The translations under genes and the position numbers were made by a program. Of a DNA stretch of 64,000 nt, positions 1 through 64,000 are shown in pieces. Each line of letters opens with the position of its first letter. Positions within the stretch are counted from its first letter, which is position 1. The notes beneath the pieces are model-generated. The model was not told where the DNA came from and made no database searches. It worked only from the letters and a program-made list of their open reading frames with translations. The DNA is taken from the IMG/VR virus record IMGVR_UViG_3300046103_003349; one strand, written 5' to 3'. Source of the stretch: an uncultured virus (IMG/VR IMGVR_UViG_3300046103_003349). Its lineage: Duplodnaviria; Heunggongvirae; Uroviricota; Caudoviricetes.

Positions 1-2285
1 CCACCTTTTTCAAATTGAGTATAAAAACCTTTACCCATAGGTTTAGGGCTATATCCTATACCTTCGCTTTGCATATAATCTTTCATTTTTTTAGATGTTT
101 CTTTATCGTGTGGGTCTACTTCTACTATGTAATTTCCCTTAGCAGTTTTTCTTGGTTCAGATATATAAGAATCACTTCTTTTAAATTTATCAAAAAACTT
201 ATTATATCCTGTCATACCACCTTTTGCAAAATTACTATCCATTAAACCCATTTCTTTCATTGACTTATCTAATATGTTTTTCATTTTAGTATAAGAGATT
301 GGCTTTTCATTGGTATCATTATATATTTCAAAATAATATGTAGAGCCATAGTTATCTTCTAATCTTTCTACATCGCTTTCTTTTAGATTAAACTTACCAA
401 GTCCTTTTTCATCTAATTGTCGCCACACTACATCAACAACAAGTGTTTCTTCATCTAAACTACCACCTTTTGCATAATAACCGCCCTTACCTTCTATTTC
501 TGTTGCTTTGTATATTACATCACTTTTAGGTCTTAATGATACTTTGTTGTAAGCAAAATCATAATCTGCATTTGAAACGGTCATTTTAGCAAATTTTCCG
601 TTTTTAAGATAAAAGTTTCCAATGTTTGAATAGTTGTCATCAGTTACCTTATACATTTGACTTGGGTTGTCTTTAGATGTTTTTTTAATTTTATCTAATC
701 CTGATTTTCCTGCTCCTGTTATTTTACCACCTTTTGCAAGAAACATTGGATTAACATATTCATCAGCCTTCCTCATCTCTACGGATATTTTTCTTTCAAC
801 TAAATTATCTCCGTTTTCATTGTATTCATTACTATCCATATAGTTATCCATACTACTCCAAACTAATCCTTGATTTTCTGCTTCATCCATAAACTCATCA
901 TCACTTAACTCATCAGCATATCTTTGAAATTGATTATAAGTAAAAAACCCTTCATCTTCATACATATCTGCCCTCATATCAACGGCATATACTCTTTCTT
1001 CTATTACTCCACCTTTTGCAAATTTCTTTCTTACAATACTATCATATGCTTTCTTTACATTTCCATCATAATCATTTTCTACTATATCTTTACCTATTTT
1101 CTCAAATTGTTTGTTAGTATAATTACTCCAAGACTCTCTATCCATAGAGAACTGACCTATATCTTCATAATCATAAGAGTAATCTTTGGTTGTGCCACCT
1201 TTTGCAAATTTATAGTTAGCATCTATATATTTTTGTATTTCACCCCTATACTTTATAGCTATTGGATTTGTATTTATGTCTTTTCTTGTATCGCCATCAA
1301 TAATGCTTTTAGGAATACCAAACGCACCCATCTCAATTTCATATCTCCCATCAGGAGTTACTATATCAAAGTTTTTACTATTTGCTAATTTCCTGAATTT
1401 TACTTCACCACCTTTTGCATAAATTCTATCAGGAGCCATTTTTTTCAAGTCCTCTTTAAAATCATCAAACGAAATTACATCTCCTTTTATATCTTTCGGT
1501 TGTGCTTGTTGCCAATATCTCAATGCTTTTTCCTCTAAACCTTTAACTTGTAGTTTTCCTCCTTTTGCAAATCTTCCCATTTTCAATTCTCTTCCTTCTT
1601 TATAGTTTTCACCATCAAACCATTTTGATATTTTATCAATACCTTTTTGTAATTTTTCTTTTAAATCTTCTATACTATCAAAAGTGAATTTGTCTTGTGT
1701 GTAATCTTCATAATTTCCTGTTCTGTGATAAGGTGCTTCCATATTCACACTTCCTGAAAGAACTATTGTGTGTTTACCATCAATACCTTTGTCATTATCA
1801 GGATTGTAGTAAAATGCTTCCACTTCAAACATAATGCTATCATCATCACTTCTTGAAAACTCATCTAACTCTTCTGCCTCATCCATATATCCTGCCTCCT
1901 GCAAAGAAGAGTAATCAACTTTTTCAATACCTCCTAATTCTTTTACTATGTCAGGAAATTCTTCTTCAAATCTTTCTTTACCATACTCATAATTTAGATT
2001 TTCTACTCTTTCTAATTCAGCATCTAAAGTATTTGTAGGTAGTGATTTCCCTGAACCTGTTAAATGGTTTCCATACACAAAAAATCTGTATTCATAACCC
2101 CCATTAGTATAAGGTATAAATCCATCTCTGCTCTCGTGTTCTACTTCTTCTCCTGTTATTTCTTGACCTTCATATTCTTGATTTGCATCTTCTAATACAT
2201 CTTCTAACTCATCTTTTAATACCTTAACTATATCTTCTCTACTAATAGTTTTACCCCCTTTTGCATATTTTAATTTATTTTCCAT
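1..2285 (-). CDS. Partial (runs off window start) multi-domain polyprotein with (F/Y)AKGG linkers; not in ORF track
   Basis: Manual translation from ATG at 2285 (MENKLKYAKGGKTISREDIV...) stays open to position 1 (at least 761 codons). Nine xAKGG/FEKGG motifs near 2260, 1560, 1410, 1200, 1015, 730, 468, 220 and 5. Confidence 0.85.
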   Translation of the reverse strand, partial: MENKLKYAKGGKTISREDIVKVLKDELEDVLEDANQEYEGQEITGEEVEHESRDGFIPYTNGGYEYRFFVYGNHLTGSGKSLPTNTLDAELERVENLNYEYGKERFEEEFPDIVKELGGIEKVDYSSLQEAGYMDEAEELDEFSRSDDDSIMFEVEAFYYNPDNDKGIDGKHTIVLSGSVNMEAPYHRTGNYEDYTQDKFTFDSIEDLKEKLQKGIDKISKWFDGENYKEGRELKMGRFAKGGKLQVKGLEEKALRYWQQAQPKDIKGDVISFDDFKEDLKKMAPDRIYAKGGEVKFRKLANSKNFDIVTPDGRYEIEMGAFGIPKSIIDGDTRKDINTNPIAIKYRGEIQKYIDANYKFAKGGTTKDYSYDYEDIGQFSMDRESWSNYTNKQFEKIGKDIVENDYDGNVKKAYDSIVRKKFAKGGVIEERVYAVDMRADMYEDEGFFTYNQFQRYADELSDDEFMDEAENQGLVWSSMDNYMDSNEYNENGDNLVERKISVEMRKADEYVNPMFLAKGGKITGAGKSGLDKIKKTSKDNPSQMYKVTDDNYSNIGNFYLKNGKFAKMTVSNADYDFAYNKVSLRPKSDVIYKATEIEGKGGYYAKGGSLDEETLVVDVVWRQLDEKGLGKFNLKESDVERLEDNYGSTYYFEIYNDTNEKPISYTKMKNILDKSMKEMGLMDSNFAKGGMTGYNKFFDKFKRSDSYISEPRKTAKGNYIVEVDPHDKETSKKMKDYMQSEGIGYSPKPMGKGFYTQFEKG

Positions 2286-2291
2286 ATTTAT

Positions 2292-2966
2292 TTATTTTAT
2301 TAAGGAAGGGATTAGAACTCCTGTTGCTACTCCAACTCCATACCAAAAACCTTTCTTGTCGTAAAACCTCGTATCATTCTTTATTACGACATTTCTTAGA
2401 CTATTTATATCCACATAGGGATTTTCATTCTTTACCATTACGGTAGGTGTGGGAGATTTGAAAATACCATTACTTTTTAGTCCTAAAGTAACAATTTGTC
2501 TATTATACAAAGATAGAGAATCAATCCACATTCCTTTACTATTTAAAGTTGAATATAATGAGTACCATTCATCTTCTATACCAAACTTAGTTGGTAGTTT
2601 TAAAAATGCTATCCCATCCCCATCAAACATTATTCTTTCTACTGTATCTATAATTGGAACATACACACTATCAATCTTAGTTATTGTTCTTATAGTTACT
2701 TGAGATTTAATCTTTTTTAAATCTTCTATTTGGAGTAAATTAAAAGCAATTGCATCATTTTGTGATAAAATGATTTGGTCTTGCTCTGCTATCTTTTCTC
2801 CTTTTTCATTTAACTTCTTAACAAATACTTGTTCGCCATCCTTAAATTTAATTATCTGACCTTTAAACTCTTCTAACTGAGAATTAGCACTTAATACTTG
2901 CCATATTAGTAACAACAATAGCATAAAACATATTAAGAGAGAGTTTTTTTTAAGTTTAGAAAACAT
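2292..2966 (-). CDS. Membrane-anchored coiled-coil protein, possible lysis accessory (spanin-like)
   Basis: N-terminal hydrophobic helix, coiled-coil, beta-rich region, C-terminal WYGVGVATGVLI segment; next to a holin-like ORF. Confidence 0.4.
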   Translation of the reverse strand: MFSKLKKNSLLICFMLLLLLIWQVLSANSQLEEFKGQIIKFKDGEQVFVKKLNEKGEKIAEQDQIILSQNDAIAFNLLQIEDLKKIKSQVTIRTITKIDSVYVPIIDTVERIMFDGDGIAFLKLPTKFGIEDEWYSLYSTLNSKGMWIDSLSLYNRQIVTLGLKSNGIFKSPTPTVMVKNENPYVDINSLRNVVIKNDTRFYDKKGFWYGVGVATGVLIPSLIK

Positions 2967-2974
2967 ATTACATT

Positions 2975-3166
2975 TTATTTCTTACCTATGTTTGACAAAT
3001 GTTCTCCTGTATTACCTACTGCATAAATACCAAATATCCACATTACAAAATCTGACCAATCGCTAAATTCTGCCTGTCCAATTAATAAGAAGATTGTTGC
3101 ACTTAAAAACAACAAAATCGCAAAAAACATTTTACGACCACCTATAAAACTAAATACTTTCTCCAT
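2975..3166 (-). CDS. Small two-TM membrane protein, holin-like
   Basis: 63 aa, GRK followed by two hydrophobic segments and a basic C-terminus. Confidence 0.5.
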   Translation of the reverse strand: MEKVFSFIGGRKMFFAILLFLSATIFLLIGQAEFSDWSDFVMWIFGIYAVGNTGEHLSNIGKK

Positions 3167-3177
3167 TTTTTTATTTT

Positions 3178-3849
3178 TTAATTGATTATTCTTACATCAT
3201 AAATATTTTGGTTAGCAGAAATAATCCTCCTGTTAACCTCTTCCCAATTTATAATATTGAAAATATTCTTGATGTATCTTGTTCTGTCAGCATCATATTT
3301 TAAATAATATGCGTGTTCCCACACATCTATACCTAAAAGAGGAAAAGATTGATATTCGGGCATATATGGATTGTCTTGGTATGGAGTAGCAAGTATATTT
3401 GTACTTCCATCTCCATTCATTACCCACCATACCCATCCTGAACCGAATCTTTTTTGTGATGCTTCTACAATAAACTCTTTAAATTGTCCATAAGTTCCAA
3501 AGTCCTCTATTATTTTAACTAACGATATTCCGTGAGGAACATTAGGGTTTTTTTTTGGATTTGGTTTGAGCATTTTCCAAAACATAGAATGATTAACATA
3601 CCCACCTCCATTATCTCTAACTTCAATAGGGTATCTATCTATATTTTGCATTATTTTGATTACAGGTTCGTTAATATCATATTTTTCAACTTCTGCATTA
3701 AACTTTTTTAAATACCCTAAATAATGTTTATTATAGTGTATTTGCATAGTTTCCTCATCAATATAAGGCTCAAGAGCATCATATTTATAAGGCAAACGAA
3801 CAGAGGAAAATTTAACTAACTCATAGTCATCATATTTACTCATTCTCAA
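3178..3849 (-). CDS. sodA: Fe/Mn superoxide dismutase (Mn-type signature)
   Basis: LPYKYDALEPYID, TMQIHYNKH, NGGGYVNHSMFW, RFGSGWVW, QDNP, DVWEHAYY; all metal ligands present; true start probably ATG at 3843. Confidence 0.93.
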   Translation of the reverse strand: MRMSKYDDYELVKFSSVRLPYKYDALEPYIDEETMQIHYNKHYLGYLKKFNAEVEKYDINEPVIKIMQNIDRYPIEVRDNGGGYVNHSMFWKMLKPNPKKNPNVPHGISLVKIIEDFGTYGQFKEFIVEASQKRFGSGWVWWVMNGDGSTNILATPYQDNPYMPEYQSFPLLGIDVWEHAYYLKYDADRTRYIKNIFNIINWEEVNRRIISANQNIYDVRIIN

Positions 3850-3964
3850 ACTTTTTATTATTTATTAAAAATCGTGTGGTAATTAAGGAACTCCTTAATA
3901 AAGTAAAAGAACCAACTACACACACAACTAATAATATACTTATTACAACTTTATTATTCACTTC

Positions 3965-4063
3965 TTACTTACACTTGTAGATTAAGTAGCCTAACATTCC
4001 AATGATTATTACATTGTGAACATTGTTACCACCTAAAAAATCTGCACTCTTAATATCAAACAT
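3965..4063 (-). CDS. Small TM peptide (32 aa; not in track)
   Basis: MFDIKSADFLGGNNVHNVIIIGMLGYLIYKCK*, A-rich upstream. Confidence 0.55.
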   Translation of the reverse strand: MFDIKSADFLGGNNVHNVIIIGMLGYLIYKCK

Positions 4064-4093
4064 TTTTTTTATTTTTTTGGGTTAATACTCGTT

Positions 4094-4273
4094 TTAATTA
4101 TCTTTTGCTAATTTATATCTTCTTATCAATCTATCGGCTATACTTTGCAACTTCTTTTTCGTTGTTCTTGTAGGAGGAAATAACTCATTAGTAACAGTAG
4201 CTTGAATAGGTTTCATATTTGAAATAGTCAAGCTAATATTTCTAACTATATTTATTGCCCTTTGTCTACTCAT
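4094..4273 (-). CDS. Small basic protein (59 aa; not in track)
   Basis: MSRQRAINIVRNISL...RRYKLAKDN*; start overlaps the end of the upstream gene. Confidence 0.5.
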   Translation of the reverse strand: MSRQRAINIVRNISLTISNMKPIQATVTNELFPPTRTTKKKLQSIADRLIRRYKLAKDN

Positions 4274-4655
4274 AATTATTTAAAATTAAATATCCAAATA
4301 TTGCAATTCCTATATATGGTAAATAAGTCATAATATCCATTTCTTCTGAAGCAGGTTTTCCTCCATCAACAGGAGTTCCTACAACAGGAGGTCCTACAAC
4401 AGGAGTGTCATCATTTTTTTTGCAAGGGTCTTTTTCCATAGTCCATCCTTCAGGGCAAGTATATTCTTTACCAATTGCAACATCAAACATATTGGAAACA
4501 GGATAGCCTCCATTACATCTATTACAAACTAAAGGTGCAACTTGATTATTTCCATTATTTATATTGTTGTCAGGGCTTCTTGTTGGTCCTTTATCAGGAT
4601 TTGCCATAGGTCTGCCTGTATTTCCTGCTTTATTAAACCATAATTCTCTTTCCAT
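4266..4655 (-). CDS. Tail-anchored Cys-containing membrane protein with LWFN leader
   Basis: MERELWFNKAG start; C-terminal TM helix. Confidence 0.7.
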   Translation of the reverse strand: MERELWFNKAGNTGRPMANPDKGPTRSPDNNINNGNNQVAPLVCNRCNGGYPVSNMFDVAIGKEYTCPEGWTMEKDPCKKNDDTPVVGPPVVGTPVDGGKPASEEMDIMTYLPYIGIAIFGYLILNNYE

Positions 4656-4660
4656 ATTTT

Positions 4661-4825
4661 TTATTTTAATCCTACTAATTCATCTATTGTTTTACCTTCA
4701 TAATATTTATCTTTTAAAAAACTATCATAAATTTTAATAGCGAAAAGAACAGCAAGTATGTTGAAAGCTACTTGTATATCAAAAGGTGCTGAACCTCCTC
4801 TTTGCATTTTTTTTATTGACTCCAT
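4661..4825 (-). CDS. Small TM protein (54 aa; not in track)
   Basis: MESIKKMQRGGSAPFDIQVAFNILAVLFAIKIY...; TAATG coupling to the upstream gene. Confidence 0.55.
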   Translation of the reverse strand: MESIKKMQRGGSAPFDIQVAFNILAVLFAIKIYDSFLKDKYYEGKTIDELVGLK

Positions 4826-5043
4826 TAATCTGATTCTTTAAGATTCCAATCCTCTTCAGTCTTTATAGGTATTTTTTCAGAAGTTTTCATTTGTTTCAAT
4901 TCTGCCTTTACTAATTTAATTCGTAAAAAATCTAAGTAAGTTTTAACAATATAAGAAACTCCTATCGCTACTGCAATAGAGCCTCCCACAGTTAAAATCT
5001 TTTCCAAATGCCCTTCTTCTAAATAATCTTCCCATTTAGCCAT
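4825..5043 (-). CDS. Small membrane protein
   Basis: Single hydrophobic helix ILTVGGSIAVAIGVSYIV. Confidence 0.6.
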   Translation of the reverse strand: MAKWEDYLEEGHLEKILTVGGSIAVAIGVSYIVKTYLDFLRIKLVKAELKQMKTSEKIPIKTEEDWNLKESD

Positions 5044-5145
5044 TTATAAGGTTTTTTTAGTTATTGTTATACTTTTAGCTATATACTCTTGATAAAGCAT
5101 ATAACCTCCATAACCTGCTAAAGCATATTTAATTATCGTAAACAT
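5044..5145 (-). CDS. Small TM peptide (33 aa; not in track)
   Basis: MFTIIKYALAGYGGYMLYQEY..., resembles the N-terminus of 5156..5509. Confidence 0.5.
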   Translation of the reverse strand: MFTIIKYALAGYGGYMLYQEYIAKSITITKKTL

Positions 5146-5155
5146 ATCCTATAAA

Positions 5156-5509
5156 TTATGCTCCACAAGAACCACAAGCATTACTCATATTAGCAGTTTG
5201 CCAATCAGTTCCTTGTAAATTCGCTCTTCTTGAGCCCGGTGCAGGTGTTCCATTTGCATTATTATATCCTCCACAAGCATTACTGAATACATTTCCTTCT
5301 TGCCACATAGTTTCTCTGTTTCTACCCTCTTGTTGCCATTCTGTTCCTGCAAAGTTTGTGTTAGCATTTTGCCAATCTGTTCCTCGCAAACCACTTCTTT
5401 GCCAATCAGTTCCTTGAAAAGCTGAAGTATTTTCAGTTGTCATTTTTTCATACAAAGCATAAGCCCCTAAACCTGCAAGACCATAAAGCCCAATCATTTT
5501 TAAATCCAT
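5156..5509 (-). CDS. N-anchored membrane protein with GT(D/E)WQ repeats and SNACG motifs
   Basis: N-terminal TM; four xxGT(D/E)WQ repeats; FSNACG, YNNANG, MSNACG. Confidence 0.75.
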   Translation of the reverse strand: MDLKMIGLYGLAGLGAYALYEKMTTENTSAFQGTDWQRSGLRGTDWQNANTNFAGTEWQQEGRNRETMWQEGNVFSNACGGYNNANGTPAPGSRRANLQGTDWQTANMSNACGSCGA

Positions 5510-5543
5510 TTTTTTTTTTTGTTAATTAATTATTTATTTATTT

Positions 5544-5942
5544 TTATTTAATAGGCACTTCATACACTTCTGTCCCTTGAAAACGATACTCATTTTCAGG
5601 GTACATCATCTTTGAATTTCCTAAATTGTCTATACCGAAAACAGGGAAATCAACATCTTTCATTGTTATATTTCCACTTGGTATTATGTTGTAAGTATTA
5701 TTTACATCCTTACTATTTCTTTTATATCCGTTCATAGAGTATATATCTCCTCCAAAACCTATTGATGCCGAACCTCCTATCGGTAATCCTCCTATAACTC
5801 CATTTGAAGGAACATTAACTATATAAGGTTGAGATGTTCTTTTAGTTGGGAAAAAATTATCATTAGAATCATCAAACCAAGAATTACTTGTATCTAATAA
5901 ATTAGAAACATCTGCATAACCATCTTTAATAATACTATTCAT
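5544..5942 (-). CDS. Hypothetical phage protein with C-terminal beta domain (IPSGNITMKDVDFPV)
   Basis: Intact ORF with the same codon style as neighbours; acidic N-terminal region. Confidence 0.6.
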   Translation of the reverse strand: MNSIIKDGYADVSNLLDTSNSWFDDSNDNFFPTKRTSQPYIVNVPSNGVIGGLPIGGSASIGFGGDIYSMNGYKRNSKDVNNTYNIIPSGNITMKDVDFPVFGIDNLGNSKMMYPENEYRFQGTEVYEVPIK

Positions 5943-6087
5943 ATCCTCTTTTCTCTAATTCTTGTTTTACTATCCTTTCTACTCCCGGTCTAAATATATA
6001 TATTTCAGCCAACCATTCAAGAGCAATAAATGTACCTACTGCTACTGTAACCGTTCCCCAATTTATTTTATCTCCAAATACTTTCAT
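5935..6087 (-). CDS. Small TM protein (50 aa; not in track)
   Basis: MKVFGDKINWGTVTVAVGTFIALEWLAEIYIF...; fills the intergenic gap. Confidence 0.55.
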   Translation of the reverse strand: MKVFGDKINWGTVTVAVGTFIALEWLAEIYIFRPGVERIVKQELEKRGYE

Positions 6088-6096
6088 ATTATAAGT

Positions 6097-6567
6097 TTAT
6101 GACCAACATATTTGTGAATCAGCATTGTAAGTTATATTATCGTGATTTTCACAATTTATCGCTCCATTTAATCCTTCTGCATCTACCCAAAACTTTTTAA
6201 TTTTACAAGCCCTTCCATCTAAATCAACTGTATCTCCTACATTTAATTCATCGGTAATTAATTGCCTTCTTGCAGTTTCTACTGATGCAGGAGTATATGG
6301 GTCATCTATACTTATATATGCACCTTTACCTCCTCCTTCTGATTCTAATGCAGGTAAACAAGTTGAAAATCCACTTTTAGGCTCTAATGTCAATTCAGTA
6401 GAGGCATTACCTATACTTCTTTCTTTATCACCCATATATGGACCTTGCACAGGATTGTCAAATTCTCCTGATATTTTATCTGTTGAATCCTTTTTAATAA
6501 ATAAAAAGTAAGCTCCTACTAATGCAATACCTCCTACTCCAATTAATAATTTTGTTTTTTTCTCCAT
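6097..6567 (-). CDS. N-anchored membrane protein with Cys-containing C-terminal domain
   Basis: MEKKTK + TM + KK. Confidence 0.7.
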   Translation of the reverse strand: MEKKTKLLIGVGGIALVGAYFLFIKKDSTDKISGEFDNPVQGPYMGDKERSIGNASTELTLEPKSGFSTCLPALESEGGGKGAYISIDDPYTPASVETARRQLITDELNVGDTVDLDGRACKIKKFWVDAEGLNGAINCENHDNITYNADSQICWS

Positions 6568-6568
6568 T

Positions 6569-6712
6569 TTATTTTTTTTTGTATATAATCATACCTGTTT
6601 TAGTTTTTGATGCAACATAGGTATTTCCTTTGTAGCTAAATGATTTTTTACCTGATTTTCTTGCAGTTTCTTTAGCTTTCATATAAGCGTTCATTGGTCT
6701 TTTCTTTGCCAT
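6569..6712 (-). CDS. Small very basic protein (47 aa; not in track), candidate DNA-condensing protein
   Basis: MAKKRPMNAYMKAKETARKSGKKSFSYKGNTYVASKTKTGMIIYKKK*. Confidence 0.6.
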   Translation of the reverse strand: MAKKRPMNAYMKAKETARKSGKKSFSYKGNTYVASKTKTGMIIYKKK

Positions 6713-6728
6713 AGTTTTATTTTATTTA

Positions 6729-6956
6729 TTATTTAAACATTCCTTTTGTGTATGCATAATATCCTAATACTCCAATAATTGCTATCCATCCAATTTTAGG
6801 TATTCCCATATATCCTGCCGTTTTAAGACCTAGAGGAGTAGAACTACCTGTATATCCACCAATCTCCCCTCCTTGATTTTCGCAAGGTATTTTATTTGGA
6901 GTACCTTTTCCTGTGATGTCTTGCGTACCATCATTACATAAGTGTATTTTACTCAT
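6729..6956 (-). CDS. Tail-anchored small membrane protein
   Basis: C-terminal IGWIAIIGVLGYYAY. Confidence 0.65.
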   Translation of the reverse strand: MSKIHLCNDGTQDITGKGTPNKIPCENQGGEIGGYTGSSTPLGLKTAGYMGIPKIGWIAIIGVLGYYAYTKGMFK

Positions 6957-6960
6957 AATT

Positions 6961-7068
6961 TTATTTTTTTCTTGTATGACTTTTTACAGTCTTACCTTTT
7001 CTTTTATAACTCTTTACTATTGTGCAAGATTTACTTCCACTTTTATTTGTTGTTTTTTTCTTTGCCAT
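6961..7068 (-). CDS. Small very basic peptide (35 aa; not in track)
   Basis: MAKKKTTNKSGSKSCTIVKSYKRKGKTVKSHTRKK*. Confidence 0.55.
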   Translation of the reverse strand: MAKKKTTNKSGSKSCTIVKSYKRKGKTVKSHTRKK

Positions 7069-7074
7069 AATTTT

Positions 7075-7620
7075 TTATTTTTTTCTTAATATATATGCTA
7101 TTGTTAATGCTCCTGTTATTGCTACTCCAAAAATAAGAAGATTATTCATCGTTTTGGCTTTTTCTTCTGCCATATCTCTTTCTAGTATAATATTCGTTTG
7201 TGCTTTTCCTAATTCAATAGCTATTCCTTTTCTTGCATTTAGTTCTGCTAATTCTCTATAAAACTCAGCATCTTCTCTTCCATATTGCTCATTTCTACGA
7301 GCCATATCCTCTGCAAAAATCTTATTCTTAGCAGACATAACCATAGATTGAATAGTTTCTGCTATAATTGATACTGCGGTGGTAATAGCAACTATAAAAG
7401 GCTGAAAGTTACCTTCTTCCACTCTTCTTTGAAATAACAAAAACTCTGCAATAAAATCTTCATCTAACATATTATTAGCTACTGCTTTATTAACTTCATC
7501 TACAGGAGTTCCTAAACTCAAGTCAGCATAATTATTAGTATTAAGGAATTCAATTACTAATTCTTTATTATCAAGAATAAACTCTGCTATACCTCTAAAA
7601 ACTATATCTTTTTTTATCAT
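7075..7620 (-). CDS. Membrane protein: helical N-domain, internal hydrophobic segment, coiled-coil, C-terminal TM
   Basis: Paralogous N-domain with 7617..8159 (FILDNKELV / FILQNKREV). Confidence 0.7.
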   Translation of the reverse strand: MIKKDIVFRGIAEFILDNKELVIEFLNTNNYADLSLGTPVDEVNKAVANNMLDEDFIAEFLLFQRRVEEGNFQPFIVAITTAVSIIAETIQSMVMSAKNKIFAEDMARRNEQYGREDAEFYRELAELNARKGIAIELGKAQTNIILERDMAEEKAKTMNNLLIFGVAITGALTIAYILRKK

Positions 7621-8159
7621 TTTTTTGTTAATTTAGATGCTATAATAATCGTAATTATTGATACTCCCATAATATATGCAATATTTAATCTGTCTGCCTT
7701 TCTATTTGCTTGAATCATATTTTCTTCTTTCTGAAGGTAATCTTGTTGAGCAATAAGAAATTGTTTTTGCATTTCTTTTCTATTTATAAAAGCTATCTCT
7801 CCTAATGTTTCTTTATTTATATATCTTTTAGTATATCCTTCTCTAAGTAATTCAGCCTTTGCCTTCCTATTTCTATTAGCCGTAGTTATAATGCTAGTTG
7901 AAGTAGCAAGGATAATTACTGATACTACTATATAAACACAAACCCCTGCACAAACATAATTACTATATCCATTATTTGCAATAGATTTTAGTCCTTCCTC
8001 TAATTCTTGGGCATTATCTATTACTATTTCATTTACAACACTAATAGGTGAATCATAAGACAATGAGGCAATCCCTAATCGGTTGATAAGGAAAATTACT
8101 TCTCTTTTATTTTGCAGTATAAAAACTGCGAAATTTAATATTGCCTTTTTTTCTTGCAT
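7617..8159 (-). CDS. Membrane protein, paralog of 7075..7620
   Basis: Same architecture; YSNY before the hydrophobic segment. Confidence 0.7.
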   Translation of the reverse strand: MQEKKAILNFAVFILQNKREVIFLINRLGIASLSYDSPISVVNEIVIDNAQELEEGLKSIANNGYSNYVCAGVCVYIVVSVIILATSTSIITTANRNRKAKAELLREGYTKRYINKETLGEIAFINRKEMQKQFLIAQQDYLQKEENMIQANRKADRLNIAYIMGVSIITIIIASKLTKK

Positions 8160-8160
8160 A

Positions 8161-8673
8161 TTATTTTTTGATAGACATATATGTTACCACTCCTATTACT
8201 AATGCCCCAACACCTACTGCTACATATGTCAATGTCTTATCTTCTGTTTTTCTCTCTGCACTTTTTAATTGTGCTTGATTAAACATCTTTTGAATATTTG
8301 TTTCAAACTCTGCTGATTGTTCCTCTAATCTTTGCTCAGTACAATCAGCTTTATCCCACTCATTTTTAAAATCTAATCTTCTATTTTCTAATGCTCTTCC
8401 ATCTCTTGTTATGACTCTGTTCTTTGCTCCACTATTAGCATTTTTTGTTAATGCTTTATCTATTTTATTAATAGAAGAATCTATATCATCACACTCCATA
8501 TCAGAATTGATAGGATATGATTTTTTTAAAGATGCTACTTTAGAATCATATCTTTCTGCTTCTGCTTTTTTTGGCGACCAAAAATCTTTCCACCAACCCG
8601 GATGATTACTCCATTCATCATCTTCACCATAATTTGAAAATCCTACTATATTACTTTCGCTATCTAAAAACAT
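8161..8673 (-). CDS. Tail-anchored protein, MF(L/I)DS leader / SNHPG family
   Basis: MFLDSE...WSNHPGWWKDFWSPKKAEAERY; coiled-coil; C-terminal TM + KK. Confidence 0.75.
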   Translation of the reverse strand: MFLDSESNIVGFSNYGEDDEWSNHPGWWKDFWSPKKAEAERYDSKVASLKKSYPINSDMECDDIDSSINKIDKALTKNANSGAKNRVITRDGRALENRRLDFKNEWDKADCTEQRLEEQSAEFETNIQKMFNQAQLKSAERKTEDKTLTYVAVGVGALVIGVVTYMSIKK

Positions 8674-8678
8674 ATTTT

Positions 8679-8900
8679 TTAATTTTTTATTATATTATAT
8701 AACATAAGCGAAACAATTGCTAATATTATTCCTGCTGATAATTGAATTACTGCTTTACCTGTATTATTTTCTTCATTTTTAAAATCTTCCAAACTACCTA
8801 CTGCATTTAAATAGTCATCTTTTTTACATTTACCTCCACATTCACATTTGCCTCCATTTTGACAAGCGTGATTTTCTTTATTTTTACAATCGCATCCCAT
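8679..8900 (-). CDS. Tail-anchored protein with Cys-rich (metallothionein-like) N-terminus
   Basis: MGCDC...CQNGGKCECGGKC, YLNAVG, C-terminal TM. Confidence 0.7.
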   Translation of the reverse strand: MGCDCKNKENHACQNGGKCECGGKCKKDDYLNAVGSLEDFKNEENNTGKAVIQLSAGIILAIVSLMLYNIIKN

Positions 8901-8902
8901 AT

Positions 8903-9847
8903 CTATTTAGAAAAGTATGCTCCAAAAAATATACCTCCTATTAATGCTAATAAAGTTAATTCTCCACTATTATTATCTTCTCTTCCTTTTTTAAATTTTA
9001 TTGCATTTGACTCTCCTTCTAAACGAGTTTCAATTTTTTCATCACATTTATCTTTAGTGATGGTTTCTTTTCTTAAAGCACCTTTTTCTTTCTTTAGTTT
9101 AGCAATTGCTTTGTCTTTATCTCTTCGTAGTTTTACATATCTATCTCTGTCAATTTTTCCTTTTACAGAACCTCCTCTTGCAAAACTTCCATCTTTTTTT
9201 AGAACTACAAAATCTTTTTCTTTGTAACCCTCATTTTTAAGTTGTGTAATAATCTGCTCTATACTATCAAAAGAATTTTCATCTTCTTTATTTTGTTGAT
9301 AAATATGAACTTTATCTCCTTTTATGTCATAGGTATAGTATTTTCTTTGAGTTGTTTTACCCCCTTTAGCTATACTTTGATTGGTTGCAGTATTTAAAGT
9401 ATTGAAATATTTTTTTGATAATGGTTTTACAAACTCACCTTTAGCAAACATTTTATCTCCTTTATCCATAGTACCTACACTTGAATATGCTCTACGACCA
9501 AGAGTTTTGTTACCTGCCTTACTTTCATCTCTCCTGTCTTTTAAAGATTGACTATATCCACTCTCTCTTCCTAATCTACTTCCTAAATCTTCATTTAACT
9601 TATCGTTAAAACCTTGAGTTTCAGTTTCTCCTCCTTTAGCCATTTTTTTCTTTTTAGCAATTTTTTGCATATTTAAAGCAAATTGACCTCTTTTACGAGT
9701 TGTTTCAGAGTATTCACTTGGATTATTGGTTACTTCCATAGCAAAATCTTTTACTGACATTCCTTTCTTTTTTGCTTGTTTAGTAAAAGAGCCTTTTGTT
9801 CCTTTTTTTTCCATCTCTTTATCTACATTTTGAATCCAATCACTCAT
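8903..9847 (-). CDS. Basic multi-module protein with AKGG linkers and C-terminal TM
   Basis: MAKGG, FAKGE, IAKGG, FARGG separate short basic modules; LTLLALIGGIFFGAYF tail. Confidence 0.75.
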   Translation of the reverse strand: MSDWIQNVDKEMEKKGTKGSFTKQAKKKGMSVKDFAMEVTNNPSEYSETTRKRGQFALNMQKIAKKKKMAKGGETETQGFNDKLNEDLGSRLGRESGYSQSLKDRRDESKAGNKTLGRRAYSSVGTMDKGDKMFAKGEFVKPLSKKYFNTLNTATNQSIAKGGKTTQRKYYTYDIKGDKVHIYQQNKEDENSFDSIEQIITQLKNEGYKEKDFVVLKKDGSFARGGSVKGKIDRDRYVKLRRDKDKAIAKLKKEKGALRKETITKDKCDEKIETRLEGESNAIKFKKGREDNNSGELTLLALIGGIFFGAYFSK

Positions 9848-9849
9848 AA

Positions 9850-9948
9850 TTATTCTTTATTAAATATATTATTATACATATACCATAATCCTACTCCTAC
9901 TATTGACCAAAATACTATTCTTGGTTTTTTTTCTTTTTTATCTGACAT
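9850..9948 (-). CDS. Small TM peptide (32 aa; not in track)
   Basis: MSDKKEKKPRIVFWSIVGVGLWYMYNNIFNKE*; TAATG coupling. Confidence 0.55.
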   Translation of the reverse strand: MSDKKEKKPRIVFWSIVGVGLWYMYNNIFNKE

Positions 9949-10415
9949 TATTTCTCAGGATTAAAAGTCGCTTCAGGCAATTCAGGTCTTGGTGGTGCAG
10001 GTGCAGGTGCAGGAGTTGGTTCAGGCATTGATTGTGGAGTAGGTGTATAATCTACTTCTCCACCGTGGTCAAAATCCCTTCCATCTTCTTTTTCAAAGAA
10101 TAATTTATATCCTACATAAACTATACCTAATAAGATTAAAGCATCAAATATCTGTTTTTTATTTCTCTGAAAAAAACCTTGATTATTTGATAAATTTTTC
10201 TTTTTATATTCCTTGATACTACTTTTTTGCATCTCTTCTTCCCAATCTGATTTTCCGTTATCGCTAACTTCCATTGTTCCATCAACAAATTCATTATCTT
10301 CTTTTGCAGGTTCAGTAGCAGATTTAGTGAGTTTTTTATCTATATTACCCCACATCTCTTTTTCTTGCCTATCATCTACAAATCCATCAAAAGCAAATCC
10401 CGTATCTATACCCAT
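9948..10415 (-). CDS. Single-TM protein with Pro-rich C-terminus
   Basis: Acidic N-terminus (FAFDG), central TM, FDHGG, PAPAPAPP. Confidence 0.7.
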   Translation of the reverse strand: MGIDTGFAFDGFVDDRQEKEMWGNIDKKLTKSATEPAKEDNEFVDGTMEVSDNGKSDWEEEMQKSSIKEYKKKNLSNNQGFFQRNKKQIFDALILLGIVYVGYKLFFEKEDGRDFDHGGEVDYTPTPQSMPEPTPAPAPAPPRPELPEATFNPEK

Positions 10416-10434
10416 TTTATTTAAATTTTATTTA

Positions 10435-10551
10435 TTATCTTCCTGCTATATCCCTACCTTTTTGCCACCCATATCCAAGTGCAAAAAACATTGCTCCTGT
10501 TAGCACAAGAGATACTGCGAAAGTTCCTATGTTCATATTTTGTTTTGCCAT
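10435..10551 (-). CDS. Small TM peptide (38 aa; not in track)
   Basis: MAKQNMNIGTFAVSLVLTGAMFFALGYGWQKGRDIAGR*; similar to the C-terminal TM modules of 25056..25367 and 25408..25734. Confidence 0.65.
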   Translation of the reverse strand: MAKQNMNIGTFAVSLVLTGAMFFALGYGWQKGRDIAGR

Positions 10552-10575
10552 TTTATTTATTTTTATTATTAATAT

Positions 10576-11100
10576 TTAATTCCAATCATTACCATTAAAA
10601 GCGAATGTACTTGGGTCTATAGCATATTGTAGACTTGAATTTCCCCCTCCTGTTGGTACTATGTTAGTTAAGTTTGTACTATTTTCAGCCTGTGAACTAT
10701 TTTCTACTATTTGATTTACAATAAATGTATTGTAATATTCTTGACTTACCTCTCCAAATACTGCATTAGGAAAACTAATTTTAAAATCAGATAATGGTGA
10801 TTGTTCATTTTTAACTGCCTGTAAAGTTAAAGGACCAAATTTTCCATCTACATCTAATCCATAACTACCTTGATTATTTAAAAAACTTTGTAATTGTTTA
10901 ACTCTATCCCCTCCACTATTTAGTTTTAAAGGAAATGAGTCATTTTCATATAATCTATTTAATACTCTTTCAAATATATTATTATCATAGCTAACATTAC
11001 CCCCTCCTTTCATTTTATTTCTCTTAATAATATAATACACTCCTAATGCTGACCCAATAAGACCAACAGAAATTAAAGATATTTTAAGTGTTTTATTCAT
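10576..11100 (-). CDS. N-anchored protein with peptidoglycan-binding (PG_binding_1-like) domain
   Basis: FPLKLNSGGDRVKQLQSFLN...LDVDGKFGPLTLQAV. Confidence 0.8.
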   Translation of the reverse strand: MNKTLKISLISVGLIGSALGVYYIIKRNKMKGGGNVSYDNNIFERVLNRLYENDSFPLKLNSGGDRVKQLQSFLNNQGSYGLDVDGKFGPLTLQAVKNEQSPLSDFKISFPNAVFGEVSQEYYNTFIVNQIVENSSQAENSTNLTNIVPTGGGNSSLQYAIDPSTFAFNGNDWN

Positions 11101-11111
11101 TTATAATTATA

Positions 11112-12137
11112 TTAAAACCACATACTTTCTCCATTAAATCCTGAACCTGAAAATGCACTTGATGTAGTTGGAGATAAACAAGGTTCTGCAATTTGTGTAT
11201 TACTAGGACAGGCTTGTGAACTTAACCCTGAATAAGTAGATAAAGTTGAAGGACAAGTTTGCGACCAACAATTCATATTATATGTTGCAGGTGCTCCCGA
11301 TGTTGAAGGTATCGCAGGAACAAATGCTTGTGCAGGTGTACCTGCTGAATAAGGTATTGCAGGAACAAATGATTGTGCAGGAGTACCTGCTGAATAAGGT
11401 ATTGCAGGTGAACCTATTGTTGCAGGAGTACCTGCTGAATAAGGTATTGCAGGAACAAATGATTGTGCAGGTGTACCTGCTGAATAAGGTATTGCAGGTG
11501 AACCTATTGTTGCAGCTACATTATTATTAGGCTCTGTAATTTGTGTATTACTAGGGCAAGTTGGTGAACTTAATCCTGAATAAGTAGTTAAATTTGAAGG
11601 GTTTGTTTGCGACCAACAATTCATATCATAATTACAAGGACAATCTCCATTTGGATTACTTCCTGCATTTGTTGTTCCTGTACTTAAATTATTACTTTCA
11701 TTAGGATTATATGCAGGTGTTGAAGGTATCGCAGGAACAAATGCTTGAGCAGGTGTACCTGCTGAATATGGTATTGCAGGAACAAATGGTTGTGCAGGTG
11801 TACCCGATGTTGAAGGTATCGCAGGAACAAATGCTTGAGCAGGTGTACCTGCTGAATATGGTATTGCAGGAACAAATGGTTGTGCAGGAGTACCTGCTGA
11901 ATAAGGTATTGCAGGTGAACCTATAGTAGGTAATATTTGAGCATTTACTGATGATAATCCTGCACTTAATCCATTAGTAACATTTAGATTGGGTGTTGGT
12001 GTTGCAGGTCCTGTTGCAGGTCCTGTTGCAGGTCCCGTAGATATAGAGCCTCCTCCCATTCCCATTTGATTGAAAAATTCATCTTGTGAAATGTATGAGT
12101 TAAATCCATCTTGGTCGTTATTGTTTAAAAATGCCAT
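11112..12137 (-). CDS. Pro/Ala/Thr tandem-repeat protein with two Cys modules
   Basis: PAIPYSAGTPAQxFV repeats; duplicated MNCWSQTxPS..YSGLSS..CPSNTQIxEP; FFNQMG leader; ends WF. Confidence 0.75.
   Translation of the reverse strand: MAFLNNNDQDGFNSYISQDEFFNQMGMGGGSISTGPATGPATGPATPTPNLNVTNGLSAGLSSVNAQILPTIGSPAIPYSAGTPAQPFVPAIPYSAGTPAQAFVPAIPSTSGTPAQPFVPAIPYSAGTPAQAFVPAIPSTPAYNPNESNNLSTGTTNAGSNPNGDCPCNYDMNCWSQTNPSNLTTYSGLSSPTCPSNTQITEPNNNVAATIGSPAIPYSAGTPAQSFVPAIPYSAGTPATIGSPAIPYSAGTPAQSFVPAIPYSAGTPAQAFVPAIPSTSGAPATYNMNCWSQTCPSTLSTYSGLSSQACPSNTQIAEPCLSPTTSSAFSGSGFNGESMWF
11285..11925 (-). repeat. Intragenic tandem repeats (~45-nt unit) in two blocks
   Basis: Recurring ggtattgcaggaacaaat / gtacctgctgaata units. 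Confidence 0.85.
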
Positions 12138-12150
12138 TTGATTTTATTTT

Positions 12151-12795
12151 TTAGTAATCGTTATTTATAAATAATCCTCCATTAAAGCCTCTACTTACCT
12201 GTGAAGATGTTGAAGTTGTTGAACCTGTTACTCCTGTCGTACATCCTGATGTTGCTTGAGGATTGAAATTAGTTGCTAGAGGGTCATTACATCCTGAAAT
12301 GGGTAAACTTCCACATTGAGCAGGTGTTAATTGTGTATATTGAGGGCAATTTGGAGAGCCAATTACAGAATATGATTGCATAGCTTCAGGAACTCCCGGA
12401 CTTACACATCCTTGAGGGTAACAATTAACATTATATCCACAACTACCATCTTCAATAGTTGCTGAAGGATTGTAATTTAATGAATTAATATCAGTACATC
12501 CTAATATTTGAACAGGTGGATAAGAACAATTTTCAGCATCTATATTCGCTAATAGGTCGTAGTTATCTGCTAATGGGTCAGTACATCCTAATATTGGTGC
12601 TTCTACAATAATAGGAAGGGTATTATCAACCATTGGATAAGTACAAGAACCATCATCAGTATTTGCTAAATTATTAAAATTTGATGCTGAAGGGTCTATA
12701 CATCCTAATAACTCTGAAGGTGATTCATTCTTTTTGTTAAGGAATAAATAAGCGACTACACCTGCACCTATCAGACCCAATAAATTTTTGTCCAT
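12151..12795 (-). CDS. N-anchored protein with GC(T/I)D...N(Y/F)...A...DDGSC repeats
   Basis: Four copies (last partial) of the Cys repeat typical of marine Flavobacteria surface proteins. Confidence 0.75.
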   Translation of the reverse strand: MDKNLLGLIGAGVVAYLFLNKKNESPSELLGCIDPSASNFNNLANTDDGSCTYPMVDNTLPIIVEAPILGCTDPLADNYDLLANIDAENCSYPPVQILGCTDINSLNYNPSATIEDGSCGYNVNCYPQGCVSPGVPEAMQSYSVIGSPNCPQYTQLTPAQCGSLPISGCNDPLATNFNPQATSGCTTGVTGSTTSTSSQVSRGFNGGLFINNDY

Positions 12796-12801
12796 TTTTT
12801 T

Positions 12802-13020
12802 TTATTTTTTTAATTCCTCTTTTAATTGGTGGGCATCATTTTCATTAATATTATCAAGTATTGTTTGCGATGTGCCTGAAACAGGTGTGGTAGGGGAAGG
12901 ACTTAAATCTCCTAGTGAAGGGATTATCGGTTCTTCCTCTTGCTTTCGGCTTATTACTCTATAAAGAATAACAGATACAACAATTGCTGCTATGATATAT
13001 TTAGGTGATACTTTTTTCAA
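12802..13020 (-). CDS. N-anchored small membrane protein
   Basis: TTG start; YIIAAIVVSVILY. Confidence 0.55.
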   Translation of the reverse strand: MKKVSPKYIIAAIVVSVILYRVISRKQEEEPIIPSLGDLSPSPTTPVSGTSQTILDNINENDAHQLKEELKK

Positions 13021-13032
13021 TTTATTTTTTAT

Positions 13033-13245
13033 TTATGATTGAGATTCTTCTTGTCTTTTTCTTTCAGCAGCTTCGTGCTCTTCTCTTAATCTTGATTGGT
13101 AAGCCTCATTCTCTACTCTTTCTCTTTCTAAATCTGATGGTCTTTTACCTGAAAAATTAATTGTTCCGTATTGTCTTATTTCTGCACCTGTCCATCCTAA
13201 TTTTGTATAATGTTTGTGCATTAAATGTTTTTGTCTTGCGTTCAT
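13033..13245 (-). CDS. Hypothetical protein, charged coiled-coil tail
   Basis: INFSG motif followed by an E/R-rich helix. Confidence 0.55.
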   Translation of the reverse strand: MNARQKHLMHKHYTKLGWTGAEIRQYGTINFSGKRPSDLERERVENEAYQSRLREEHEAAERKRQEESQS

Positions 13246-13287
13246 TTTTTTTAATTTAAATTTATTACTTTATTATTTACTCTTTAT

Positions 13288-13545
13288 TTACTCTTTCCAA
13301 AATTTTACAACTGCCGTTATTATTAAACCCCAAATTGTTGTTATAGCAGTTATACCTCCCATAATCTTGTTCTTATAATTCTTATCGTTATTAATATAAT
13401 CAGAATGTTCATTAACCTGTTCTATCAATCCCGTTTGTCCAAAATCTTTATCTCCACATACTGCATTTGCCAATCTTTCTAACAATACACCTTGTTTTTT
13501 TATTTCTTGTTTAATGTATGTTATGTTTTCCTTTTGTGTTGCCAT
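13288..13545 (-). CDS. Coiled-coil + C-terminal TM protein (holin/XhlA-like architecture)
   Basis: Helical N-terminus, GLIEQV, C-terminal TM. Confidence 0.55.
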   Translation of the reverse strand: MATQKENITYIKQEIKKQGVLLERLANAVCGDKDFGQTGLIEQVNEHSDYINNDKNYKNKIMGGITAITTIWGLIITAVVKFWKE

Positions 13546-13547
13546 AA

Positions 13548-13841
13548 TTACATTGCCACTATATGTCCTGTACTACCTGCAAGTGCAGTTATTGTTAAAT
13601 CCCCTAAATTTAATCCATTAGGAGTTTGAATTGTTATACTTTCATTTGTTGTTAAAGTTATAGCATCAGGCAAAGTTCCATTAACTCCTCCTGTTCCTAG
13701 AACCGTGATTCCTCCTAATCCTCCATTATCTGTCTTACATAAGATTGATATATAGGATTGTCCTGATTCCGTTCTAACCGTTACAGTAGTTCCTGCGGTT
13801 AATTGCTTAGTGAAAATTCTGTTCATATTTAAATTACTCAT
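13548..13841 (-). CDS. Small beta-strand-rich protein, candidate minor capsid/vertex protein
   Basis: Alternating T/V/I strands with Gly turns, no TM. Confidence 0.45.
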   Translation of the reverse strand: MSNLNMNRIFTKQLTAGTTVTVRTESGQSYISILCKTDNGGLGGITVLGTGGVNGTLPDAITLTTNESITIQTPNGLNLGDLTITALAGSTGHIVAM

Positions 13842-13854
13842 ACTTTTTATTTTT

Positions 13855-14295
13855 TTATTCTACTTGTCCTAATACTTCTTCAGGGTTATTAAATAACCAA
13901 TTAAAAGAAACTTGTTTAAAAAATTCATTATTGTGGTAAGCTAAAATATATACTTTATCAGCATCACTATCTTTTGTTACTATTACTGATGACATCTCAT
14001 TAACATCTGTATTTTTTTCATCTGCCAACCTAACTATTGATTTCTGTAAAAAAGGAGCAGTTAAAAACTCTCTTTGTTTAAAATCAAACTTTACATCTAA
14101 AATTTGATTGAATGTTAAGTCGCTAATTTTTTGATAATCTTTCATATAAGAATATAGAACTTGCTCACCATTAAATTTGATAACAAGTTGAATATTTTTA
14201 GCATCACAATCATTCTTATCAGATAATCTTTTTAATGCATTTCTCATTATATCAATTGCTGACTCAACTATTTGTGTTTTTATTGCCGTATTCAT
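13855..14295 (-). CDS. Hypothetical soluble protein
   Basis: Intact ORF with its own TAnnTTTG box upstream. Confidence 0.6.
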   Translation of the reverse strand: MNTAIKTQIVESAIDIMRNALKRLSDKNDCDAKNIQLVIKFNGEQVLYSYMKDYQKISDLTFNQILDVKFDFKQREFLTAPFLQKSIVRLADEKNTDVNEMSSVIVTKDSDADKVYILAYHNNEFFKQVSFNWLFNNPEEVLGQVE

Positions 14296-14312
14296 CTTTT
14301 AGTTTTTATTTT

Positions 14313-14320
14313 CAAAAATA
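14313..14320 (-). promoter_or_regulatory. Bacteroidota-type -7 promoter box TATTTTTG
   Basis: TAnnTTTG in intergenic DNA ~18 nt upstream of ATG 14295. Confidence 0.45.
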
Positions 14321-14347
14321 ATAAAAAAAATTTTATTTCCTATGTTT

Positions 14348-14854
14348 TTAATCTCTTTTCAATTTATCTATTAACTCCTTAGTTGTTGCTGATACTTCTA
14401 TTGGTAAATTTTTAATATTAACTAATCCTGCTTTTACATTTACAATACCTTTTAATGTAGCTTTACTTTGTGTAGAATCAATTAAATTCTCAATAATAGA
14501 TGATACACTTAATGAAAATGCAATTTTTGAATCTGCATTAACTATAAAAGGTATAATAACAGATTTTTTTGCAGGAATATTATAAATAGTATTATCATCT
14601 TCTGCTTTTCCAATTACCTTACCATCAAGTAAAACATCAAATTTATATCCTTTTATTTCTATATTAAAATCAGAAATATTTGTAAACTTTATTTTAGCCT
14701 CTATTTTTGCAATATTATTTTCACTTCCTAAATAAGTAAAAGTTAATAGATTATATCCAAATGAAGATAATAATTTTTTCTGCCTAATTAAATAAGATGC
14801 AATACCTATTATAGTAATACCTAAAATCCCAAAAGATATGTACTTAAAATTCAT
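14348..14854 (-). CDS. N-anchored LEA_2/WHy-like beta-sandwich protein
   Basis: TM, then IKFTNISDFNIEIKGYKFDVLLDGKVIG...IPAKKSVIIPF. Confidence 0.7.
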   Translation of the reverse strand: MNFKYISFGILGITIIGIASYLIRQKKLLSSFGYNLLTFTYLGSENNIAKIEAKIKFTNISDFNIEIKGYKFDVLLDGKVIGKAEDDNTIYNIPAKKSVIIPFIVNADSKIAFSLSVSSIIENLIDSTQSKATLKGIVNVKAGLVNIKNLPIEVSATTKELIDKLKRD

Positions 14855-15534
14855 TATCTTACCTTAAATGCCATATATCCTAAACTCAATACAACTCCAC
14901 TTACTAGAACCCATCCTATTACTTTTCCTGTTGTTCCAATTCCTGCTTGTGTAGTAGTAGTAGTAGTAGTAGGAAGGTCAAGAAGTTGAGGAGTGTTACT
15001 TACTGTATTGCCTACACCACCTGTATTGAAACCTGTTTGTAATGCTCCTGTTAAACCATCAATGTAGGAGGTTATAGTATTAGCAGTATTTTGTTTTTTA
15101 TCTAAAATTTCCTGCGATGATAAACAAGCATTATTTGAATTCTTTATCCATCCTGATGGTTGTTTTCCTGTTTCAAATCTATCTCCACTAACAGAACCAT
15201 TAGTACAAGTATAGTATGTTGTCATTCCATCTCTGTCAAATAAACCTGACCAAAAACCTCCTGCATTATTCCAACCTGTACTTTCTGTTCCATCATTTGA
15301 CCATTGACTACCATCAAAACTATTAAAATCAGCAGGTGGATAATCATATACTCTATCGTTAGAGTCAAAGTGTGCAGGTGTTCCATTTAAACCATCTCCT
15401 TGAAAACAATCATCATTTTGGCAATTAGCATTATTGTCAGGATTACCTCTTAGACCATAAGGATTAGGCATTGGTGGATTAAAAATATAATTATTATCAT
15501 CACCCATAAAATTTAAAAACTTATTATCTTTCAT
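14854..15534 (-). CDS. Tail-anchored protein with several aromatic-N-x-x-G motifs
   Basis: FLNFMG, FNSFDG, WNNAGGFWSGLF; Thr run; C-terminal TM. Confidence 0.75.
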   Translation of the reverse strand: MKDNKFLNFMGDDNNYIFNPPMPNPYGLRGNPDNNANCQNDDCFQGDGLNGTPAHFDSNDRVYDYPPADFNSFDGSQWSNDGTESTGWNNAGGFWSGLFDRDGMTTYYTCTNGSVSGDRFETGKQPSGWIKNSNNACLSSQEILDKKQNTANTITSYIDGLTGALQTGFNTGGVGNTVSNTPQLLDLPTTTTTTTQAGIGTTGKVIGWVLVSGVVLSLGYMAFKVR

Positions 15535-15540
15535 ATCTTT

Positions 15541-15795
15541 TTATTTTTTTCTTTTTATTAATAAATATACTGCAACTAATCCTACTGCACCTATACCTAT
15601 ATATAAAGGGGTATTATTAGTTTTATTATTATTTACAATTGGTAAAGAATTTAAAGTGCCATTATTTTTAGCATCAACATATTCTTCAACAGTTAAACCT
15701 TTTGCAATCTGCTCTGCTTTTATCTTAGCAACTCTATCTCGCATCTGCTTTTTAACCTTCTCTTTCATTTTTTTAATTGAATCTCCCCACCCCAT
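15541..15795 (-). CDS. Tail-anchored small protein
   Basis: C-terminal LYIGIGAVGLVAVYLLI-KRKK. Confidence 0.7.
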   Translation of the reverse strand: MGWGDSIKKMKEKVKKQMRDRVAKIKAEQIAKGLTVEEYVDAKNNGTLNSLPIVNNNKTNNTPLYIGIGAVGLVAVYLLIKRKK

Positions 15796-15799
15796 AATC

Positions 15800-16315
15800 T
15801 TATTTTTTTACTATATAATATATTGCAATAGCACCTATTACCAATGCAATAGTTTTATCTATACACTTTTCTTCTCCTTGAATTTTAAATGGAATAGTAA
15901 ATTCTTCACTTCCACAACCATTTTGTGTAGGCATAGTTGGAGCAGGTAATGGATTAATAGGTAGGTTTTCTATAGGTTGGTTTTCTATCATTTGACTAAT
16001 ATTATTTTGCATACATTTATCCATCCAATCTTGTTTTGCCTCTTCTGAAGCAAATCTCATAGTTGCTGCCTGTCCTTGACAAAAACTTGTATTTTTAGGG
16101 TCTATATATCCTACATCATTTGCAATTTCTGTTGCCGTAGCATTTGGCGATGGTAAGCCTTGTGAAACCTGTGGAATAATATTTCCTATTGGTATCACCC
16201 CTCTATCTACAATAAAATTTCCTTGATTATCTTGAGGGCATCCTCCATATATATCATCACAAGGCATCCCTTGATATGTTTCTCCTGATTGACTAAACCA
16301 TAAATTTGTTTGCAT
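15800..16315 (-). CDS. Tail-anchored Cys/Pro protein with LWFSQSG leader
   Basis: MQTNLWFSQSG; C-terminal TM + KK. Confidence 0.72.
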   Translation of the reverse strand: MQTNLWFSQSGETYQGMPCDDIYGGCPQDNQGNFIVDRGVIPIGNIIPQVSQGLPSPNATATEIANDVGYIDPKNTSFCQGQAATMRFASEEAKQDWMDKCMQNNISQMIENQPIENLPINPLPAPTMPTQNGCGSEEFTIPFKIQGEEKCIDKTIALVIGAIAIYYIVKK

Positions 16316-16321
16316 AATTTT

Positions 16322-16909
16322 TTATTTTATATATTTTTGATAAGCCATTAGACCTACCAATCCTGCTACTACTCCTATCCAATAATTCTTTTCACTAAAA
16401 ATACTTCCATAGCTATTTAATCCTGAAGTTCCTGATGCATTTGCATAATTTGGGTTTGAAATAGCAGATTGTCCTGACCCTCCACAATTTTCTAAAGAGT
16501 ATTGGGTTATAAATGCTAATTTACTACTCAATTTTTGTTGCCATAAAGGGTTAGTTCCTGCACTCTGCAATTGATTTAGTTTATTTCTTAAAATATTCTT
16601 TCTGTTATTCAAGAAACTACAACCAAACTGATTATATCCACTAATCATATTTGCTTGAAAATTACTACTCACTCCTGTTGGTGGTGGTGTAGGTCCTCCT
16701 GTTGATGGTGGTGGTGGTGTAGGTCCTCCTGTTGATGGTGGTGGTGGTGTAGGTCCTCCTGTTGATGGTGGTGCACATAAAGGTGCCATTGCGTTAGGAT
16801 GACTTGGTGGGCAACTTCCTGAAGAGTAAATTCCTTGTGGATTGGGACAACTACCGAAACAATTTGGGGCAGGTGTACTAGCTAAGTTAAACCATAATTC
16901 TTTTTGCAT
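16322..16909 (-). CDS. Tail-anchored protein, LWFN leader, PPPPSTGGPT repeats
   Basis: 30-nt tandem repeat at ~16676-16772; YANASG; TM module shared with 16916..17350. Confidence 0.75.
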   Translation of the reverse strand: MQKELWFNLASTPAPNCFGSCPNPQGIYSSGSCPPSHPNAMAPLCAPPSTGGPTPPPPSTGGPTPPPPSTGGPTPPPTGVSSNFQANMISGYNQFGCSFLNNRKNILRNKLNQLQSAGTNPLWQQKLSSKLAFITQYSLENCGGSGQSAISNPNYANASGTSGLNSYGSIFSEKNYWIGVVAGLVGLMAYQKYIK

Positions 16910-16915
16910 AATTTT

Positions 16916-17350
16916 TTATTTTATATATTTTTGATAAGCCATTAGACCTACAACTCCTGCTACTACTCCTATCCAATAATTCTTTTCACTAAAAACACTT
17001 CCATATCCTCCACTATGTGATGCTCCTTGCATTATTGTTCCATCAGGCATTGTGTGAGTTTCATTCCCATTAGCACCAACAAAAACTTGATTATTTAGAC
17101 CATTATTTGCCCATTGAACTTGATTGTTTAAAGGAATTTGACCTCCTCCTTGAAATGAACGAAATGCTTGTCTTTGACCTCTTGGACCATAATTAGTTGA
17201 ACCCATTGAAGGAACTCCTCTTGTTTTTGACACATTTGATACTCTATTGTCATCTCTAGGTACTTCAACACAAATACCTGATTGACATTCATAATTACAA
17301 TTAGGTCCACAAGTTGGACACGCCAACATACTACTGCAAGTTATACTCAT
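16916..17350 (-). CDS. Chimeric tail-anchored protein (Cys-rich N-module + shared TM module)
   Basis: N-half nearly identical to 25408..25734; C-terminus nearly identical to 16322..16909. Confidence 0.8.
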   Translation of the reverse strand: MSITCSSMLACPTCGPNCNYECQSGICVEVPRDDNRVSNVSKTRGVPSMGSTNYGPRGQRQAFRSFQGGGQIPLNNQVQWANNGLNNQVFVGANGNETHTMPDGTIMQGASHSGGYGSVFSEKNYWIGVVAGVVGLMAYQKYIK

Positions 17351-17392
17351 TTTATTTATTTTTTAGTTATTTATTTATTTATTTTTTATTTA

Positions 17393-18142
17393 TTAAAACC
17401 AAGTTCTATCTTCATAACCACCAAAACCTTGCTCATTGAAATTACTATATCCACTAAAAGATGATGTTGATGGACTCGTTGGTGCACTACCTCCACAACC
17501 TGTATTAGCGAGAGAATTATAATTTGCAGCATTTGGGTCAGTACATCCTGTAATAATACCTATACAACTTCCATCATCTACATTTGCAAGAGGATTGTAG
17601 TTTGTGCTATTTAATGAAGTACAACCCATAACAGGTGCTATACAACTTCCATCATCTACATTTGCATTTGCATTATAGTTTGTGCTTCCTACTGTCATAC
17701 AACCCGGAATTGCCCCAATACAACTGCCATTATCACAAGTTGCTGATGCATCATAATTTATAGCATTAGGCTCCATACAACCTGCATAGCTACAAGGACA
17801 AGAATTTAGTGTGGAAGTACAAGTTGGATATGTACTTGGTGTACTTGTTGGTAAAGTTGATATACCTGTTCCTACTGTAGTACCTCCACCTATTCCTGAT
17901 TGGTTATAAAAGTTTCCCTGTGCTCTTCTTGAGCCTGTTCTTGCTACTTCTGTGCATTTATTATCAACACAATTACAATTACAATTAGGACCACAAGTTG
18001 CACAACCTCCGTGAAATATTCCATTTATATTTCCACATACACCTTCACAACCTGAATTACTCATCATTCTTGAGCCTACTGCATTTGAAAAACCCGAATC
18101 TAACCAATCTGCTCCTCTATCATTACTTTCTAAAAATCCCAT
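17393..18142 (-). CDS. Cys-rich protein with GC...NY...DDGSC repeats
   Basis: Four repeats (last partial); FSNAVG, FYNQSG; CATCGPNC module; ends WF. Confidence 0.75.
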   Translation of the reverse strand: MGFLESNDRGADWLDSGFSNAVGSRMMSNSGCEGVCGNINGIFHGGCATCGPNCNCNCVDNKCTEVARTGSRRAQGNFYNQSGIGGGTTVGTGISTLPTSTPSTYPTCTSTLNSCPCSYAGCMEPNAINYDASATCDNGSCIGAIPGCMTVGSTNYNANANVDDGSCIAPVMGCTSLNSTNYNPLANVDDGSCIGIITGCTDPNAANYNSLANTGCGGSAPTSPSTSSFSGYSNFNEQGFGGYEDRTWF

Positions 18143-18188
18143 ATTTATTTATTTTTAATTATTTATTTCTTTTTAATACTTATTTTAA

Positions 18189-18252
18189 TAAGGGGAGAGA
18201 AAGGGGACACACCCTCCCCGTTACTTTTACAAGTTATCTCTCCTCTTTTTTT
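18189..18252. terminator. GC-rich intergenic stem-loop (terminator or structured element)
   Basis: aggggagaga...tctctcctct outer stem enclosing gggga...tcccc in very AT-rich DNA. Confidence 0.45.
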
Positions 18253-18255
18253 CAT

Positions 18256-19086
18256 TTAAGGTATTTCATTTACAAAATCATTATATGATATATAATCTCC
18301 TTCTGTTTCTCCATTAAAAGAATTACTTGCTTCTTCTCCATAACTCTTTTCTAATCTACTTTGTGGTGGATAATCATTAGTAAAAGCATATTGAGATTTA
18401 TAAAAATCACCTAATGGACTACTATATTTATTTCCAAATCCGGGAACATTAAAATTTGAATATGTATTTCCTGTTGAATTATTTTCAGCTACAACTACAT
18501 ATCCTGCTGAAGAAAGTGCTGAATCACTAACATCTACCCCACTTACTATACTATTAAATTGACTTTGTCCTATTTGTAAATTATTACAATCACATTTTTC
18601 CCATAAAAAACCTGTACTTTCGCATAATCCATAAAATCTTCCAAGTTGTTTAGCAGTTGATTGTCCTAATTGACCATCTATTACAAGATTGCTATGTTGA
18701 CCCGGATATGAAGGCACACAACCCCAATTTGCATCATCTCCTGACCCACTTAATAAACCACTTGGATTATGTTTTTCGTTGATAGCAATTTGTATTTGAG
18801 CAACTCTTTTACAACTATCCCCAACTCTTAAAGGAAAACTACACGAACCTACTTGAGTAGTTTCTCCACTATTAGGTGTAAAAGTGTTATCTAAAACATT
18901 TAGTCTATTTTCTTCATCTTTTGTTAAATTAGATTTATTTCTTAAATTTTCTAACTCTCTTCTTTCTCTTGCAGATAGACCATTATTATTAGAACCTTTA
19001 ATAATTGCACGAATTCCAAAAAACAATCCTGTTGCTAATACAATTCCCCCTATGCTATATAATGTTATTTTTGCTCTTTTTTTCAT
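18256..19086 (-). CDS. N-anchored protein with divergent peptidoglycan-binding domain
   Basis: SFPLRVGDSCKRVAQIQIAIN...LVIDGQLGQSTAKQL; YSNF, SFNG. Confidence 0.65.
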   Translation of the reverse strand: MKKRAKITLYSIGGIVLATGLFFGIRAIIKGSNNNGLSARERRELENLRNKSNLTKDEENRLNVLDNTFTPNSGETTQVGSCSFPLRVGDSCKRVAQIQIAINEKHNPSGLLSGSGDDANWGCVPSYPGQHSNLVIDGQLGQSTAKQLGRFYGLCESTGFLWEKCDCNNLQIGQSQFNSIVSGVDVSDSALSSAGYVVVAENNSTGNTYSNFNVPGFGNKYSSPLGDFYKSQYAFTNDYPPQSRLEKSYGEEASNSFNGETEGDYISYNDFVNEIP

Positions 19087-19087
19087 A

Positions 19088-19543
19088 TTATGATTGTCTA
19101 TATGCAGGTTTATCTGATAATAAACTACCTATCAAATTCATACTGCTTTTATCTAAATTTCCAATTTTTGTTCTTAAATCTCCAAAACCTTTACTTTCAA
19201 ATTTTGATGATATTTGACTTAATGATACTCCATCAGGAATACTTCTTATTACTGATAAAATATCTTCATTATTATTAGAAAAATATCCAAATGCTCCTTT
19301 TAATTTATTTGTTTTTTGCAATACATTGCCCTCAGTTAATAATATATAATTACCGTTAGTATATTTATTGAAAAAATTAGGGTTAAACCATTCATCATAA
19401 TTATTTATATTTAAAGCACTTCCACCAATAGCATTAAGTATTTTATTAAATAGTTTTTTCTTAGATATAGAATTTATAATAAGAAAAACTCCACCTAATG
19501 ATACGAGTGATGCTCCTATATATATTTTATTTTTTCTATTCAT
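19088..19543 (-). CDS. N-anchored protein with annexin-repeat-like domain
   Basis: LKGAFGYFSNNNEDILSVIRSI...LSQISSKF...DLRTKI resembles the annexin G-x-G-TDE..I..IL...L..I...Y...DL pattern. Confidence 0.5.
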   Translation of the reverse strand: MNRKNKIYIGASLVSLGGVFLIINSISKKKLFNKILNAIGGSALNINNYDEWFNPNFFNKYTNGNYILLTEGNVLQKTNKLKGAFGYFSNNNEDILSVIRSIPDGVSLSQISSKFESKGFGDLRTKIGNLDKSSMNLIGSLLSDKPAYRQS

Positions 19544-19547
19544 TATA

Positions 19548-19967
19548 CTATTTTTTAGGTATTCCTTCTGACATACCCCTTGTTCCTATTGCTGTTGCTA
19601 ATCTAACTGAACCCTCAGGACTTTTAACTATATTATATACCATTATTCCTGCTCCTGCTATAATCATTAACAAAACTACTTTAGTTACATTTCCTGCAAA
19701 ATTAAATGTCCCTCCTACAAAACTATAAACACCCCCTCCAAAATCTGTTATTCTATCTAACGCACTTCTGTCTAAATCTACACCTTGAGCCCTCATATAC
19801 TCTCTAACTTCAAAATTATCTTCAGGCATTTCTTTGTCAAAATTCATCATCCATAATTGATTTGCATTGTTGCTTCCAACACATTTCTTTAATGCTTTAT
19901 GCCATTCTATCCAAGAAGAGTAACTACTTGAATTGGATGGTATTATTAAACAGGTTTGATTTGACAT
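19548..19967 (-). CDS. Membrane protein, Trp-rich N-domain
   Basis: WIEWHKALKK..ANQLW; TM near the C-terminus. Confidence 0.65.
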   Translation of the reverse strand: MSNQTCLIIPSNSSSYSSWIEWHKALKKCVGSNNANQLWMMNFDKEMPEDNFEVREYMRAQGVDLDRSALDRITDFGGGVYSFVGGTFNFAGNVTKVVLLMIIAGAGIMVYNIVKSPEGSVRLATAIGTRGMSEGIPKK

Positions 19968-19985
19968 ATTAATTTTTTAACAATT

Positions 19986-20504
19986 TTAATTAATTATTTT
20001 TATTACTAATATTACTATCAAAGCTGCTATAATAAATTCGTTTGTTTTATCTTCAGTATTATCAAAATTAGTATTTGTACTTAGTTCATCTAACTCAATA
20101 TTCATATTATCTAAAGCAGTTGGATTAGTATCAATTACACTTTCTTGTTCAACAACAACATCTTCTTTTATTATATCATTAACATCTCTTTTTTCAAATG
20201 AATCATCTCTTTCTACACGAGAAACATTTTCTAACTCATCCCTTTTTGACTTTTCATTTTGAAGAATATTTAATTTTTGCTCAAGAATTGCTCTATCATT
20301 TACATCACTTATATTTACCGATGATATTTGAGTAATCATATCTTCTATATCTTGATAACTCATATTTCCCGTATTTAACATTCCACTATCTCCCACTCTA
20401 CTTATAGAATTTGAATTAGGCATATCATAGTATGTTACATTATCATCACCCCAAGCTGAATCACTTTTTTTAAAATTATCTTGTGAATTATTTATAAAAG
20501 CCAT
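19986..20504 (-). CDS. Acidic tail-anchored protein
   Basis: MAFINN start like 11112..12137; C-terminal TM. Confidence 0.7.
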   Translation of the reverse strand: MAFINNSQDNFKKSDSAWGDDNVTYYDMPNSNSISRVGDSGMLNTGNMSYQDIEDMITQISSVNISDVNDRAILEQKLNILQNEKSKRDELENVSRVERDDSFEKRDVNDIIKEDVVVEQESVIDTNPTALDNMNIELDELSTNTNFDNTEDKTNEFIIAALIVILVIKIIN

Positions 20505-20505
20505 A

Positions 20506-20964
20506 TTATAATATGTTTGAAATTGAATCTATTAAACAAGATTTTCTTGCCATATTGTATGCAGTTTTAAATCCGGGTCCTATTATACCATCTGCTCCAC
20601 CCGAATTATCTATTACCTCTTTAATAGCAGGATTTATATTAGAAAGTTTAGTCTGCATAGTTTCAATTTGTGAACTTGAATAACTTGATGCAGTAATTCC
20701 ATCAAAACTATATGGGTCAGCAGGAGGATTACAATCAGTAATATTGTTTTCCTCTCTCTTCTTTTTCCCCCATAATTCAGTAAATAAATTTCCAAAAGTC
20801 GTACCTAAACTATCTATAGTGCTTGTAGAAGGGTCATTTAAAACTGTTGGATTTTCCGTTACGGTAGTTGTAGTTGTAGAAGGCTTACGAACTAAAAGGT
20901 AAATACCCGTTCCTAAAACCCCTAATGCTCCAACACCAATAAGAATCTTATTAGTATCAGTCAT
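20506..20964 (-). CDS. N-anchored protein with PG-binding-like C-terminus
   Basis: IETMQTKL...GGADGIIGPGFKTAY. Confidence 0.6.
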   Translation of the reverse strand: MTDTNKILIGVGALGVLGTGIYLLVRKPSTTTTTVTENPTVLNDPSTSTIDSLGTTFGNLFTELWGKKKREENNITDCNPPADPYSFDGITASSYSSSQIETMQTKLSNINPAIKEVIDNSGGADGIIGPGFKTAYNMARKSCLIDSISNIL

Positions 20965-20968
20965 TAAA

Positions 20969-21322
20969 TTATTTTTTTAGGTATTTATTATATGCCCAAA
21001 ATCCAACTACTAATGCTCCTGCTATAAATATAACTTTTCCTGTTGGAAAGTTAGATACACTTGCACTTGCTGAAACATCTGAACCACCTAAAGAAACTGA
21101 ACCACTCACGGCTGCTCCTTTTGGAAACTCAATATTTTCATCAGCATTTCGCATAACAACTTCTTCAGCAGTTGGTACAGGTTCAGTAAATCCTGTTCCG
21201 TTTAAATTTAAAAATTCTTCATTTTCTACGAATTTTTCTCCGTATTTAATTTTTTGTTCTCCTACCCAATCACTAAATGGTGTTGTTGAGCCTGATAGTT
21301 TGTAAACTTGATTTGCAGTCAT
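20969..21322 (-). CDS. Tail-anchored protein
   Basis: FLNLNG; C-terminal TM + KK. Confidence 0.7.
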   Translation of the reverse strand: MTANQVYKLSGSTTPFSDWVGEQKIKYGEKFVENEEFLNLNGTGFTEPVPTAEEVVMRNADENIEFPKGAAVSGSVSLGGSDVSASASVSNFPTGKVIFIAGALVVGFWAYNKYLKK

Positions 21323-21360
21323 TTTTTTTTATTTATTTATTTAATTATTATTTTTATTTT

Positions 21361-21858
21361 TTACTCTCCACACATCCATAGTGAACATCCACCTCCACTT
21401 GCATTTCTAAAAGCAGGTGTTAAACCTCCTGTTGGTCTAGGTGTTAAACCTCCTGATAGACCTAAACCTCCTACAAATGTATTAGGTCTTGGGGCAGGTC
21501 TAGGACCTACAGTTCTAGGTCTATTTGGACCTCCTGTTTGTATAGAATGTGTATGATAAGGAATACTAGGTCTTATTGTTGGTATAGGTCTAGGCATTGG
21601 TCTACCTCCTTTGATTGGAGCAAATGAGGGTCTAGGTATTGAACCATATCCTCCTGCTAAACTTGTTGTTCCTAACCCTCCTCCTTGATTGAAAAATTCA
21701 TCTTGTGAAATGTATGAGTTAAATGTATTAGCAGGAACTTTGCCACCCCTAACTCTATCAACAACTTCAGTTCCATCTTGACAACATTCGCTACAATGAG
21801 CCCTAGTACAATTCGTTACAGTTACTCTTTCATCAGGACAATCACATATTCTTCCCAT
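21361..21858 (-). CDS. Cys-rich N-module + Pro/Arg-rich protein
   Basis: FNSYISQDEFFNQ shared with 11112..12137; ends FRNASGGGCSLWMCGE. Confidence 0.7.
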   Translation of the reverse strand: MGRICDCPDERVTVTNCTRAHCSECCQDGTEVVDRVRGGKVPANTFNSYISQDEFFNQGGGLGTTSLAGGYGSIPRPSFAPIKGGRPMPRPIPTIRPSIPYHTHSIQTGGPNRPRTVGPRPAPRPNTFVGGLGLSGGLTPRPTGGLTPAFRNASGGGCSLWMCGE

Positions 21859-21880
21859 TTTTTTATTTTTTAATTTATTA

Positions 21881-22468
21881 TTATTTTACTATTACTACTA
21901 ATAGTAGTATCGCAACCAATGACCCTCCTGCTATCATTAAAGTCTTATTTTTCTTATCTGACTCTAATTGTTGAGCATTAATTAATCTTTGAGCCTGTTG
22001 AAATGTTTCTTTCTGAGATTTAGAAGAGTCTGATACTACTTGCTCTATTTGTTCCTGTATAGCTGCTAAATCATTTTTAGCATCAGTTTCATCTGATTTA
22101 GATTGGTCTATTTCTGATGTAGTAGTAAAAGTAGTTGAACATTCTCTAACTGCTAAATATTCTTTTACTTTCCCCATATGGTAATTTGATGCTTTTCTCT
22201 TTCTTTCAGGAACTCTTGTGTTTCCTGTGTTAGCATTATATATACCTTGAAAATAATCTAAACAATCTTGTAATTCTGCACAACTATCTCCTGCACCATA
22301 ATTACATTTTGATTTTTGTGAATTTTTTTCTTCTTCATACCTTTCTGATTCGGCTTTTTTCGGCTTAAAAAAATCTTTAAGAAAACCCGGGTGGTTACTA
22401 TACACATCATCTTGGTCGGTATCAAATGTCCCAAAACTTCCTCCATTACTATCACTATCTATAAACAT
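21881..22468 (-). CDS. Tail-anchored protein, MFIDSD / SNHPG family
   Basis: YSNHPGFLKDFFKPKKAESERY; coiled-coil; TM. Confidence 0.75.
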   Translation of the reverse strand: MFIDSDSNGGSFGTFDTDQDDVYSNHPGFLKDFFKPKKAESERYEEEKNSQKSKCNYGAGDSCAELQDCLDYFQGIYNANTGNTRVPERKRKASNYHMGKVKEYLAVRECSTTFTTTSEIDQSKSDETDAKNDLAAIQEQIEQVVSDSSKSQKETFQQAQRLINAQQLESDKKNKTLMIAGGSLVAILLLVVIVK

Positions 22469-22477
22469 ATTTTTTTT

Positions 22478-22975
22478 TTATTTATTTATCATTAAAATTG
22501 CTATAACTCCTAACAATCCATAAGTTATTATATTTTTTCTATCTTTCTCTCCTTCTGTTACCTTTAATTGTAATTCACTTAATGAATCTGTTAATGCCTC
22601 TATTCTTTTTTCTTCTATTTTTAATAAAGCCCCTAATTCTTCAGCCATTACCCTATATTGGTTTATAGGTTTTGGAGCATAAGCTATAGGCTCTGATAGG
22701 GGGCGGGGGTTTGGAAAAATTGGAGAATTAATTGGAGAATTTACTGATGAAATCATTGCACCTCCTTTTGAAGGAAAATTAATTGGAGAATTTACTGATG
22801 TATTCATAGTACCTCCTGTTGAAGGATAATTATTTGTTTGCACAGGTGATGTAGCCATTGTATTTCTTGGGTTAGCATAGGGAATATTATTACCTCTTGC
22901 AACCATATTACTATAACCTGATTCTCCTTCAAAATTACCCCATCCTACTTCGTTAAAATCGCTATCTATAAACAT
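22478..22975 (-). CDS. Tail-anchored protein, MFIDSD family
   Basis: WGNFEG, YSNM; SVNSPIN repeats; coiled-coil; TM. Confidence 0.72.
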   Translation of the reverse strand: MFIDSDFNEVGWGNFEGESGYSNMVARGNNIPYANPRNTMATSPVQTNNYPSTGGTMNTSVNSPINFPSKGGAMISSVNSPINSPIFPNPRPLSEPIAYAPKPINQYRVMAEELGALLKIEEKRIEALTDSLSELQLKVTEGEKDRKNIITYGLLGVIAILMINK

Positions 22976-22978
22976 AAT

Positions 22979-23812
22979 TTATTTCTTTTTTAATACTAAT
23001 AATACAAGGACTACTAATCCTGCTCCAAACATAATTATTTTGTTTCTTTTATTTAAAGCATCTTTTTCTTCTTCATTTTTTGCTCTCATATTATCAGCAT
23101 CAGATTTTGCTTTTGCTTTAGTTCTAGCAACTAGCTTTTTAGCTTCAGCTTCAGACTTTTTAGCTTCAGCTTCAGACTTTTTAGCATTAGCTTCAGCAAC
23201 TTTCTGTGCAGCATCAGAAGAGGAAGCCGATTCTTGTGCAGTATCTATAGCAGAAGTTACTCCATCACAATCTCTTGCATCCATATATGAAGATACTTCA
23301 CCAAGTGCTTCAGCTATAGCAGAAAGGTATTCTTCTCTTAAATCTCTATCATATAAGTGAGTTACTGATGCACCATTCCAAGAACTTAAAGTTTCATTTA
23401 AAGAACTTAATACAGAAACATATTGCTCACAAGTCATATTAGAGGTAAACGGAACCAAAGAATTAACTTCTTCCTGAACTCTACTCAAATTTTCCTTCAT
23501 TTCAGATAAATTATATCCGTATGAATTTTTAGATATTGCAATAGTATCAAATACATCTGTTACTGTTGATGAAATACCATATTGAGGTATCTTTAATTCC
23601 CAATTACAAAAATAAGAATTAAAAATAGAAGAACAATTAGAAATACCACCATCATCAAAATCTTCTTTACTTGGTTTAATATCATATTTTTTTGCTAAAT
23701 TAAAAACACTAAAACTATCACCTGATGCATTTGCATAATTTGAGTTATATAAAGTATCTTCGTTATCAAAACTGCCGAAACTATTTCCATTAAAATCACT
23801 ATCTATAAACAT
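22979..23812 (-). CDS. Tail-anchored protein, MFIDSD family
   Basis: YANASG; AKKSEAE repeats; TM + KKK. Confidence 0.75.
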   Translation of the reverse strand: MFIDSDFNGNSFGSFDNEDTLYNSNYANASGDSFSVFNLAKKYDIKPSKEDFDDGGISNCSSIFNSYFCNWELKIPQYGISSTVTDVFDTIAISKNSYGYNLSEMKENLSRVQEEVNSLVPFTSNMTCEQYVSVLSSLNETLSSWNGASVTHLYDRDLREEYLSAIAEALGEVSSYMDARDCDGVTSAIDTAQESASSSDAAQKVAEANAKKSEAEAKKSEAEAKKLVARTKAKAKSDADNMRAKNEEEKDALNKRNKIIMFGAGLVVLVLLVLKKK

Positions 23813-23822
23813 ATATATATTT

Positions 23823-24362
23823 TTAGTTATCCATTACTCCATTTTTGAAACGGTATGCTCCTAATCTTAATCCATCTACTCCTCCAAATTTAGACCTACT
23901 TTTACAATTTTTATTTCCGAAAATTCCATCTCCACTATCATCCATACTATCACATCCTCTGTCCCAAGTTAATACAGGCTCATAAGAATATTTATCTCCC
24001 CCTACTTCAATAACTGCATCTCCTGATTGATTAAACCATAAATCTCTTTGTGGTGTTGCTTCTTGTCCACCATTTTGTGAAAACCATAAAGCATCCCTAC
24101 CATCATTTCCTCCACTTGCATTTAATTGTGAAGGTATGATACTTTGATAAGGGTCAATTGGTGTTACAAAAGTTCTTGTAGATGTATTACCTGCTACTGC
24201 ATTTCCTGTTGTTACAGAATAATTTCCTGTAGGACCTCCAATTCCTCCTCCTCCAAAAATTGAACCATAATCACATCCACTTCCATCAGGTAAGCTACAT
24301 AAAGGGTAGCAAGGGTCATTTGTAACATATCTTCCATTACATAACATTGTTCTATTACTCAT
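23823..24362 (-). CDS. Cys/Gly-rich protein with tandem LWFxQxG motifs
   Basis: LNASG, LWFSQNG, LWFNQSG. Confidence 0.7.
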   Translation of the reverse strand: MSNRTMLCNGRYVTNDPCYPLCSLPDGSGCDYGSIFGGGGIGGPTGNYSVTTGNAVAGNTSTRTFVTPIDPYQSIIPSQLNASGGNDGRDALWFSQNGGQEATPQRDLWFNQSGDAVIEVGGDKYSYEPVLTWDRGCDSMDDSGDGIFGNKNCKSRSKFGGVDGLRLGAYRFKNGVMDN

Positions 24363-24366
24363 AATT

Positions 24367-25041
24367 TTATTTTTTAGTCAATTTATATATTCCAAAACCA
24401 ATTCCACCAAGAACTACTAAACCAAGAACAAGATTTAAAGGACTCGCTGCTCCACTTGTAGAGCCTCCACCTGATTGTAAAACCATTTCTTGCTGATTTG
24501 CTATATCTCTTTGAAAAGCTGCCTCTTCTCCTTCACAAGCTGCATTTGTGCCACTTGTAACACTTTTTTTTCTAATCTTTCTTGTTTTTCTTGCTCTTGC
24601 ATTTACTCTTTTTGCTCCTTTTCCTCCACCATCTTTATTTGCTTCAAGTTTTGCTATATCTCCGTTTAATCTGTCTAAACTACTTGTTAAAACTGCACAA
24701 CTTCCTGTATTAGGATATGAAGCATTTACTTTTACTTGTTCTTTTGCTTCTCTTTCTGACTCTGCTTTCTTTTTACTCCAAGTAATACCAAATAATCCCG
24801 GATGATTACTCCAAACATCGCTATCAGGCATACTACTATTATCATCATCTGATAAAACCATATTACTACTCATATCATCTCCACCTTGACCTGTTTGATT
24901 TAATGCAGTACCATATATTTCAGATACCCTTACAACTTGTTCTTCAGTAAGTTGTCCTGCTTGATTATTCCAAGCACCTATACTTTCTGTTCCATCATTA
25001 GTCCATTGACTACCATCAAAATTTAAATATTTATTTTCCAT
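24367..25041 (-). CDS. Tail-anchored protein, SNHPG family
   Basis: YLNFDG, WNNQAG, WSNHPGLFGITW..KKAESER; TM + KK. Confidence 0.75.
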   Translation of the reverse strand: MENKYLNFDGSQWTNDGTESIGAWNNQAGQLTEEQVVRVSEIYGTALNQTGQGGDDMSSNMVLSDDDNSSMPDSDVWSNHPGLFGITWSKKKAESEREAKEQVKVNASYPNTGSCAVLTSSLDRLNGDIAKLEANKDGGGKGAKRVNARARKTRKIRKKSVTSGTNAACEGEEAAFQRDIANQQEMVLQSGGGSTSGAASPLNLVLGLVVLGGIGFGIYKLTKK

Positions 25042-25055
25042 TTTTTTAATTTTTA

Positions 25056-25367
25056 TTATGCTGATTTCTGACCTTTATAGTACCCATATCCAATAACAAA
25101 AAATAATACACCAACAGATAACATTGAAATTGCATATGCTCCTACACTCATTGAACCATTAGAACCCATACCACTCATATTATTATAAGTTGTTGCTCTT
25201 CTTCTTGGTCTTTCTCCTCGTATCATAGGATTGTCAGGTGTTCTTACACCTCCTTGACAAGCACCTTCGCAACCTCCTACGGGTACTGCTATCGTATATG
25301 CAGGTTCTGTTGGGGGATTACCCGGACACGCACAATAATATCCTTTTTCATTTCTAATTGTTGCCAT
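25056..25367 (-). CDS. Tail-anchored Cys-containing protein
   Basis: YNNMSG immediately before the TM module. Confidence 0.7.
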   Translation of the reverse strand: MATIRNEKGYYCACPGNPPTEPAYTIAVPVGGCEGACQGGVRTPDNPMIRGERPRRRATTYNNMSGMGSNGSMSVGAYAISMLSVGVLFFVIGYGYYKGQKSA

Positions 25368-25407
25368 AATTTTATTTTTTAATTTGCTATTTCTTTAATT
25401 TTATTTT

Positions 25408-25734
25408 TTAATTTGCTATTTCTTTTCCTTTCATTACAGAATAACCAACAACAAATGCCGTTAATCCTACTGCTAAATATCCCATAACTAATTGACCTAT
25501 ATTCATAGTCATTCCTTTTGGAACTTGACTTCCTTCAAAACCTCTAAATGCTTGTCTTTGTCCTCTTGGACCAAATTCTGCTGAACCCATTGAAGGTACT
25601 CCTCTTGTTTTTGACACATTTGATACTCTATTGTCATCTCTAGGTACTGCAACACAAATACCTGATTGACATTCATAATTACAATTCGGTCCACAAGTTG
25701 GACACGCTAATAGACTACTGCAAGTTATACTCAT
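25408..25734 (-). CDS. Tail-anchored protein with Cys-rich N-module duplicated in 16916..17350
   Basis: MSITCSS.LACPTCGPNCNYECQSGICV; FRGFEG before the TM module. Confidence 0.78.
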   Translation of the reverse strand: MSITCSSLLACPTCGPNCNYECQSGICVAVPRDDNRVSNVSKTRGVPSMGSAEFGPRGQRQAFRGFEGSQVPKGMTMNIGQLVMGYLAVGLTAFVVGYSVMKGKEIAN

Positions 25735-25760
25735 TTTATTTATTTTTTAATTTCATAATT

Positions 25761-26591
25761 TTATCTACTTGCTCTCAAGTTTGGTGAATTATATTGAGTG
25801 CAAAATTTATTTCTTTCAAAATTCGTTATAAACTGATTTAAAACTTCAAATCTTTCTTTATTTTGAGTCGTAGGAGTATCTTTAAATGTTGTTAAAAAAC
25901 TCTGATAAGCCTCAATTCTTGGATAACCAAGAGCCAAATAAATTAATAGTCCGTTCAAATCTGCTTCAGTTTCATCTTCCATATTTTCATTTAAGTAAAA
26001 ATGAGAAAATTCGTGTAATAAAATTGCCATTCTCATTGGTACAGTAAATCTTTTAAAGTGTACTTTACTCACTTGTATAATTCCTTTGGACTGACTAATT
26101 CTTGCAGGTGTTTGAATTACCATTCCTCTTTTACTTCTAATATCATCAAAGTAATCAATCCTAAAATTACCCTCATCAGATATATATGTGCTTCCATTTG
26201 GGAATTTACCTGCACTTAATATTCCTGCGTTGTCAGAGAATTGCTGCGCAAAATTTGCAAAATCTCTAATCTTTGGATTACTCCAATCAACACAATCCAT
26301 TTTTCTTTCTAAAGGTCTTGCATCTACTTTAAGAACTTTAAAAGTAGGGTCATCACCTTTCTTTAAATTTCCATTTTCTGTATTATAAACCGATATTAAT
26401 GCTTCATAGGGTGAAATTGGCATCCTAACAAAAAATCTTTGAGTACCATTTATAGTTGAATGTCTATTAGTATAATCCGTATTTGGTTTATTTATGTCTT
26501 TAACAACAACTTGTATTTTTTGAGGACTATTTGTAATTACCTCAATCATTATAGTTAATGCTTTTTGTTTTGTTTTAAATAATATATTCAT
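25761..26591 (-). CDS. Zinc metallopeptidase (zincin, HExxH), candidate virion maturation protease
   Basis: AILLHEFSHF followed by ETEADLNG (third ligand Glu); lies inside the structural gene block. Confidence 0.78.
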   Translation of the reverse strand: MNILFKTKQKALTIMIEVITNSPQKIQVVVKDINKPNTDYTNRHSTINGTQRFFVRMPISPYEALISVYNTENGNLKKGDDPTFKVLKVDARPLERKMDCVDWSNPKIRDFANFAQQFSDNAGILSAGKFPNGSTYISDEGNFRIDYFDDIRSKRGMVIQTPARISQSKGIIQVSKVHFKRFTVPMRMAILLHEFSHFYLNENMEDETEADLNGLLIYLALGYPRIEAYQSFLTTFKDTPTTQNKERFEVLNQFITNFERNKFCTQYNSPNLRASR

Positions 26592-26716
26592 CTTTTAACT
26601 AACCAAATTATTAAAGTTACTGCAATTAATACTCCTCCTCCTATTAATATATTTTTTACAGGAATACCCTGTATTAAAATTTCTTCTTGTTCTTTTTCGT
26701 AAGGTTGCATCGCCAT
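26588..26716 (-). CDS. Small TM protein (42 aa; not in track)
   Basis: MAMQPYEKEQEEILIQGIPVKNILIGGGVLIAVTLIIWLVKR*; TAATG and ATGA overlaps on both sides. Confidence 0.65.
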   Translation of the reverse strand: MAMQPYEKEQEEILIQGIPVKNILIGGGVLIAVTLIIWLVKR

Positions 26717-27030
26717 TATTCATCTTTTTTAAGATTTATAATTTTCTCTTTTGATAAATAACCCCCTGCTAAACCTCCTGCTAATACTCCCATCCAAACA
26801 CTTTTTTTTCTCCATAAAGAAAGAATTGCTCCCAAAACACTTCCTAAAACTGCTCCTTTCAACATTTCTTTTGAACTATCTTTAACTAATGATGCTTTAC
26901 TATCATTTACTATATTATTGACACTCTCTTGTGTTTCTTGTGGAATACTCATCTTAGTACCCACATTTTTACTTGCATCAATTGATATTTCTTGTGCTTC
27001 ATCAAATAAATCTACCTCTCTATCAAACAT
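26716..27030 (-). CDS. Membrane protein with Gly-zipper hairpin
   Basis: GAVLGSVLGAILS...WMGVLAGGLAGGY. Confidence 0.7.
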   Translation of the reverse strand: MFDREVDLFDEAQEISIDASKNVGTKMSIPQETQESVNNIVNDSKASLVKDSSKEMLKGAVLGSVLGAILSLWRKKSVWMGVLAGGLAGGYLSKEKIINLKKDE

Positions 27031-27041
27031 ATTTATAAGAA

Positions 27042-27746
27042 CTAACTTGCTACTGTTGTTACAGGTGCTACCGATACAGGTGTAGCAGAAGATTTTCTAC
27101 TACTAAAAATAGCGAAACCTATAATTGCTAATGCACCTACACCTAAAAGAATATAAGTTACCATACTACCTCCTCCTATTCCTGATTCAGTAACTCCTCC
27201 CACAGGTTGGTTTGCTCCATATTCCAATTGAGCCAACATTGTCTTATTATTCAGTTTAGCAATTTCTAGTTGTGTTCTATTTGAATCTGCCTGACTTTTA
27301 GCTTGTTTATTTCCTGTAAAAATACCTGCAATAGTTCCTGCTAATTGTACTCCTGCATTAATATATGAACTTGTTGCTCCACTTGAAGATGAATTACCAC
27401 TTGCCCTCATAAAAGCATCTCTACTAATATCAGTATCTAAACTGCTTAAATTTTCTGATGAATTCACGGAAGAAAAAGGTAATTGATTCGCAACAACTAA
27501 CTCCATCAATTTAGTTCTAACACATAAATTAGTTAAGTTATATGCAATTGCTCCAATTAACTCTTTATTTCCTGCTCTTTCTGAAACACTTACTCCACAT
27601 CCAATAAGTGCTTTTCTAACTAAAGCCGTTCTATTTACAACTACTTTAGTAAATTCTGATAATAATAGTTCTCTTGTCATTTTTATATCTTTTGTATTTT
27701 GTATTGCTTTAAAGTTTTCAGTAAAATTATGATGTTCATATCTCAT
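27042..27746 (-). CDS. Membrane protein: helical N-domain, FMRASG, Gly/Ala amphipathic segment, coiled-coil, TM
   Basis: Architecture parallels 7075..7620 and 7617..8159. Confidence 0.7.
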   Translation of the reverse strand: MRYEHHNFTENFKAIQNTKDIKMTRELLLSEFTKVVVNRTALVRKALIGCGVSVSERAGNKELIGAIAYNLTNLCVRTKLMELVVANQLPFSSVNSSENLSSLDTDISRDAFMRASGNSSSSGATSSYINAGVQLAGTIAGIFTGNKQAKSQADSNRTQLEIAKLNNKTMLAQLEYGANQPVGGVTESGIGGGSMVTYILLGVGALAIIGFAIFSSRKSSATPVSVAPVTTVAS

Positions 27747-27747
27747 A

Positions 27748-28242
27748 TTATTTCTTAGCTATCATATATCCTACTGCAAATCCTACTGCTAATAATATAA
27801 CAGGTGAATTCCCAAATTGTGTATTTCTTATCTTACTATCTAATTCTTTTTTACTTATATTTATCTTATCTCTTAAAATTTGCTCTTTTACTTCTCTAAT
27901 TTCTTTTACTACTTGATTTGATTGTTGCTCAGTTAAAGTTTTTAGATTAGACACGAAACTTGTATCAGGAACTTCAATAGGCTCTTCAAATCCCGGTGTT
28001 CTGCCTGTTGCATAGGCAAAATCTCTATCGGCTAAATTAGAAGTTGTAAATAATGACAATAATTCTTTGTCAGGATGTATCTCACTTATGTCTTGTAATG
28101 CTAGTTTTTTATACTTTCTGACAATTACTTTTAATCTATGTATTATTTCATCTATACTACGAGATGAGCTAAAACCATAATTTTTCAGAAGCTCATTTGC
28201 CCCTGAAGAATTATTACTTGCTATATATTCATATAAACTCAT
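27748..28242 (-). CDS. Tail-anchored protein directly downstream of the capsid candidate
   Basis: Helical N-domain with HPDKEL, FAYATG, C-terminal TM + KK. Confidence 0.7.
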   Translation of the reverse strand: MSLYEYIASNNSSGANELLKNYGFSSSRSIDEIIHRLKVIVRKYKKLALQDISEIHPDKELLSLFTTSNLADRDFAYATGRTPGFEEPIEVPDTSFVSNLKTLTEQQSNQVVKEIREVKEQILRDKINISKKELDSKIRNTQFGNSPVILLAVGFAVGYMIAKK

Positions 28243-28267
28243 TCTTTTTATTTTTTAATCCTTCTGT

Positions 28268-28319
28268 AAAAAAAATGGGGCTCAAAACAAATGCCTCTGC
28301 ATATGCCTTTGCCCCATTT
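28268..28319 (-). terminator. Rho-independent terminator after the capsid candidate
   Basis: Minus strand AAATGGGGC...GCCCCATTTTTTTT. Confidence 0.7.
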
Positions 28320-28352
28320 AAGATTTAATCTCCTAAAGTTAATATTTTACTA

Positions 28353-29078
28353 TTAACCCTGTAATGCACGAGCAACTCCTTGACCAAGAACAATCTTGTC
28401 TTGTCTTACTACATTTGGATTACCATAACCACGAGCAATAGAATTGCCTGTTAGAGCACGACCTTGAGAAACAGTTTCAGATGGGTACAAGTAAACTTTT
28501 AAAGTTGTCGTTGTAGCAATCTTATTAACTGTTAATGTTGTGAAACCATCCCATTTATAGGTATGTTTCAAAACAGTAATGTCTGTTTGGTTTTGGTAAG
28601 GGTCAATTGTAGGAACAAGAGTTTTTTGTTGTTGATTACCATTAGAGTCAACTACTTTTACTGTGATAGTTTCAAGAACTGCCGCAGACCCTCCATCACT
28701 TTGTAGGTAAGTTAATCCAACCACGAATGGTTTAGATGAACTTTGCCATAAAAATTCAAGATAAGTTACGCCTGAAATACCCATAGTATAAGCAATACCT
28801 TCCGTGTTAGCTTTTTCGCCAACAGTTGTTGTGATATTGTTATACGCACCTCCTATCTCAACATCAGATAAATCTGCTGCTGAAGAGTTGTAAAGTGAAA
28901 TGATATATGGTTGTGATGAACTAGCATCAGCAGACCCCATAGCATTTAAGTATTCTTCTTCTGAACCACCAAAGTCAAAAGCATCATCCCAATCAGAATA
29001 TTCGCCACCGTTAGCTGACATATACTCGTTTGAAATGTTTTCTTCTGCATCAGAGAAATAATGATTTAAATTTGCCAT
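28353..29078 (-). CDS. Candidate major capsid protein (jelly-roll-like) with acidic 48-aa propeptide
   Basis: Beta-strand-rich ~190-aa body; more C-ending codons than neighbours (high-expression bias, by eye); own promoter, long leader and terminator; ~2.5 kb from the packaging ATPase. Confidence 0.6.
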   Translation of the reverse strand: MANLNHYFSDAEENISNEYMSANGGEYSDWDDAFDFGGSEEEYLNAMGSADASSSQPYIISLYNSSAADLSDVEIGGAYNNITTTVGEKANTEGIAYTMGISGVTYLEFLWQSSSKPFVVGLTYLQSDGGSAAVLETITVKVVDSNGNQQQKTLVPTIDPYQNQTDITVLKHTYKWDGFTTLTVNKIATTTTLKVYLYPSETVSQGRALTGNSIARGYGNPNVVRQDKIVLGQGVARALQG

Positions 29079-29281
29079 TTTTTCAATAATTTTTTGGTTT
29101 ATATTTCACAAAATGTGAAATAATCAAAACATAAACTCCCCTTATCGGGTTACTCTTTTTTACAAAACTCAATAATTAAATTTGTCATCGGTTCTCAACT
29201 CAACTCGGAGCAATATGCTCAACAAGGAGGATAGCCTAAAACGAAATGCCCGTAGGACTTATAATCAATAACTATATTTGT

Positions 29282-29404
29282 TTACTCACCTTTGTTTAAG
29301 AAATTCTTTTCCGTATAATTTGCTGCAATGATACCTATCATTACACCAAACGCTACTCCTAGAACTCCCATCCACATTGATTTTTTTCCTTTTCCTTCAA
29401 TCAT
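29282..29404 (-). CDS. Small TM peptide (40 aa; not in track)
   Basis: MIEGKGKKSMWMGVLGVAFGVMIGIIAANYTEKNFLNKGE*. Confidence 0.6.
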   Translation of the reverse strand: MIEGKGKKSMWMGVLGVAFGVMIGIIAANYTEKNFLNKGE

Positions 29405-29457
29405 CTTACTAAAGATTTTAAATTAAACTTGGCACAAGCCATTTATTAATACAAGCA

Positions 29458-29465
29458 CAAATTTA
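29458..29465 (-). promoter_or_regulatory. Bacteroidota-type -7 box TAAATTTG ahead of the capsid transcription unit
   Basis: TAnnTTTG in intergenic region. Confidence 0.45.
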
Positions 29466-29591
29466 TAAACTATATAAGATTATAATATACTTATATATAA
29501 AGGATAGTGTAACAGGTTTTGTTTAAGTTATCTCCAAAAACAAACTATTCCTGTGTGATATTTATAAAAAAGGGTTGAAATTAGGTTGATT

Positions 29592-29822
29592 TTATAGCGA
29601 TTTTTTAATCTCATTTATGATTACTCCATTCATAACAGAGAATATACCAACAATTAGTGCTAGTTTTCCTAGTTCTTTTGAGTCAGGAAGGTTAAAGGGA
29701 CTAGGAGATTTACCTTCTTCTACTTCTTTGTAATTCTGACCCATATGAAAATGTATGATTGCTTCTGTCATAAACAATACAAATGTAGTTCCTCCAACTA
29801 TTACCCCTAAATTATTTTTCAT
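29592..29822 (-). CDS. Two-TM membrane protein
   Basis: TFVLFMTEAIIHF and LALIVGIFSVMNG segments. Confidence 0.65.
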   Translation of the reverse strand: MKNNLGVIVGGTTFVLFMTEAIIHFHMGQNYKEVEEGKSPSPFNLPDSKELGKLALIVGIFSVMNGVIINEIKKSL

Positions 29823-29826
29823 AGGG

Positions 29827-29834
29827 CAAAGATA
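29827..29834 (-). promoter_or_regulatory. Bacteroidota-type -7 box TATCTTTG (near-leaderless transcript)
   Basis: TATCTTTGCCCTATG, 4 nt before the ATG at 29822. Confidence 0.6.
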
Positions 29835-29856
29835 GATAAAAATTTAATATTTTTTT

Positions 29857-31308
29857 TTAATTCAATACAATTTCGTTAGGCATACCTGTTAAAACATTTT
29901 TTATATTAGGATTTATAGCGATATGAAACTTTTTTTGTAAAGCCATTGCGATTGAATGTGGTGCAGATGGATTGCAATAAAAATCTTCACATTTCTTTAT
30001 CATCCAAGCCATATCATATAGGTCTTTTACTTTATCTCCATAAAATATAATATCATCTTTAACATTATATTCTTTTATAAAAGCATCATATTCTGATTTT
30101 AAGCCTGTATAGTAATTTTTATATTTCTGATTTTTAATACACTTTTCCCAATCATAATCTACTCCATCTCTATATCTTTGAGTAATGTGAAAAACATTAA
30201 ATTTTTCTTCAGGAATTTTAACATTAATATTTAATTCAGGAGTATTGAATTTATAATCTTCTTTTAATAATATATAAGGAAAAGGTGTATTAGTAGGGTT
30301 TTCTTTCCATACTCTAAAATAAGAAAAAACCAATTGTTCTTCAAATAGTTTCGGTGAATTTCTAAAATAATCTAAATCATAATCTAATTCTACTGAGTTA
30401 TCATACTTAACTTCTATATCTGTATCTATTTCATTTGCAGAACCTTCACGATAAGTTTTTATTCCAAATTCATCTTTATACAAAATAGCATTATTAATGT
30501 AGGGTTGTGATTTTAATAATCTATATAAGGATTTATATTGTTTATCTATTGCAGAATATTGATGTTTATTTTTTAAATAAATATCTCCCCCTCCTTTTTT
30601 TATTATTAATGGCAAAGAAAAAATTACATCTCCCAAACTTCCACTATGTAAAAAACTTTGAACTCTTTTAGTTTCAAAATGTTCTGTACCTAATTCATTG
30701 GCAATTTTACTTATGCTTTTAATGTTCATCCATTCTTCTTTGTTTTTCACAAAATTTCTCCAATTTAATTTAATTTTACCTTTAATTGCAGGTTCTTTTA
30801 AATTATCAAATTGTATAAATCCTAAACCACAATCAGTATCTATAACTGACATCTTTACATCTTTTCTTTCATTTCTTAACCTTACAAATGCTTTCCATAC
30901 ATCACCATTCCAATAGTTAGATTTCCTCGGAACTATTTGATGTTCTTCTTTTAAGGGTAAACAATCGTGCATTACTATAGAGCCATTTTTATTTAAGCAT
31001 TTTAATGAATTTTTTACATCTCTGTAAACTTGTTCGTTTTCGTGCAAACCATCAATAAAAATAATATCATACTTGACATTGTGTTTTTTAAAATATTCAT
31101 CTGATGTCATACGATATTTTACAGGAACTTTTGAACTATCCCAATCTTCTCGCATCTCATTTTCCCATTCATCTTGCATTGGGTCTACTCCTCTTTTATC
31201 TTTAATTTTTATTTTATTAAAACACCTATTATCTCTAACTCCTATTTCAAGGTAATTTTTATACTTATATTTATTAATTAATGCATTTATTAAATCGTAT
31301 CTTTTCAT
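29857..31308 (-). CDS. Fusion: class I SAM methyltransferase (Methyltransf_24-like) + GT-B (GT9-like) glycosyltransferase
   Basis: YLEIGV, YDIIFIDGLH, IVMHDC, WNGDVWK; second domain FLHSGSLGDVIFSLP...LLKSQPYI. Confidence 0.8.
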   Translation of the reverse strand: MKRYDLINALINKYKYKNYLEIGVRDNRCFNKIKIKDKRGVDPMQDEWENEMREDWDSSKVPVKYRMTSDEYFKKHNVKYDIIFIDGLHENEQVYRDVKNSLKCLNKNGSIVMHDCLPLKEEHQIVPRKSNYWNGDVWKAFVRLRNERKDVKMSVIDTDCGLGFIQFDNLKEPAIKGKIKLNWRNFVKNKEEWMNIKSISKIANELGTEHFETKRVQSFLHSGSLGDVIFSLPLIIKKGGGDIYLKNKHQYSAIDKQYKSLYRLLKSQPYINNAILYKDEFGIKTYREGSANEIDTDIEVKYDNSVELDYDLDYFRNSPKLFEEQLVFSYFRVWKENPTNTPFPYILLKEDYKFNTPELNINVKIPEEKFNVFHITQRYRDGVDYDWEKCIKNQKYKNYYTGLKSEYDAFIKEYNVKDDIIFYGDKVKDLYDMAWMIKKCEDFYCNPSAPHSIAMALQKKFHIAINPNIKNVLTGMPNEIVLN

Positions 31309-31610
31309 ATTATTTTTTTTTTAGTTCTTTTTCATAATATTTATTTAAGAAAATAATTATTTCATCTAAAGTTAGCAATCCAATTCTAAAATCATCTAAT
31401 TTTTGCTTTAATTCACTTCCAAAATTATTTATTTCTTTCATCTAATTTTTTTATATTTTCCATCAATTTATTGTTTTTACCATCAGAATTATTATACGCA
31501 CCTAAAAAGAAACTAATTACTGTTGATAGTATGCATATCATTATTATACCTACAAAAACCATTCCAAATATTACCATTTTTTTATTATTTATATATGTAA
31601 AGCATCTATT

Positions 31611-32429
31611 TTATTGTAAAAAATATTGTTGTCTAATCCTACCCCTTACTTCTTGTATAGCATCAGACCTATCTATAGTTGCCCCATCAGTTAAACTTTT
31701 TTTATTAATGGCAGGTTTAACTACTGAATTAAAGTTTTTAGATAAATACTCATCTATTGCATTATTAATAATAGATTCAGTTAATTTTCCTTTAATTTTT
31801 TCTTCATCTAAATCTACATACATAAAATATCTTGGATTATCATTAAAGTATTGAGTGTTAACTATATTTTCTGCTATACTAAATAATTCATACTTATCAG
31901 GAAATTTATTGCGATGCCTTTCTATACTGTCTGAATTTTTATGAAATCTTAGCCAATTAGCATTTTGCCAAACTTTGGTTGTTATCCTACCAATACTTTG
32001 AAAATGAATAATAATATCTAAATCCGTATGTCTATTAGAGCAAATTGCCCCAACTATATCTGTTGGTAAATGGTCGCCTACATATTTATTTATATCTTCA
32101 ATTAATAACATACCACCCCTAAAAAAATGTAAAATATCCCAAAGTTGACTAGCTATTTCTTTAAGTGTTAGTCGTATGCCTGTTTCTTCATTAAAAGGTC
32201 TAACTCTTCTTATTTCGGCAGTTGGCATAACAGAAAATTTAACTAAATCTTTCATTGAAATAGCCTTATAATCAACGAACTCATCATTAACATCTAATAT
32301 CAAAACTCTACGAGGCTCTACACCTTTTTCAGGATTACCATATACATATGACTCAATAAGAATCTTGGTTTGATAGGTTTTACCAATTCCTTTCTTACCT
32401 ACTGCCATACCTAATTTTGGTTCTCTCAT
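31611..32429 (-). CDS. Genome-packaging ATPase, A32/FtsK-HerA superfamily
   Basis: Walker A GKKGIGKT, ILDVNDEF, Walker B MLLIED, Arg finger and Gln sensor NRHTDLDIIIHFQS. Confidence 0.8.
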   Translation of the reverse strand: MREPKLGMAVGKKGIGKTYQTKILIESYVYGNPEKGVEPRRVLILDVNDEFVDYKAISMKDLVKFSVMPTAEIRRVRPFNEETGIRLTLKEIASQLWDILHFFRGGMLLIEDINKYVGDHLPTDIVGAICSNRHTDLDIIIHFQSIGRITTKVWQNANWLRFHKNSDSIERHRNKFPDKYELFSIAENIVNTQYFNDNPRYFMYVDLDEEKIKGKLTESIINNAIDEYLSKNFNSVVKPAINKKSLTDGATIDRSDAIQEVRGRIRQQYFLQ

Positions 32430-32435
32430 TTTATT

Positions 32436-32876
32436 TTATTTGTTAAATACTGATTTCTTTTTAATTTTGCCCTCTTTATATGTTATTGCCATAAAATCTT
32501 CTTTATAATAGATATAACTATCAACAAATACATTTTTTTGTGCAGTTATCTCTATTTCTGTATTGTGAATGTCAACTCTTGTTTTATTTATACCTACAAT
32601 AGTTTTTAGTTTATCAGAAGATGGGTATTTTTCATATTCTTTTAATGATTCACAATATTCTTCTAATAATTTAACATATTTTTTTCTTGTTTCTAATTGT
32701 TCTTCAAGCCTTTTCTTTGTTTTTTCTAAAGAGTTTTTTTGTATTAGTTTTTTGTCCACATATTTTTGAAAATCTTTTGGAATTTGAAAGTACGCTTCTT
32801 TTTTTTCTTTAGATACTTTTGAAATATTTTTTTTAAAATCTGTCATTTTATTTTTCTGTGTTATTAGATAATACAT
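32436..32876 (-). CDS. Lys-rich coiled-coil hypothetical protein
   Basis: Intact ORF; true start probably MTDFKK. Confidence 0.55.
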   Translation of the reverse strand: MYYLITQKNKMTDFKKNISKVSKEKKEAYFQIPKDFQKYVDKKLIQKNSLEKTKKRLEEQLETRKKYVKLLEEYCESLKEYEKYPSSDKLKTIVGINKTRVDIHNTEIEITAQKNVFVDSYIYYKEDFMAITYKEGKIKKKSVFNK

Positions 32877-33360
32877 AAAAGTGGTTTATTTGAGGGGCTA
32901 TATAATATATTTTATCTGTTACTTTTATTTTTTCTGTTTTCTCGGTTAATTGCAAAAAGAACCTCCAATCTTCTTCGTGTCCTTTATTATCAAATAAAAA
33001 TTTGTGTTCATTATAAAAAGATGTTTTGATAGCAAAATTAATACCCATATTTCCTGCTTGTAAAATATTATTGCCTCTATTTGGTATTATATTTTCATCT
33101 TGTTTCATTCTTAATACTACTAAATCAAAATCTTTATCTAACTCTTTACTATGACCTGTAATTAAATAATCATCATCATCAACAAAAACTATCCAATCAC
33201 TATCAATTACCTTTTTTAATCCTTCATTTCTATTATATCCTGCACTATCTTTATTTCCAAAAATTAATAAATTATGATTTACATTTTCTTTTTGAATAGA
33301 GGCAATAGTTCTACTTAAAGTAGGTCTATACAATGTTGGTATTATATAATCTATTTTCAT
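32848..33360 (-). CDS. Glycosyltransferase family 2 (GT-A)
   Basis: IIPT, SAGYNRNEG, WIVFVDDDD, EEDWRF. Confidence 0.85.
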   Translation of the reverse strand: MKIDYIIPTLYRPTLSRTIASIQKENVNHNLLIFGNKDSAGYNRNEGLKKVIDSDWIVFVDDDDYLITGHSKELDKDFDLVVLRMKQDENIIPNRGNNILQAGNMGINFAIKTSFYNEHKFLFDNKGHEEDWRFFLQLTEKTEKIKVTDKIYYIAPQINHFYVLSNNTEK

Positions 33361-34067
33361 TATTTATAATCTTTTCCAAAAACTCCCCAATTAGAATTTT
33401 TGTGTCTACATATTATTCCTGTATGTGCATAAATTGGGACATTTTTAGCATATAAATCATTTATCCAAACTACATCAGGAAACCAACTCGCTCCTTCTAT
33501 ATGTCTAAAAGGAAATTTTGAAAATATAGGTCTTGCAATAAGAACACAACCTAAACCTACTGAAAGAGTTTTTTGAACTTTACCATTAATCATAAAATTG
33601 TTGTACCCACCATATATACAATGTCTGTATTCATCTATATCTGAAGATATTCTATTGAGCATAGGAACTCTTGATTCATTATCACTTAATTGATATAAGG
33701 CACCTATAATAGGCTTTTTCTCAAACATTAATTGTTCTATAATATCATTTGGAGGAAAAACATCAGTTTCAAGATGAAGAATATAATCGTAATTATTTCT
33801 CATAGCATATTGTCTACATAACTCGTGGCTTATCGCTACTCTTGACAATACTGAGTCTTTATTACTATCATCAGTAATATTTATACACTTAAATCCTTTT
33901 GATTTAATTTCTTTACTAAAATCTTTTGTTAAAGAATTATCTGCAAGAAATACATCATAATCAGGATAAGAAAAATTATTAACATTCTCAGCCCACTCAT
34001 CAAAACAATATTTTTTTACATCTGATTGTGGAGCACATACTAAAACTCTTTTCCTTCTATAGCCCAT
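33360..34067 (-). CDS. GT-A fold glycosyltransferase
   Basis: DVFLADNS, YDYILHLETDV, GLGCVLI, FPD, ICRH. Confidence 0.8.
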   Translation of the reverse strand: MGYRRKRVLVCAPQSDVKKYCFDEWAENVNNFSYPDYDVFLADNSLTKDFSKEIKSKGFKCINITDDSNKDSVLSRVAISHELCRQYAMRNNYDYILHLETDVFPPNDIIEQLMFEKKPIIGALYQLSDNESRVPMLNRISSDIDEYRHCIYGGYNNFMINGKVQKTLSVGLGCVLIARPIFSKFPFRHIEGASWFPDVVWINDLYAKNVPIYAHTGIICRHKNSNWGVFGKDYK

Positions 34068-34071
34068 TAAA

Positions 34072-34281
34072 CTATTCTTTTTTCTTAAACCTTCCTCTTG
34101 GTCCTCTATCTACATTTTTGTTGTAATGAGGATGTAAGTTCTTTTGTGCCCTTTGAATTTTAACTATTCTGCTATCTTTTGCTCCATCACTAAAAACTTT
34201 AAATTTTCCCTTGATTGAACAATAATAATAAATAGAAATTCCAAAAAGAACAATAGATACTAAAAAAATAAATGTTTTCAT
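34072..34281 (-). CDS. Small N-anchored basic protein
   Basis: N-terminal hydrophobic helix; RGPRGRF tail. Confidence 0.55.
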   Translation of the reverse strand: MKTFIFLVSIVLFGISIYYYCSIKGKFKVFSDGAKDSRIVKIQRAQKNLHPHYNKNVDRGPRGRFKKKE

Positions 34282-34328
34282 ATTTTCATTTTTGGTTAAT
34301 ACTAATTTTAATTATCTTATATATCATA

Positions 34329-35411
34329 TTATTTTTCTTCCGTTTCCATAGCATCAGACATATCAAATCCTTTATTCAAATCTACTTCATCCACTTCAAT
34401 TATTGTTGTTTTGCTTTCTTCTTCGGTTGGCTCTAACTTAATTTTCTTTTTTGGTCTACCTCTTCTTTTCTTTGCAGGTGTTACCAATATTTCATCATCC
34501 ATATCATCGTGCATTGTTAATGGCTCTTGAGATATAATTTCCTCTTCTACTATTGGTTCGGGTGTAGGAGGAGTTGGTGTAGGTTCGGTAGCAGTTGGCT
34601 CTGTTGGTTTTTCAGCAGGTGGAGGAGTAGCATTTGGAGGAGGTGAACTTGCGTTATATTGTGGCTGAACGCTTTGTCCATACATTTCAGACATAGTTTT
34701 TAATGCTTGAGTAAGAGATTTCTTAAATGCATATAATTGGACTCCTTTTGTTAAAATATCTTTTCCAAAAGATACTGCTAAAAATTGTTCATCAGTTAAA
34801 CCATATCCTCTTGATGAAAAAACTCTTATCATAACAGGTCTAACACTTTCTATAAATTCATCTTCTACAACAAGAACTTCGGTAACTTGCCTGTTAAACT
34901 CTCCTATGAATTCGTGTACTGATATAGTTTGAGTTTGAGAAATAGGTATTCTCATATCAGGATTTATCTCTCCTTTAATAGCTTTTTTAACTATTTCCTC
35001 TTCCCCTAATGTAAAATATTTTTGTCCAAAAGTATGGGCAGATTTGTAACCCTGTAAAAATGTATCTACCATTAGAGTAGCACTATCATCAGCATCTTTC
35101 TTACTATAATCCTGTAAATCTTCATTTACAAATGGGTCATCACTACCAAATCCTGATTTAGGTTTTGATGGTTTTGATGGTTTTGATTTTGGCTTTTCAT
35201 CTTCGTAATCATCCTCTTGCAATTCATCTAAGTTAGGCTGATGATAAAGAGGCTCGGGAATACTTTCTATTGTATTAGGGTCAAATGATACTTTTGGCTT
35301 TGTATAATCTCTCTGTATAACAGGCTCATCAAAAGGGTTAAAGTTTTCAGGTGTACTTAATTGTGAATAATCCAATGTAGTTTTTTCAGCCATATTATTT
35401 ATTATTTTCAA
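34329..35411 (-). CDS. Acidic/Pro-rich hypothetical protein with AT-hook-like KRRGRPKK
   Basis: Intact ORF; helical core flanked by low-complexity ends; start probably MAEKTT. Confidence 0.65.
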   Translation of the reverse strand: MKIINNMAEKTTLDYSQLSTPENFNPFDEPVIQRDYTKPKVSFDPNTIESIPEPLYHQPNLDELQEDDYEDEKPKSKPSKPSKPKSGFGSDDPFVNEDLQDYSKKDADDSATLMVDTFLQGYKSAHTFGQKYFTLGEEEIVKKAIKGEINPDMRIPISQTQTISVHEFIGEFNRQVTEVLVVEDEFIESVRPVMIRVFSSRGYGLTDEQFLAVSFGKDILTKGVQLYAFKKSLTQALKTMSEMYGQSVQPQYNASSPPPNATPPPAEKPTEPTATEPTPTPPTPEPIVEEEIISQEPLTMHDDMDDEILVTPAKKRRGRPKKKIKLEPTEEESKTTIIEVDEVDLNKGFDMSDAMETEEK

Positions 35412-35832
35412 CGAAAATTACTATCTCGTTGTTTATTTTAGTTAATTTATTTTGTTGTTTTTTTTCTTCAGGAAATTTAGGGTTTAAATTTTCCATATAT
35501 CTCATATCCCTACTAACAGTAGCTTTATTTAATTTGAGATTTTGAGATATTTGAGATTGCGACCAATTAATATGGTGTCTAATTAATAAGACTAACATTG
35601 CCCTTGCTTTTGTTCTTACTCCAAACTTTCTGCTTTTTCCTAGAAATAATTCGCTCTCTGATATATTAAAATTTTTGCAAGTTTCTTTAATAATAAATGC
35701 TAAAATATTATCTTTAGTTTCATACCCTTCACTTAATCCATTATCAATAATTTTTTTTGCTTTTTCTATTCCTTTCTCATCAACAAGTTTCATTAATTTT
35801 TTAATAAGTTCAAAAGAATTGGTATGTTTCAC
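35395..35832 (-). CDS. DnaA C-terminal-like helix-turn-helix DNA-binding protein
   Basis: IIKETCKNFNISESELFLGKSRK...ARAM...SQSQISQNLKLNKATVS; GTG start. Confidence 0.7.
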   Translation of the reverse strand: MKHTNSFELIKKLMKLVDEKGIEKAKKIIDNGLSEGYETKDNILAFIIKETCKNFNISESELFLGKSRKFGVRTKARAMLVLLIRHHINWSQSQISQNLKLNKATVSRDMRYMENLNPKFPEEKKQQNKLTKINNEIVIFVENNK

Positions 35833-35873
35833 GAATGAATAATGTTATTTTAATAAATAATTACTAATTACAA

Positions 35874-35881
35874 CAAAAATA
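35874..35881 (-). promoter_or_regulatory. -7 box TATTTTTG
   Basis: TAnnTTTG, intergenic, upstream of 35832. Confidence 0.4.
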
Positions 35882-35897
35882 AAAAAATAAATTGCAA

Positions 35898-36293
35898 TTA
35901 CAACTTATTTACTTGTAAAATTATTTGAGGCTCACCTTCTTGAAAAAAATAGTGGATTTGTTGTATATGCTTAACACTATCATCTTCTATTTTATTCATT
36001 CTTTTAAGTAAATCACATAATACTTTCTGCCAAAAGAACGCTTTATTATCTAAATCAAAATGACTATTTTTATCCGATTGATAGCCTATTGATATACTTA
36101 AATTTTTTCCGAGTTCAGGGCAATCTTCTAAATGAGGTCTTAGAAATTGTTTAGCTTTATCAACTACTTGTTTTCTCACTTGATAATGAACACTACTATA
36201 AAATAAATTTGCAGTTAAGTAATAAGTAGATTTTTTATTCTTACCCAATATTACTTTTTCAATAGGGAATGGTATTATTTTTCTATAAATCAT
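35898..36293 (-). CDS. RusA-like Holliday junction resolvase
   Basis: FDLDNK...LCDLL...IEDDSVKHI catalytic Asp pattern. Confidence 0.7.
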   Translation of the reverse strand: MIYRKIIPFPIEKVILGKNKKSTYYLTANLFYSSVHYQVRKQVVDKAKQFLRPHLEDCPELGKNLSISIGYQSDKNSHFDLDNKAFFWQKVLCDLLKRMNKIEDDSVKHIQQIHYFFQEGEPQIILQVNKL

Positions 36294-36295
36294 AT

Positions 36296-36324
36296 AAAAA
36301 AAAAGTCAGGCATCCAAGCCTGAC
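36296..36324 (-). terminator. Rho-independent terminator
   Basis: GTCAGGC ttggat GCCTGAC followed by T9 on the minus strand. Confidence 0.75.
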
Positions 36325-36371
36325 CGAATTCTAAGGAATAAACACTTTGTAAAAACGAGTAGTTTAAGCCA

Positions 36372-36379
36372 CAAATATA
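36372..36379 (-). promoter_or_regulatory. -7 box TATATTTG
   Basis: Consensus Bacteroidota box ~50 nt upstream of the terminator hairpin. Confidence 0.55.
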
Positions 36380-36429
36380 TAAAAAAAAATTAGAAACAAA
36401 CATTATTTTTTAATTTTATCATTATTTAA

Positions 36430-36771
36430 TTATTTCCAAAATTGTATAGTTATAATACAAAATGCTAATAATATACTAATACTTGTTTTTAGATTTATTC
36501 CTTCATCCATTAGATAGTAGTTTAATATTGTATTTATAATTAGTCCTAAAGAAAAACCTACAAACTGAATAGACCACAAAGAACCATTTAATGATAAGAA
36601 ACCATACTTAGTGGCACTAATCATTATATAAGATATTGTTACCCCAAATGTAAGTGATATTACTAAAGGGTTTTTTTCAAAAGATGCCCATAGAAATTGA
36701 CCATTAGTTTGAGTCCATATTAAAATACCTCCTAATGTATATAGTAATGTAAATATTAAAAATTTACTCAT
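36430..36771 (-). CDS. Four-TM membrane protein (DMT/SMR-like)
   Basis: Four hydrophobic segments; EGINLKTSISILL. Confidence 0.6.
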   Translation of the reverse strand: MSKFLIFTLLYTLGGILIWTQTNGQFLWASFEKNPLVISLTFGVTISYIMISATKYGFLSLNGSLWSIQFVGFSLGLIINTILNYYLMDEGINLKTSISILLAFCIITIQFWK

Positions 36772-36804
36772 ATAATATACTTTCTATGATTTAATTTCCA
36801 CTAA

Positions 36805-37437
36805 TTACAAAAACTTTAATCCTCTTTCATTTACTTCTTTTATAGCTTCAAAATGAGCCAATGAAATCCTGTAACTTCCTTCATCACTCATTAAAACTTC
36901 TGCCTCCTTAATATTAGTCATAAATCCATTTTCAGTTAAAACAGAAGGCATTTTAGTATATTTAAGAACATAAAAATTAGAACTCTTAACTCCTCTATCT
37001 CTCCAATCCATTTCTCCAACTATATTATTTTGAAATATTCCTGCTAATCTAAAACCTTTATTAGATTTAGGAAAATGATAAGTAGATATGCCATTTGCAT
37101 TATTCCAACCTTTACCATAAGCATTATGATGTATAGATAAATAAATGCAGTTAGGTGTTTCCTGAGATATGTTATTTGCCTTTTTAACTCTATCTGATAA
37201 TGAAATATCTTTCCACTCTTCTGAAATTACACTATAACTAATATTATTTTCATCCAATAACTTCTTTAATCCTTTTAGAACTTGCCTATTTCTAACACCT
37301 TCATAAAGATATTCTCCATTATACTTGCTTGAAGAAGGAAATTGAGGACTTCTTTTACCTCTCGTTAAATATTCCCCTGTTTCAGGATGTAAACCTCCGT
37401 GTCCTGCATCCAATAACCAATGAAAATTATTATTCAT
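36805..37437 (-). CDS. N-acetylmuramoyl-L-alanine amidase (Amidase_3), likely endolysin
   Basis: LDAGHGG, YEG, RVKKAN, LSIHHNA, PSVLTENGFMTN; start set at MNNNFHW (the track extends to 37509, overlapping the upstream gene). Confidence 0.9.
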   Translation of the reverse strand: MNNNFHWLLDAGHGGLHPETGEYLTRGKRSPQFPSSSKYNGEYLYEGVRNRQVLKGLKKLLDENNISYSVISEEWKDISLSDRVKKANNISQETPNCIYLSIHHNAYGKGWNNANGISTYHFPKSNKGFRLAGIFQNNIVGEMDWRDRGVKSSNFYVLKYTKMPSVLTENGFMTNIKEAEVLMSDEGSYRISLAHFEAIKEVNERGLKFL

Positions 37438-37441
37438 TCTT

Positions 37442-38350
37442 TTATTTTTGAGGTCCGAAAGGCATATTAGTAGGTGCTTCAGGTAAACCTCCAAACACTT
37501 CATTTTCATTTACTGTTTTTGGTGGAACTTGTGATTCTCTTTGACTTCTATTCATACCCCCTTGCTGATTGGGATGATTCATATAATTTTTGATAGGACT
37601 TTGACTAATTCCTTCAGATATATTATTTGCATTAAAATATTTTTTCTTAAAATTCTCATCATTTATTATACCTTGGGCTAATTGTAATCCGAAAATTTCA
37701 TCCGAAGGAAAATGAACTCCTAAAATACATCTTGATTTAGCACATTTATCAGAGAATTTAGTCAATACATCTTGTTGGTCAGGATAACGAAAACTCAAAA
37801 CATCAGCAAAAACTTTACTTTGAACCGTATGTCCTGAAGGATAAGATGGAGATTGACCTGAAACTGTAGGCATTGGATTTAAAGGATATGAAAGTATATT
37901 AGCTAATTGATATGGTCTTATTCTATTGTAATAATACTTTAACTTCATTATAATAGGATTTATATCTTTATATAATCCCTTAACAAAACCTTCAGCATTA
38001 GAAACTCCACAATTTTGTGCCATTTCTACTAACATAGATGATAAATCATCATCAAATTTTATACTTAATTCTACAACTTTATCGTGTTGTAGCTTTTTCA
38101 TTTCTTCTCTTATTTTTTCTAATTCTTTTTTTGCATATTCTCCATCGTTATTTGGATAAGGCTTTTGCATATAATGATTAGCTATATAATCATAATCACC
38201 TTCTTCTCTAATTAGAATATCTTGAGCAGCATTTGGATTCCCATAAGTTAATTCATTAACAGGAATTAAACCATATTTTGTTTTAGGTGATTTAGAATTT
38301 ATAGACATATATGAGTTTTTAGTATTATTTCTTTTTCTATTTCTAGCCAT
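37442..38350 (-). CDS. PAP2-superfamily (acid/lipid) phosphatase
   Basis: KYYYNRIRP, PSYPSGH, SRCILGVHFPSD: all three PAP2 motifs. Confidence 0.88.
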   Translation of the reverse strand: MARNRKRNNTKNSYMSINSKSPKTKYGLIPVNELTYGNPNAAQDILIREEGDYDYIANHYMQKPYPNNDGEYAKKELEKIREEMKKLQHDKVVELSIKFDDDLSSMLVEMAQNCGVSNAEGFVKGLYKDINPIIMKLKYYYNRIRPYQLANILSYPLNPMPTVSGQSPSYPSGHTVQSKVFADVLSFRYPDQQDVLTKFSDKCAKSRCILGVHFPSDEIFGLQLAQGIINDENFKKKYFNANNISEGISQSPIKNYMNHPNQQGGMNRSQRESQVPPKTVNENEVFGGLPEAPTNMPFGPQK

Positions 38351-38358
38351 TTAAATAA

Positions 38359-38841
38359 TTAAAAAAAGTAATCAAACAAACCTCCCTTTTTAGATTCTTC
38401 TGCTTGTGCTTGTGCTTTGGCTTGTGAATTAGCTATAGCAGTTGACTCTTCAATTGCCCTTTGCTCTTCCCATAATCTTTCTTCTTTTTTTAATCTTTCA
38501 TTTTCTGCCAACCTTTTAGCATCCTCTTCTTCTTGTTGTTTTTTTAACACTTTAGATTCTTCTTCTATTTTCTTCTTTTTTTCTTCATCTAATTTTGCCT
38601 GTTGAAAAGTTGTGTTCATATCTTCATAAATTTGAACACATACAGATTTAGAGAACCTATTAAGTTTATTTATGTCAATTTCGGACATTACATACTCTTC
38701 TCCTTTTTTATCTGCTCTTGATTCTTTTAAAGAAATTCCTCTTAACATATGATTGAAATCTGTTAAGTAATTTTGAGCCTCAGGACTGAGGTTGGTTTTT
38801 TGAAGATTATTCTGCTCCATTAAAACTTGGTGTGGGTACAT
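38359..38841 (-). CDS. Coiled-coil hypothetical protein
   Basis: E/K-rich helix; ends KKGGLFDYFF. Confidence 0.6.
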   Translation of the reverse strand: MYPHQVLMEQNNLQKTNLSPEAQNYLTDFNHMLRGISLKESRADKKGEEYVMSEIDINKLNRFSKSVCVQIYEDMNTTFQQAKLDEEKKKKIEEESKVLKKQQEEEDAKRLAENERLKKEERLWEEQRAIEESTAIANSQAKAQAQAEESKKGGLFDYFF

Positions 38842-38901
38842 AGTGTAAAGTTTTTAGTTATTAATTATTTTTTTGAACCGATTAATTTTGCTAATCGGCT
38901 C

Positions 38902-39474
38902 TTAATTTTGTGAACCGGGTCTTAATATTCCCGAATCTATATCTGCTCTCAATTCTTGTAATTTTCTTATCAAATCTTTAAGTAAATTATTTGCATCTTT
39001 CTTATATTGTATCATTTCAACACAATTCTTAACAATAGACTCTATATTAAATGCAATAGCTTTTTGTTCAGTTTTATTTATCTTTTGACCTGAATCAGAT
39101 TTGTTTTCAATGGTTTCTGCTTCATTTTTTAGTGATGCACTTGGCTTTAAACTGCCATCTGATACTGCTTTTCCTGATTTAATGTTTTTTTTTGTTGTGC
39201 TTTGAGATTTTAAATAACTTCCTCTCATTTTTTCAAGCATTTTCATACACTCTGCCTGAGTCATTGAACCTGAAATTGTTTTTTCAGCTTTTGGTTTAGC
39301 CTTTGGTTTTGGTTTTAAAGATTCTTCCAAAGCAATAATTTCATCATTAATCTTTGTAATATTTACTTCAAATTTTTTAACCATACCATCTTTTCCTTTA
39401 GCCAAGAAATTATCTCTCATTCTTTCTTGTGTCTTGAGATTTTTTTGTAATTCTTCTATTTTTGTTTTAGACAT
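38902..39474 (-). CDS. Basic coiled-coil hypothetical protein
   Basis: Intact ORF with -7 box upstream. Confidence 0.6.
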   Translation of the reverse strand: MSKTKIEELQKNLKTQERMRDNFLAKGKDGMVKKFEVNITKINDEIIALEESLKPKPKAKPKAEKTISGSMTQAECMKMLEKMRGSYLKSQSTTKKNIKSGKAVSDGSLKPSASLKNEAETIENKSDSGQKINKTEQKAIAFNIESIVKNCVEMIQYKKDANNLLKDLIRKLQELRADIDSGILRPGSQN

Positions 39475-39494
39475 TTTGCTATTGTTTTATTTTA

Positions 39495-39502
39495 CAAATA
39501 TA
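39495..39502 (-). promoter_or_regulatory. -7 box TATATTTG
   Basis: TAnnTTTG ~20 nt upstream of ATG 39474. Confidence 0.55.
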
Positions 39503-39558
39503 TTATTTTTTAAAATAATTTAACACATTTGTGAGATTAATTTATCATTTCAACTATA

Positions 39559-41172
39559 TTACACCGATTTTACTAATATATTATTGATTATTTTTTGTAT
39601 AGAATCATACCTAATTAAATTCATATTTTTTTCATCTTGGCTCATACTATTGTCTAATATTTTTTTGCTTATTTTTAACTGATTATATAACCAATCTAAT
39701 TTAAAGTTATTAGTTTTTGTTTTGCCCCCTTTTGAATAATATGGGTTAGTCCTCTCTTGCCTTAACCAATCCTCTCCATCTGTTTTATCATCTTTATAAC
39801 CCGTTGGTGGCTCTACAACTTCTGCCTCTACATTCATTAAGTTGGTATATCCTCTTTCATTAACCCATTTTTTTGCAAGTTCTTTTGCCTCTTGCTCATT
39901 TAAAGCATAACCCCCAATACTTTGCTCGGCTTCATCCTCAAATGTAAAACTAATCTCATAGTATTGTTTAGTGTCGTGTTTATCTACCTCCCCTCCTTTC
40001 TTAAAAGAAAATTCATCTTTCATCTTAATCACTTCTTTTGCTGATATTTTAAAAACTACATTTTCTTTTAATTCAGCATAACCATCAAGCTCAGTATATC
40101 CACCTCTTTTCTTTTTACTTGTATCATATTTAACAATCGCATATTTACTTTTTGGATATTCTTTAGAACTATATATTCCATCTTCACTTTTAAGATAATC
40201 AAATAGGTTGTTCATAGCTTGAGTAAATTTTAGAGAAACATTTGGCACTCCTCTATTTGTTGTATAAGAACCTAATTCTAACCATCCTATATAATTATTT
40301 TCTATTCTATAATAAATCTCCCTTTCAATCTCCCCACCTTTAGCCATCATTTTTTTTATTGCTGACACCTTTTCTGTCATTCCACCCTTTTCCATTTTAA
40401 GTTCTTTGGCATCTACTTTGGCTGCTTTACCTCCCATTACTGCACTATATACTCTTGCTTGAGCCCATTGCTCTTTAGACTTAACATTAGGTCTAACACT
40501 TGAGGGATTTGTTTTATATGCCCCTATACCTTTATTATATATCTTTTGTATTCCTTTTTTTGAAACTCCTGTATCTTCTGAAATTTCTGATAATGAATTT
40601 GACTCTTCTAAATCATTTCCATACTTTTTGTTATATTTCTGTTTCCAAGTTTTTGCTTCTTTGGTCTTGCCACCTTTTGCATAATCTTCAGGGTTTATCT
40701 CTATCAACCTTTCTACATATTTTTTTGCTTCTGAAAGAGTTTCAAACTCTCCCTTTAAATCCTCTACTTGTCCATACTCATTCTTTCCATAAACCAACCA
40801 ATATCCTCTCCTTTCAAAGTTATCTCCCCAATCTCTTTCATAAAACTTACCTTCTCTATGAATTAACCAATTTCCATTTTCAGAAATATATCCTCCCACA
40901 TTTTCATAGGCACTTTCACTTTCCATAGTAGAACTCCACCCATCATCTCCTATGTTTTTTTTCCATACTATCCCACCTTTAGCATATTTAAAACCTTTAT
41001 CAAAATCTGCTTCCTCTAACTCTTCCTCTAATACTTCAGGATTCTTACAATGAAACTTTATATGGTTAGCATAGTCATCTAATGTAACTATTCCATTATT
41101 ATTTAAATCAAAATGCTCGTGCAATTCATCTTTAGTTATGTTGTTGGGATTTTTAGGAAATTTTTTATACAT
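39559..41172 (-). CDS. Polyprotein with KGG linkers (EF-hand-like N-module; DUF5824-like module)
   Basis: YAKGG x2, MEKGG, MAKGG, FKKGG, YSKGG; FDLNNNGIVTLDDY; IYNKGIGAYKT..RP..QWAQARV. Confidence 0.78.
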   Translation of the reverse strand: MYKKFPKNPNNITKDELHEHFDLNNNGIVTLDDYANHIKFHCKNPEVLEEELEEADFDKGFKYAKGGIVWKKNIGDDGWSSTMESESAYENVGGYISENGNWLIHREGKFYERDWGDNFERRGYWLVYGKNEYGQVEDLKGEFETLSEAKKYVERLIEINPEDYAKGGKTKEAKTWKQKYNKKYGNDLEESNSLSEISEDTGVSKKGIQKIYNKGIGAYKTNPSSVRPNVKSKEQWAQARVYSAVMGGKAAKVDAKELKMEKGGMTEKVSAIKKMMAKGGEIEREIYYRIENNYIGWLELGSYTTNRGVPNVSLKFTQAMNNLFDYLKSEDGIYSSKEYPKSKYAIVKYDTSKKKRGGYTELDGYAELKENVVFKISAKEVIKMKDEFSFKKGGEVDKHDTKQYYEISFTFEDEAEQSIGGYALNEQEAKELAKKWVNERGYTNLMNVEAEVVEPPTGYKDDKTDGEDWLRQERTNPYYSKGGKTKTNNFKLDWLYNQLKISKKILDNSMSQDEKNMNLIRYDSIQKIINNILVKSV

Positions 41173-41176
41173 TATT

Positions 41177-44100
41177 TTATTTCTTTTTCAATTTATCTAA
41201 TTCTTTTTTCATTTCTTTTTTAATATAATCATCTTTTTCTTCAGAAATCATTTGCTCTATCATTTTAATGTCCTCATCTTTTTCTGAACTAACCTCACCT
41301 CCTTTTTTAAACTCTTCTTTTTTCATTTCTATTTTGTCTTTAATTACAATAGGAGCATCTTCAAATTTTATTTTTTTGCCAAAATGACTAATGTCTGAAG
41401 GAAATTCATTTCTATTTCCTACAAACATATCCATACTCGTATTAGGCATATTTTGAGTATTCATATCATATACATCCCTATCAATAATAACAGTATAATT
41501 ACCATCATCATCATATTGATATATTTCAATATAACTCATATCTAATTTACCTCCGTGCTCAAGCAGTTCTGCCCCACTATTATCAGTAGTTATTATTACA
41601 TTACCAACTTCTTTTCCTGATGTTTCTCTAATTTTACTTTTAAGTTCTTCTAATTCTTCTTTACTCAATTCAAATTTATTAACATTTCTATCAGAAACAT
41701 CTAATACAAAACTCCAACTTGTATTTCCTGATTTACTTAAAATACCCCTTCCTGTTGATGCATCTATTTCTCCCCACTTCTTATCACTCTGTATTCTAAT
41801 AATATTAGTTTTTCCTGTTATAGGATATACGATAAAGTCTTGTGGCTTTCTCATACCTTTTACCTTTAAATCAAAAGATAATGTTCCCATATAGTTTTTA
41901 TGATAGTTTGTTATAGGTGATGCAGTTTCTCCACCCTCTGCGTAGGTAGAGCCACTATCTGTGTTATGGATTTTTGTAATAACCTTTGCATCAATATTTT
42001 TAGATATAAAATTTTGAACTGCTACTTCGTTTTTTTTCATATAAATTCTACCTTTCATAGTATTATTAGATGTGTGTTTGATTTCTCCAACAACAATATA
42101 AATATCTATATCCCGATTGTACTTTTTAAAATTATCTGATAATAACGAACCACCACCTATTGCAGTATAGCCTTGATTAGAATACATTTCAAGTATTTCA
42201 TCTTTGGATTGAGTTGTTTTTCTCGTATCAATAAACACTCCATTAGGCAAGTTTATCTCTCCACCCTCTGCGTAGGTATAACCGCCTTTGGAATATTCAT
42301 TTTTATTTTCAGATTTACTAACTGAAAAGAAATACCCCCAATCATTTCCATTATCACTTGGCTTTGAAATAAGTATAGGTTCACTATCATACCACCCTGT
42401 AAATTTATTATTAGGATATTCTATTATATTCTCTAATTCCTTTTTAACTTTTTCCCAATTAACACCATCGACAAACGACCCTCTTTTTTCAATCATTTCA
42501 TTCATAGTGTCATAGGTTTCGGTAAATCCGCTACTTGTAACACTTGGGGTTGAATGTTTATGAAATTTATATCTATATGTCGCTTTTTGTATTGGTCTTA
42601 TGTTTAAGTGTACCCATTCATCAACTTCTTCAACTTCTACTACAACATTATTAAATTTTGATTCCACGATTCTCTTTAAACGGATTGCTTCATCTATATC
42701 TTTGTCAGAGGCTAATTCCTCTCCCACATTTCCGTTTTCTCTTGTACTATACATAATGAGGTCTTTTTCATCTTCATCATATAAAGTCATATAAGTATCG
42801 CTACTCTCAATTAGTTTTACTATGTCAGAATGATTTTTTATCTCTCCACCCTCTGCGTAGGTAGAACCGCCTTTTGCATAACCATCATCAGAAACAACAT
42901 CTATATTTCCTGACCTTGTTCCAAATACAATCGTGTCCGTTGGTCCTGTTCTAATTTTAAGAGGTAAAGGAATAGGGTCATCAGAATAACCAAGTTTTTC
43001 AATTTTACCTTTGTATCTCTTTCCATTATTTATTCTAACTATAACATTGTCGCCAACCTTAAAACCCCCACCTGTTTTGCCACCTTTTGCATATCTATCT
43101 CTGATTTTTTGTCTTTTAGGTGAGTTCAAATCTCTTTGTGGGAGATAAGTTGGGTGAATATCTATCCACGATTGCAAATAACCTTTTGCTCCGTTATAAT
43201 CTGCTTTTGATATTTTTTTATCTTTTAATAATTTATTAAGTTCTTCAAATGTAAAACTGTCTGCTAATTCTCTAGTTTCTATGCCTGAACTCATAAGATT
43301 ACCACCTTTTGCATAAGTTTTATCTACACTTTCAATTAATTCATCATAAGTGATTAAACCTTGGTTATATTTTTTAATTCTATCATCTAAAGACAAGTAA
43401 TTTACATCTGCACTTGCTTTTGAAAATTTTGGATTTTTATCATCTATATCACTATTAAGGTCATTTCCATCAGACATAAAATAAACCCTACCATTTTCAA
43501 TGTTAATTTTTATTAATGGTAAAGACTTGCTAATTCTACCTGTTTCGGTTTCATTACGAAATAGCATTTCATTAGGTTTTAAAGCTATATGGGAATAAAA
43601 CTTTCTATCATAATCATCTAACAAAAACAAGTAGTAATCTCCTGTATTCCGTTTATTATAAGTATGAGAAAAAGAACCTACTGCTTTTTGATTATTAATG
43701 TTTTTATAATTCTCCCAAATCTTAACACCTCCATTACCCATTCTTCTATTTGCGTAATTGTCTGTATCTGTATATGTAACCTCTCCACCTTTAGCCATCA
43801 TATAGTTTTCATTTCTATCTCTATCTAATTTAGATATTTCATCTTGTGTTGGCTTTCTAAAGTCCGTAATAAAACCTCTTCCACCTTTATTTTCTATTGA
43901 TTTAAGGAAAGTATTAGCAACCTCTTTAGTGTCAAAACTCTTATTCTTTAGAGGAATACCTTTAGGAATGTCAGATACACTTGAATAATAATTAACTATA
44001 TAATAAGTTTTACCCTCTAAATAACCACCTTTTGCAAACTTACCTCCCTCATCTATGTAGTACAAATCTCCTTCATACTCAAATCCTATTGCTTCTTGAC

Positions 44101-45304
44101 CCCATCTTTTTGCCCATTGTTTAACTTTAGAAACTACCTTGCTTTCATTCTTTTTCCAATCTTTATTATTAGCGAATACTGATACCTTTACTATATCTTC
44201 TTCTATTATCTCTCCTGATGTTGATTTGTAACCTCCATCGGTATCAGTTTCAGTATATCCTCCAAACTCATTAGCAACATATTTTTCTACTTCATCTACT
44301 CTTTTATCTAACTCTTTTTTAGATATTTTATTTCCTACATCAGATGTTGAAGGAACATATATTACAAAATTCTTATCAAACTTAAATTCTTTAGATAAAG
44401 CACCACCTTTAGAATAAATTGCCTTTTCTTTAAAAAGTTTTTCCATTTCCTTGTCAAAATCTTTTCTTTCTTCTTCATTAAATGCCTCATCTGATACTTC
44501 CGACCAATCTTCATTACTATCCATAGGTCTATATAATATAATATCTTCATCTTTTTTATATTCAGAGCCATATTTTTTAGATTTCATTATAGGTCTTAAA
44601 TCAAAAGCATCATTTCCTAATCCATAGTCAAAAGTCCAACCTTTAGATTCTAATTTATTTAGTAATTTTTTGGTTTGATTATAATCATCTAATTCTCCCT
44701 CCTGCATAATATCATCTGATATATCTTTAGGCAATAAATCATATTCAGAGAAGTAATCTATATTAGGGTCGTATTTAAAAGTTTCTCCTCCTTTTGCATA
44801 TTCTAATGTAGGACCTTTATCTAAATCTGCTATTTTTTCAATTGGGTTATACTCTTTTGTTTTTTCATTCTGAACACCAACTTGATATTTTAATTGAGAT
44901 TGGTCTAATTTATTTAACTCTTCTTTTAAATCTCCATAACTTGATATTTGTGCCGTTTCGCCACCTTCTGCGAAAAATAAATTATCAGACATTTTAGGTA
45001 ATACAAAATCCTCTACCCTAGACTCATCATCTAAATCTGTATCAGGCAATTCTGATTCTTGATGGTAGTCAGGATTACCTGCATCACTATCATATGCATA
45101 TCTTTCTATTTTTTCAGCTTCTTCTTCTTCATTGGTCTGCATAGGCAAGTTTGCATTTATATACTCTATTTTTTTTTGATTTTCATCAAATTCTTCTTTC
45201 ATAGCAGTATCATCAAGTTCATCTTTCAGAAATTCCTGTTCTTCCATTAATTCAATTAATGCTGATTTTAATTCTTCTTGTGATTTTCCTCTGAATTCTT
45301 CCAT
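41177..45304 (-). CDS. Large polyvalent polyprotein with ~15 xx(K/E)GG linkers
   Basis: FAEGG, YAKGG x4, YSKGG x2, FAKGG, MAKGG, MGNGG, YAEGG x3, LEHGG, FKKGG separate mostly 50-190-aa modules, including a DUF3574-like one (FGGYT...GY...WGQEAI). Confidence 0.8.
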   Translation of the reverse strand: MEEFRGKSQEELKSALIELMEEQEFLKDELDDTAMKEEFDENQKKIEYINANLPMQTNEEEEAEKIERYAYDSDAGNPDYHQESELPDTDLDDESRVEDFVLPKMSDNLFFAEGGETAQISSYGDLKEELNKLDQSQLKYQVGVQNEKTKEYNPIEKIADLDKGPTLEYAKGGETFKYDPNIDYFSEYDLLPKDISDDIMQEGELDDYNQTKKLLNKLESKGWTFDYGLGNDAFDLRPIMKSKKYGSEYKKDEDIILYRPMDSNEDWSEVSDEAFNEEERKDFDKEMEKLFKEKAIYSKGGALSKEFKFDKNFVIYVPSTSDVGNKISKKELDKRVDEVEKYVANEFGGYTETDTDGGYKSTSGEIIEEDIVKVSVFANNKDWKKNESKVVSKVKQWAKRWGQEAIGFEYEGDLYYIDEGGKFAKGGYLEGKTYYIVNYYSSVSDIPKGIPLKNKSFDTKEVANTFLKSIENKGGRGFITDFRKPTQDEISKLDRDRNENYMMAKGGEVTYTDTDNYANRRMGNGGVKIWENYKNINNQKAVGSFSHTYNKRNTGDYYLFLLDDYDRKFYSHIALKPNEMLFRNETETGRISKSLPLIKINIENGRVYFMSDGNDLNSDIDDKNPKFSKASADVNYLSLDDRIKKYNQGLITYDELIESVDKTYAKGGNLMSSGIETRELADSFTFEELNKLLKDKKISKADYNGAKGYLQSWIDIHPTYLPQRDLNSPKRQKIRDRYAKGGKTGGGFKVGDNVIVRINNGKRYKGKIEKLGYSDDPIPLPLKIRTGPTDTIVFGTRSGNIDVVSDDGYAKGGSTYAEGGEIKNHSDIVKLIESSDTYMTLYDEDEKDLIMYSTRENGNVGEELASDKDIDEAIRLKRIVESKFNNVVVEVEEVDEWVHLNIRPIQKATYRYKFHKHSTPSVTSSGFTETYDTMNEMIEKRGSFVDGVNWEKVKKELENIIEYPNNKFTGWYDSEPILISKPSDNGNDWGYFFSVSKSENKNEYSKGGYTYAEGGEINLPNGVFIDTRKTTQSKDEILEMYSNQGYTAIGGGSLLSDNFKKYNRDIDIYIVVGEIKHTSNNTMKGRIYMKKNEVAVQNFISKNIDAKVITKIHNTDSGSTYAEGGETASPITNYHKNYMGTLSFDLKVKGMRKPQDFIVYPITGKTNIIRIQSDKKWGEIDASTGRGILSKSGNTSWSFVLDVSDRNVNKFELSKEELEELKSKIRETSGKEVGNVIITTDNSGAELLEHGGKLDMSYIEIYQYDDDGNYTVIIDRDVYDMNTQNMPNTSMDMFVGNRNEFPSDISHFGKKIKFEDAPIVIKDKIEMKKEEFKKGGEVSSEKDEDIKMIEQMISEEKDDYIKKEMKKELDKLKKK

Positions 45305-45308
45305 TTTT

Positions 45309-47474
45309 TTAGTTTTTTAATGCTTCTAATTTTTCTTTAATTTCTTTAATCTCTTGTGATATTATTTCATCTTGCTCAAATTCCTCTAAAACAAGTAACT
45401 CTTCATTTAATTCTTTTATTTTAATATCTTTTTCATCTTCAACAATTATTATTGGTTCTTCAGGATTGTCAAAGTCTATTATTATATCATTATTTTTATC
45501 CTCATCTTTAGCATCATCTTTAGCATCATCTATAACAATATCTTCTCGCTCACCAATCATTTTACCCTCTAATATAAACTTAGGGTATTCTTGCTCTAAA
45601 TCATTCATTATATCATCTACATCCCATACAGGTTTTGGGTTATCTGATGCTGATTTATTTTTATATGTAGTTGTAAATTCTAGTTCGGTCTGATTAGCAA
45701 GTATTTTGCCCGAAACATCTACTTGAACCTTTTCTACTTTTTGTTTAAAAGAAAGTGCAGGTAATACTGCTAATATATTGTTACTATCATTTACTATCAT
45801 AAAGAAAACAAAATCCTCTTTAGAAAAAGATGAATTATCATTATCGCCTAAAATTCTAATATTATCTTCTCCATACATTGAACATATGTACTTGTAGTTT
45901 TGAGAATCAATTGCCCAAACAAATCCATTATTTAGTGTACTTGCTATGTATAACTCATTCCTGTCTAAATCACGAAACATTATCTTATCTCTTGTCAATT
46001 CTCTTTGTTCTCTTGCCTGTTTCATTTTTCTAATGGACAATTTACCACCCGAACCAAAAGGAAGGTATTGAACATAGTCTTTAAAGTCTTGATTTTGTTG
46101 CCAAGCAATTGGGAAAGAATTGACTTGCTCTGCTTTTTGAACTCCCCAATCAGCCCTTTGTCTTGTGTTTAGGTTTATGGCAAAATTTATTTTATCTACA
46201 TCTTTTTTGGTATGATATAATGTTTGACCATTAAAAATAGAATAATATTTATTTTTAGATTTTATAACCTCTTCTTTTATATCATTCATATAATAAGAGA
46301 ATGGTCTAAATTGAGGTAAAATTAATCTTGAATCTTTATTAAACGATATAACCCCTTGTCCAAAAGGTGTTAATTTATAATTAATATCTAATAAGTTTTG
46401 GGACTGCAATTCTTGTAGTATATTGGGTGAATGTTCTACATTTCCTATTCCTTCAATCCAAAATTTCTTTTCCTTAATATTATTCTCTATTTTCTCTTGT
46501 GCATTTTTATCAATGTTAACTTTTTCATAAATTTCTTTACACATTTGCAAAACACATATGCCCTCTAAAGGATTATATAGAGAAAAGTATTTTTTTATAA
46601 GTGAGTTTCTTAAAGCAAGACCTTTATCCTGCTGAACTAAATCTGCTTCTTTCCATAAAAAGTCTTTTTCATATGATGCATTTATATAAGGTGTATTATA
46701 TAAGAAGGAATCATTTAAAATCGTAGGCTCATCATCAACTATATCAAAAGCTGATTCAAACAACTCAGACAATGCGTATAATGTAGATTTATTATCATTA
46801 AGAATATACACATTTAATTCTTGAGAATTTGGTAAAAATATAGTATCATATCTTCTTTTTTCTTCAGAGGTTTGAACAATTACCCTTCCCATTCCTTTTA
46901 ACTTAAACAAAACAAAACTAGAGCCGTATGTAGTATAGTAAAACTTGCATCCTTGACCCAACATAGCAAGAATTTTTTCAAACTTAACTTTATTAAAATC
47001 TGAATATTTAAATGATAATCCTACAAACCTATCTTCTTCATCAAAATCTTCCCTTACTCTTTGAACAACCTCTTCCCCAACCGTTTTAATCTCTTGACTG
47101 ATTTCGGGAGTTATATTTTCTATAACTTTTAAATCTACTCCTTTCATTAATTCTGCAATTTCACTTTCTAATTCTTCTTCTATAAAATCTCTTTCTTCTA
47201 ACGATAAAGATTTTTTTTCAAATAATATTTCTTTGTCAAGTGGTATTTTAAAGGAATATACTTTATTATAGGCATCAATACTTTCAGGTCTTAATAAAAA
47301 GGAATCTAATGTGTCAAGTAGTTGCTCATATTGTTCTTCTGCTTCAGGAGAAACTCCTTTCTTTACTTTTCTTCCAACTTCTTCTATTTCATTAAGCATT
47401 GAATTAAATTCAGGATATACCTTGTATAACTCGTTAAATACTACCGTTGGAAATGTGTCTAAAAACTTTCTCAT
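45309..47474 (-). CDS. Large hypothetical protein (721 aa)
   Basis: Intact ORF between the helicase and polyprotein genes; no motif recognised. Confidence 0.65.
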   Translation of the reverse strand: MRKFLDTFPTVVFNELYKVYPEFNSMLNEIEEVGRKVKKGVSPEAEEQYEQLLDTLDSFLLRPESIDAYNKVYSFKIPLDKEILFEKKSLSLEERDFIEEELESEIAELMKGVDLKVIENITPEISQEIKTVGEEVVQRVREDFDEEDRFVGLSFKYSDFNKVKFEKILAMLGQGCKFYYTTYGSSFVLFKLKGMGRVIVQTSEEKRRYDTIFLPNSQELNVYILNDNKSTLYALSELFESAFDIVDDEPTILNDSFLYNTPYINASYEKDFLWKEADLVQQDKGLALRNSLIKKYFSLYNPLEGICVLQMCKEIYEKVNIDKNAQEKIENNIKEKKFWIEGIGNVEHSPNILQELQSQNLLDINYKLTPFGQGVISFNKDSRLILPQFRPFSYYMNDIKEEVIKSKNKYYSIFNGQTLYHTKKDVDKINFAINLNTRQRADWGVQKAEQVNSFPIAWQQNQDFKDYVQYLPFGSGGKLSIRKMKQAREQRELTRDKIMFRDLDRNELYIASTLNNGFVWAIDSQNYKYICSMYGEDNIRILGDNDNSSFSKEDFVFFMIVNDSNNILAVLPALSFKQKVEKVQVDVSGKILANQTELEFTTTYKNKSASDNPKPVWDVDDIMNDLEQEYPKFILEGKMIGEREDIVIDDAKDDAKDEDKNNDIIIDFDNPEEPIIIVEDEKDIKIKELNEELLVLEEFEQDEIISQEIKEIKEKLEALKN

Positions 47475-47480
47475 TTTATA

Positions 47481-50400
47481 TTATTTTACTCTTATTTTTA
47501 ATAATGACATAGAGTTGTTAAATTTATCAATTAATGTTTCAAGATTATCACCTCTTCTTTTTGATTTAAGTAGTTGGCTTTCTTCTTCTTTAATTCTATT
47601 ATCAATCTTCCACTTTTTCTCGCTACCTAATTCATTACGACCTTCAACAACTTTGTTTTTTGCTTTTGTTATAAGAATATCAATATCGCTAAATGAATAT
47701 GTTTCTCCTTTTTCTTCATTTTTTATTATGTTTTTAACTAAATAACAATAATTAGACATAACTCTTTGATATTCTGTACCTGTTGCAAATTTATTTACTT
47801 CATAAACTATCATTTCGTAACCAAAGACTCTACCTTTTAATTCAAACAATTTGAAATGGTCTAAAATAATTTTTACCATTTGAAAACCTAATTGAGATTC
47901 TGAATTAACAGACCTCAATTCTCTTTTTCTATCTTCAAGTGAATAAGCAGTTAAATCTAAAATGTTATCTATCATACCTCTATCTTTTTTTAGCATTTTC
48001 CTCACACTATCTCCTACTGTATTTACCAATACCATATCCGATTCAGTATTTAATATAATATCAGGATTTACAAATTCAATAAGACCATTTTCAGCTTGTT
48101 GTTCAACTATTTCAATTGCTTGGTCAATAGAAGTAAGGTTTGGCTTATTATTTTCTTTCCAATCCCTTCCTCTTCCTCTGCTTTCTTTTTTGAAATCATA
48201 GATTATTTGAATATCTAATTTATCTTTTTCTCTTTCTGCAATTTTTTTCTTTTCGTCATATTTAACTAAAGAATATAGACTATTCATCAAAACAACATAA
48301 CTATTAAATTCATCTTTTACCTCTCCATACTTAGACTTTATAGATTCTAATTTGCTTTTTTTATCAGAAAAATTAGCTACTTTGCTATTTAACTCATCTA
48401 CTTTATCTTGCCAAGCTAAATCAGTTAATTGGTTTACATCTGTAATTATGTTTCTTATCCTTTCTTTAGCATCTATTGTGTACTGAGTTTTATTCAATTC
48501 ATAAACACCTGCTTCAAGCATTTTTTTAATTTCCCCAATCTTTGTTTGTAGTTTAGAATATACAAATGCATCTATACTATCAATTCCAAGGACATAAACA
48601 ATTCTGACAAATTCCCACATATTTTTTTGTCGCCATATCCTGCCTTCTAATTGCATTGCATTTGATGGAGAAAAATCACTATCTAAAATATAAAGTGTAT
48701 GTGCCCTTTTATTTAAATCTATACCTTCTTTAATAGCCGAAGAACCAATTAATATTTTTATTCTACCATCATTAAACTTATCTCTGATATCTTCTCTCCT
48801 TCCTATTTTTTTATCTTTTTTTGTTTCTTCATCAAGTTCTGTTTTACCAAATTTATCTGTAGCTTTGACTTGACCCGACATCGCACCTGTAATTACTCCT
48901 ATATTTTCTTTTGTTATAGTGCCAACTTTTTCTGTTATGTTATCATAATAAGAAATATTTCTATCTATTATATATGTTTTTATTAATTCGTATAAATTAT
49001 AGTAATGACCTCCATACTTAAAAGCCTTTCCTCTGTTAATATATAGTATTTGACCTCCAACTTCTCTATTATTAATCCCCCCCTCTTTTGAGTCATATTT
49101 AATAGTATTAATAGCACACTCTATTGCATATTTAATCTTTGGGCTATTCTCTACAAAATTCTTAGCAGATTTAGAAATATCATTTGGATATAAAGGATAG
49201 TCTTTTAATAGGTCATTAGGTATCTCTCCTTCGGCATCACATTTTAATAAATAAGGAGAAATTACACACATTTGCCCAAATCCTTGACCAACAATAGCAC
49301 GAGCCATTTTGACTTCAGATTTGCTATTGGCAGTTAAATCCATATCTTTATAATTACTATTATATAAAAGTTCATCCTCTTCGCTATCTAAAATTTCTTC
49401 AGGTGTAAGAATTTCTTTATCAACCAAACTTTGTTTTAAAGCAATTCTTTTGTCTTGGGGATAGGTTAATCGCAAATCAACTAATAATGCTCTTGCCTCA
49501 TATAAAAGTTCTTCCCATTCTAAACTTCCTTCTTCTTCTGTTTTAAAATTTTCATCTTTATTTTTTTTCTTTAATAATCCTGCTTTTGTCAATAAAGAAT
49601 CTACCACCTGAATGGATTCCTTTACCTCATCATTTAAGAAGATTATTTCTTGAGTTTCTTCATCTATTTTAATGGCATCTCCATAGTTTGGACAATATTG
49701 GAAAGGAATATCAATTTTACCCTCTACATATAATGCAATTTTCTTTAATATTTCAGTTTGAATATCACTTAAAGGCACATAGCTTGATACATCTTGTAAT
49801 TGTTTTGCCCATTGTACTGAAGATGTATTTGCTCCTGCCTGATATTCTCCTCCTGTTCCATCTTGAGGTATGTAATATTTTAATGGTCTATCAGCTTCTA
49901 TTATTTTATCCGAAACCTTAAAGTTTGCCATAGCCTTTATAAAGTTAGACATTGCACCTGAGTTATAATAACTTTGTATTTCAGGAAATAATCCAAAGGT
50001 TTGTTTGTGAGTAATCTTAAACCTCCACTCCTCATTAACAAAAGTTACAAAGAAATCCCAAACTGAAGAGATATTGCTTTCCTTCATTTTATCTAAATTG
50101 GTCATACCAAATACTGAAAACATCTGAAAAATATTATCTGTAAAAGGAGTGGCAGACATTAATATAGTATTGTTTACTGCTTTATTTTCTTCTTTAGCCT
50201 GTATTTCAAATATTAAAGCAATTAAATTAGCAGGTTTAGTGCTTAAATTTTTTGCTGATTTAGAGTAATATTTTAGCCTGTAGGAACTATCGGGCTTACT
50301 TCCTGTTTTGGGCTTATTAAAGTTTTCTACATTATGATAAGGTGTTCCTTCTTCAACATTAAGACCTTGTTCTGCACCTGTTAGTTTAAGTCCATCAGGC

Positions 50401-53400
50401 AATTTGTCTAATATTGCAGATGCGTTCATTGTAGGCAATATATGAAATTGTTTATCAATACTTGAACCTCTAATTGAAGGTACATTAGAAAGACTTTGTT
50501 CTCTTGGCTGAGTAATTAAATTATTAAAATTATGTATTTCATCTACACATATACCATCTAAATTTAATTTTTTAAATGATAAAGGAAGATTTGATATTTC
50601 ATCATAAAATCTATTTGTACTTGTATTTACATAACTTTCATCATCTACATTTTGAATATACATTTTTGCCTTAACATTTGCTTCATCATCTGCTCTAAAC
50701 CTACTTATTGCTTCGTGATTACATAATATTATCTTATTAGGCTCTAATACTCTTTTATCGTATTCCCCTAATACATCAATAAGCATACCCTCAATTTGTT
50801 TTAACAAATTTGTTACTTTTCCTGAGTTCTTATTATCTATTGGGTTGAAAAATTTTAAGGCAAGAGTGCTTTCTTTAATTTTTATATCCTTTATTCCTTG
50901 TTGAGAAAGAACACCTTCCCAAGGCAAGTTAAGTTGTGTTTCTCTTGCTTTTATCCTGTCGTATTGGGACTTATTTATTACTCCATCTAATAAAGCATCA
51001 TCTAAATTAGATACCCATCCTTTTTGAGGATAATCATTCTTTCCTAATTTTGGCTCATCCTTTTTAGGCTTAGATTTTTTCCACCAATTTTGTATTGATT
51101 GGGGATATTTAACGATTTTAGATTTGTTTTCTCCTGTGAAATCTGATATTGTATATCTATATCCTGATTGAAATTTTAGGTATTCGCTATTTACTTCATC
51201 ATATATTTTTTGTGCTGATTTATCTATTTTATTTAATATTCCCATTACGGCTTCTTCCGTAGCATCTGCATCTCCATAAAATATTTGAGGAATTTTCATT
51301 GACAAAGCAACCATAAAATTATCATACCAATCATTAAAGTCAGATTCTAATTGTGCTGATGTAAACCTACTTTCGTTTGTATTGCCTCTTTTATCTTCAG
51401 GTAAGAAAGTAGGGGCAAATGCAGGAAGGTTTTTTAATTGGTCTTTTGCCATTTCAACTACCCCCTTATCATCTTCTGTTCTTTTTTTGCCTTTTACCTT
51501 TCCTTTGCCCTTCCATTTCTGTATTATTAATAATTCTTCATCAGTAAAACTTTTGAGTTTATTATCTTTATTAAGTAATAAATTTGAAGATGCATTTCCA
51601 AACTTTATTATATCTATTGCATCAGTTTTATTATCTTTTTTATTTTTTTCAATAACCTGCCAATTAGTTAATAAGCCTAATGTTTTTGTAGTATCTCTTC
51701 CTACTATTTCATCTGCAAATTTTTCATACACTTGATTAGGGGTAAAAACTATAGTTCTTGAACTATCTCCTGTTAAAACCATATGAGAAATCATTGCTAT
51801 TGATGTTGTGGTTTTTCCAAATCCTACCTCGTGAGCCAATAGACCTGAATTTTTATTTGCTATGGCAAATTTCATACCTTCAACCTGTGCATCTCTTAGA
51901 CTGAATAAGAAAGGGCTAGGAAGAGAGCCAAACCACCTTGAGTGTTCACAAAATATTGGGAATTTAGAATAGTTAGCAATAGCCATATTATTATATGTCT
52001 TATTCCATAATTCTTCAATATTTTTTCTGTACTCAGGTGTTAACTGAATTTTACAAAAAGTAGTAAATAAATTGTTTCCCTCTAAAATTATTTGACTTTC
52101 TAATTTTTTATATTTATCATAAATTACACTAAATATTCTTTTCCCTTCCTCCTCTGTAATAGGAGTGAACATTTGTTTTTTTGTAATAGTTTTTTCAGGG
52201 TCATTTGGGTCTTTAATTTTAACTTCTACTGATTTTTTTGGCTTATTATCAACCAATCCTATTTTGATTAAATTTTGCCTACTTTCTTCAGTCAAATTAC
52301 TAAATTGATATTTTTCATTTTTCTTTTTATATATATTTCCTAATGTAAAAGTTTTTTGTTGAGAGCCTAATGTTTCTATAAACTTTAAAGGGCAAGGTGT
52401 ATTCTGCCCTTCATCAGCTATTTTTTCAAATTTAGGCAGTATATGTTTATTTATAAATTTAGCTGATGACATCGGAAATATATATCCATCTACTATATAA
52501 AACTCATTTTGTTTTAAATTAGGACTACTAATAAAATCTACTCCTTGTCCAAATACAATCCACTCATAAAATTTCTTCAAGTGATTATTGGATATTTTTA
52601 AATTGTTTTTCTTTATAAAATCATTGTATTGTGATTTTTTAGAAGAACCACCTAATTCAATATTTTTATATTTTGTATCTATTTCATTTTCTATTGTAGA
52701 AATACGAACTTTTCCATCTCTAAAAATTCCTCTCTCTTTTGCTACTCTACCTACAAATCCTTCTGAATCAGCATAAAATATAGGATTATGAATATTTAAC
52801 ATTAAATTTAAAGAGGGGTTTTTATCTCCAAATGTCAATCTTTCAGGCTTAGATTTTGTTAGAATATAGTTTTGATTATCTACTATTATATTACCCCTCC
52901 TATCTCCATAATACTCAATTATATTATCTTCAAGTTCTTTATTTAATATTTCTATTTTCTTATACACATCTCCCGAAGAATACTCATAACTGTAAGTATA
53001 TTTTTTTTCCGTTACTTGACCTGTTCCTGTAGCTATTGATAATTTTTCTATACATATATATCCTTTATCAAGTAGTATTGGAAATAACTTATCTGAAAAA
53101 ATAAAATAATCAACACCTAAAATTCTTTGAGATAACTTTCTAAAATAAGATGAATTATCTTTTTTACTTCCTCCTTTTGTTACGAAATAAGCCAATACCT
53201 CTTCTATGCTCATCTCTTGATTGTTCATCCAAAATGCTTCTCTAACATCATATATATAGAAGTAATCAGGATTAGACCATTGTTCTTTGCCATCCTTTCC
53301 TTTTATAACCTTTCCTTCACTTGAATCTAATGACCAATTAGGATTAATTTTATTTTTCCATTTTAATACTCCATTTACCTTTACTTGTTCAGCATATGTG

Positions 53401-54941
53401 TAAATAAATGATGCTATGTTGTCAATAAATAATTTATAGAATAAATCGCTTTCTTTTATATCTATTAATTTTGATTGTCTAATTAATGCATCTTGCAATG
53501 CCTCTGACTCATTTATAACATCTTCTGATACAATTATTGGTTTTACATCTTGCTCTTCAAATATCTTTGTTTTTTGAACAATAGATAATGATGGCTTATA
53601 TAATTCTGCATATAATATATATTCGGATTTAGACAACAAACCTGCACTAACACCTTTACAAAACCCATATTGTTCTTTATTTGAATTCACAAAATATGCT
53701 TCATCATTTTTAGGATTAAAATATATGTCAATAGTTTCATCTTTATCATCCATATAAGTTGCACAGGTTAATGCAAAATACAAGTCATTACTACGAAGAT
53801 TTATAAATATTTCATTTATTTTATCAAAATATAATTTAATTGATATAGCCTTAAAACCATTAACACTTTGCTTATATGTTGGCTCTTCTGACCAATATGT
53901 ATCATAAAAATTTCTTGATAAAATATTAAAAGGCTCTATACTATTAAGTATGTCTTTACCTTTGATTCCTGATACTTTTACAAAGTCTTTGTTATTTTCT
54001 AAATCCTTAACAAAATTAGCCTTTTTAGATATTTCTTCTAAATCTTCTGCACTACATCTTTTTTCGGAAGAAACAGGAGATAAAGAAAATTTAGTAGCAT
54101 TTTTGTTTATTGTATCTTTGCTTGTATATCCTCCTGTATAAAATGAAGTATCAACTTCAGTAGAAATTGAAAGAGGTGTGCATATGTAATCTTCAGATAT
54201 TATTACCTCTGTTCTATCATTAACAATATATCCTTCTGCTTTATTTCTTTTGTATTTTATCTTAACACTATTTAAATCTTTATTTATAACTGCATCAAAA
54301 AATTTAGCTGTTTTTTCAATAGTATATTCTTCTAAATTAAGGTTTTTTGGGCATAATTGTTTCAAGATAATTTTAAAACTATCCTCATCAATAGAGCGAT
54401 ATTCTTTTAAGAAATTTATATCACTTGTTGCTATTGAATTAACTATTCCATACGGCAAAGAAACATAATTTATATTATTATAAATTTTATCATACATAGT
54501 AATGCTTTGCGACTGAAAAGAAATATTCATCACCTTATAATTAATAAAATTAACTAATGCATCTACTATATTATTATATACTGCAACTTCTTTACTATAT
54601 AATTTTTCAATAAATTTTTTTACCTCAAGGTCTTTACTTCCCTCAAATGTTAATATTTTATCTTTAAAGTAATTATTTTTATTTTTACCCTTAGTGTCGG
54701 CAGTTAATTTTAACTCTTTCCAAAAAAAAGCATTTACTCCAAAGCTACCATCTACAAGTGATTCTCTACTATACTTTCCTGAACTTATAAAGGGAATACT
54801 ATTTCCATTTATAAAATTAGGGTTTTTAGCAATATATTTAGCTATGATATACATACCTTCATTTTTCAATAAAGTATCGCTATCAATTGTTTCGTTAACC
54901 TGAGTTATCTGTTTTCCTATGTAATCTAATATTTTTGCCAT
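47481..54941 (-). CDS. Giant SNF2/SF2 helicase protein, DarB-like
   Basis: Q motif LRDAQ, Walker A AHEVGFGKT, DEIH, motif III MSATP, motif V KEGIDLN, motif VI QLEGRIWRQ. Confidence 0.85.
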   Translation of the reverse strand: MAKILDYIGKQITQVNETIDSDTLLKNEGMYIIAKYIAKNPNFINGNSIPFISSGKYSRESLVDGSFGVNAFFWKELKLTADTKGKNKNNYFKDKILTFEGSKDLEVKKFIEKLYSKEVAVYNNIVDALVNFINYKVMNISFQSQSITMYDKIYNNINYVSLPYGIVNSIATSDINFLKEYRSIDEDSFKIILKQLCPKNLNLEEYTIEKTAKFFDAVINKDLNSVKIKYKRNKAEGYIVNDRTEVIISEDYICTPLSISTEVDTSFYTGGYTSKDTINKNATKFSLSPVSSEKRCSAEDLEEISKKANFVKDLENNKDFVKVSGIKGKDILNSIEPFNILSRNFYDTYWSEEPTYKQSVNGFKAISIKLYFDKINEIFINLRSNDLYFALTCATYMDDKDETIDIYFNPKNDEAYFVNSNKEQYGFCKGVSAGLLSKSEYILYAELYKPSLSIVQKTKIFEEQDVKPIIVSEDVINESEALQDALIRQSKLIDIKESDLFYKLFIDNIASFIYTYAEQVKVNGVLKWKNKINPNWSLDSSEGKVIKGKDGKEQWSNPDYFYIYDVREAFWMNNQEMSIEEVLAYFVTKGGSKKDNSSYFRKLSQRILGVDYFIFSDKLFPILLDKGYICIEKLSIATGTGQVTEKKYTYSYEYSSGDVYKKIEILNKELEDNIIEYYGDRRGNIIVDNQNYILTKSKPERLTFGDKNPSLNLMLNIHNPIFYADSEGFVGRVAKERGIFRDGKVRISTIENEIDTKYKNIELGGSSKKSQYNDFIKKNNLKISNNHLKKFYEWIVFGQGVDFISSPNLKQNEFYIVDGYIFPMSSAKFINKHILPKFEKIADEGQNTPCPLKFIETLGSQQKTFTLGNIYKKKNEKYQFSNLTEESRQNLIKIGLVDNKPKKSVEVKIKDPNDPEKTITKKQMFTPITEEEGKRIFSVIYDKYKKLESQIILEGNNLFTTFCKIQLTPEYRKNIEELWNKTYNNMAIANYSKFPIFCEHSRWFGSLPSPFLFSLRDAQVEGMKFAIANKNSGLLAHEVGFGKTTTSIAMISHMVLTGDSSRTIVFTPNQVYEKFADEIVGRDTTKTLGLLTNWQVIEKNKKDNKTDAIDIIKFGNASSNLLLNKDNKLKSFTDEELLIIQKWKGKGKVKGKKRTEDDKGVVEMAKDQLKNLPAFAPTFLPEDKRGNTNESRFTSAQLESDFNDWYDNFMVALSMKIPQIFYGDADATEEAVMGILNKIDKSAQKIYDEVNSEYLKFQSGYRYTISDFTGENKSKIVKYPQSIQNWWKKSKPKKDEPKLGKNDYPQKGWVSNLDDALLDGVINKSQYDRIKARETQLNLPWEGVLSQQGIKDIKIKESTLALKFFNPIDNKNSGKVTNLLKQIEGMLIDVLGEYDKRVLEPNKIILCNHEAISRFRADDEANVKAKMYIQNVDDESYVNTSTNRFYDEISNLPLSFKKLNLDGICVDEIHNFNNLITQPREQSLSNVPSIRGSSIDKQFHILPTMNASAILDKLPDGLKLTGAEQGLNVEEGTPYHNVENFNKPKTGSKPDSSYRLKYYSKSAKNLSTKPANLIALIFEIQAKEENKAVNNTILMSATPFTDNIFQMFSVFGMTNLDKMKESNISSVWDFFVTFVNEEWRFKITHKQTFGLFPEIQSYYNSGAMSNFIKAMANFKVSDKIIEADRPLKYYIPQDGTGGEYQAGANTSSVQWAKQLQDVSSYVPLSDIQTEILKKIALYVEGKIDIPFQYCPNYGDAIKIDEETQEIIFLNDEVKESIQVVDSLLTKAGLLKKKNKDENFKTEEEGSLEWEELLYEARALLVDLRLTYPQDKRIALKQSLVDKEILTPEEILDSEEDELLYNSNYKDMDLTANSKSEVKMARAIVGQGFGQMCVISPYLLKCDAEGEIPNDLLKDYPLYPNDISKSAKNFVENSPKIKYAIECAINTIKYDSKEGGINNREVGGQILYINRGKAFKYGGHYYNLYELIKTYIIDRNISYYDNITEKVGTITKENIGVITGAMSGQVKATDKFGKTELDEETKKDKKIGRREDIRDKFNDGRIKILIGSSAIKEGIDLNKRAHTLYILDSDFSPSNAMQLEGRIWRQKNMWEFVRIVYVLGIDSIDAFVYSKLQTKIGEIKKMLEAGVYELNKTQYTIDAKERIRNIITDVNQLTDLAWQDKVDELNSKVANFSDKKSKLESIKSKYGEVKDEFNSYVVLMNSLYSLVKYDEKKKIAEREKDKLDIQIIYDFKKESRGRGRDWKENNKPNLTSIDQAIEIVEQQAENGLIEFVNPDIILNTESDMVLVNTVGDSVRKMLKKDRGMIDNILDLTAYSLEDRKRELRSVNSESQLGFQMVKIILDHFKLFELKGRVFGYEMIVYEVNKFATGTEYQRVMSNYCYLVKNIIKNEEKGETYSFSDIDILITKAKNKVVEGRNELGSEKKWKIDNRIKEEESQLLKSKRRGDNLETLIDKFNNSMSLLKIRVK

Positions 54942-54943
54942 AA

Positions 54944-55186
54944 TTAATCGTTCAATGTTACCTCAATAGAAGAAATCGCATCTCCTATACTATAAACCCC
55001 CATTCCACTATATAAATTATTAATAATTGTTTCTATTAACTCTATTTTACTATTGTCATTTTTTATTTGCATACTTACATTGGGAAATTTCTCTGCATCC
55101 AATACCTTTAAATTGTAAATAATTTTTGAAACAATATCTTTCTTTTGACTAATACTCTTTATACTATATAATTTTGGTAGTTTCAT
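54944..55186 (-). CDS. Hypothetical protein
   Basis: Intact ORF, tightly packed. Confidence 0.55.
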   Translation of the reverse strand: MKLPKLYSIKSISQKKDIVSKIIYNLKVLDAEKFPNVSMQIKNDNSKIELIETIINNLYSGMGVYSIGDAISSIEVTLND

Positions 55187-55187
55187 A

Positions 55188-55445
55188 TTATTTTAAATAT
55201 TCTTTTACTATTTCACCATTATCATTTAATATCCAAAATTTATTATTTCCTGCACTACACAATGGTAATCTTTTTTTAAAGTCTTTATTTAATTCTATAA
55301 TTTTTTTAACTCCTCCTTCAAAACCACCTGCTACTATTTCTTGTTCATTATATGAAACAACATCTTCTTTATCATTCGCTCTTAATAAACCCATAGTTAA
55401 ATTCTCTGTGTTTACTATTCTAAAATTAGGTCCTATATATGCCAT
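55188..55445 (-). CDS. Hypothetical protein
   Basis: Intact ORF, tightly packed. Confidence 0.55.
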   Translation of the reverse strand: MAYIGPNFRIVNTENLTMGLLRANDKEDVVSYNEQEIVAGGFEGGVKKIIELNKDFKKRLPLCSAGNNKFWILNDNGEIVKEYLK

Positions 55446-55456
55446 TTTTTTATTTT

Positions 55457-55759
55457 TTAATTACAATTATTTTTTCCCTTTACCTCTGCTAAAATATCTA
55501 TTGAAGAGTAAATTCTTTCTATCTCTTCTTGGTCATTTGCAAAATTTAACCTGCTATATAAATTATTAATCTCATCATTTAAAAAGCTACAATGGGTTGA
55601 ATCAATTACCACCTTGATTGATGAGGGAACTCCCCTTTCATCAAATTCGTGTGAATAAACAAATTCTCCCGATGGAGTAAATTTATCTATTGTATCTCCT
55701 AAAGGTAGTTCAGGCTCACCCTCTTCATCTCCCGACTGATTAAACCAAAGTTTTTTCAT
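55457..55759 (-). CDS. Soluble protein with MKKLWFNQSG leader
   Basis: Same leader as the structural-block proteins, about 30 kb away. Confidence 0.65.
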   Translation of the reverse strand: MKKLWFNQSGDEEGEPELPLGDTIDKFTPSGEFVYSHEFDERGVPSSIKVVIDSTHCSFLNDEINNLYSRLNFANDQEEIERIYSSIDILAEVKGKNNCN

Positions 55760-55763
55760 ATTA

Positions 55764-56459
55764 TTATTTTTTAAATATTAATGCTTCATAAGATAAATAC
55801 TTTAATTTTTTATCTTTAAATTCTTTTACAATTTTCATACCTGCCAAATTCTCTAAATTTGACTTAGTGAAATCATTGTTAGGAGAATATAATACTACTA
55901 AATATCCATTTTCATTTACAAAATGTGAACCTCTTTTTATGTAATATTCAAGAGGGGACAAATCTCCAATTTTTTTATTATTATCTACTGATTTATAAAA
56001 ACTCATTGCTTCATTTGGCTGAGTAATTACAATATTATATTTTTTTGATGTGTCAGTATTAAGGATTGCAAAATACTGAGATATATCTCTTTCTGCTGAA
56101 AAAAACATTCCTTTATTTTCCCTGTCCTGACATACTAAATCTGTTATTCTTTTACATACATAGTCTAAGTTAAAAGCAGTAATATTACTATTTTCAGGAG
56201 CCATATCTAATATTTTTCCTGCCCCACTATTCGTGTGCATTATACTAACTGTGCTTGGCAGGTTTTTATCTCCAATAGTAGAATAGTTAACTATTTGTTC
56301 TGCAAACCATTTCCATATGTCTTTTATTAAACTATTAGATAAGATAAAATCATCACAACCTGTATATCTTTTATAGTAAGACAAATCATATTCAGAAGCA
56401 TAAAATTCTGAGGGTAATGTCTTAATTATTTTTTCTATATTTAGATTTTCATCTACCAT
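55764..56459 (-). CDS. Adenine-methyltransferase-like protein with degenerate motifs
   Basis: Motif I-like HTNSGAGKIL, motif IV-like NIVITQPN (not NPPY), EYYIKRG..VNENGYLV. Confidence 0.55.
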   Translation of the reverse strand: MVDENLNIEKIIKTLPSEFYASEYDLSYYKRYTGCDDFILSNSLIKDIWKWFAEQIVNYSTIGDKNLPSTVSIMHTNSGAGKILDMAPENSNITAFNLDYVCKRITDLVCQDRENKGMFFSAERDISQYFAILNTDTSKKYNIVITQPNEAMSFYKSVDNNKKIGDLSPLEYYIKRGSHFVNENGYLVVLYSPNNDFTKSNLENLAGMKIVKEFKDKKLKYLSYEALIFKK

Positions 56460-56463
56460 ATCA

Positions 56464-57516
56464 TTATTTTGTTTTAACCATATCTATATACACCTCTTTG
56501 ATATTATCATCATCCCTAACCCATCCTGCATTGCTCTCAATTTGTTTCCTCTGACTTTTTGATGTAACCCAAATTTGTTTTGTAGGACCCCATTTTTTAT
56601 ACTCCTTAAACTCTCTTTTTGGTATATCCATATCACTAAAAAATACTACACACATTTCATAGTCAGGATTTTCTTTTTGTTTAGTTCTTTCTATATCTCC
56701 AAGTTTTCTAAATGCACCATCAAATGATGTACCTCCTCCTCCGTGATATATTAATCTATTAGTTACATCTTTTAAAGGAACTTCTTCATCAGGAACACCA
56801 AACTTAGGGTCATTCTCATAATCTCTCATATTACAATCATTACAAACCCAAAATTGACCTGAATATTTTTTAGATAACTCAGGAATAAATTGAGATAATA
56901 ATTCTAAAAAAGAAACCCCTCCATCAGTATATCTACTCATACTACCTGATTGGTCCATAAGTACAATAACTTCTTTGTCTTTTTTTATGACTTTGTTTTT
57001 TGCTTTTCTAAAAATGGCAAGTCCTTGAGATATATAAGTTTGTGCACCTTCATAGTCTAAATGTTTTCTTCCCATTTTAGGCAAACCTATCAAGTCCCCT
57101 AATCCTGCTTCAATTTCCGAGAACCATACAGGTTCACCACCTTCAATTTCAGGCAATTCTATATATCCTATATCCGTACCTTTTCCTTCTCCTGCTTGTG
57201 TTTCATATGGCACAATGCTATCTCCTTCAGGGAAATCTATCTTATTACTTAATATTTCTTCTTTTATCTGCCTTACATTAAACTCAGCATCTCTAATGTC
57301 TTTTAAATCTTGAGCACTTAGTTCCTCTCCTTCTTTAAAAGCATTTTTTTCCATTGACCCACAAGATTGAGGCATTTCGGATGTAATTGGATTTAGGATT
57401 TTATTTTGTTTATTAATATCTCCTTTAAGCCTATCTACAAGACTCTCAAGATTTTCATTTAATCCTGAAATTATATTATTATATTTTTCTATCTTGTCTT
57501 TATATTCCATTACCAT
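56464..57516 (-). CDS. von Willebrand factor A (vWA) domain protein
   Basis: MIDAS VLMDQSGSM, GGGGTSF, VFFSD. Confidence 0.85.
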   Translation of the reverse strand: MVMEYKDKIEKYNNIISGLNENLESLVDRLKGDINKQNKILNPITSEMPQSCGSMEKNAFKEGEELSAQDLKDIRDAEFNVRQIKEEILSNKIDFPEGDSIVPYETQAGEGKGTDIGYIELPEIEGGEPVWFSEIEAGLGDLIGLPKMGRKHLDYEGAQTYISQGLAIFRKAKNKVIKKDKEVIVLMDQSGSMSRYTDGGVSFLELLSQFIPELSKKYSGQFWVCNDCNMRDYENDPKFGVPDEEVPLKDVTNRLIYHGGGGTSFDGAFRKLGDIERTKQKENPDYEMCVVFFSDMDIPKREFKEYKKWGPTKQIWVTSKSQRKQIESNAGWVRDDDNIKEVYIDMVKTK

Positions 57517-57725
57517 TTATTTTGAGGACAAGATTGTCCACTTAAAAGAGTTTTTGCTTTTAATATACACCCACAAGTTAATTGATTACCATTACTATCA
57601 TATTCAGGCTTTAATAATGTCCCACAAGTTAACCCCACTCCGTAGGTTTGCCTTACATAAGGGCATCTACTACATATGTTCAATCTGTCCTGTGCATTTA
57701 ATCTTCTTGGTGTGTTATTCCACAT
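57510..57725 (-). CDS. Small Cys-rich protein (RLxICxxC...CGC...CP..KW)
   Basis: Six Cys in a pattern common in phages. Confidence 0.7.
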   Translation of the reverse strand: MWNNTPRRLNAQDRLNICSRCPYVRQTYGVGLTCGTLLKPEYDSNGNQLTCGCILKAKTLLSGQSCPQNKW

Positions 57726-57726
57726 A

Positions 57727-59208
57727 TTATATTAATTTTTGTAATTCAGCTAATGCTTTATCTATGTTTGACATCTCTTCTCTTGTTAATTTTCCTTCGT
57801 GTTTGTTCTTTATGTTTTTAAAATTATCAATTGAACTTTTAATTTTAACATTTAAGTTTATTTCTTCTATTTTTTCTTCTAACTCTTTTTTCCTTTTTAA
57901 TTGCTCATCAGTCCAACTTATTTCTTCTTCTGACCCTTCTTTTTCAGAATCTTTATCTTCTGAACTATCTCCTTCCCCATCTTCTTTTTCTTTACTTTCT
58001 TTATCTTTTTTTGACCCCTCTTTTGTATCTTCTGAAACATTTTCATCTTCAGTTAATTCATCAGACCAAACTCCTTCTCCTTGATTGTTTCCATCTACAC
58101 CTCCATTAATTAAATCCTCAAGAATTTCTTCTTTTTCTTTAATTATATCTTCAGGAGATTTATTACCACCATCTCCTTCTCCATCTTCTCCTTCTCCATC
58201 TTCTCCTTCTCCATCTTCTCCACTATCATCTCCTCCTGCCTGTGGAGAGCCATCATCACCATCATCTCCATATTCCCCTTGCTCCCCCTCTTCATCAGGA
58301 ACGGCTGATATTATTTCTTTCTCAGTATAAATACCTAAGTATTCACCACTCTTTACAAATCTCATCCCTTGTGCTCTTTGATTTTCAACTTCTTCTAAAA
58401 AACTTGCAAATTCTTCATCTGAAATACCTTCAATAATAAAATCCCCTTTTTCATCAATATCTACTATAATGCCCGGCTCTCCTTTATATTCTGAAGATTT
58501 TTTATCTATTATAACATAATCTCCCACTTCAAAACTATCTTTTTTGTTGTCATCAGGCTTTTTATCAATGTTATCTTTCTTTTTTCTTTCGTTAGCTTTA
58601 TTAAACTTATTTGCTATTATAAACCATTCAGGAACATATGGAGTTTCTTCATTATATGGTAAATCAATTTTAGGAAATTGTGATTCAGGAACTAATAATT
58701 CAACCTCTTTGTCTTTAAAATATAAACATTTATAAACTTGAGATAATGCTTCTCTGTCAAGTTGGTCATTTATTCTAATGTCCATACAACAATTACTATT
58801 TCTTACTTTACTAAAAGGCATTTTCAACAAACAATCTCCTCTTAAAATGTGTCCCATTTCGTGTCTAAAAGCAGCCTTCATACTTGGCTCCCAAAAACAC
58901 ATATATTTTGTGTAAGTAGGATAGCCTATATAAAAAACTTTTCTTTCTCTTGAGTATGCTGAATAAAATGTTGTAGCAGATGGGTCATAGTATAGGTCTA
59001 CCGATGTAGGAATCATTCCTGCTTTTCTAATTAATGGTTCAAGAGTAAGAATTCTAAATTCATCATCTATTCTTTCAATTGATTTGGCTATTCTTGAAGA
59101 ATTATTTTTTATAACACTAAATTTCTTAGTTCCAATATCTTCTTTTACACTTTTGATATAAAATTCCCAAAATTGATTCCAATCATTATAATACTTATGC
59201 TCAATCAT
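57727..59208 (-). CDS. Metallopeptidase-like protein (DUF2201 N-terminal type) with acidic linker
   Basis: RHEMGHILRGD, NCCMDIRINDQL; KOW/SH3-like FEVGDYVII; GEDGE repeats. Confidence 0.75.
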   Translation of the reverse strand: MIEHKYYNDWNQFWEFYIKSVKEDIGTKKFSVIKNNSSRIAKSIERIDDEFRILTLEPLIRKAGMIPTSVDLYYDPSATTFYSAYSRERKVFYIGYPTYTKYMCFWEPSMKAAFRHEMGHILRGDCLLKMPFSKVRNSNCCMDIRINDQLDREALSQVYKCLYFKDKEVELLVPESQFPKIDLPYNEETPYVPEWFIIANKFNKANERKKKDNIDKKPDDNKKDSFEVGDYVIIDKKSSEYKGEPGIIVDIDEKGDFIIEGISDEEFASFLEEVENQRAQGMRFVKSGEYLGIYTEKEIISAVPDEEGEQGEYGDDGDDGSPQAGGDDSGEDGEGEDGEGEDGEGDGGNKSPEDIIKEKEEILEDLINGGVDGNNQGEGVWSDELTEDENVSEDTKEGSKKDKESKEKEDGEGDSSEDKDSEKEGSEEEISWTDEQLKRKKELEEKIEEINLNVKIKSSIDNFKNIKNKHEGKLTREEMSNIDKALAELQKLI

Positions 59209-61514
59209 TATAATATAGTAGATGAATTATTTAATTTACCTATTAATTCCTTTAGCCTTACACCCTCTCCTGTTTTCTTCATTTTTTCTGAAAAGTCGTT
59301 ATTATAGTAGCCTTCTAGTATTGGTTTAACTTCAGGACTACTTAAAAAATTCCATTCTTTTTCGTAGCTTCCTCCCTTTTTTGATTCTTGTAAGAAGAGA
59401 ATATATTTGTCATTATCTTCTAAAATAATTCCTATTATATTTATTAATACTCCTTGTAAATAATATTTTCTATACAATGCAAAAGATAATGAATTATAAT
59501 AACTATAATATTTACCATATAAAGATTGAGATTCCACTTGTTTTCTTTGTTGTGGCTTCATACCTTTAAGTTTTTTATTACTTGCTCCAAACATTAACTC
59601 TTCAGTTTGTTCTTTATCAGCACTTAAAGTATGAGTATTTCCTTCCCCTGCTTGATTTAAAAAGTTATCAAAAAATTTATCAATTCTTAGAAGTTGTGAA
59701 TTAAATAAATCTGTGTCTAATTTTCTATCTAATCTTAAATTTAACATTATTTGCTGATATATAAATGGTATCATTTTATCTCCTACTGATGATATTTGGT
59801 CGTAATCTCCTGCCTCATTTATGTTTGATGCCTCTATGTGGCTTAATGCTTGTTCAGTCCAATTAGATAGTGCAGATGGGTTTCCTATTGTTAGTTGGTA
59901 TTTATCTTGTAATTCTCCTTTTAATGCCTCAAAATATATGTCTTTTCTTTCTTTATATGTTTGAATTATTTCTTTTCTTAATCTCATCAATGGAGTCAAT
60001 GTCCCTCCCCCAACTTTAGTTGCCCCTGCCATAACAGATTGATAATCTCCTTCTTGAAAAATATATAATTCTTTTGCTAAACACAAATATAATTCAACCA
60101 TATCTTTAAGTAATGATTGCACTCCTTCATCTTTAGCAATATCTCCTCCTAAATAATTATCTCTCCATATTTGTCCAAATGCAGTTTTATTAAAAAGTTC
60201 TTTTGTGTTACTTCTTAAATTAATTTCAGCAGACTCAAAATTATTATTTTCTGCCTTTAATATCTTTTGGAAATAAGAGTTAAAGTTTTGATATATAAAG
60301 TTTCCATCTATGTCTGTTTTATTTAACATTTTAGGTAAAAAACTATATTGCCATTGCAGATTTACCTCATCAAGAAAAGCAATCTTTCTTAATAAAAGCC
60401 CTACATTCATTCTATTTGGCAGAAACTCATCTACACAATTCATTATTTGAGAAACTTCATCCTTAGGTGGATATAATGACATAGTGCTTCTCATTATAAT
60501 TTGACAAAATCTTCTAAATAATGCTCCCTCTATATCTTTAGTAGCATTTGCTATACCAATAATTCTACAATCCAATAAAGGCAAACCTTTTTTAATCTGT
60601 GTACGAATTAAATCTGCCATAGAACGATAAGAACCATATTCTACTTCCAAAGGAATAGGCATACCTTTTTTATCATTAATTTCTTTCATTGTCCAACTTT
60701 TCAATGTTCTTTCACGAACAATATGTAAAAGTGGAGCATATTTCTCAGTTTCGCCTTCTCCTACTTTGTCTAATTCATCAAGTATCAACCAATAATTACC
60801 ATAGCCTAATAAAGTACATAAATACATACACATATCTCTTATGTCATCTCTTCCTGCCTCATCAGTATCTAAAGTATATTCATATGCCGTACTTGACTGT
60901 ATATCAGTTTCTTTACTTCTTTTAAATTCAAAACCTTTAGAATTTAATATTTGTTTAGTACCTTTATTATCTGATAAAGTATTAAATCCATCATCAACCA
61001 AATTTACTAAAAGTTTATTTTCATTTGGAGGATATTTAATATCCATTAAGCAAATTAATATCTGATGCAATATTTTATATGAATATGTAAACTCAGTTCC
61101 CACCTTATCATATATCTTAATATAATTATCAAATATTCTTTGTCCGTTTGCTACTTGAGTTGAGATAGTGTTAGAATTAGGAAACCAATATGGTTTAAGA
61201 AATTTTAATATATCATCTCCTTGTTTTGTTGTTTGCCCCTTATCATTTTTTTTAGTTTCATAATCACTACTTATTAGTTTGGCTAAACCCTCAATATTTT
61301 CAGGTTTTTCAGAGCCTATGTAAAGAATTGATGAAGGTACTCTCCATTTTTCTGTTACCTCTATAATTGTGTATGATTTTCCAATAGAAGATTTACCTAC
61401 TACCAATACGGGTATATCATATCTTACAAGTTGCAAGATTGTTTTTAAAGTATCAGTTCCTACTTTTTCTAATTCTGCTTTTTGTTTTTTTATTTCGCCT
61501 TTATCTCTTGCCAT
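59208..61514 (-). CDS. MoxR/dynein-related AAA+ ATPase
   Basis: PVLVVGKSSIGKS, LILDELDK, IIGIAN, ALFRRF. Confidence 0.82.
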   Translation of the reverse strand: MARDKGEIKKQKAELEKVGTDTLKTILQLVRYDIPVLVVGKSSIGKSYTIIEVTEKWRVPSSILYIGSEKPENIEGLAKLISSDYETKKNDKGQTTKQGDDILKFLKPYWFPNSNTISTQVANGQRIFDNYIKIYDKVGTEFTYSYKILHQILICLMDIKYPPNENKLLVNLVDDGFNTLSDNKGTKQILNSKGFEFKRSKETDIQSSTAYEYTLDTDEAGRDDIRDMCMYLCTLLGYGNYWLILDELDKVGEGETEKYAPLLHIVRERTLKSWTMKEINDKKGMPIPLEVEYGSYRSMADLIRTQIKKGLPLLDCRIIGIANATKDIEGALFRRFCQIIMRSTMSLYPPKDEVSQIMNCVDEFLPNRMNVGLLLRKIAFLDEVNLQWQYSFLPKMLNKTDIDGNFIYQNFNSYFQKILKAENNNFESAEINLRSNTKELFNKTAFGQIWRDNYLGGDIAKDEGVQSLLKDMVELYLCLAKELYIFQEGDYQSVMAGATKVGGGTLTPLMRLRKEIIQTYKERKDIYFEALKGELQDKYQLTIGNPSALSNWTEQALSHIEASNINEAGDYDQISSVGDKMIPFIYQQIMLNLRLDRKLDTDLFNSQLLRIDKFFDNFLNQAGEGNTHTLSADKEQTEELMFGASNKKLKGMKPQQRKQVESQSLYGKYYSYYNSLSFALYRKYYLQGVLINIIGIILEDNDKYILFLQESKKGGSYEKEWNFLSSPEVKPILEGYYNNDFSEKMKKTGEGVRLKELIGKLNNSSTIL

Positions 61515-61515
61515 T

Positions 61516-62103
61516 TTATCTTATTGTTAATTTATCACAATTGTCGTTAATTTCACCTATATCAAGCATTTGACCCATACATTCATCATTTAAACACTCT
61601 ACGCTCATTACAGCCCCTTTTTTGTTTGATGCATCTATTACTGCTTGTATGTAATATTTGTATGTGTGTGAATTAGAAAATTCATCATCAATTTTTATAT
61701 TATCTATATTTAATAATTCAGTATTATAATAATTTGGCTTTAATTTTATCTGACCAATTTTTTTATTATCTCCTGCACCTGAAACATAAAAATCATATTG
61801 ATTACTATTTTTGGAATATCTGTTACAGATGGTTGGCTCGTACATAATACCACCTTTTTTAAATATTGTAATTTTCGCTCCTTTGTCAAAACTTACTCCA
61901 TTTCCATCTATTTCGTTAATTGCTGATGCAATTTCTCTTGGAGTTCCTTCAACTTTAAATTTTCTATCATCAGCCATTGATTTTTTATTAATTATGGCTT
62001 CACCTCCTTCAACCTCTATTTTTTGACCTGTTGACTTGACTGTCATTGGTATTCCTCCATCTTGATGTGATGGTCCTTTTGTAAATCCTCCTTTTGCTTT
62101 CAT
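61516..62103 (-). CDS. KGG-linked two-module protein: GPSHxxGG...EVEGGE domain + degenerate GNAT-like domain
   Basis: Start likely MKAKGG at 62103 (promoter box just upstream); FKKGG linker; LNIDNIKIDDEF. Confidence 0.65.
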   Translation of the reverse strand: MKAKGGFTKGPSHQDGGIPMTVKSTGQKIEVEGGEAIINKKSMADDRKFKVEGTPREIASAINEIDGNGVSFDKGAKITIFKKGGIMYEPTICNRYSKNSNQYDFYVSGAGDNKKIGQIKLKPNYYNTELLNIDNIKIDDEFSNSHTYKYYIQAVIDASNKKGAVMSVECLNDECMGQMLDIGEINDNCDKLTIR

Positions 62104-62110
62104 AATAAAA

Positions 62111-62139
62111 CAAAAATATAAAATATATTTGTATATTTG
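62111..62139. promoter_or_regulatory. Divergent -7 boxes: TATTTTTG (minus, 62111-62118) and tandem TATATTTG (plus, 62124-62131 and 62132-62139)
   Basis: TAnnTTTG on both strands between divergent ORFs. Confidence 0.55.
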
Positions 62140-62205
62140 AACCAATATTATAACAAGTTTTATGACTTTTTAATCAAAACTTGAAAAATAAAAAAAATTA
62201 TTTTT

Positions 62206-62424
62206 ATGAAAAATGGCAAAGTTTTACCCTCACAATTTACGACAGATAATGGAGAAATATCTCCAATTAGTGTAGCCTTTTTTGGATTAACTCTTGCAGT
62301 TATTTTTTATCAACTCACATTCTATCGTAAGTGGCTAAAATCAATTGACCATAGCAAAGAATTAGGAGAAAGAATGGATAGATTAGAATCTAAAAATCCC
62401 AAAAATAATTCATCAACTTCTTAG
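62206..62424 (+). CDS. Small single-TM protein, the only credible plus-strand gene
   Basis: ATG with A-rich upstream, plus-strand promoter boxes, TM followed by a charged helix. Confidence 0.6.
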   Translation: MKNGKVLPSQFTTDNGEISPISVAFFGLTLAVIFYQLTFYRKWLKSIDHSKELGERMDRLESKNPKNNSSTS

Positions 62425-62631
62425 TAATATTTTTTAACTTTTCTAACAACATTAACACACACAAAATCGTTAAAATAATAGCAAAATACACTACAAACGC
62501 AACCACACTATAAGGGGTAATAATTATACAAATAGGAATAAATAGGTATGGATTTCGTATAATTTTTGGTCTTAAAAAATAAATTTGAGGTAAAATAATG
62601 CTTTTAAAATTTATTTTAAAGAATATTTTTT

Positions 62632-63465
62632 TTAACATATCTTTAATTTATCTTCTACTATTTCTAAACCAACCTCTATTGCTCCTCCAACCCACGGTAT
62701 TACTCCTCCATCTCCATCTTTGTAGTTAATGAATCTTTCAACAACTTTCTCATAACCTGCTTCAGCTTTTTCGTGCTGCTTAAAGGAGGTATTATTTAAC
62801 TTTCTGCGTAAACTCTCTTCCCCACTTCTTATATAAGAATAATGGTGCATTTTAATATCTCTACTATTCAAAATTATAAAATCACCACAATCTATTGTTC
62901 TTGTTGGGTCAACGAAAATTGGACTAACACCACCCCCATAGTTTCTTTCATCGCATTTAACTATAAATGATATATATCCTAATGTTATACTTCTTTGCTT
63001 GGTGGCTTTCATAAATCCTTTTTTAGAAATAACAAGATTAGGTTTCTTGTAGTAATTATCATACTGCACATAACTTGTATCATAGTTATTAGATATTACA
63101 TAATCTTTTGCTTTTTCAAATTCTTCAGAAATAAACATTTCATCACAATCCATCGTTATATGATGAGTGCAATTACCCACCTTAACACATATATCTCTAC
63201 CTATATTTCTTTTTATTATTTCATTGATTTCTCCTCGCCCCCTTCCATCTATTTTTTTTGGGTTATAATGATATAAATAGTCTATTAGACCTCTTTTCTT
63301 CAAATCAAATAGAAAAGGCTCTAAATCATCTCTATACTGCCCATAATTAGATGTAGTTTGATAAACTACACATATAAAATCTACATTTTCTCTAATACAT
63401 AGAATTGAGTTTTCTAAATGCTCTTCTCCATCAAAAACATTGTAACTAACTCCTAAATTTCCCAT
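62632..63465 (-). CDS. GT-A fold glycosyltransferase-like protein
   Basis: VFDGEEHL, EIIKRNIG, HITMDCDE (DxD), MHHYSYIR. Confidence 0.75.
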   Translation of the reverse strand: MGNLGVSYNVFDGEEHLENSILCIRENVDFICVVYQTTSNYGQYRDDLEPFLFDLKKRGLIDYLYHYNPKKIDGRGRGEINEIIKRNIGRDICVKVGNCTHHITMDCDEMFISEEFEKAKDYVISNNYDTSYVQYDNYYKKPNLVISKKGFMKATKQRSITLGYISFIVKCDERNYGGGVSPIFVDPTRTIDCGDFIILNSRDIKMHHYSYIRSGEESLRRKLNNTSFKQHEKAEAGYEKVVERFINYKDGDGGVIPWVGGAIEVGLEIVEDKLKIC

Positions 63466-63511
63466 ACACTTTTTCTTTTAAATTTTAACCATTTATATTT
63501 TAACCAATAAA

Positions 63512-63916
63512 TCAAATTCTATTTGGGTTATCCCGTATTGCACCCTTAACACTATGTTGAGGAATAACCTCACCTGTATCTTCTACATAATACCTGTGTT
63601 TTTCCTCCATTCCAAATTCGTTTTTTATTCTTTTTATCTTAATATCATTTCTTTTTACTAAAACTATTTTTTCTCCTATTATATCTGTATAAAATTTAGG
63701 CTTATTATCCACCCCAACTCTTTTATTACTTCTAAGCCTAAACCAAATCTTTACAAAATCTGATTTAAAATAATTAACCTTTACAACATCAGATAAATGA
63801 AAATAAAATAAGATAGAGATAAAATATTCTTTCTTATTTCTGCTTTTAATTAATACAATATTAGTTATATCATCATTAATATTAGAGATAGAATATATTT
63901 TACCTGATACAATCAT
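63512..63916 (-). CDS. OB-fold ssDNA-binding-like protein (DUF3127-like)
   Basis: MIVSGKI...VKIWFRLRS...KFYTDIIGEKI. Confidence 0.55.
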   Translation of the reverse strand: MIVSGKIYSISNINDDITNIVLIKSRNKKEYFISILFYFHLSDVVKVNYFKSDFVKIWFRLRSNKRVGVDNKPKFYTDIIGEKIVLVKRNDIKIKRIKNEFGMEEKHRYYVEDTGEVIPQHSVKGAIRDNPNRI

Positions 63917-64000
63917 TAATTATTCTCATAGTATTGACTTGATGGTTCTTGGACTGTATGTCTATCCACCTTCTCAACGAAACAATCTAAATCATCGCAA

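Follow-up and report, generated by a model that had tools for sequence, protein, structure and literature searches.

A Gly-Gly motif marks the joints of shuffled cassette proteins, possible virion cargo of an uncultured virus

Results

The window, by which we mean the whole 64,000-nucleotide stretch of DNA from an uncultured marine virus analysed here, encodes several proteins in which small modules are joined by a short Gly-Gly motif (Table 1). The longest of these, accompanied by three further ORFs with arrays, is a 1375-aa ORF on the minus strand, the plus frame over the same positions being full of stop codons. It contains 14 copies of [YFML]-x-x-G-G-x-[IVTL], 12 of which match the stricter pattern [FYM][AS][KE]GG. 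Upon shuffling of this protein (n=5000), strict matches averaged 0.02 (maximum 2) and loose matches 0.20 (maximum 4), and elsewhere in the window, over 16,729 aa, there are no strict and two loose matches. The second residue after the GG pair is I, V, T or L in ~93% of 1056 sites and this hydrophobic residue belongs to the motif. An earlier note on this DNA had counted about 15 linkers in the 1375-aa ORF, one more than we find; its counts of six in the 537-aa protein and nine in the protein open at the contig end hold, the last of these nine, FEKG(G), being severed by the contig end. The four or so that it placed in the 314-aa protein comprise two clear motifs and two degenerate ones (IAKGG and FAKGE), and the two that it saw in the 195-aa protein are merely the degenerate KAKGG and FKKGG.

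Table 1. Features of the window (motif entries are 15 nt each)
Feature	Coordinates	Strand	Remarks
761-aa cassette protein, open at contig end	3..2285	-	8 motifs plus a ninth; first motif 6 aa past start
314-aa cassette protein	8903..9847	-	2-4 motifs; phrog_20603 first module; hydrophobic C-terminus
Small protein with hydrophobic stretch (membrane-type)	9948..10415	-	One motif, FDHGGEV
HExxH...E..AD zincin-like gene, candidate processing protease	25761..26591	-	Conserved, within virion block
Candidate major capsid protein	28353..29078	-	Single jelly-roll model; disordered acidic N-arm with N-x-x-G motif twice
HerA/FtsK-like ATPase, candidate genome-packaging motor	31611..32429	-
537-aa cassette protein	39559..41172	-	6 motifs; DUF5824 module at aa 166-253
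1375-aa cassette protein	41177..45304	-	14 motifs; 13 modules of 39-183 aa and two 2-aa spacers
Predicted SAM-lyase-like anti-restriction module, aa 302-422	44039..44401	-	Residues T351, G357, Y359, E369, Q403, E404
YSKGG motif preceding SAM-lyase-like module	44402..44416	-
Other 13 motifs of 1375-aa ORF	Lower coordinates 44960, 44786, 44024, 43784, 43301, 43079, 42866, 42845, 42281, 42260, 41930, 41549, 41297	-
2486-aa SNF2/DarB-like helicase	47481..54941	-	Two genes upstream of arrays
195-aa protein	61516..62103	-	First module GPSH..GG..EGGE; degenerate motifs only

In close relatives of the 1375-aa protein an acidic helical first module and a helical-hairpin last module form fixed caps; no helical cap common to the arrays and the ORF at 45309-47474 was detected. 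Some motifs are found 1-3 residues from a stop codon and others right at the beginning of an ORF, the hydrophobic residue at +2 being retained there, and distant relatives likewise encode a small membrane protein with a single motif. Membrane anchoring was rejected as a general feature: hydrophobic N-ends occur in 3 and hydrophobic C-ends in 5 of 203 proteins, and none of the 71 complete array ORFs has a strong hydrophobic segment. The GPSH module of the 195-aa protein recurs within the cassette proteins of relatives and within tape-measure proteins of Bacteroidota phages. A metagenome scaffold (L042) encodes ORFs of identical lengths, 1375 and 537 aa; the window may derive from this scaffold and from the 14 DNA runs in which the stretch occurs, and these are thus not independent of it. 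RNA contigs, only putatively transcripts, span parts of the 1375-aa ORF at 99% identity in two seawater metatranscriptomes.

The motif marks the borders of independently moving modules, and domains fit between motifs. Homologues align to the 1375-aa ORF one module at a time: of the 536 ends of ungapped alignments against 201 homologues, 333 fall no more than 6 aa from a motif (12.5% expected), as do 56 of 109 distinct end positions. Identity across the motif, averaged per family, rises from ~0.1 to 0.7-0.9 in 145 families and drops from ~0.85 to 0.1 in 154. The 299 related proteins contain 730 module families (median module size 79 aa), about 100 of them with at least five members, in 264 different orders, and 64 copies of the SAM-lyase-like module have 43 different upstream and 31 different downstream neighbours. 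Three of 50 Pfam/PHROG matches cross a motif where 28 were expected, and by domain family the figure is 2 of 27 against 14 (P=1e-7). These border, shuffling and homology-stop data agree with the earlier note's claim that the linkers separate unrelated modules; predicted domains, which it wished to see compared with the linkers, mostly stay between them, and several modules have independent homologues, each being equivalent to a complete phage family that stands alone or to an anti-defence domain already known. What the note overlooked is that, as judged from the alignments, modules are exchanged exactly at the motif. Upstream modules keep the hydrophobic residue that precedes GG, and downstream modules bring along the two residues that follow it; a cassette therefore begins after one GG and ends with the next, and exchange falls within the A-K-G-G codons. 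One joint that does not shuffle still retains the motif (35/35).

Relatives that share modules and motif carry ArdA, RelA/SpoT, ART-PolyVal, RadC, LPD11, GNAT and WGR-ligase domains. In the window's own arrays only the DUF5824 and SAM-lyase-like modules could be named, and a function could be predicted for one of the 13 modules of the 1375-aa ORF; PADLOC returned nothing useful. A predicted three-module fold has low confidence at all four motifs (pTM 0.39) and is weak evidence, because the alignment rows mostly stop at motifs and the model of the middle module is poor.

At the DNA level, all four Gly codons are used at the motif, and the commonest 14-mer accounts for 50 of 609 sites. The codons are mildly homogenised (GCA 64% versus 44%, AAA 91% versus 76%, first GGT 54% versus 36%), and the aromatic residue and the +2 hydrophobic residue are conserved as classes with differing codons. 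Because the codons vary, the constraint acts on the protein, and these comparisons of sequence show selection on the peptide rather than on a fixed DNA site. A strict DNA recombination site was rejected since synonymous positions vary. No integrase match was found in the window or in the related genomes G001 and G004; unlike integrons and shufflons, which have a conserved DNA site and an adjacent recombinase, the array motif comes without either in these sequences. Repeats of 18-49 nt surround some motif copies, the contig itself ends at a motif (3..2285), and a RecT homologue is present in all four related genomes read. The read joints, whose sides are under ~30 nt, were left out.

Residues 302-422 of the 1375-aa protein, the commonest module among the homologues retrieved, are predicted to form a SAM lyase; such an enzyme would weaken restriction that depends on SAM. 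Its top Foldseek match is 6ZM9 (E 4.5e-3, prob 1.00), short of Foldseek's 0.001 line, and VIA aligned it to a phage SAM lyase with Z 9.0 and rmsd 4.4 over 119/129 residues, a Z tied with that of an unrelated ferredoxin-fold protein aligned over 94. The PII-like alpha-beta sandwich of the model matches Svi3-3 over its length, and its residue spacing equals that of Svi3-3 G56, Y58, E69, Q104 and E105, a correspondence by spacing and not by residue-level superposition. G357, E369, Q403 and E404 are invariant in 27 of 27 module copies, and position 359 is Y or F. The sequence profile of the module matched no PDB chain, and IMG/VR scans with the 1375-aa ORF or the module found no relatives. Among the best 150 of 1642 profile matches nearly all place the module between motifs, and the motif is present in 117 of 117 new matches, including near-stand-alone forms of 138-173 aa that carry a short leader and the motif in front. 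The known SAM lyases Svi3-3 and T3 SAMase, as described (PMC7877911), resemble this module in fold, length and substrate-binding residues but are stand-alone genes, whereas the module is embedded between motifs. Svi3-3 is a trimer with active sites between subunits (PMC7877911), so assembly would be easier if the module were released. On infection, the T3 enzyme is expressed before any other protein (PMC8406200), and early synthesis thus fits as well as packaging.

The virus looks tailless, a view that rests on the modelled single jelly-roll capsid candidate and the HerA-like ATPase; no match to an HK97 capsid, portal, terminase or prohead protease was found in the window or in G001 and G004. 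A tblastn search of 50,697 phage records with the 1375-aa ORF or the capsid candidate found no cultured relative. In line with the earlier note, the arrays sit beside a SNF2/DarB-like gene, and they share their strand with the capsid and ATPase genes, RecT and a nuclease being on the other strand in the relatives read. All four of these genomes have arrays and the HExxH gene as well as RecT.

The Ulp1/C48-like protease that the earlier note had suggested looking for did not turn up: among the 71 ORFs of the window and the 141 of the near-complete G001 and G004, none had a Pfam match to a Ulp1/adenain/I7L-type protease, a search limited by the incompleteness of the window and by the chance of missing a remote homologue. 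The only shared candidate is the HExxH zincin, which has weak family matches (best E 0.015) and a sequence profile that matched no PDB chain; its matches in MAGs are scattered across phyla, with 3 of 8 in Bacteroidota, and do not give the host. This enzyme may instead serve the N-x-x-G sites of capsid proteins. The N-x-x-G motif, correctly set apart in the earlier note, marks a different set of proteins than the GG motif, though both share an A-x-G core. Several other candidates were rejected: a RadC/JAB module (carried by only 5 proteins and by none of the four genomes read), an LRAT/C97-like cysteine enzyme (an ORF only in G004 and L012), a second HExxH ORF at 57727-59208 (in a MoxR/vWA-type cluster and absent from the shared genes) and the GPSH module, which had no support, the descriptions consulted of T5 tape-measure cleavage naming no cut sequence.

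Discussion

We favor a model, at a probability of about one half, in which the cassette chains are virion cargo, probably cut by a viral protease at the motif so as to release small host-takeover proteins, the predicted SAM lyase among them, into the infected cell. We envision that the chains would be made together with the virion genes and loaded via a partner that reads the motif, that cutting would occur at or beside GG, with the conserved HExxH enzyme as the most likely protease, and that new in-frame orders would arise by recombination at 8-15 nt of shared motif DNA, plausibly through the RecT found in relatives. Recombined orders would be retained, we propose, because the motif must stay whole. 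The presence of the motif at every joint, even the one that does not shuffle, suggests cutting, since a single tag per chain would otherwise suffice; motifs at chain ends, where a cut separates nothing, suggest the opposite. As to cargo, the module set of the relatives corresponds to the domain set described for polyvalent proteins (PMC5512222), and Bacteroidota phages have one of the modules in their tape-measure proteins as well (a match of E 2.8e-7 to one of the 123 family profiles).

It is possible, at distinctly lower probability, that the motif is an uncut loading or ejection tag, recognised by a partner in the virion, and doubles as the swap joint, the whole chain being packaged and ejected. 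Such a tag could explain why motifs at chain ends keep their +2 hydrophobic residue, why all 117 new SAM-lyase-like matches have the motif even when near-stand-alone, and why a small membrane protein keeps one copy even among distant relatives. A segment of crAss001 gp45 modelled across a GG points the same way, and N4 vRNAP, ArdC and TraC1 are described as traveling unprocessed (PMC5512222). However, such a chain would need one tag only, yet every joint including the non-shuffling one keeps it, and a predicted trimeric enzyme is located mid-chain.

Two further readings we consider unlikely. In one, the motif is a mere flexible linker and recombination joint, unread by any protein, that spreads by module exchange through its DNA. 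Crossovers within the motif codons, their mild homogenisation, the repeats at some copies, RecT in relatives and a contig that breaks at a motif are all consistent with this; but all four Gly codons are present, the commonest 14-mer is found at only 50 of 609 sites, and the aromatic and +2 hydrophobic classes, needless for a DNA joint or a linker, are kept by different codons. In the other, of marginally lower probability still, the chains are not packaged but are made and cut by a host or viral protease in the infected cell, as a compact way to express many takeover proteins. ArdA acts early after entry, as this would predict. SAM lyase does likewise (PMC8406200), a host enzyme could explain why similar motifs turn up in viruses that belong to another realm and infect Bacteroidota, and the seawater RNA contigs may be transcripts. 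Against in-cell synthesis, polyvalent-type domains have been predicted to enter the host together with the DNA (PMC5512222). The arrays also lie on the virion-gene strand, opposite RecT and nuclease in the relatives read, and have a module in common with tape-measure proteins.

The packaged and cut chains of our favored model are reminiscent of the internal proteins of T4, whose capsid-targeting sequence is removed by the prohead protease gp21. In both, a short motif would load cargo and be cut, and the cargo would be anti-defence; the short leader and motif in front of the near-stand-alone modules are a further likeness. However, T4 combines a serine protease that cuts after Glu with an HK97 head and separate internal-protein genes, whereas the arrays have a Gly-Gly joint without Glu, internal repeats and a jelly-roll capsid candidate. 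ASFV pp220 and pp62, adenovirus and poxvirus precursors mature at Gly sites by Ulp1-like cysteine proteases, and these jelly-roll viruses combine Gly-Gly sites in long precursors with a HerA/FtsK-type ATPase, as the window, with its jelly-roll capsid candidate, would. Their products are fixed structural core proteins, in contrast to the shuffled accessory modules of the arrays (264 orders in 299 proteins), and since no Ulp1/C48-type protease was found in the window or the 141 ORFs, the analogy finds no support on the side of the enzyme.

The arrays also resemble polyvalent proteins (Iyer et al. 2017, PMC5512222), long chains of mixed conflict domains beside a SNF2/DarB-like gene. Unrelated domains occur in variable order within each chain, the neighbourhood is one of SNF2/DarB or virion genes, and markers from the set ART-PolyVal, LPD, RadC, ArdA and MPTase are found in relatives; of the domains described there, ART-PolyVal, RadC, ArdA, LPD11, LPD1, GNAT and RelA/SpoT are present in relatives of the window. 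That paper also proposed processing by zincin peptidases. Unlike polyvalent proteins as they are described there, the arrays have a standard seven-residue motif at every joint, which is the swap point, much smaller modules, a candidate peptidase encoded as a separate virion-block gene, and a virus that looks tailless. The words 'linker' and 'glycine' are absent from the main text of that paper.

In crAss001, C1/gp45 is proven virion cargo that its authors read as one chain (Bayfield et al. 2023, PMC10172136). Like the arrays it has several x-x-x-G-G sites, which bracket its two modelled segments. Its portal-bound segment 425-552 starts at A-F-G-G-W (PMC10172136), so that residues on either side of GG were modelled together. 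crAss001 is, however, a tailed HK97 virus with gp45 described as uncut, whereas the virus of the window looks tailless. Comparison of gp45 with window proteins, including the GPSH module, gave no significant pairwise match; among the named Atlas clusters, gp45's portal-binding family comes nearest to the GPSH module (0.86), which is a lead only. We speculate, with considerable doubt, that the GG motif is a universal plug for the virion cargo of Bacteroidota viruses, serving as loading address, cut site of a new zincin-type maturation protease and in-frame recombination joint, that an undescribed lineage of large tailless single-jelly-roll viruses shares more than 700 interchangeable injected effectors through it, and that crassvirus cargo and tape-measure proteins, in the other viral realm, use this plug too.

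No description of the motif or of the virus group was found in the open-licence literature. With the motif as a guide, hundreds of giant proteins that lack annotation fall into discrete units, each of which can be cloned and screened by itself against the defence systems of bacteria. Only a few of these units have a name so far; they are anti-restriction or host-takeover enzymes, making the 700-odd unnamed families candidate anti-defence proteins. The proposal that polyvalent proteins are processed, open since 2017, gains an explicit site and a candidate enzyme, and the arrays show how a virus without a site-specific recombinase can reshuffle its effector arsenal in frame.

A Gly-Gly motif at the borders of exchangeable modules

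The motif [YFML]-x-x-G-G-x-[IVTL] is concentrated in a handful of array ORFs (Table), and its strict form was found in none of the remaining ORFs of the window (16,729 aa). The linker counts of the earlier note stood for the array at 39559-41172, came close in the other long arrays and were at the upper end or above for the two shortest. The consensus of 1056 sites in homologues (Y57/F27/M10, A75/E13, K76/E16, G, G, x, I26/T24/V23/L20) has I, T, V or L two places after the glycines, and the motif therefore reaches beyond GG. Assembly breaks tend to fall at motif joints: the contig itself terminates within one, and in run X7 a long contig ends at a tandem motif near 42847.

Features of the window, with motif counts found (and claimed in the earlier note)
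Feature	Coordinates	Observation
1375-aa ORF	41177-45304, minus strand	14 motifs (about 15), 0.2 in shuffles
Array ORF	39559-41172	6 motifs (6)
Array ORF	3-2285	8 motifs, +1 at contig end (9)
Array ORF	8903-9847	2-4 motifs (about 4)
ORF with degenerate copies	61516-62103	1-2 motifs, degenerate (2)
Contig end	1-14	within motif (FEKGG codons)
Capsid candidate	28353-29078	241 aa; modelled eight-stranded sandwich, disordered acidic N-arm
HExxH ORF	25761-26591	
PAP2/haloperoxidase-like gene	37442-38350	in all related genomes read
Fe/Mn superoxide dismutase	3178-3849	
vWA, HExxH and P-loop ATPase genes	56464-61514	consecutive; like MoxR-vWA-peptidase module
Small genes, about 40	5156-29078	many with hydrophobic ends and [FYW]-x-N-[AQH]-x-G
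Near-duplicate pair	16916-17350, 25408-25734	same N-terminal sequence
Near-duplicate pair	8161-8673, 21881-22468	same N-terminal sequence
Small membrane protein	9948-10415	one motif ahead of transmembrane helix

A whole-length search with the 1375-aa ORF returned 151 homologues; none of the 120 listed covers more than 28% of the query, identities reach 99%, and every one of them has the motif (median 9 copies), as do 83 of 84 shorter homologues. With 201 homologues, three self-like entries removed and the motif not used for cutting, 333 of 536 ungapped alignment ends lay no more than 6 aa from a motif (expected, 12.5%), as did 56 of 109 distinct positions. The GG motif is thus a border between modules. 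Cutting 299 motif-bearing proteins there (one a false member, the collagen protein L020) gave 2350 segments of at least 25 aa in 730 families and 264 orders. In protein pairs with one module in common but a different neighbour, per-family mean identity climbs across the motif from about 0.1 to 0.7-0.9 and drops likewise at the next, a partly circular test because the families were themselves defined by motif cutting. The first, hydrophobic motif residue goes with the upstream module (0.89 versus 0.49) and the two residues following GG with the downstream one (0.73/0.82 versus 0.22/0.32); the cassette therefore runs from after one GG to the next, with crossover within the A-K-G-G codons.

Among 609 distinct sites each of the four Gly codons occurs, GCA, AAA and GGT are mildly over-represented, and the commonest 14-mer accounts for 50. 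Constraint acts on the protein and not the DNA, a pattern compatible with recombination between short stretches of common DNA and subsequent selection to keep the peptide intact. RecT, present in all three relatives scanned and with a homologue in a fourth, may drive the swaps.

Modules and a predicted SAM lyase

The earlier note took the linkers to separate unrelated small modules, and predicted domains bear this out: only 3 of 50 Pfam/PHROG matches span a motif against 28 expected (counting a single match for each region and leaving out the collagen match and overlapping sister families), or 2 of 27 by family against 14 (P=1e-7). Several modules have independent homologues, the stand-alone small phage families phrog_9437, 6246, 1915, 11458, 3543 and 15551 being mostly covered between two motifs. 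Named modules in relatives include ArdA, RelA/SpoT, ART-PolyVal, RadC, LPD11, GNAT and WGR-ligase; the majority of 60 scanned proteins contain none.

Residues 302-422 of the 1375-aa ORF are probably a phage-type SAM lyase. In a predicted model of aa 297-670, Foldseek placed a phage SAM lyase top for this module (E 4.5e-3, probability 1.00, nothing under 0.001) and the T3 enzyme at ranks 10-11; comparison with phage SAM lyase (VIA) gave Z 9.0, a value tied with an unrelated protein, and rmsd 4.4 over 119/129 residues. The residues in use in Svi3-3, S50, G56, Y58, E69, Q104 and E105 (PMC7877911), correspond to T351, G357, Y359, E369, Q403 and E404, which are invariant or conservatively replaced in 27 of 27 aligned sequences and match in all 110 full-length distinct copies. 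At 50% clustering the module has 1642 relatives; each of the 117 new relatives listed contains the motif, and 99 have it at least three times. Its frequency among our loci is inflated, the set having been gathered with this module as query.

A second motif on other proteins

Across 41 related loci the motif [YFW]-x-[NS]-[AFQ]-x-G is present in 165 copies, a five-fold enrichment over the 32 in shuffles. In the window it marks 17 ORFs, none of them an array ORF, in keeping with the proposal of two distinct address codes. Since both motifs contain A-x-G, a single enzyme could recognise both. The capsid candidate's acidic N-arm also contains the form [FYW]-x-N-[AQH]-x-G.

The virus lineage

Long genes of the window all lie on the same strand. 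The window and all four related genomes read have in common the capsid candidate, a HerA-like ATPase and the HExxH ORF; portal, terminase and tail genes gave no match in the window or in G001/G004. The capsid model weakly matches the jelly-roll capsid proteins of PR772, PRD1, phiCjT23 and FLiP (Z 5.8-6.2, under the level that proves kinship). Together with G001, G002 and G004 the window apparently belongs to an as yet undescribed lineage of 80-100 kb single jelly-roll viruses, whose gene set comprises the capsid candidate, the ATPase, the HExxH gene and the PAP2-like gene. Motif arrays lie on the same strand as the capsid gene in G001, G002, G004 and G005 (G003 left out). The host is likely Bacteroidota, because matches to the GPSH module (the first of 61516-62103) are confined to that phylum's phages (63 records, best E 2e-4).

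The 84-kb record of one relative has inverted terminal repeats, and relatives carry a second capsid-like paralogue. Beside this paralogue, in two loci only (L136:15034-15483, in G004, and L012:19736-20218), lies an LRAT/PPPDE-like cysteine enzyme whose tail is hydrophobic. An ORF on the minus strand of G004 (L137:14587-14979) weakly matches the STING ligand-binding domain (E 3e-4, below cut-off) and could possibly encode a nucleotide-signal sponge.

Are the chains cut?

ASFV and adenovirus systems yield products in fixed order with a Ulp1/adenain-type protease. Here, in contrast, module order is variable, and the arrays fall outside that system. Pfam likewise gave no match for the Ulp1-like enzyme suggested earlier in the window or in G001/G004 ORFs, which counts against cutting, though a remote homologue could escape such a search. 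They likewise fall outside the T4 system.

We give a probability of about 0.5 to the arrays being cut virion cargo. Cutting would explain why each joint retains the motif, a non-shuffling joint included (35/35), and would suit a predicted trimeric enzyme, the SAM-lyase-like module, placed mid-chain; the HExxH...E..AD gene, invariant in the virion block, may supply the protease, zincin processing having been proposed for polyvalent proteins and shown for P1 DdrB (PMC5512222). The same source has several polyvalent proteins travelling uncut, and motifs occur at extreme chain ends, both of which count against cutting. A motif that serves as an uncut tag is less likely than cut cargo; an inert joint and chains processed but not packaged are unlikely, to about the same degree.

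The cargo protein gp45 of crAss001 (L122:16988-19516) has about nine x-x-x-G-G sites. The authors of PMC10172136 take gp45 as one chain, and its modelled segment 425-552 begins A-F-G-G-W; both count against cutting. Both cryo-EM-modelled segments sit between GG sites, a position that allows cut and uncut readings alike. By eye, gp45 residues 375-423 resemble the first module of 8903-9847; a profile search gave no match.

A short C-terminal tail, F-x-G-x-L-S-F-L-N-W/Y, recurs past the last motif (L088:2091, L117, L090, L092), and the tails of P0308, P0315 and P0322 stop a single residue after a motif (YQIGGL, YEIGGL). The small one-motif membrane protein, common to distant relatives (L002:1625, L009:1879, L015:77, L027:144), is a candidate simple substrate or anchor.

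A standard joint doubling as swap point

Polyvalent proteins work alike, and that family's testable features are found through relatives. The open-licence literature searched contained no description of a motif-joint system, nor did the available parts of PMC5894146 and PMC9503650. The motif arrays are real and family-wide, and what is new in them is a standard joint that doubles as swap point.
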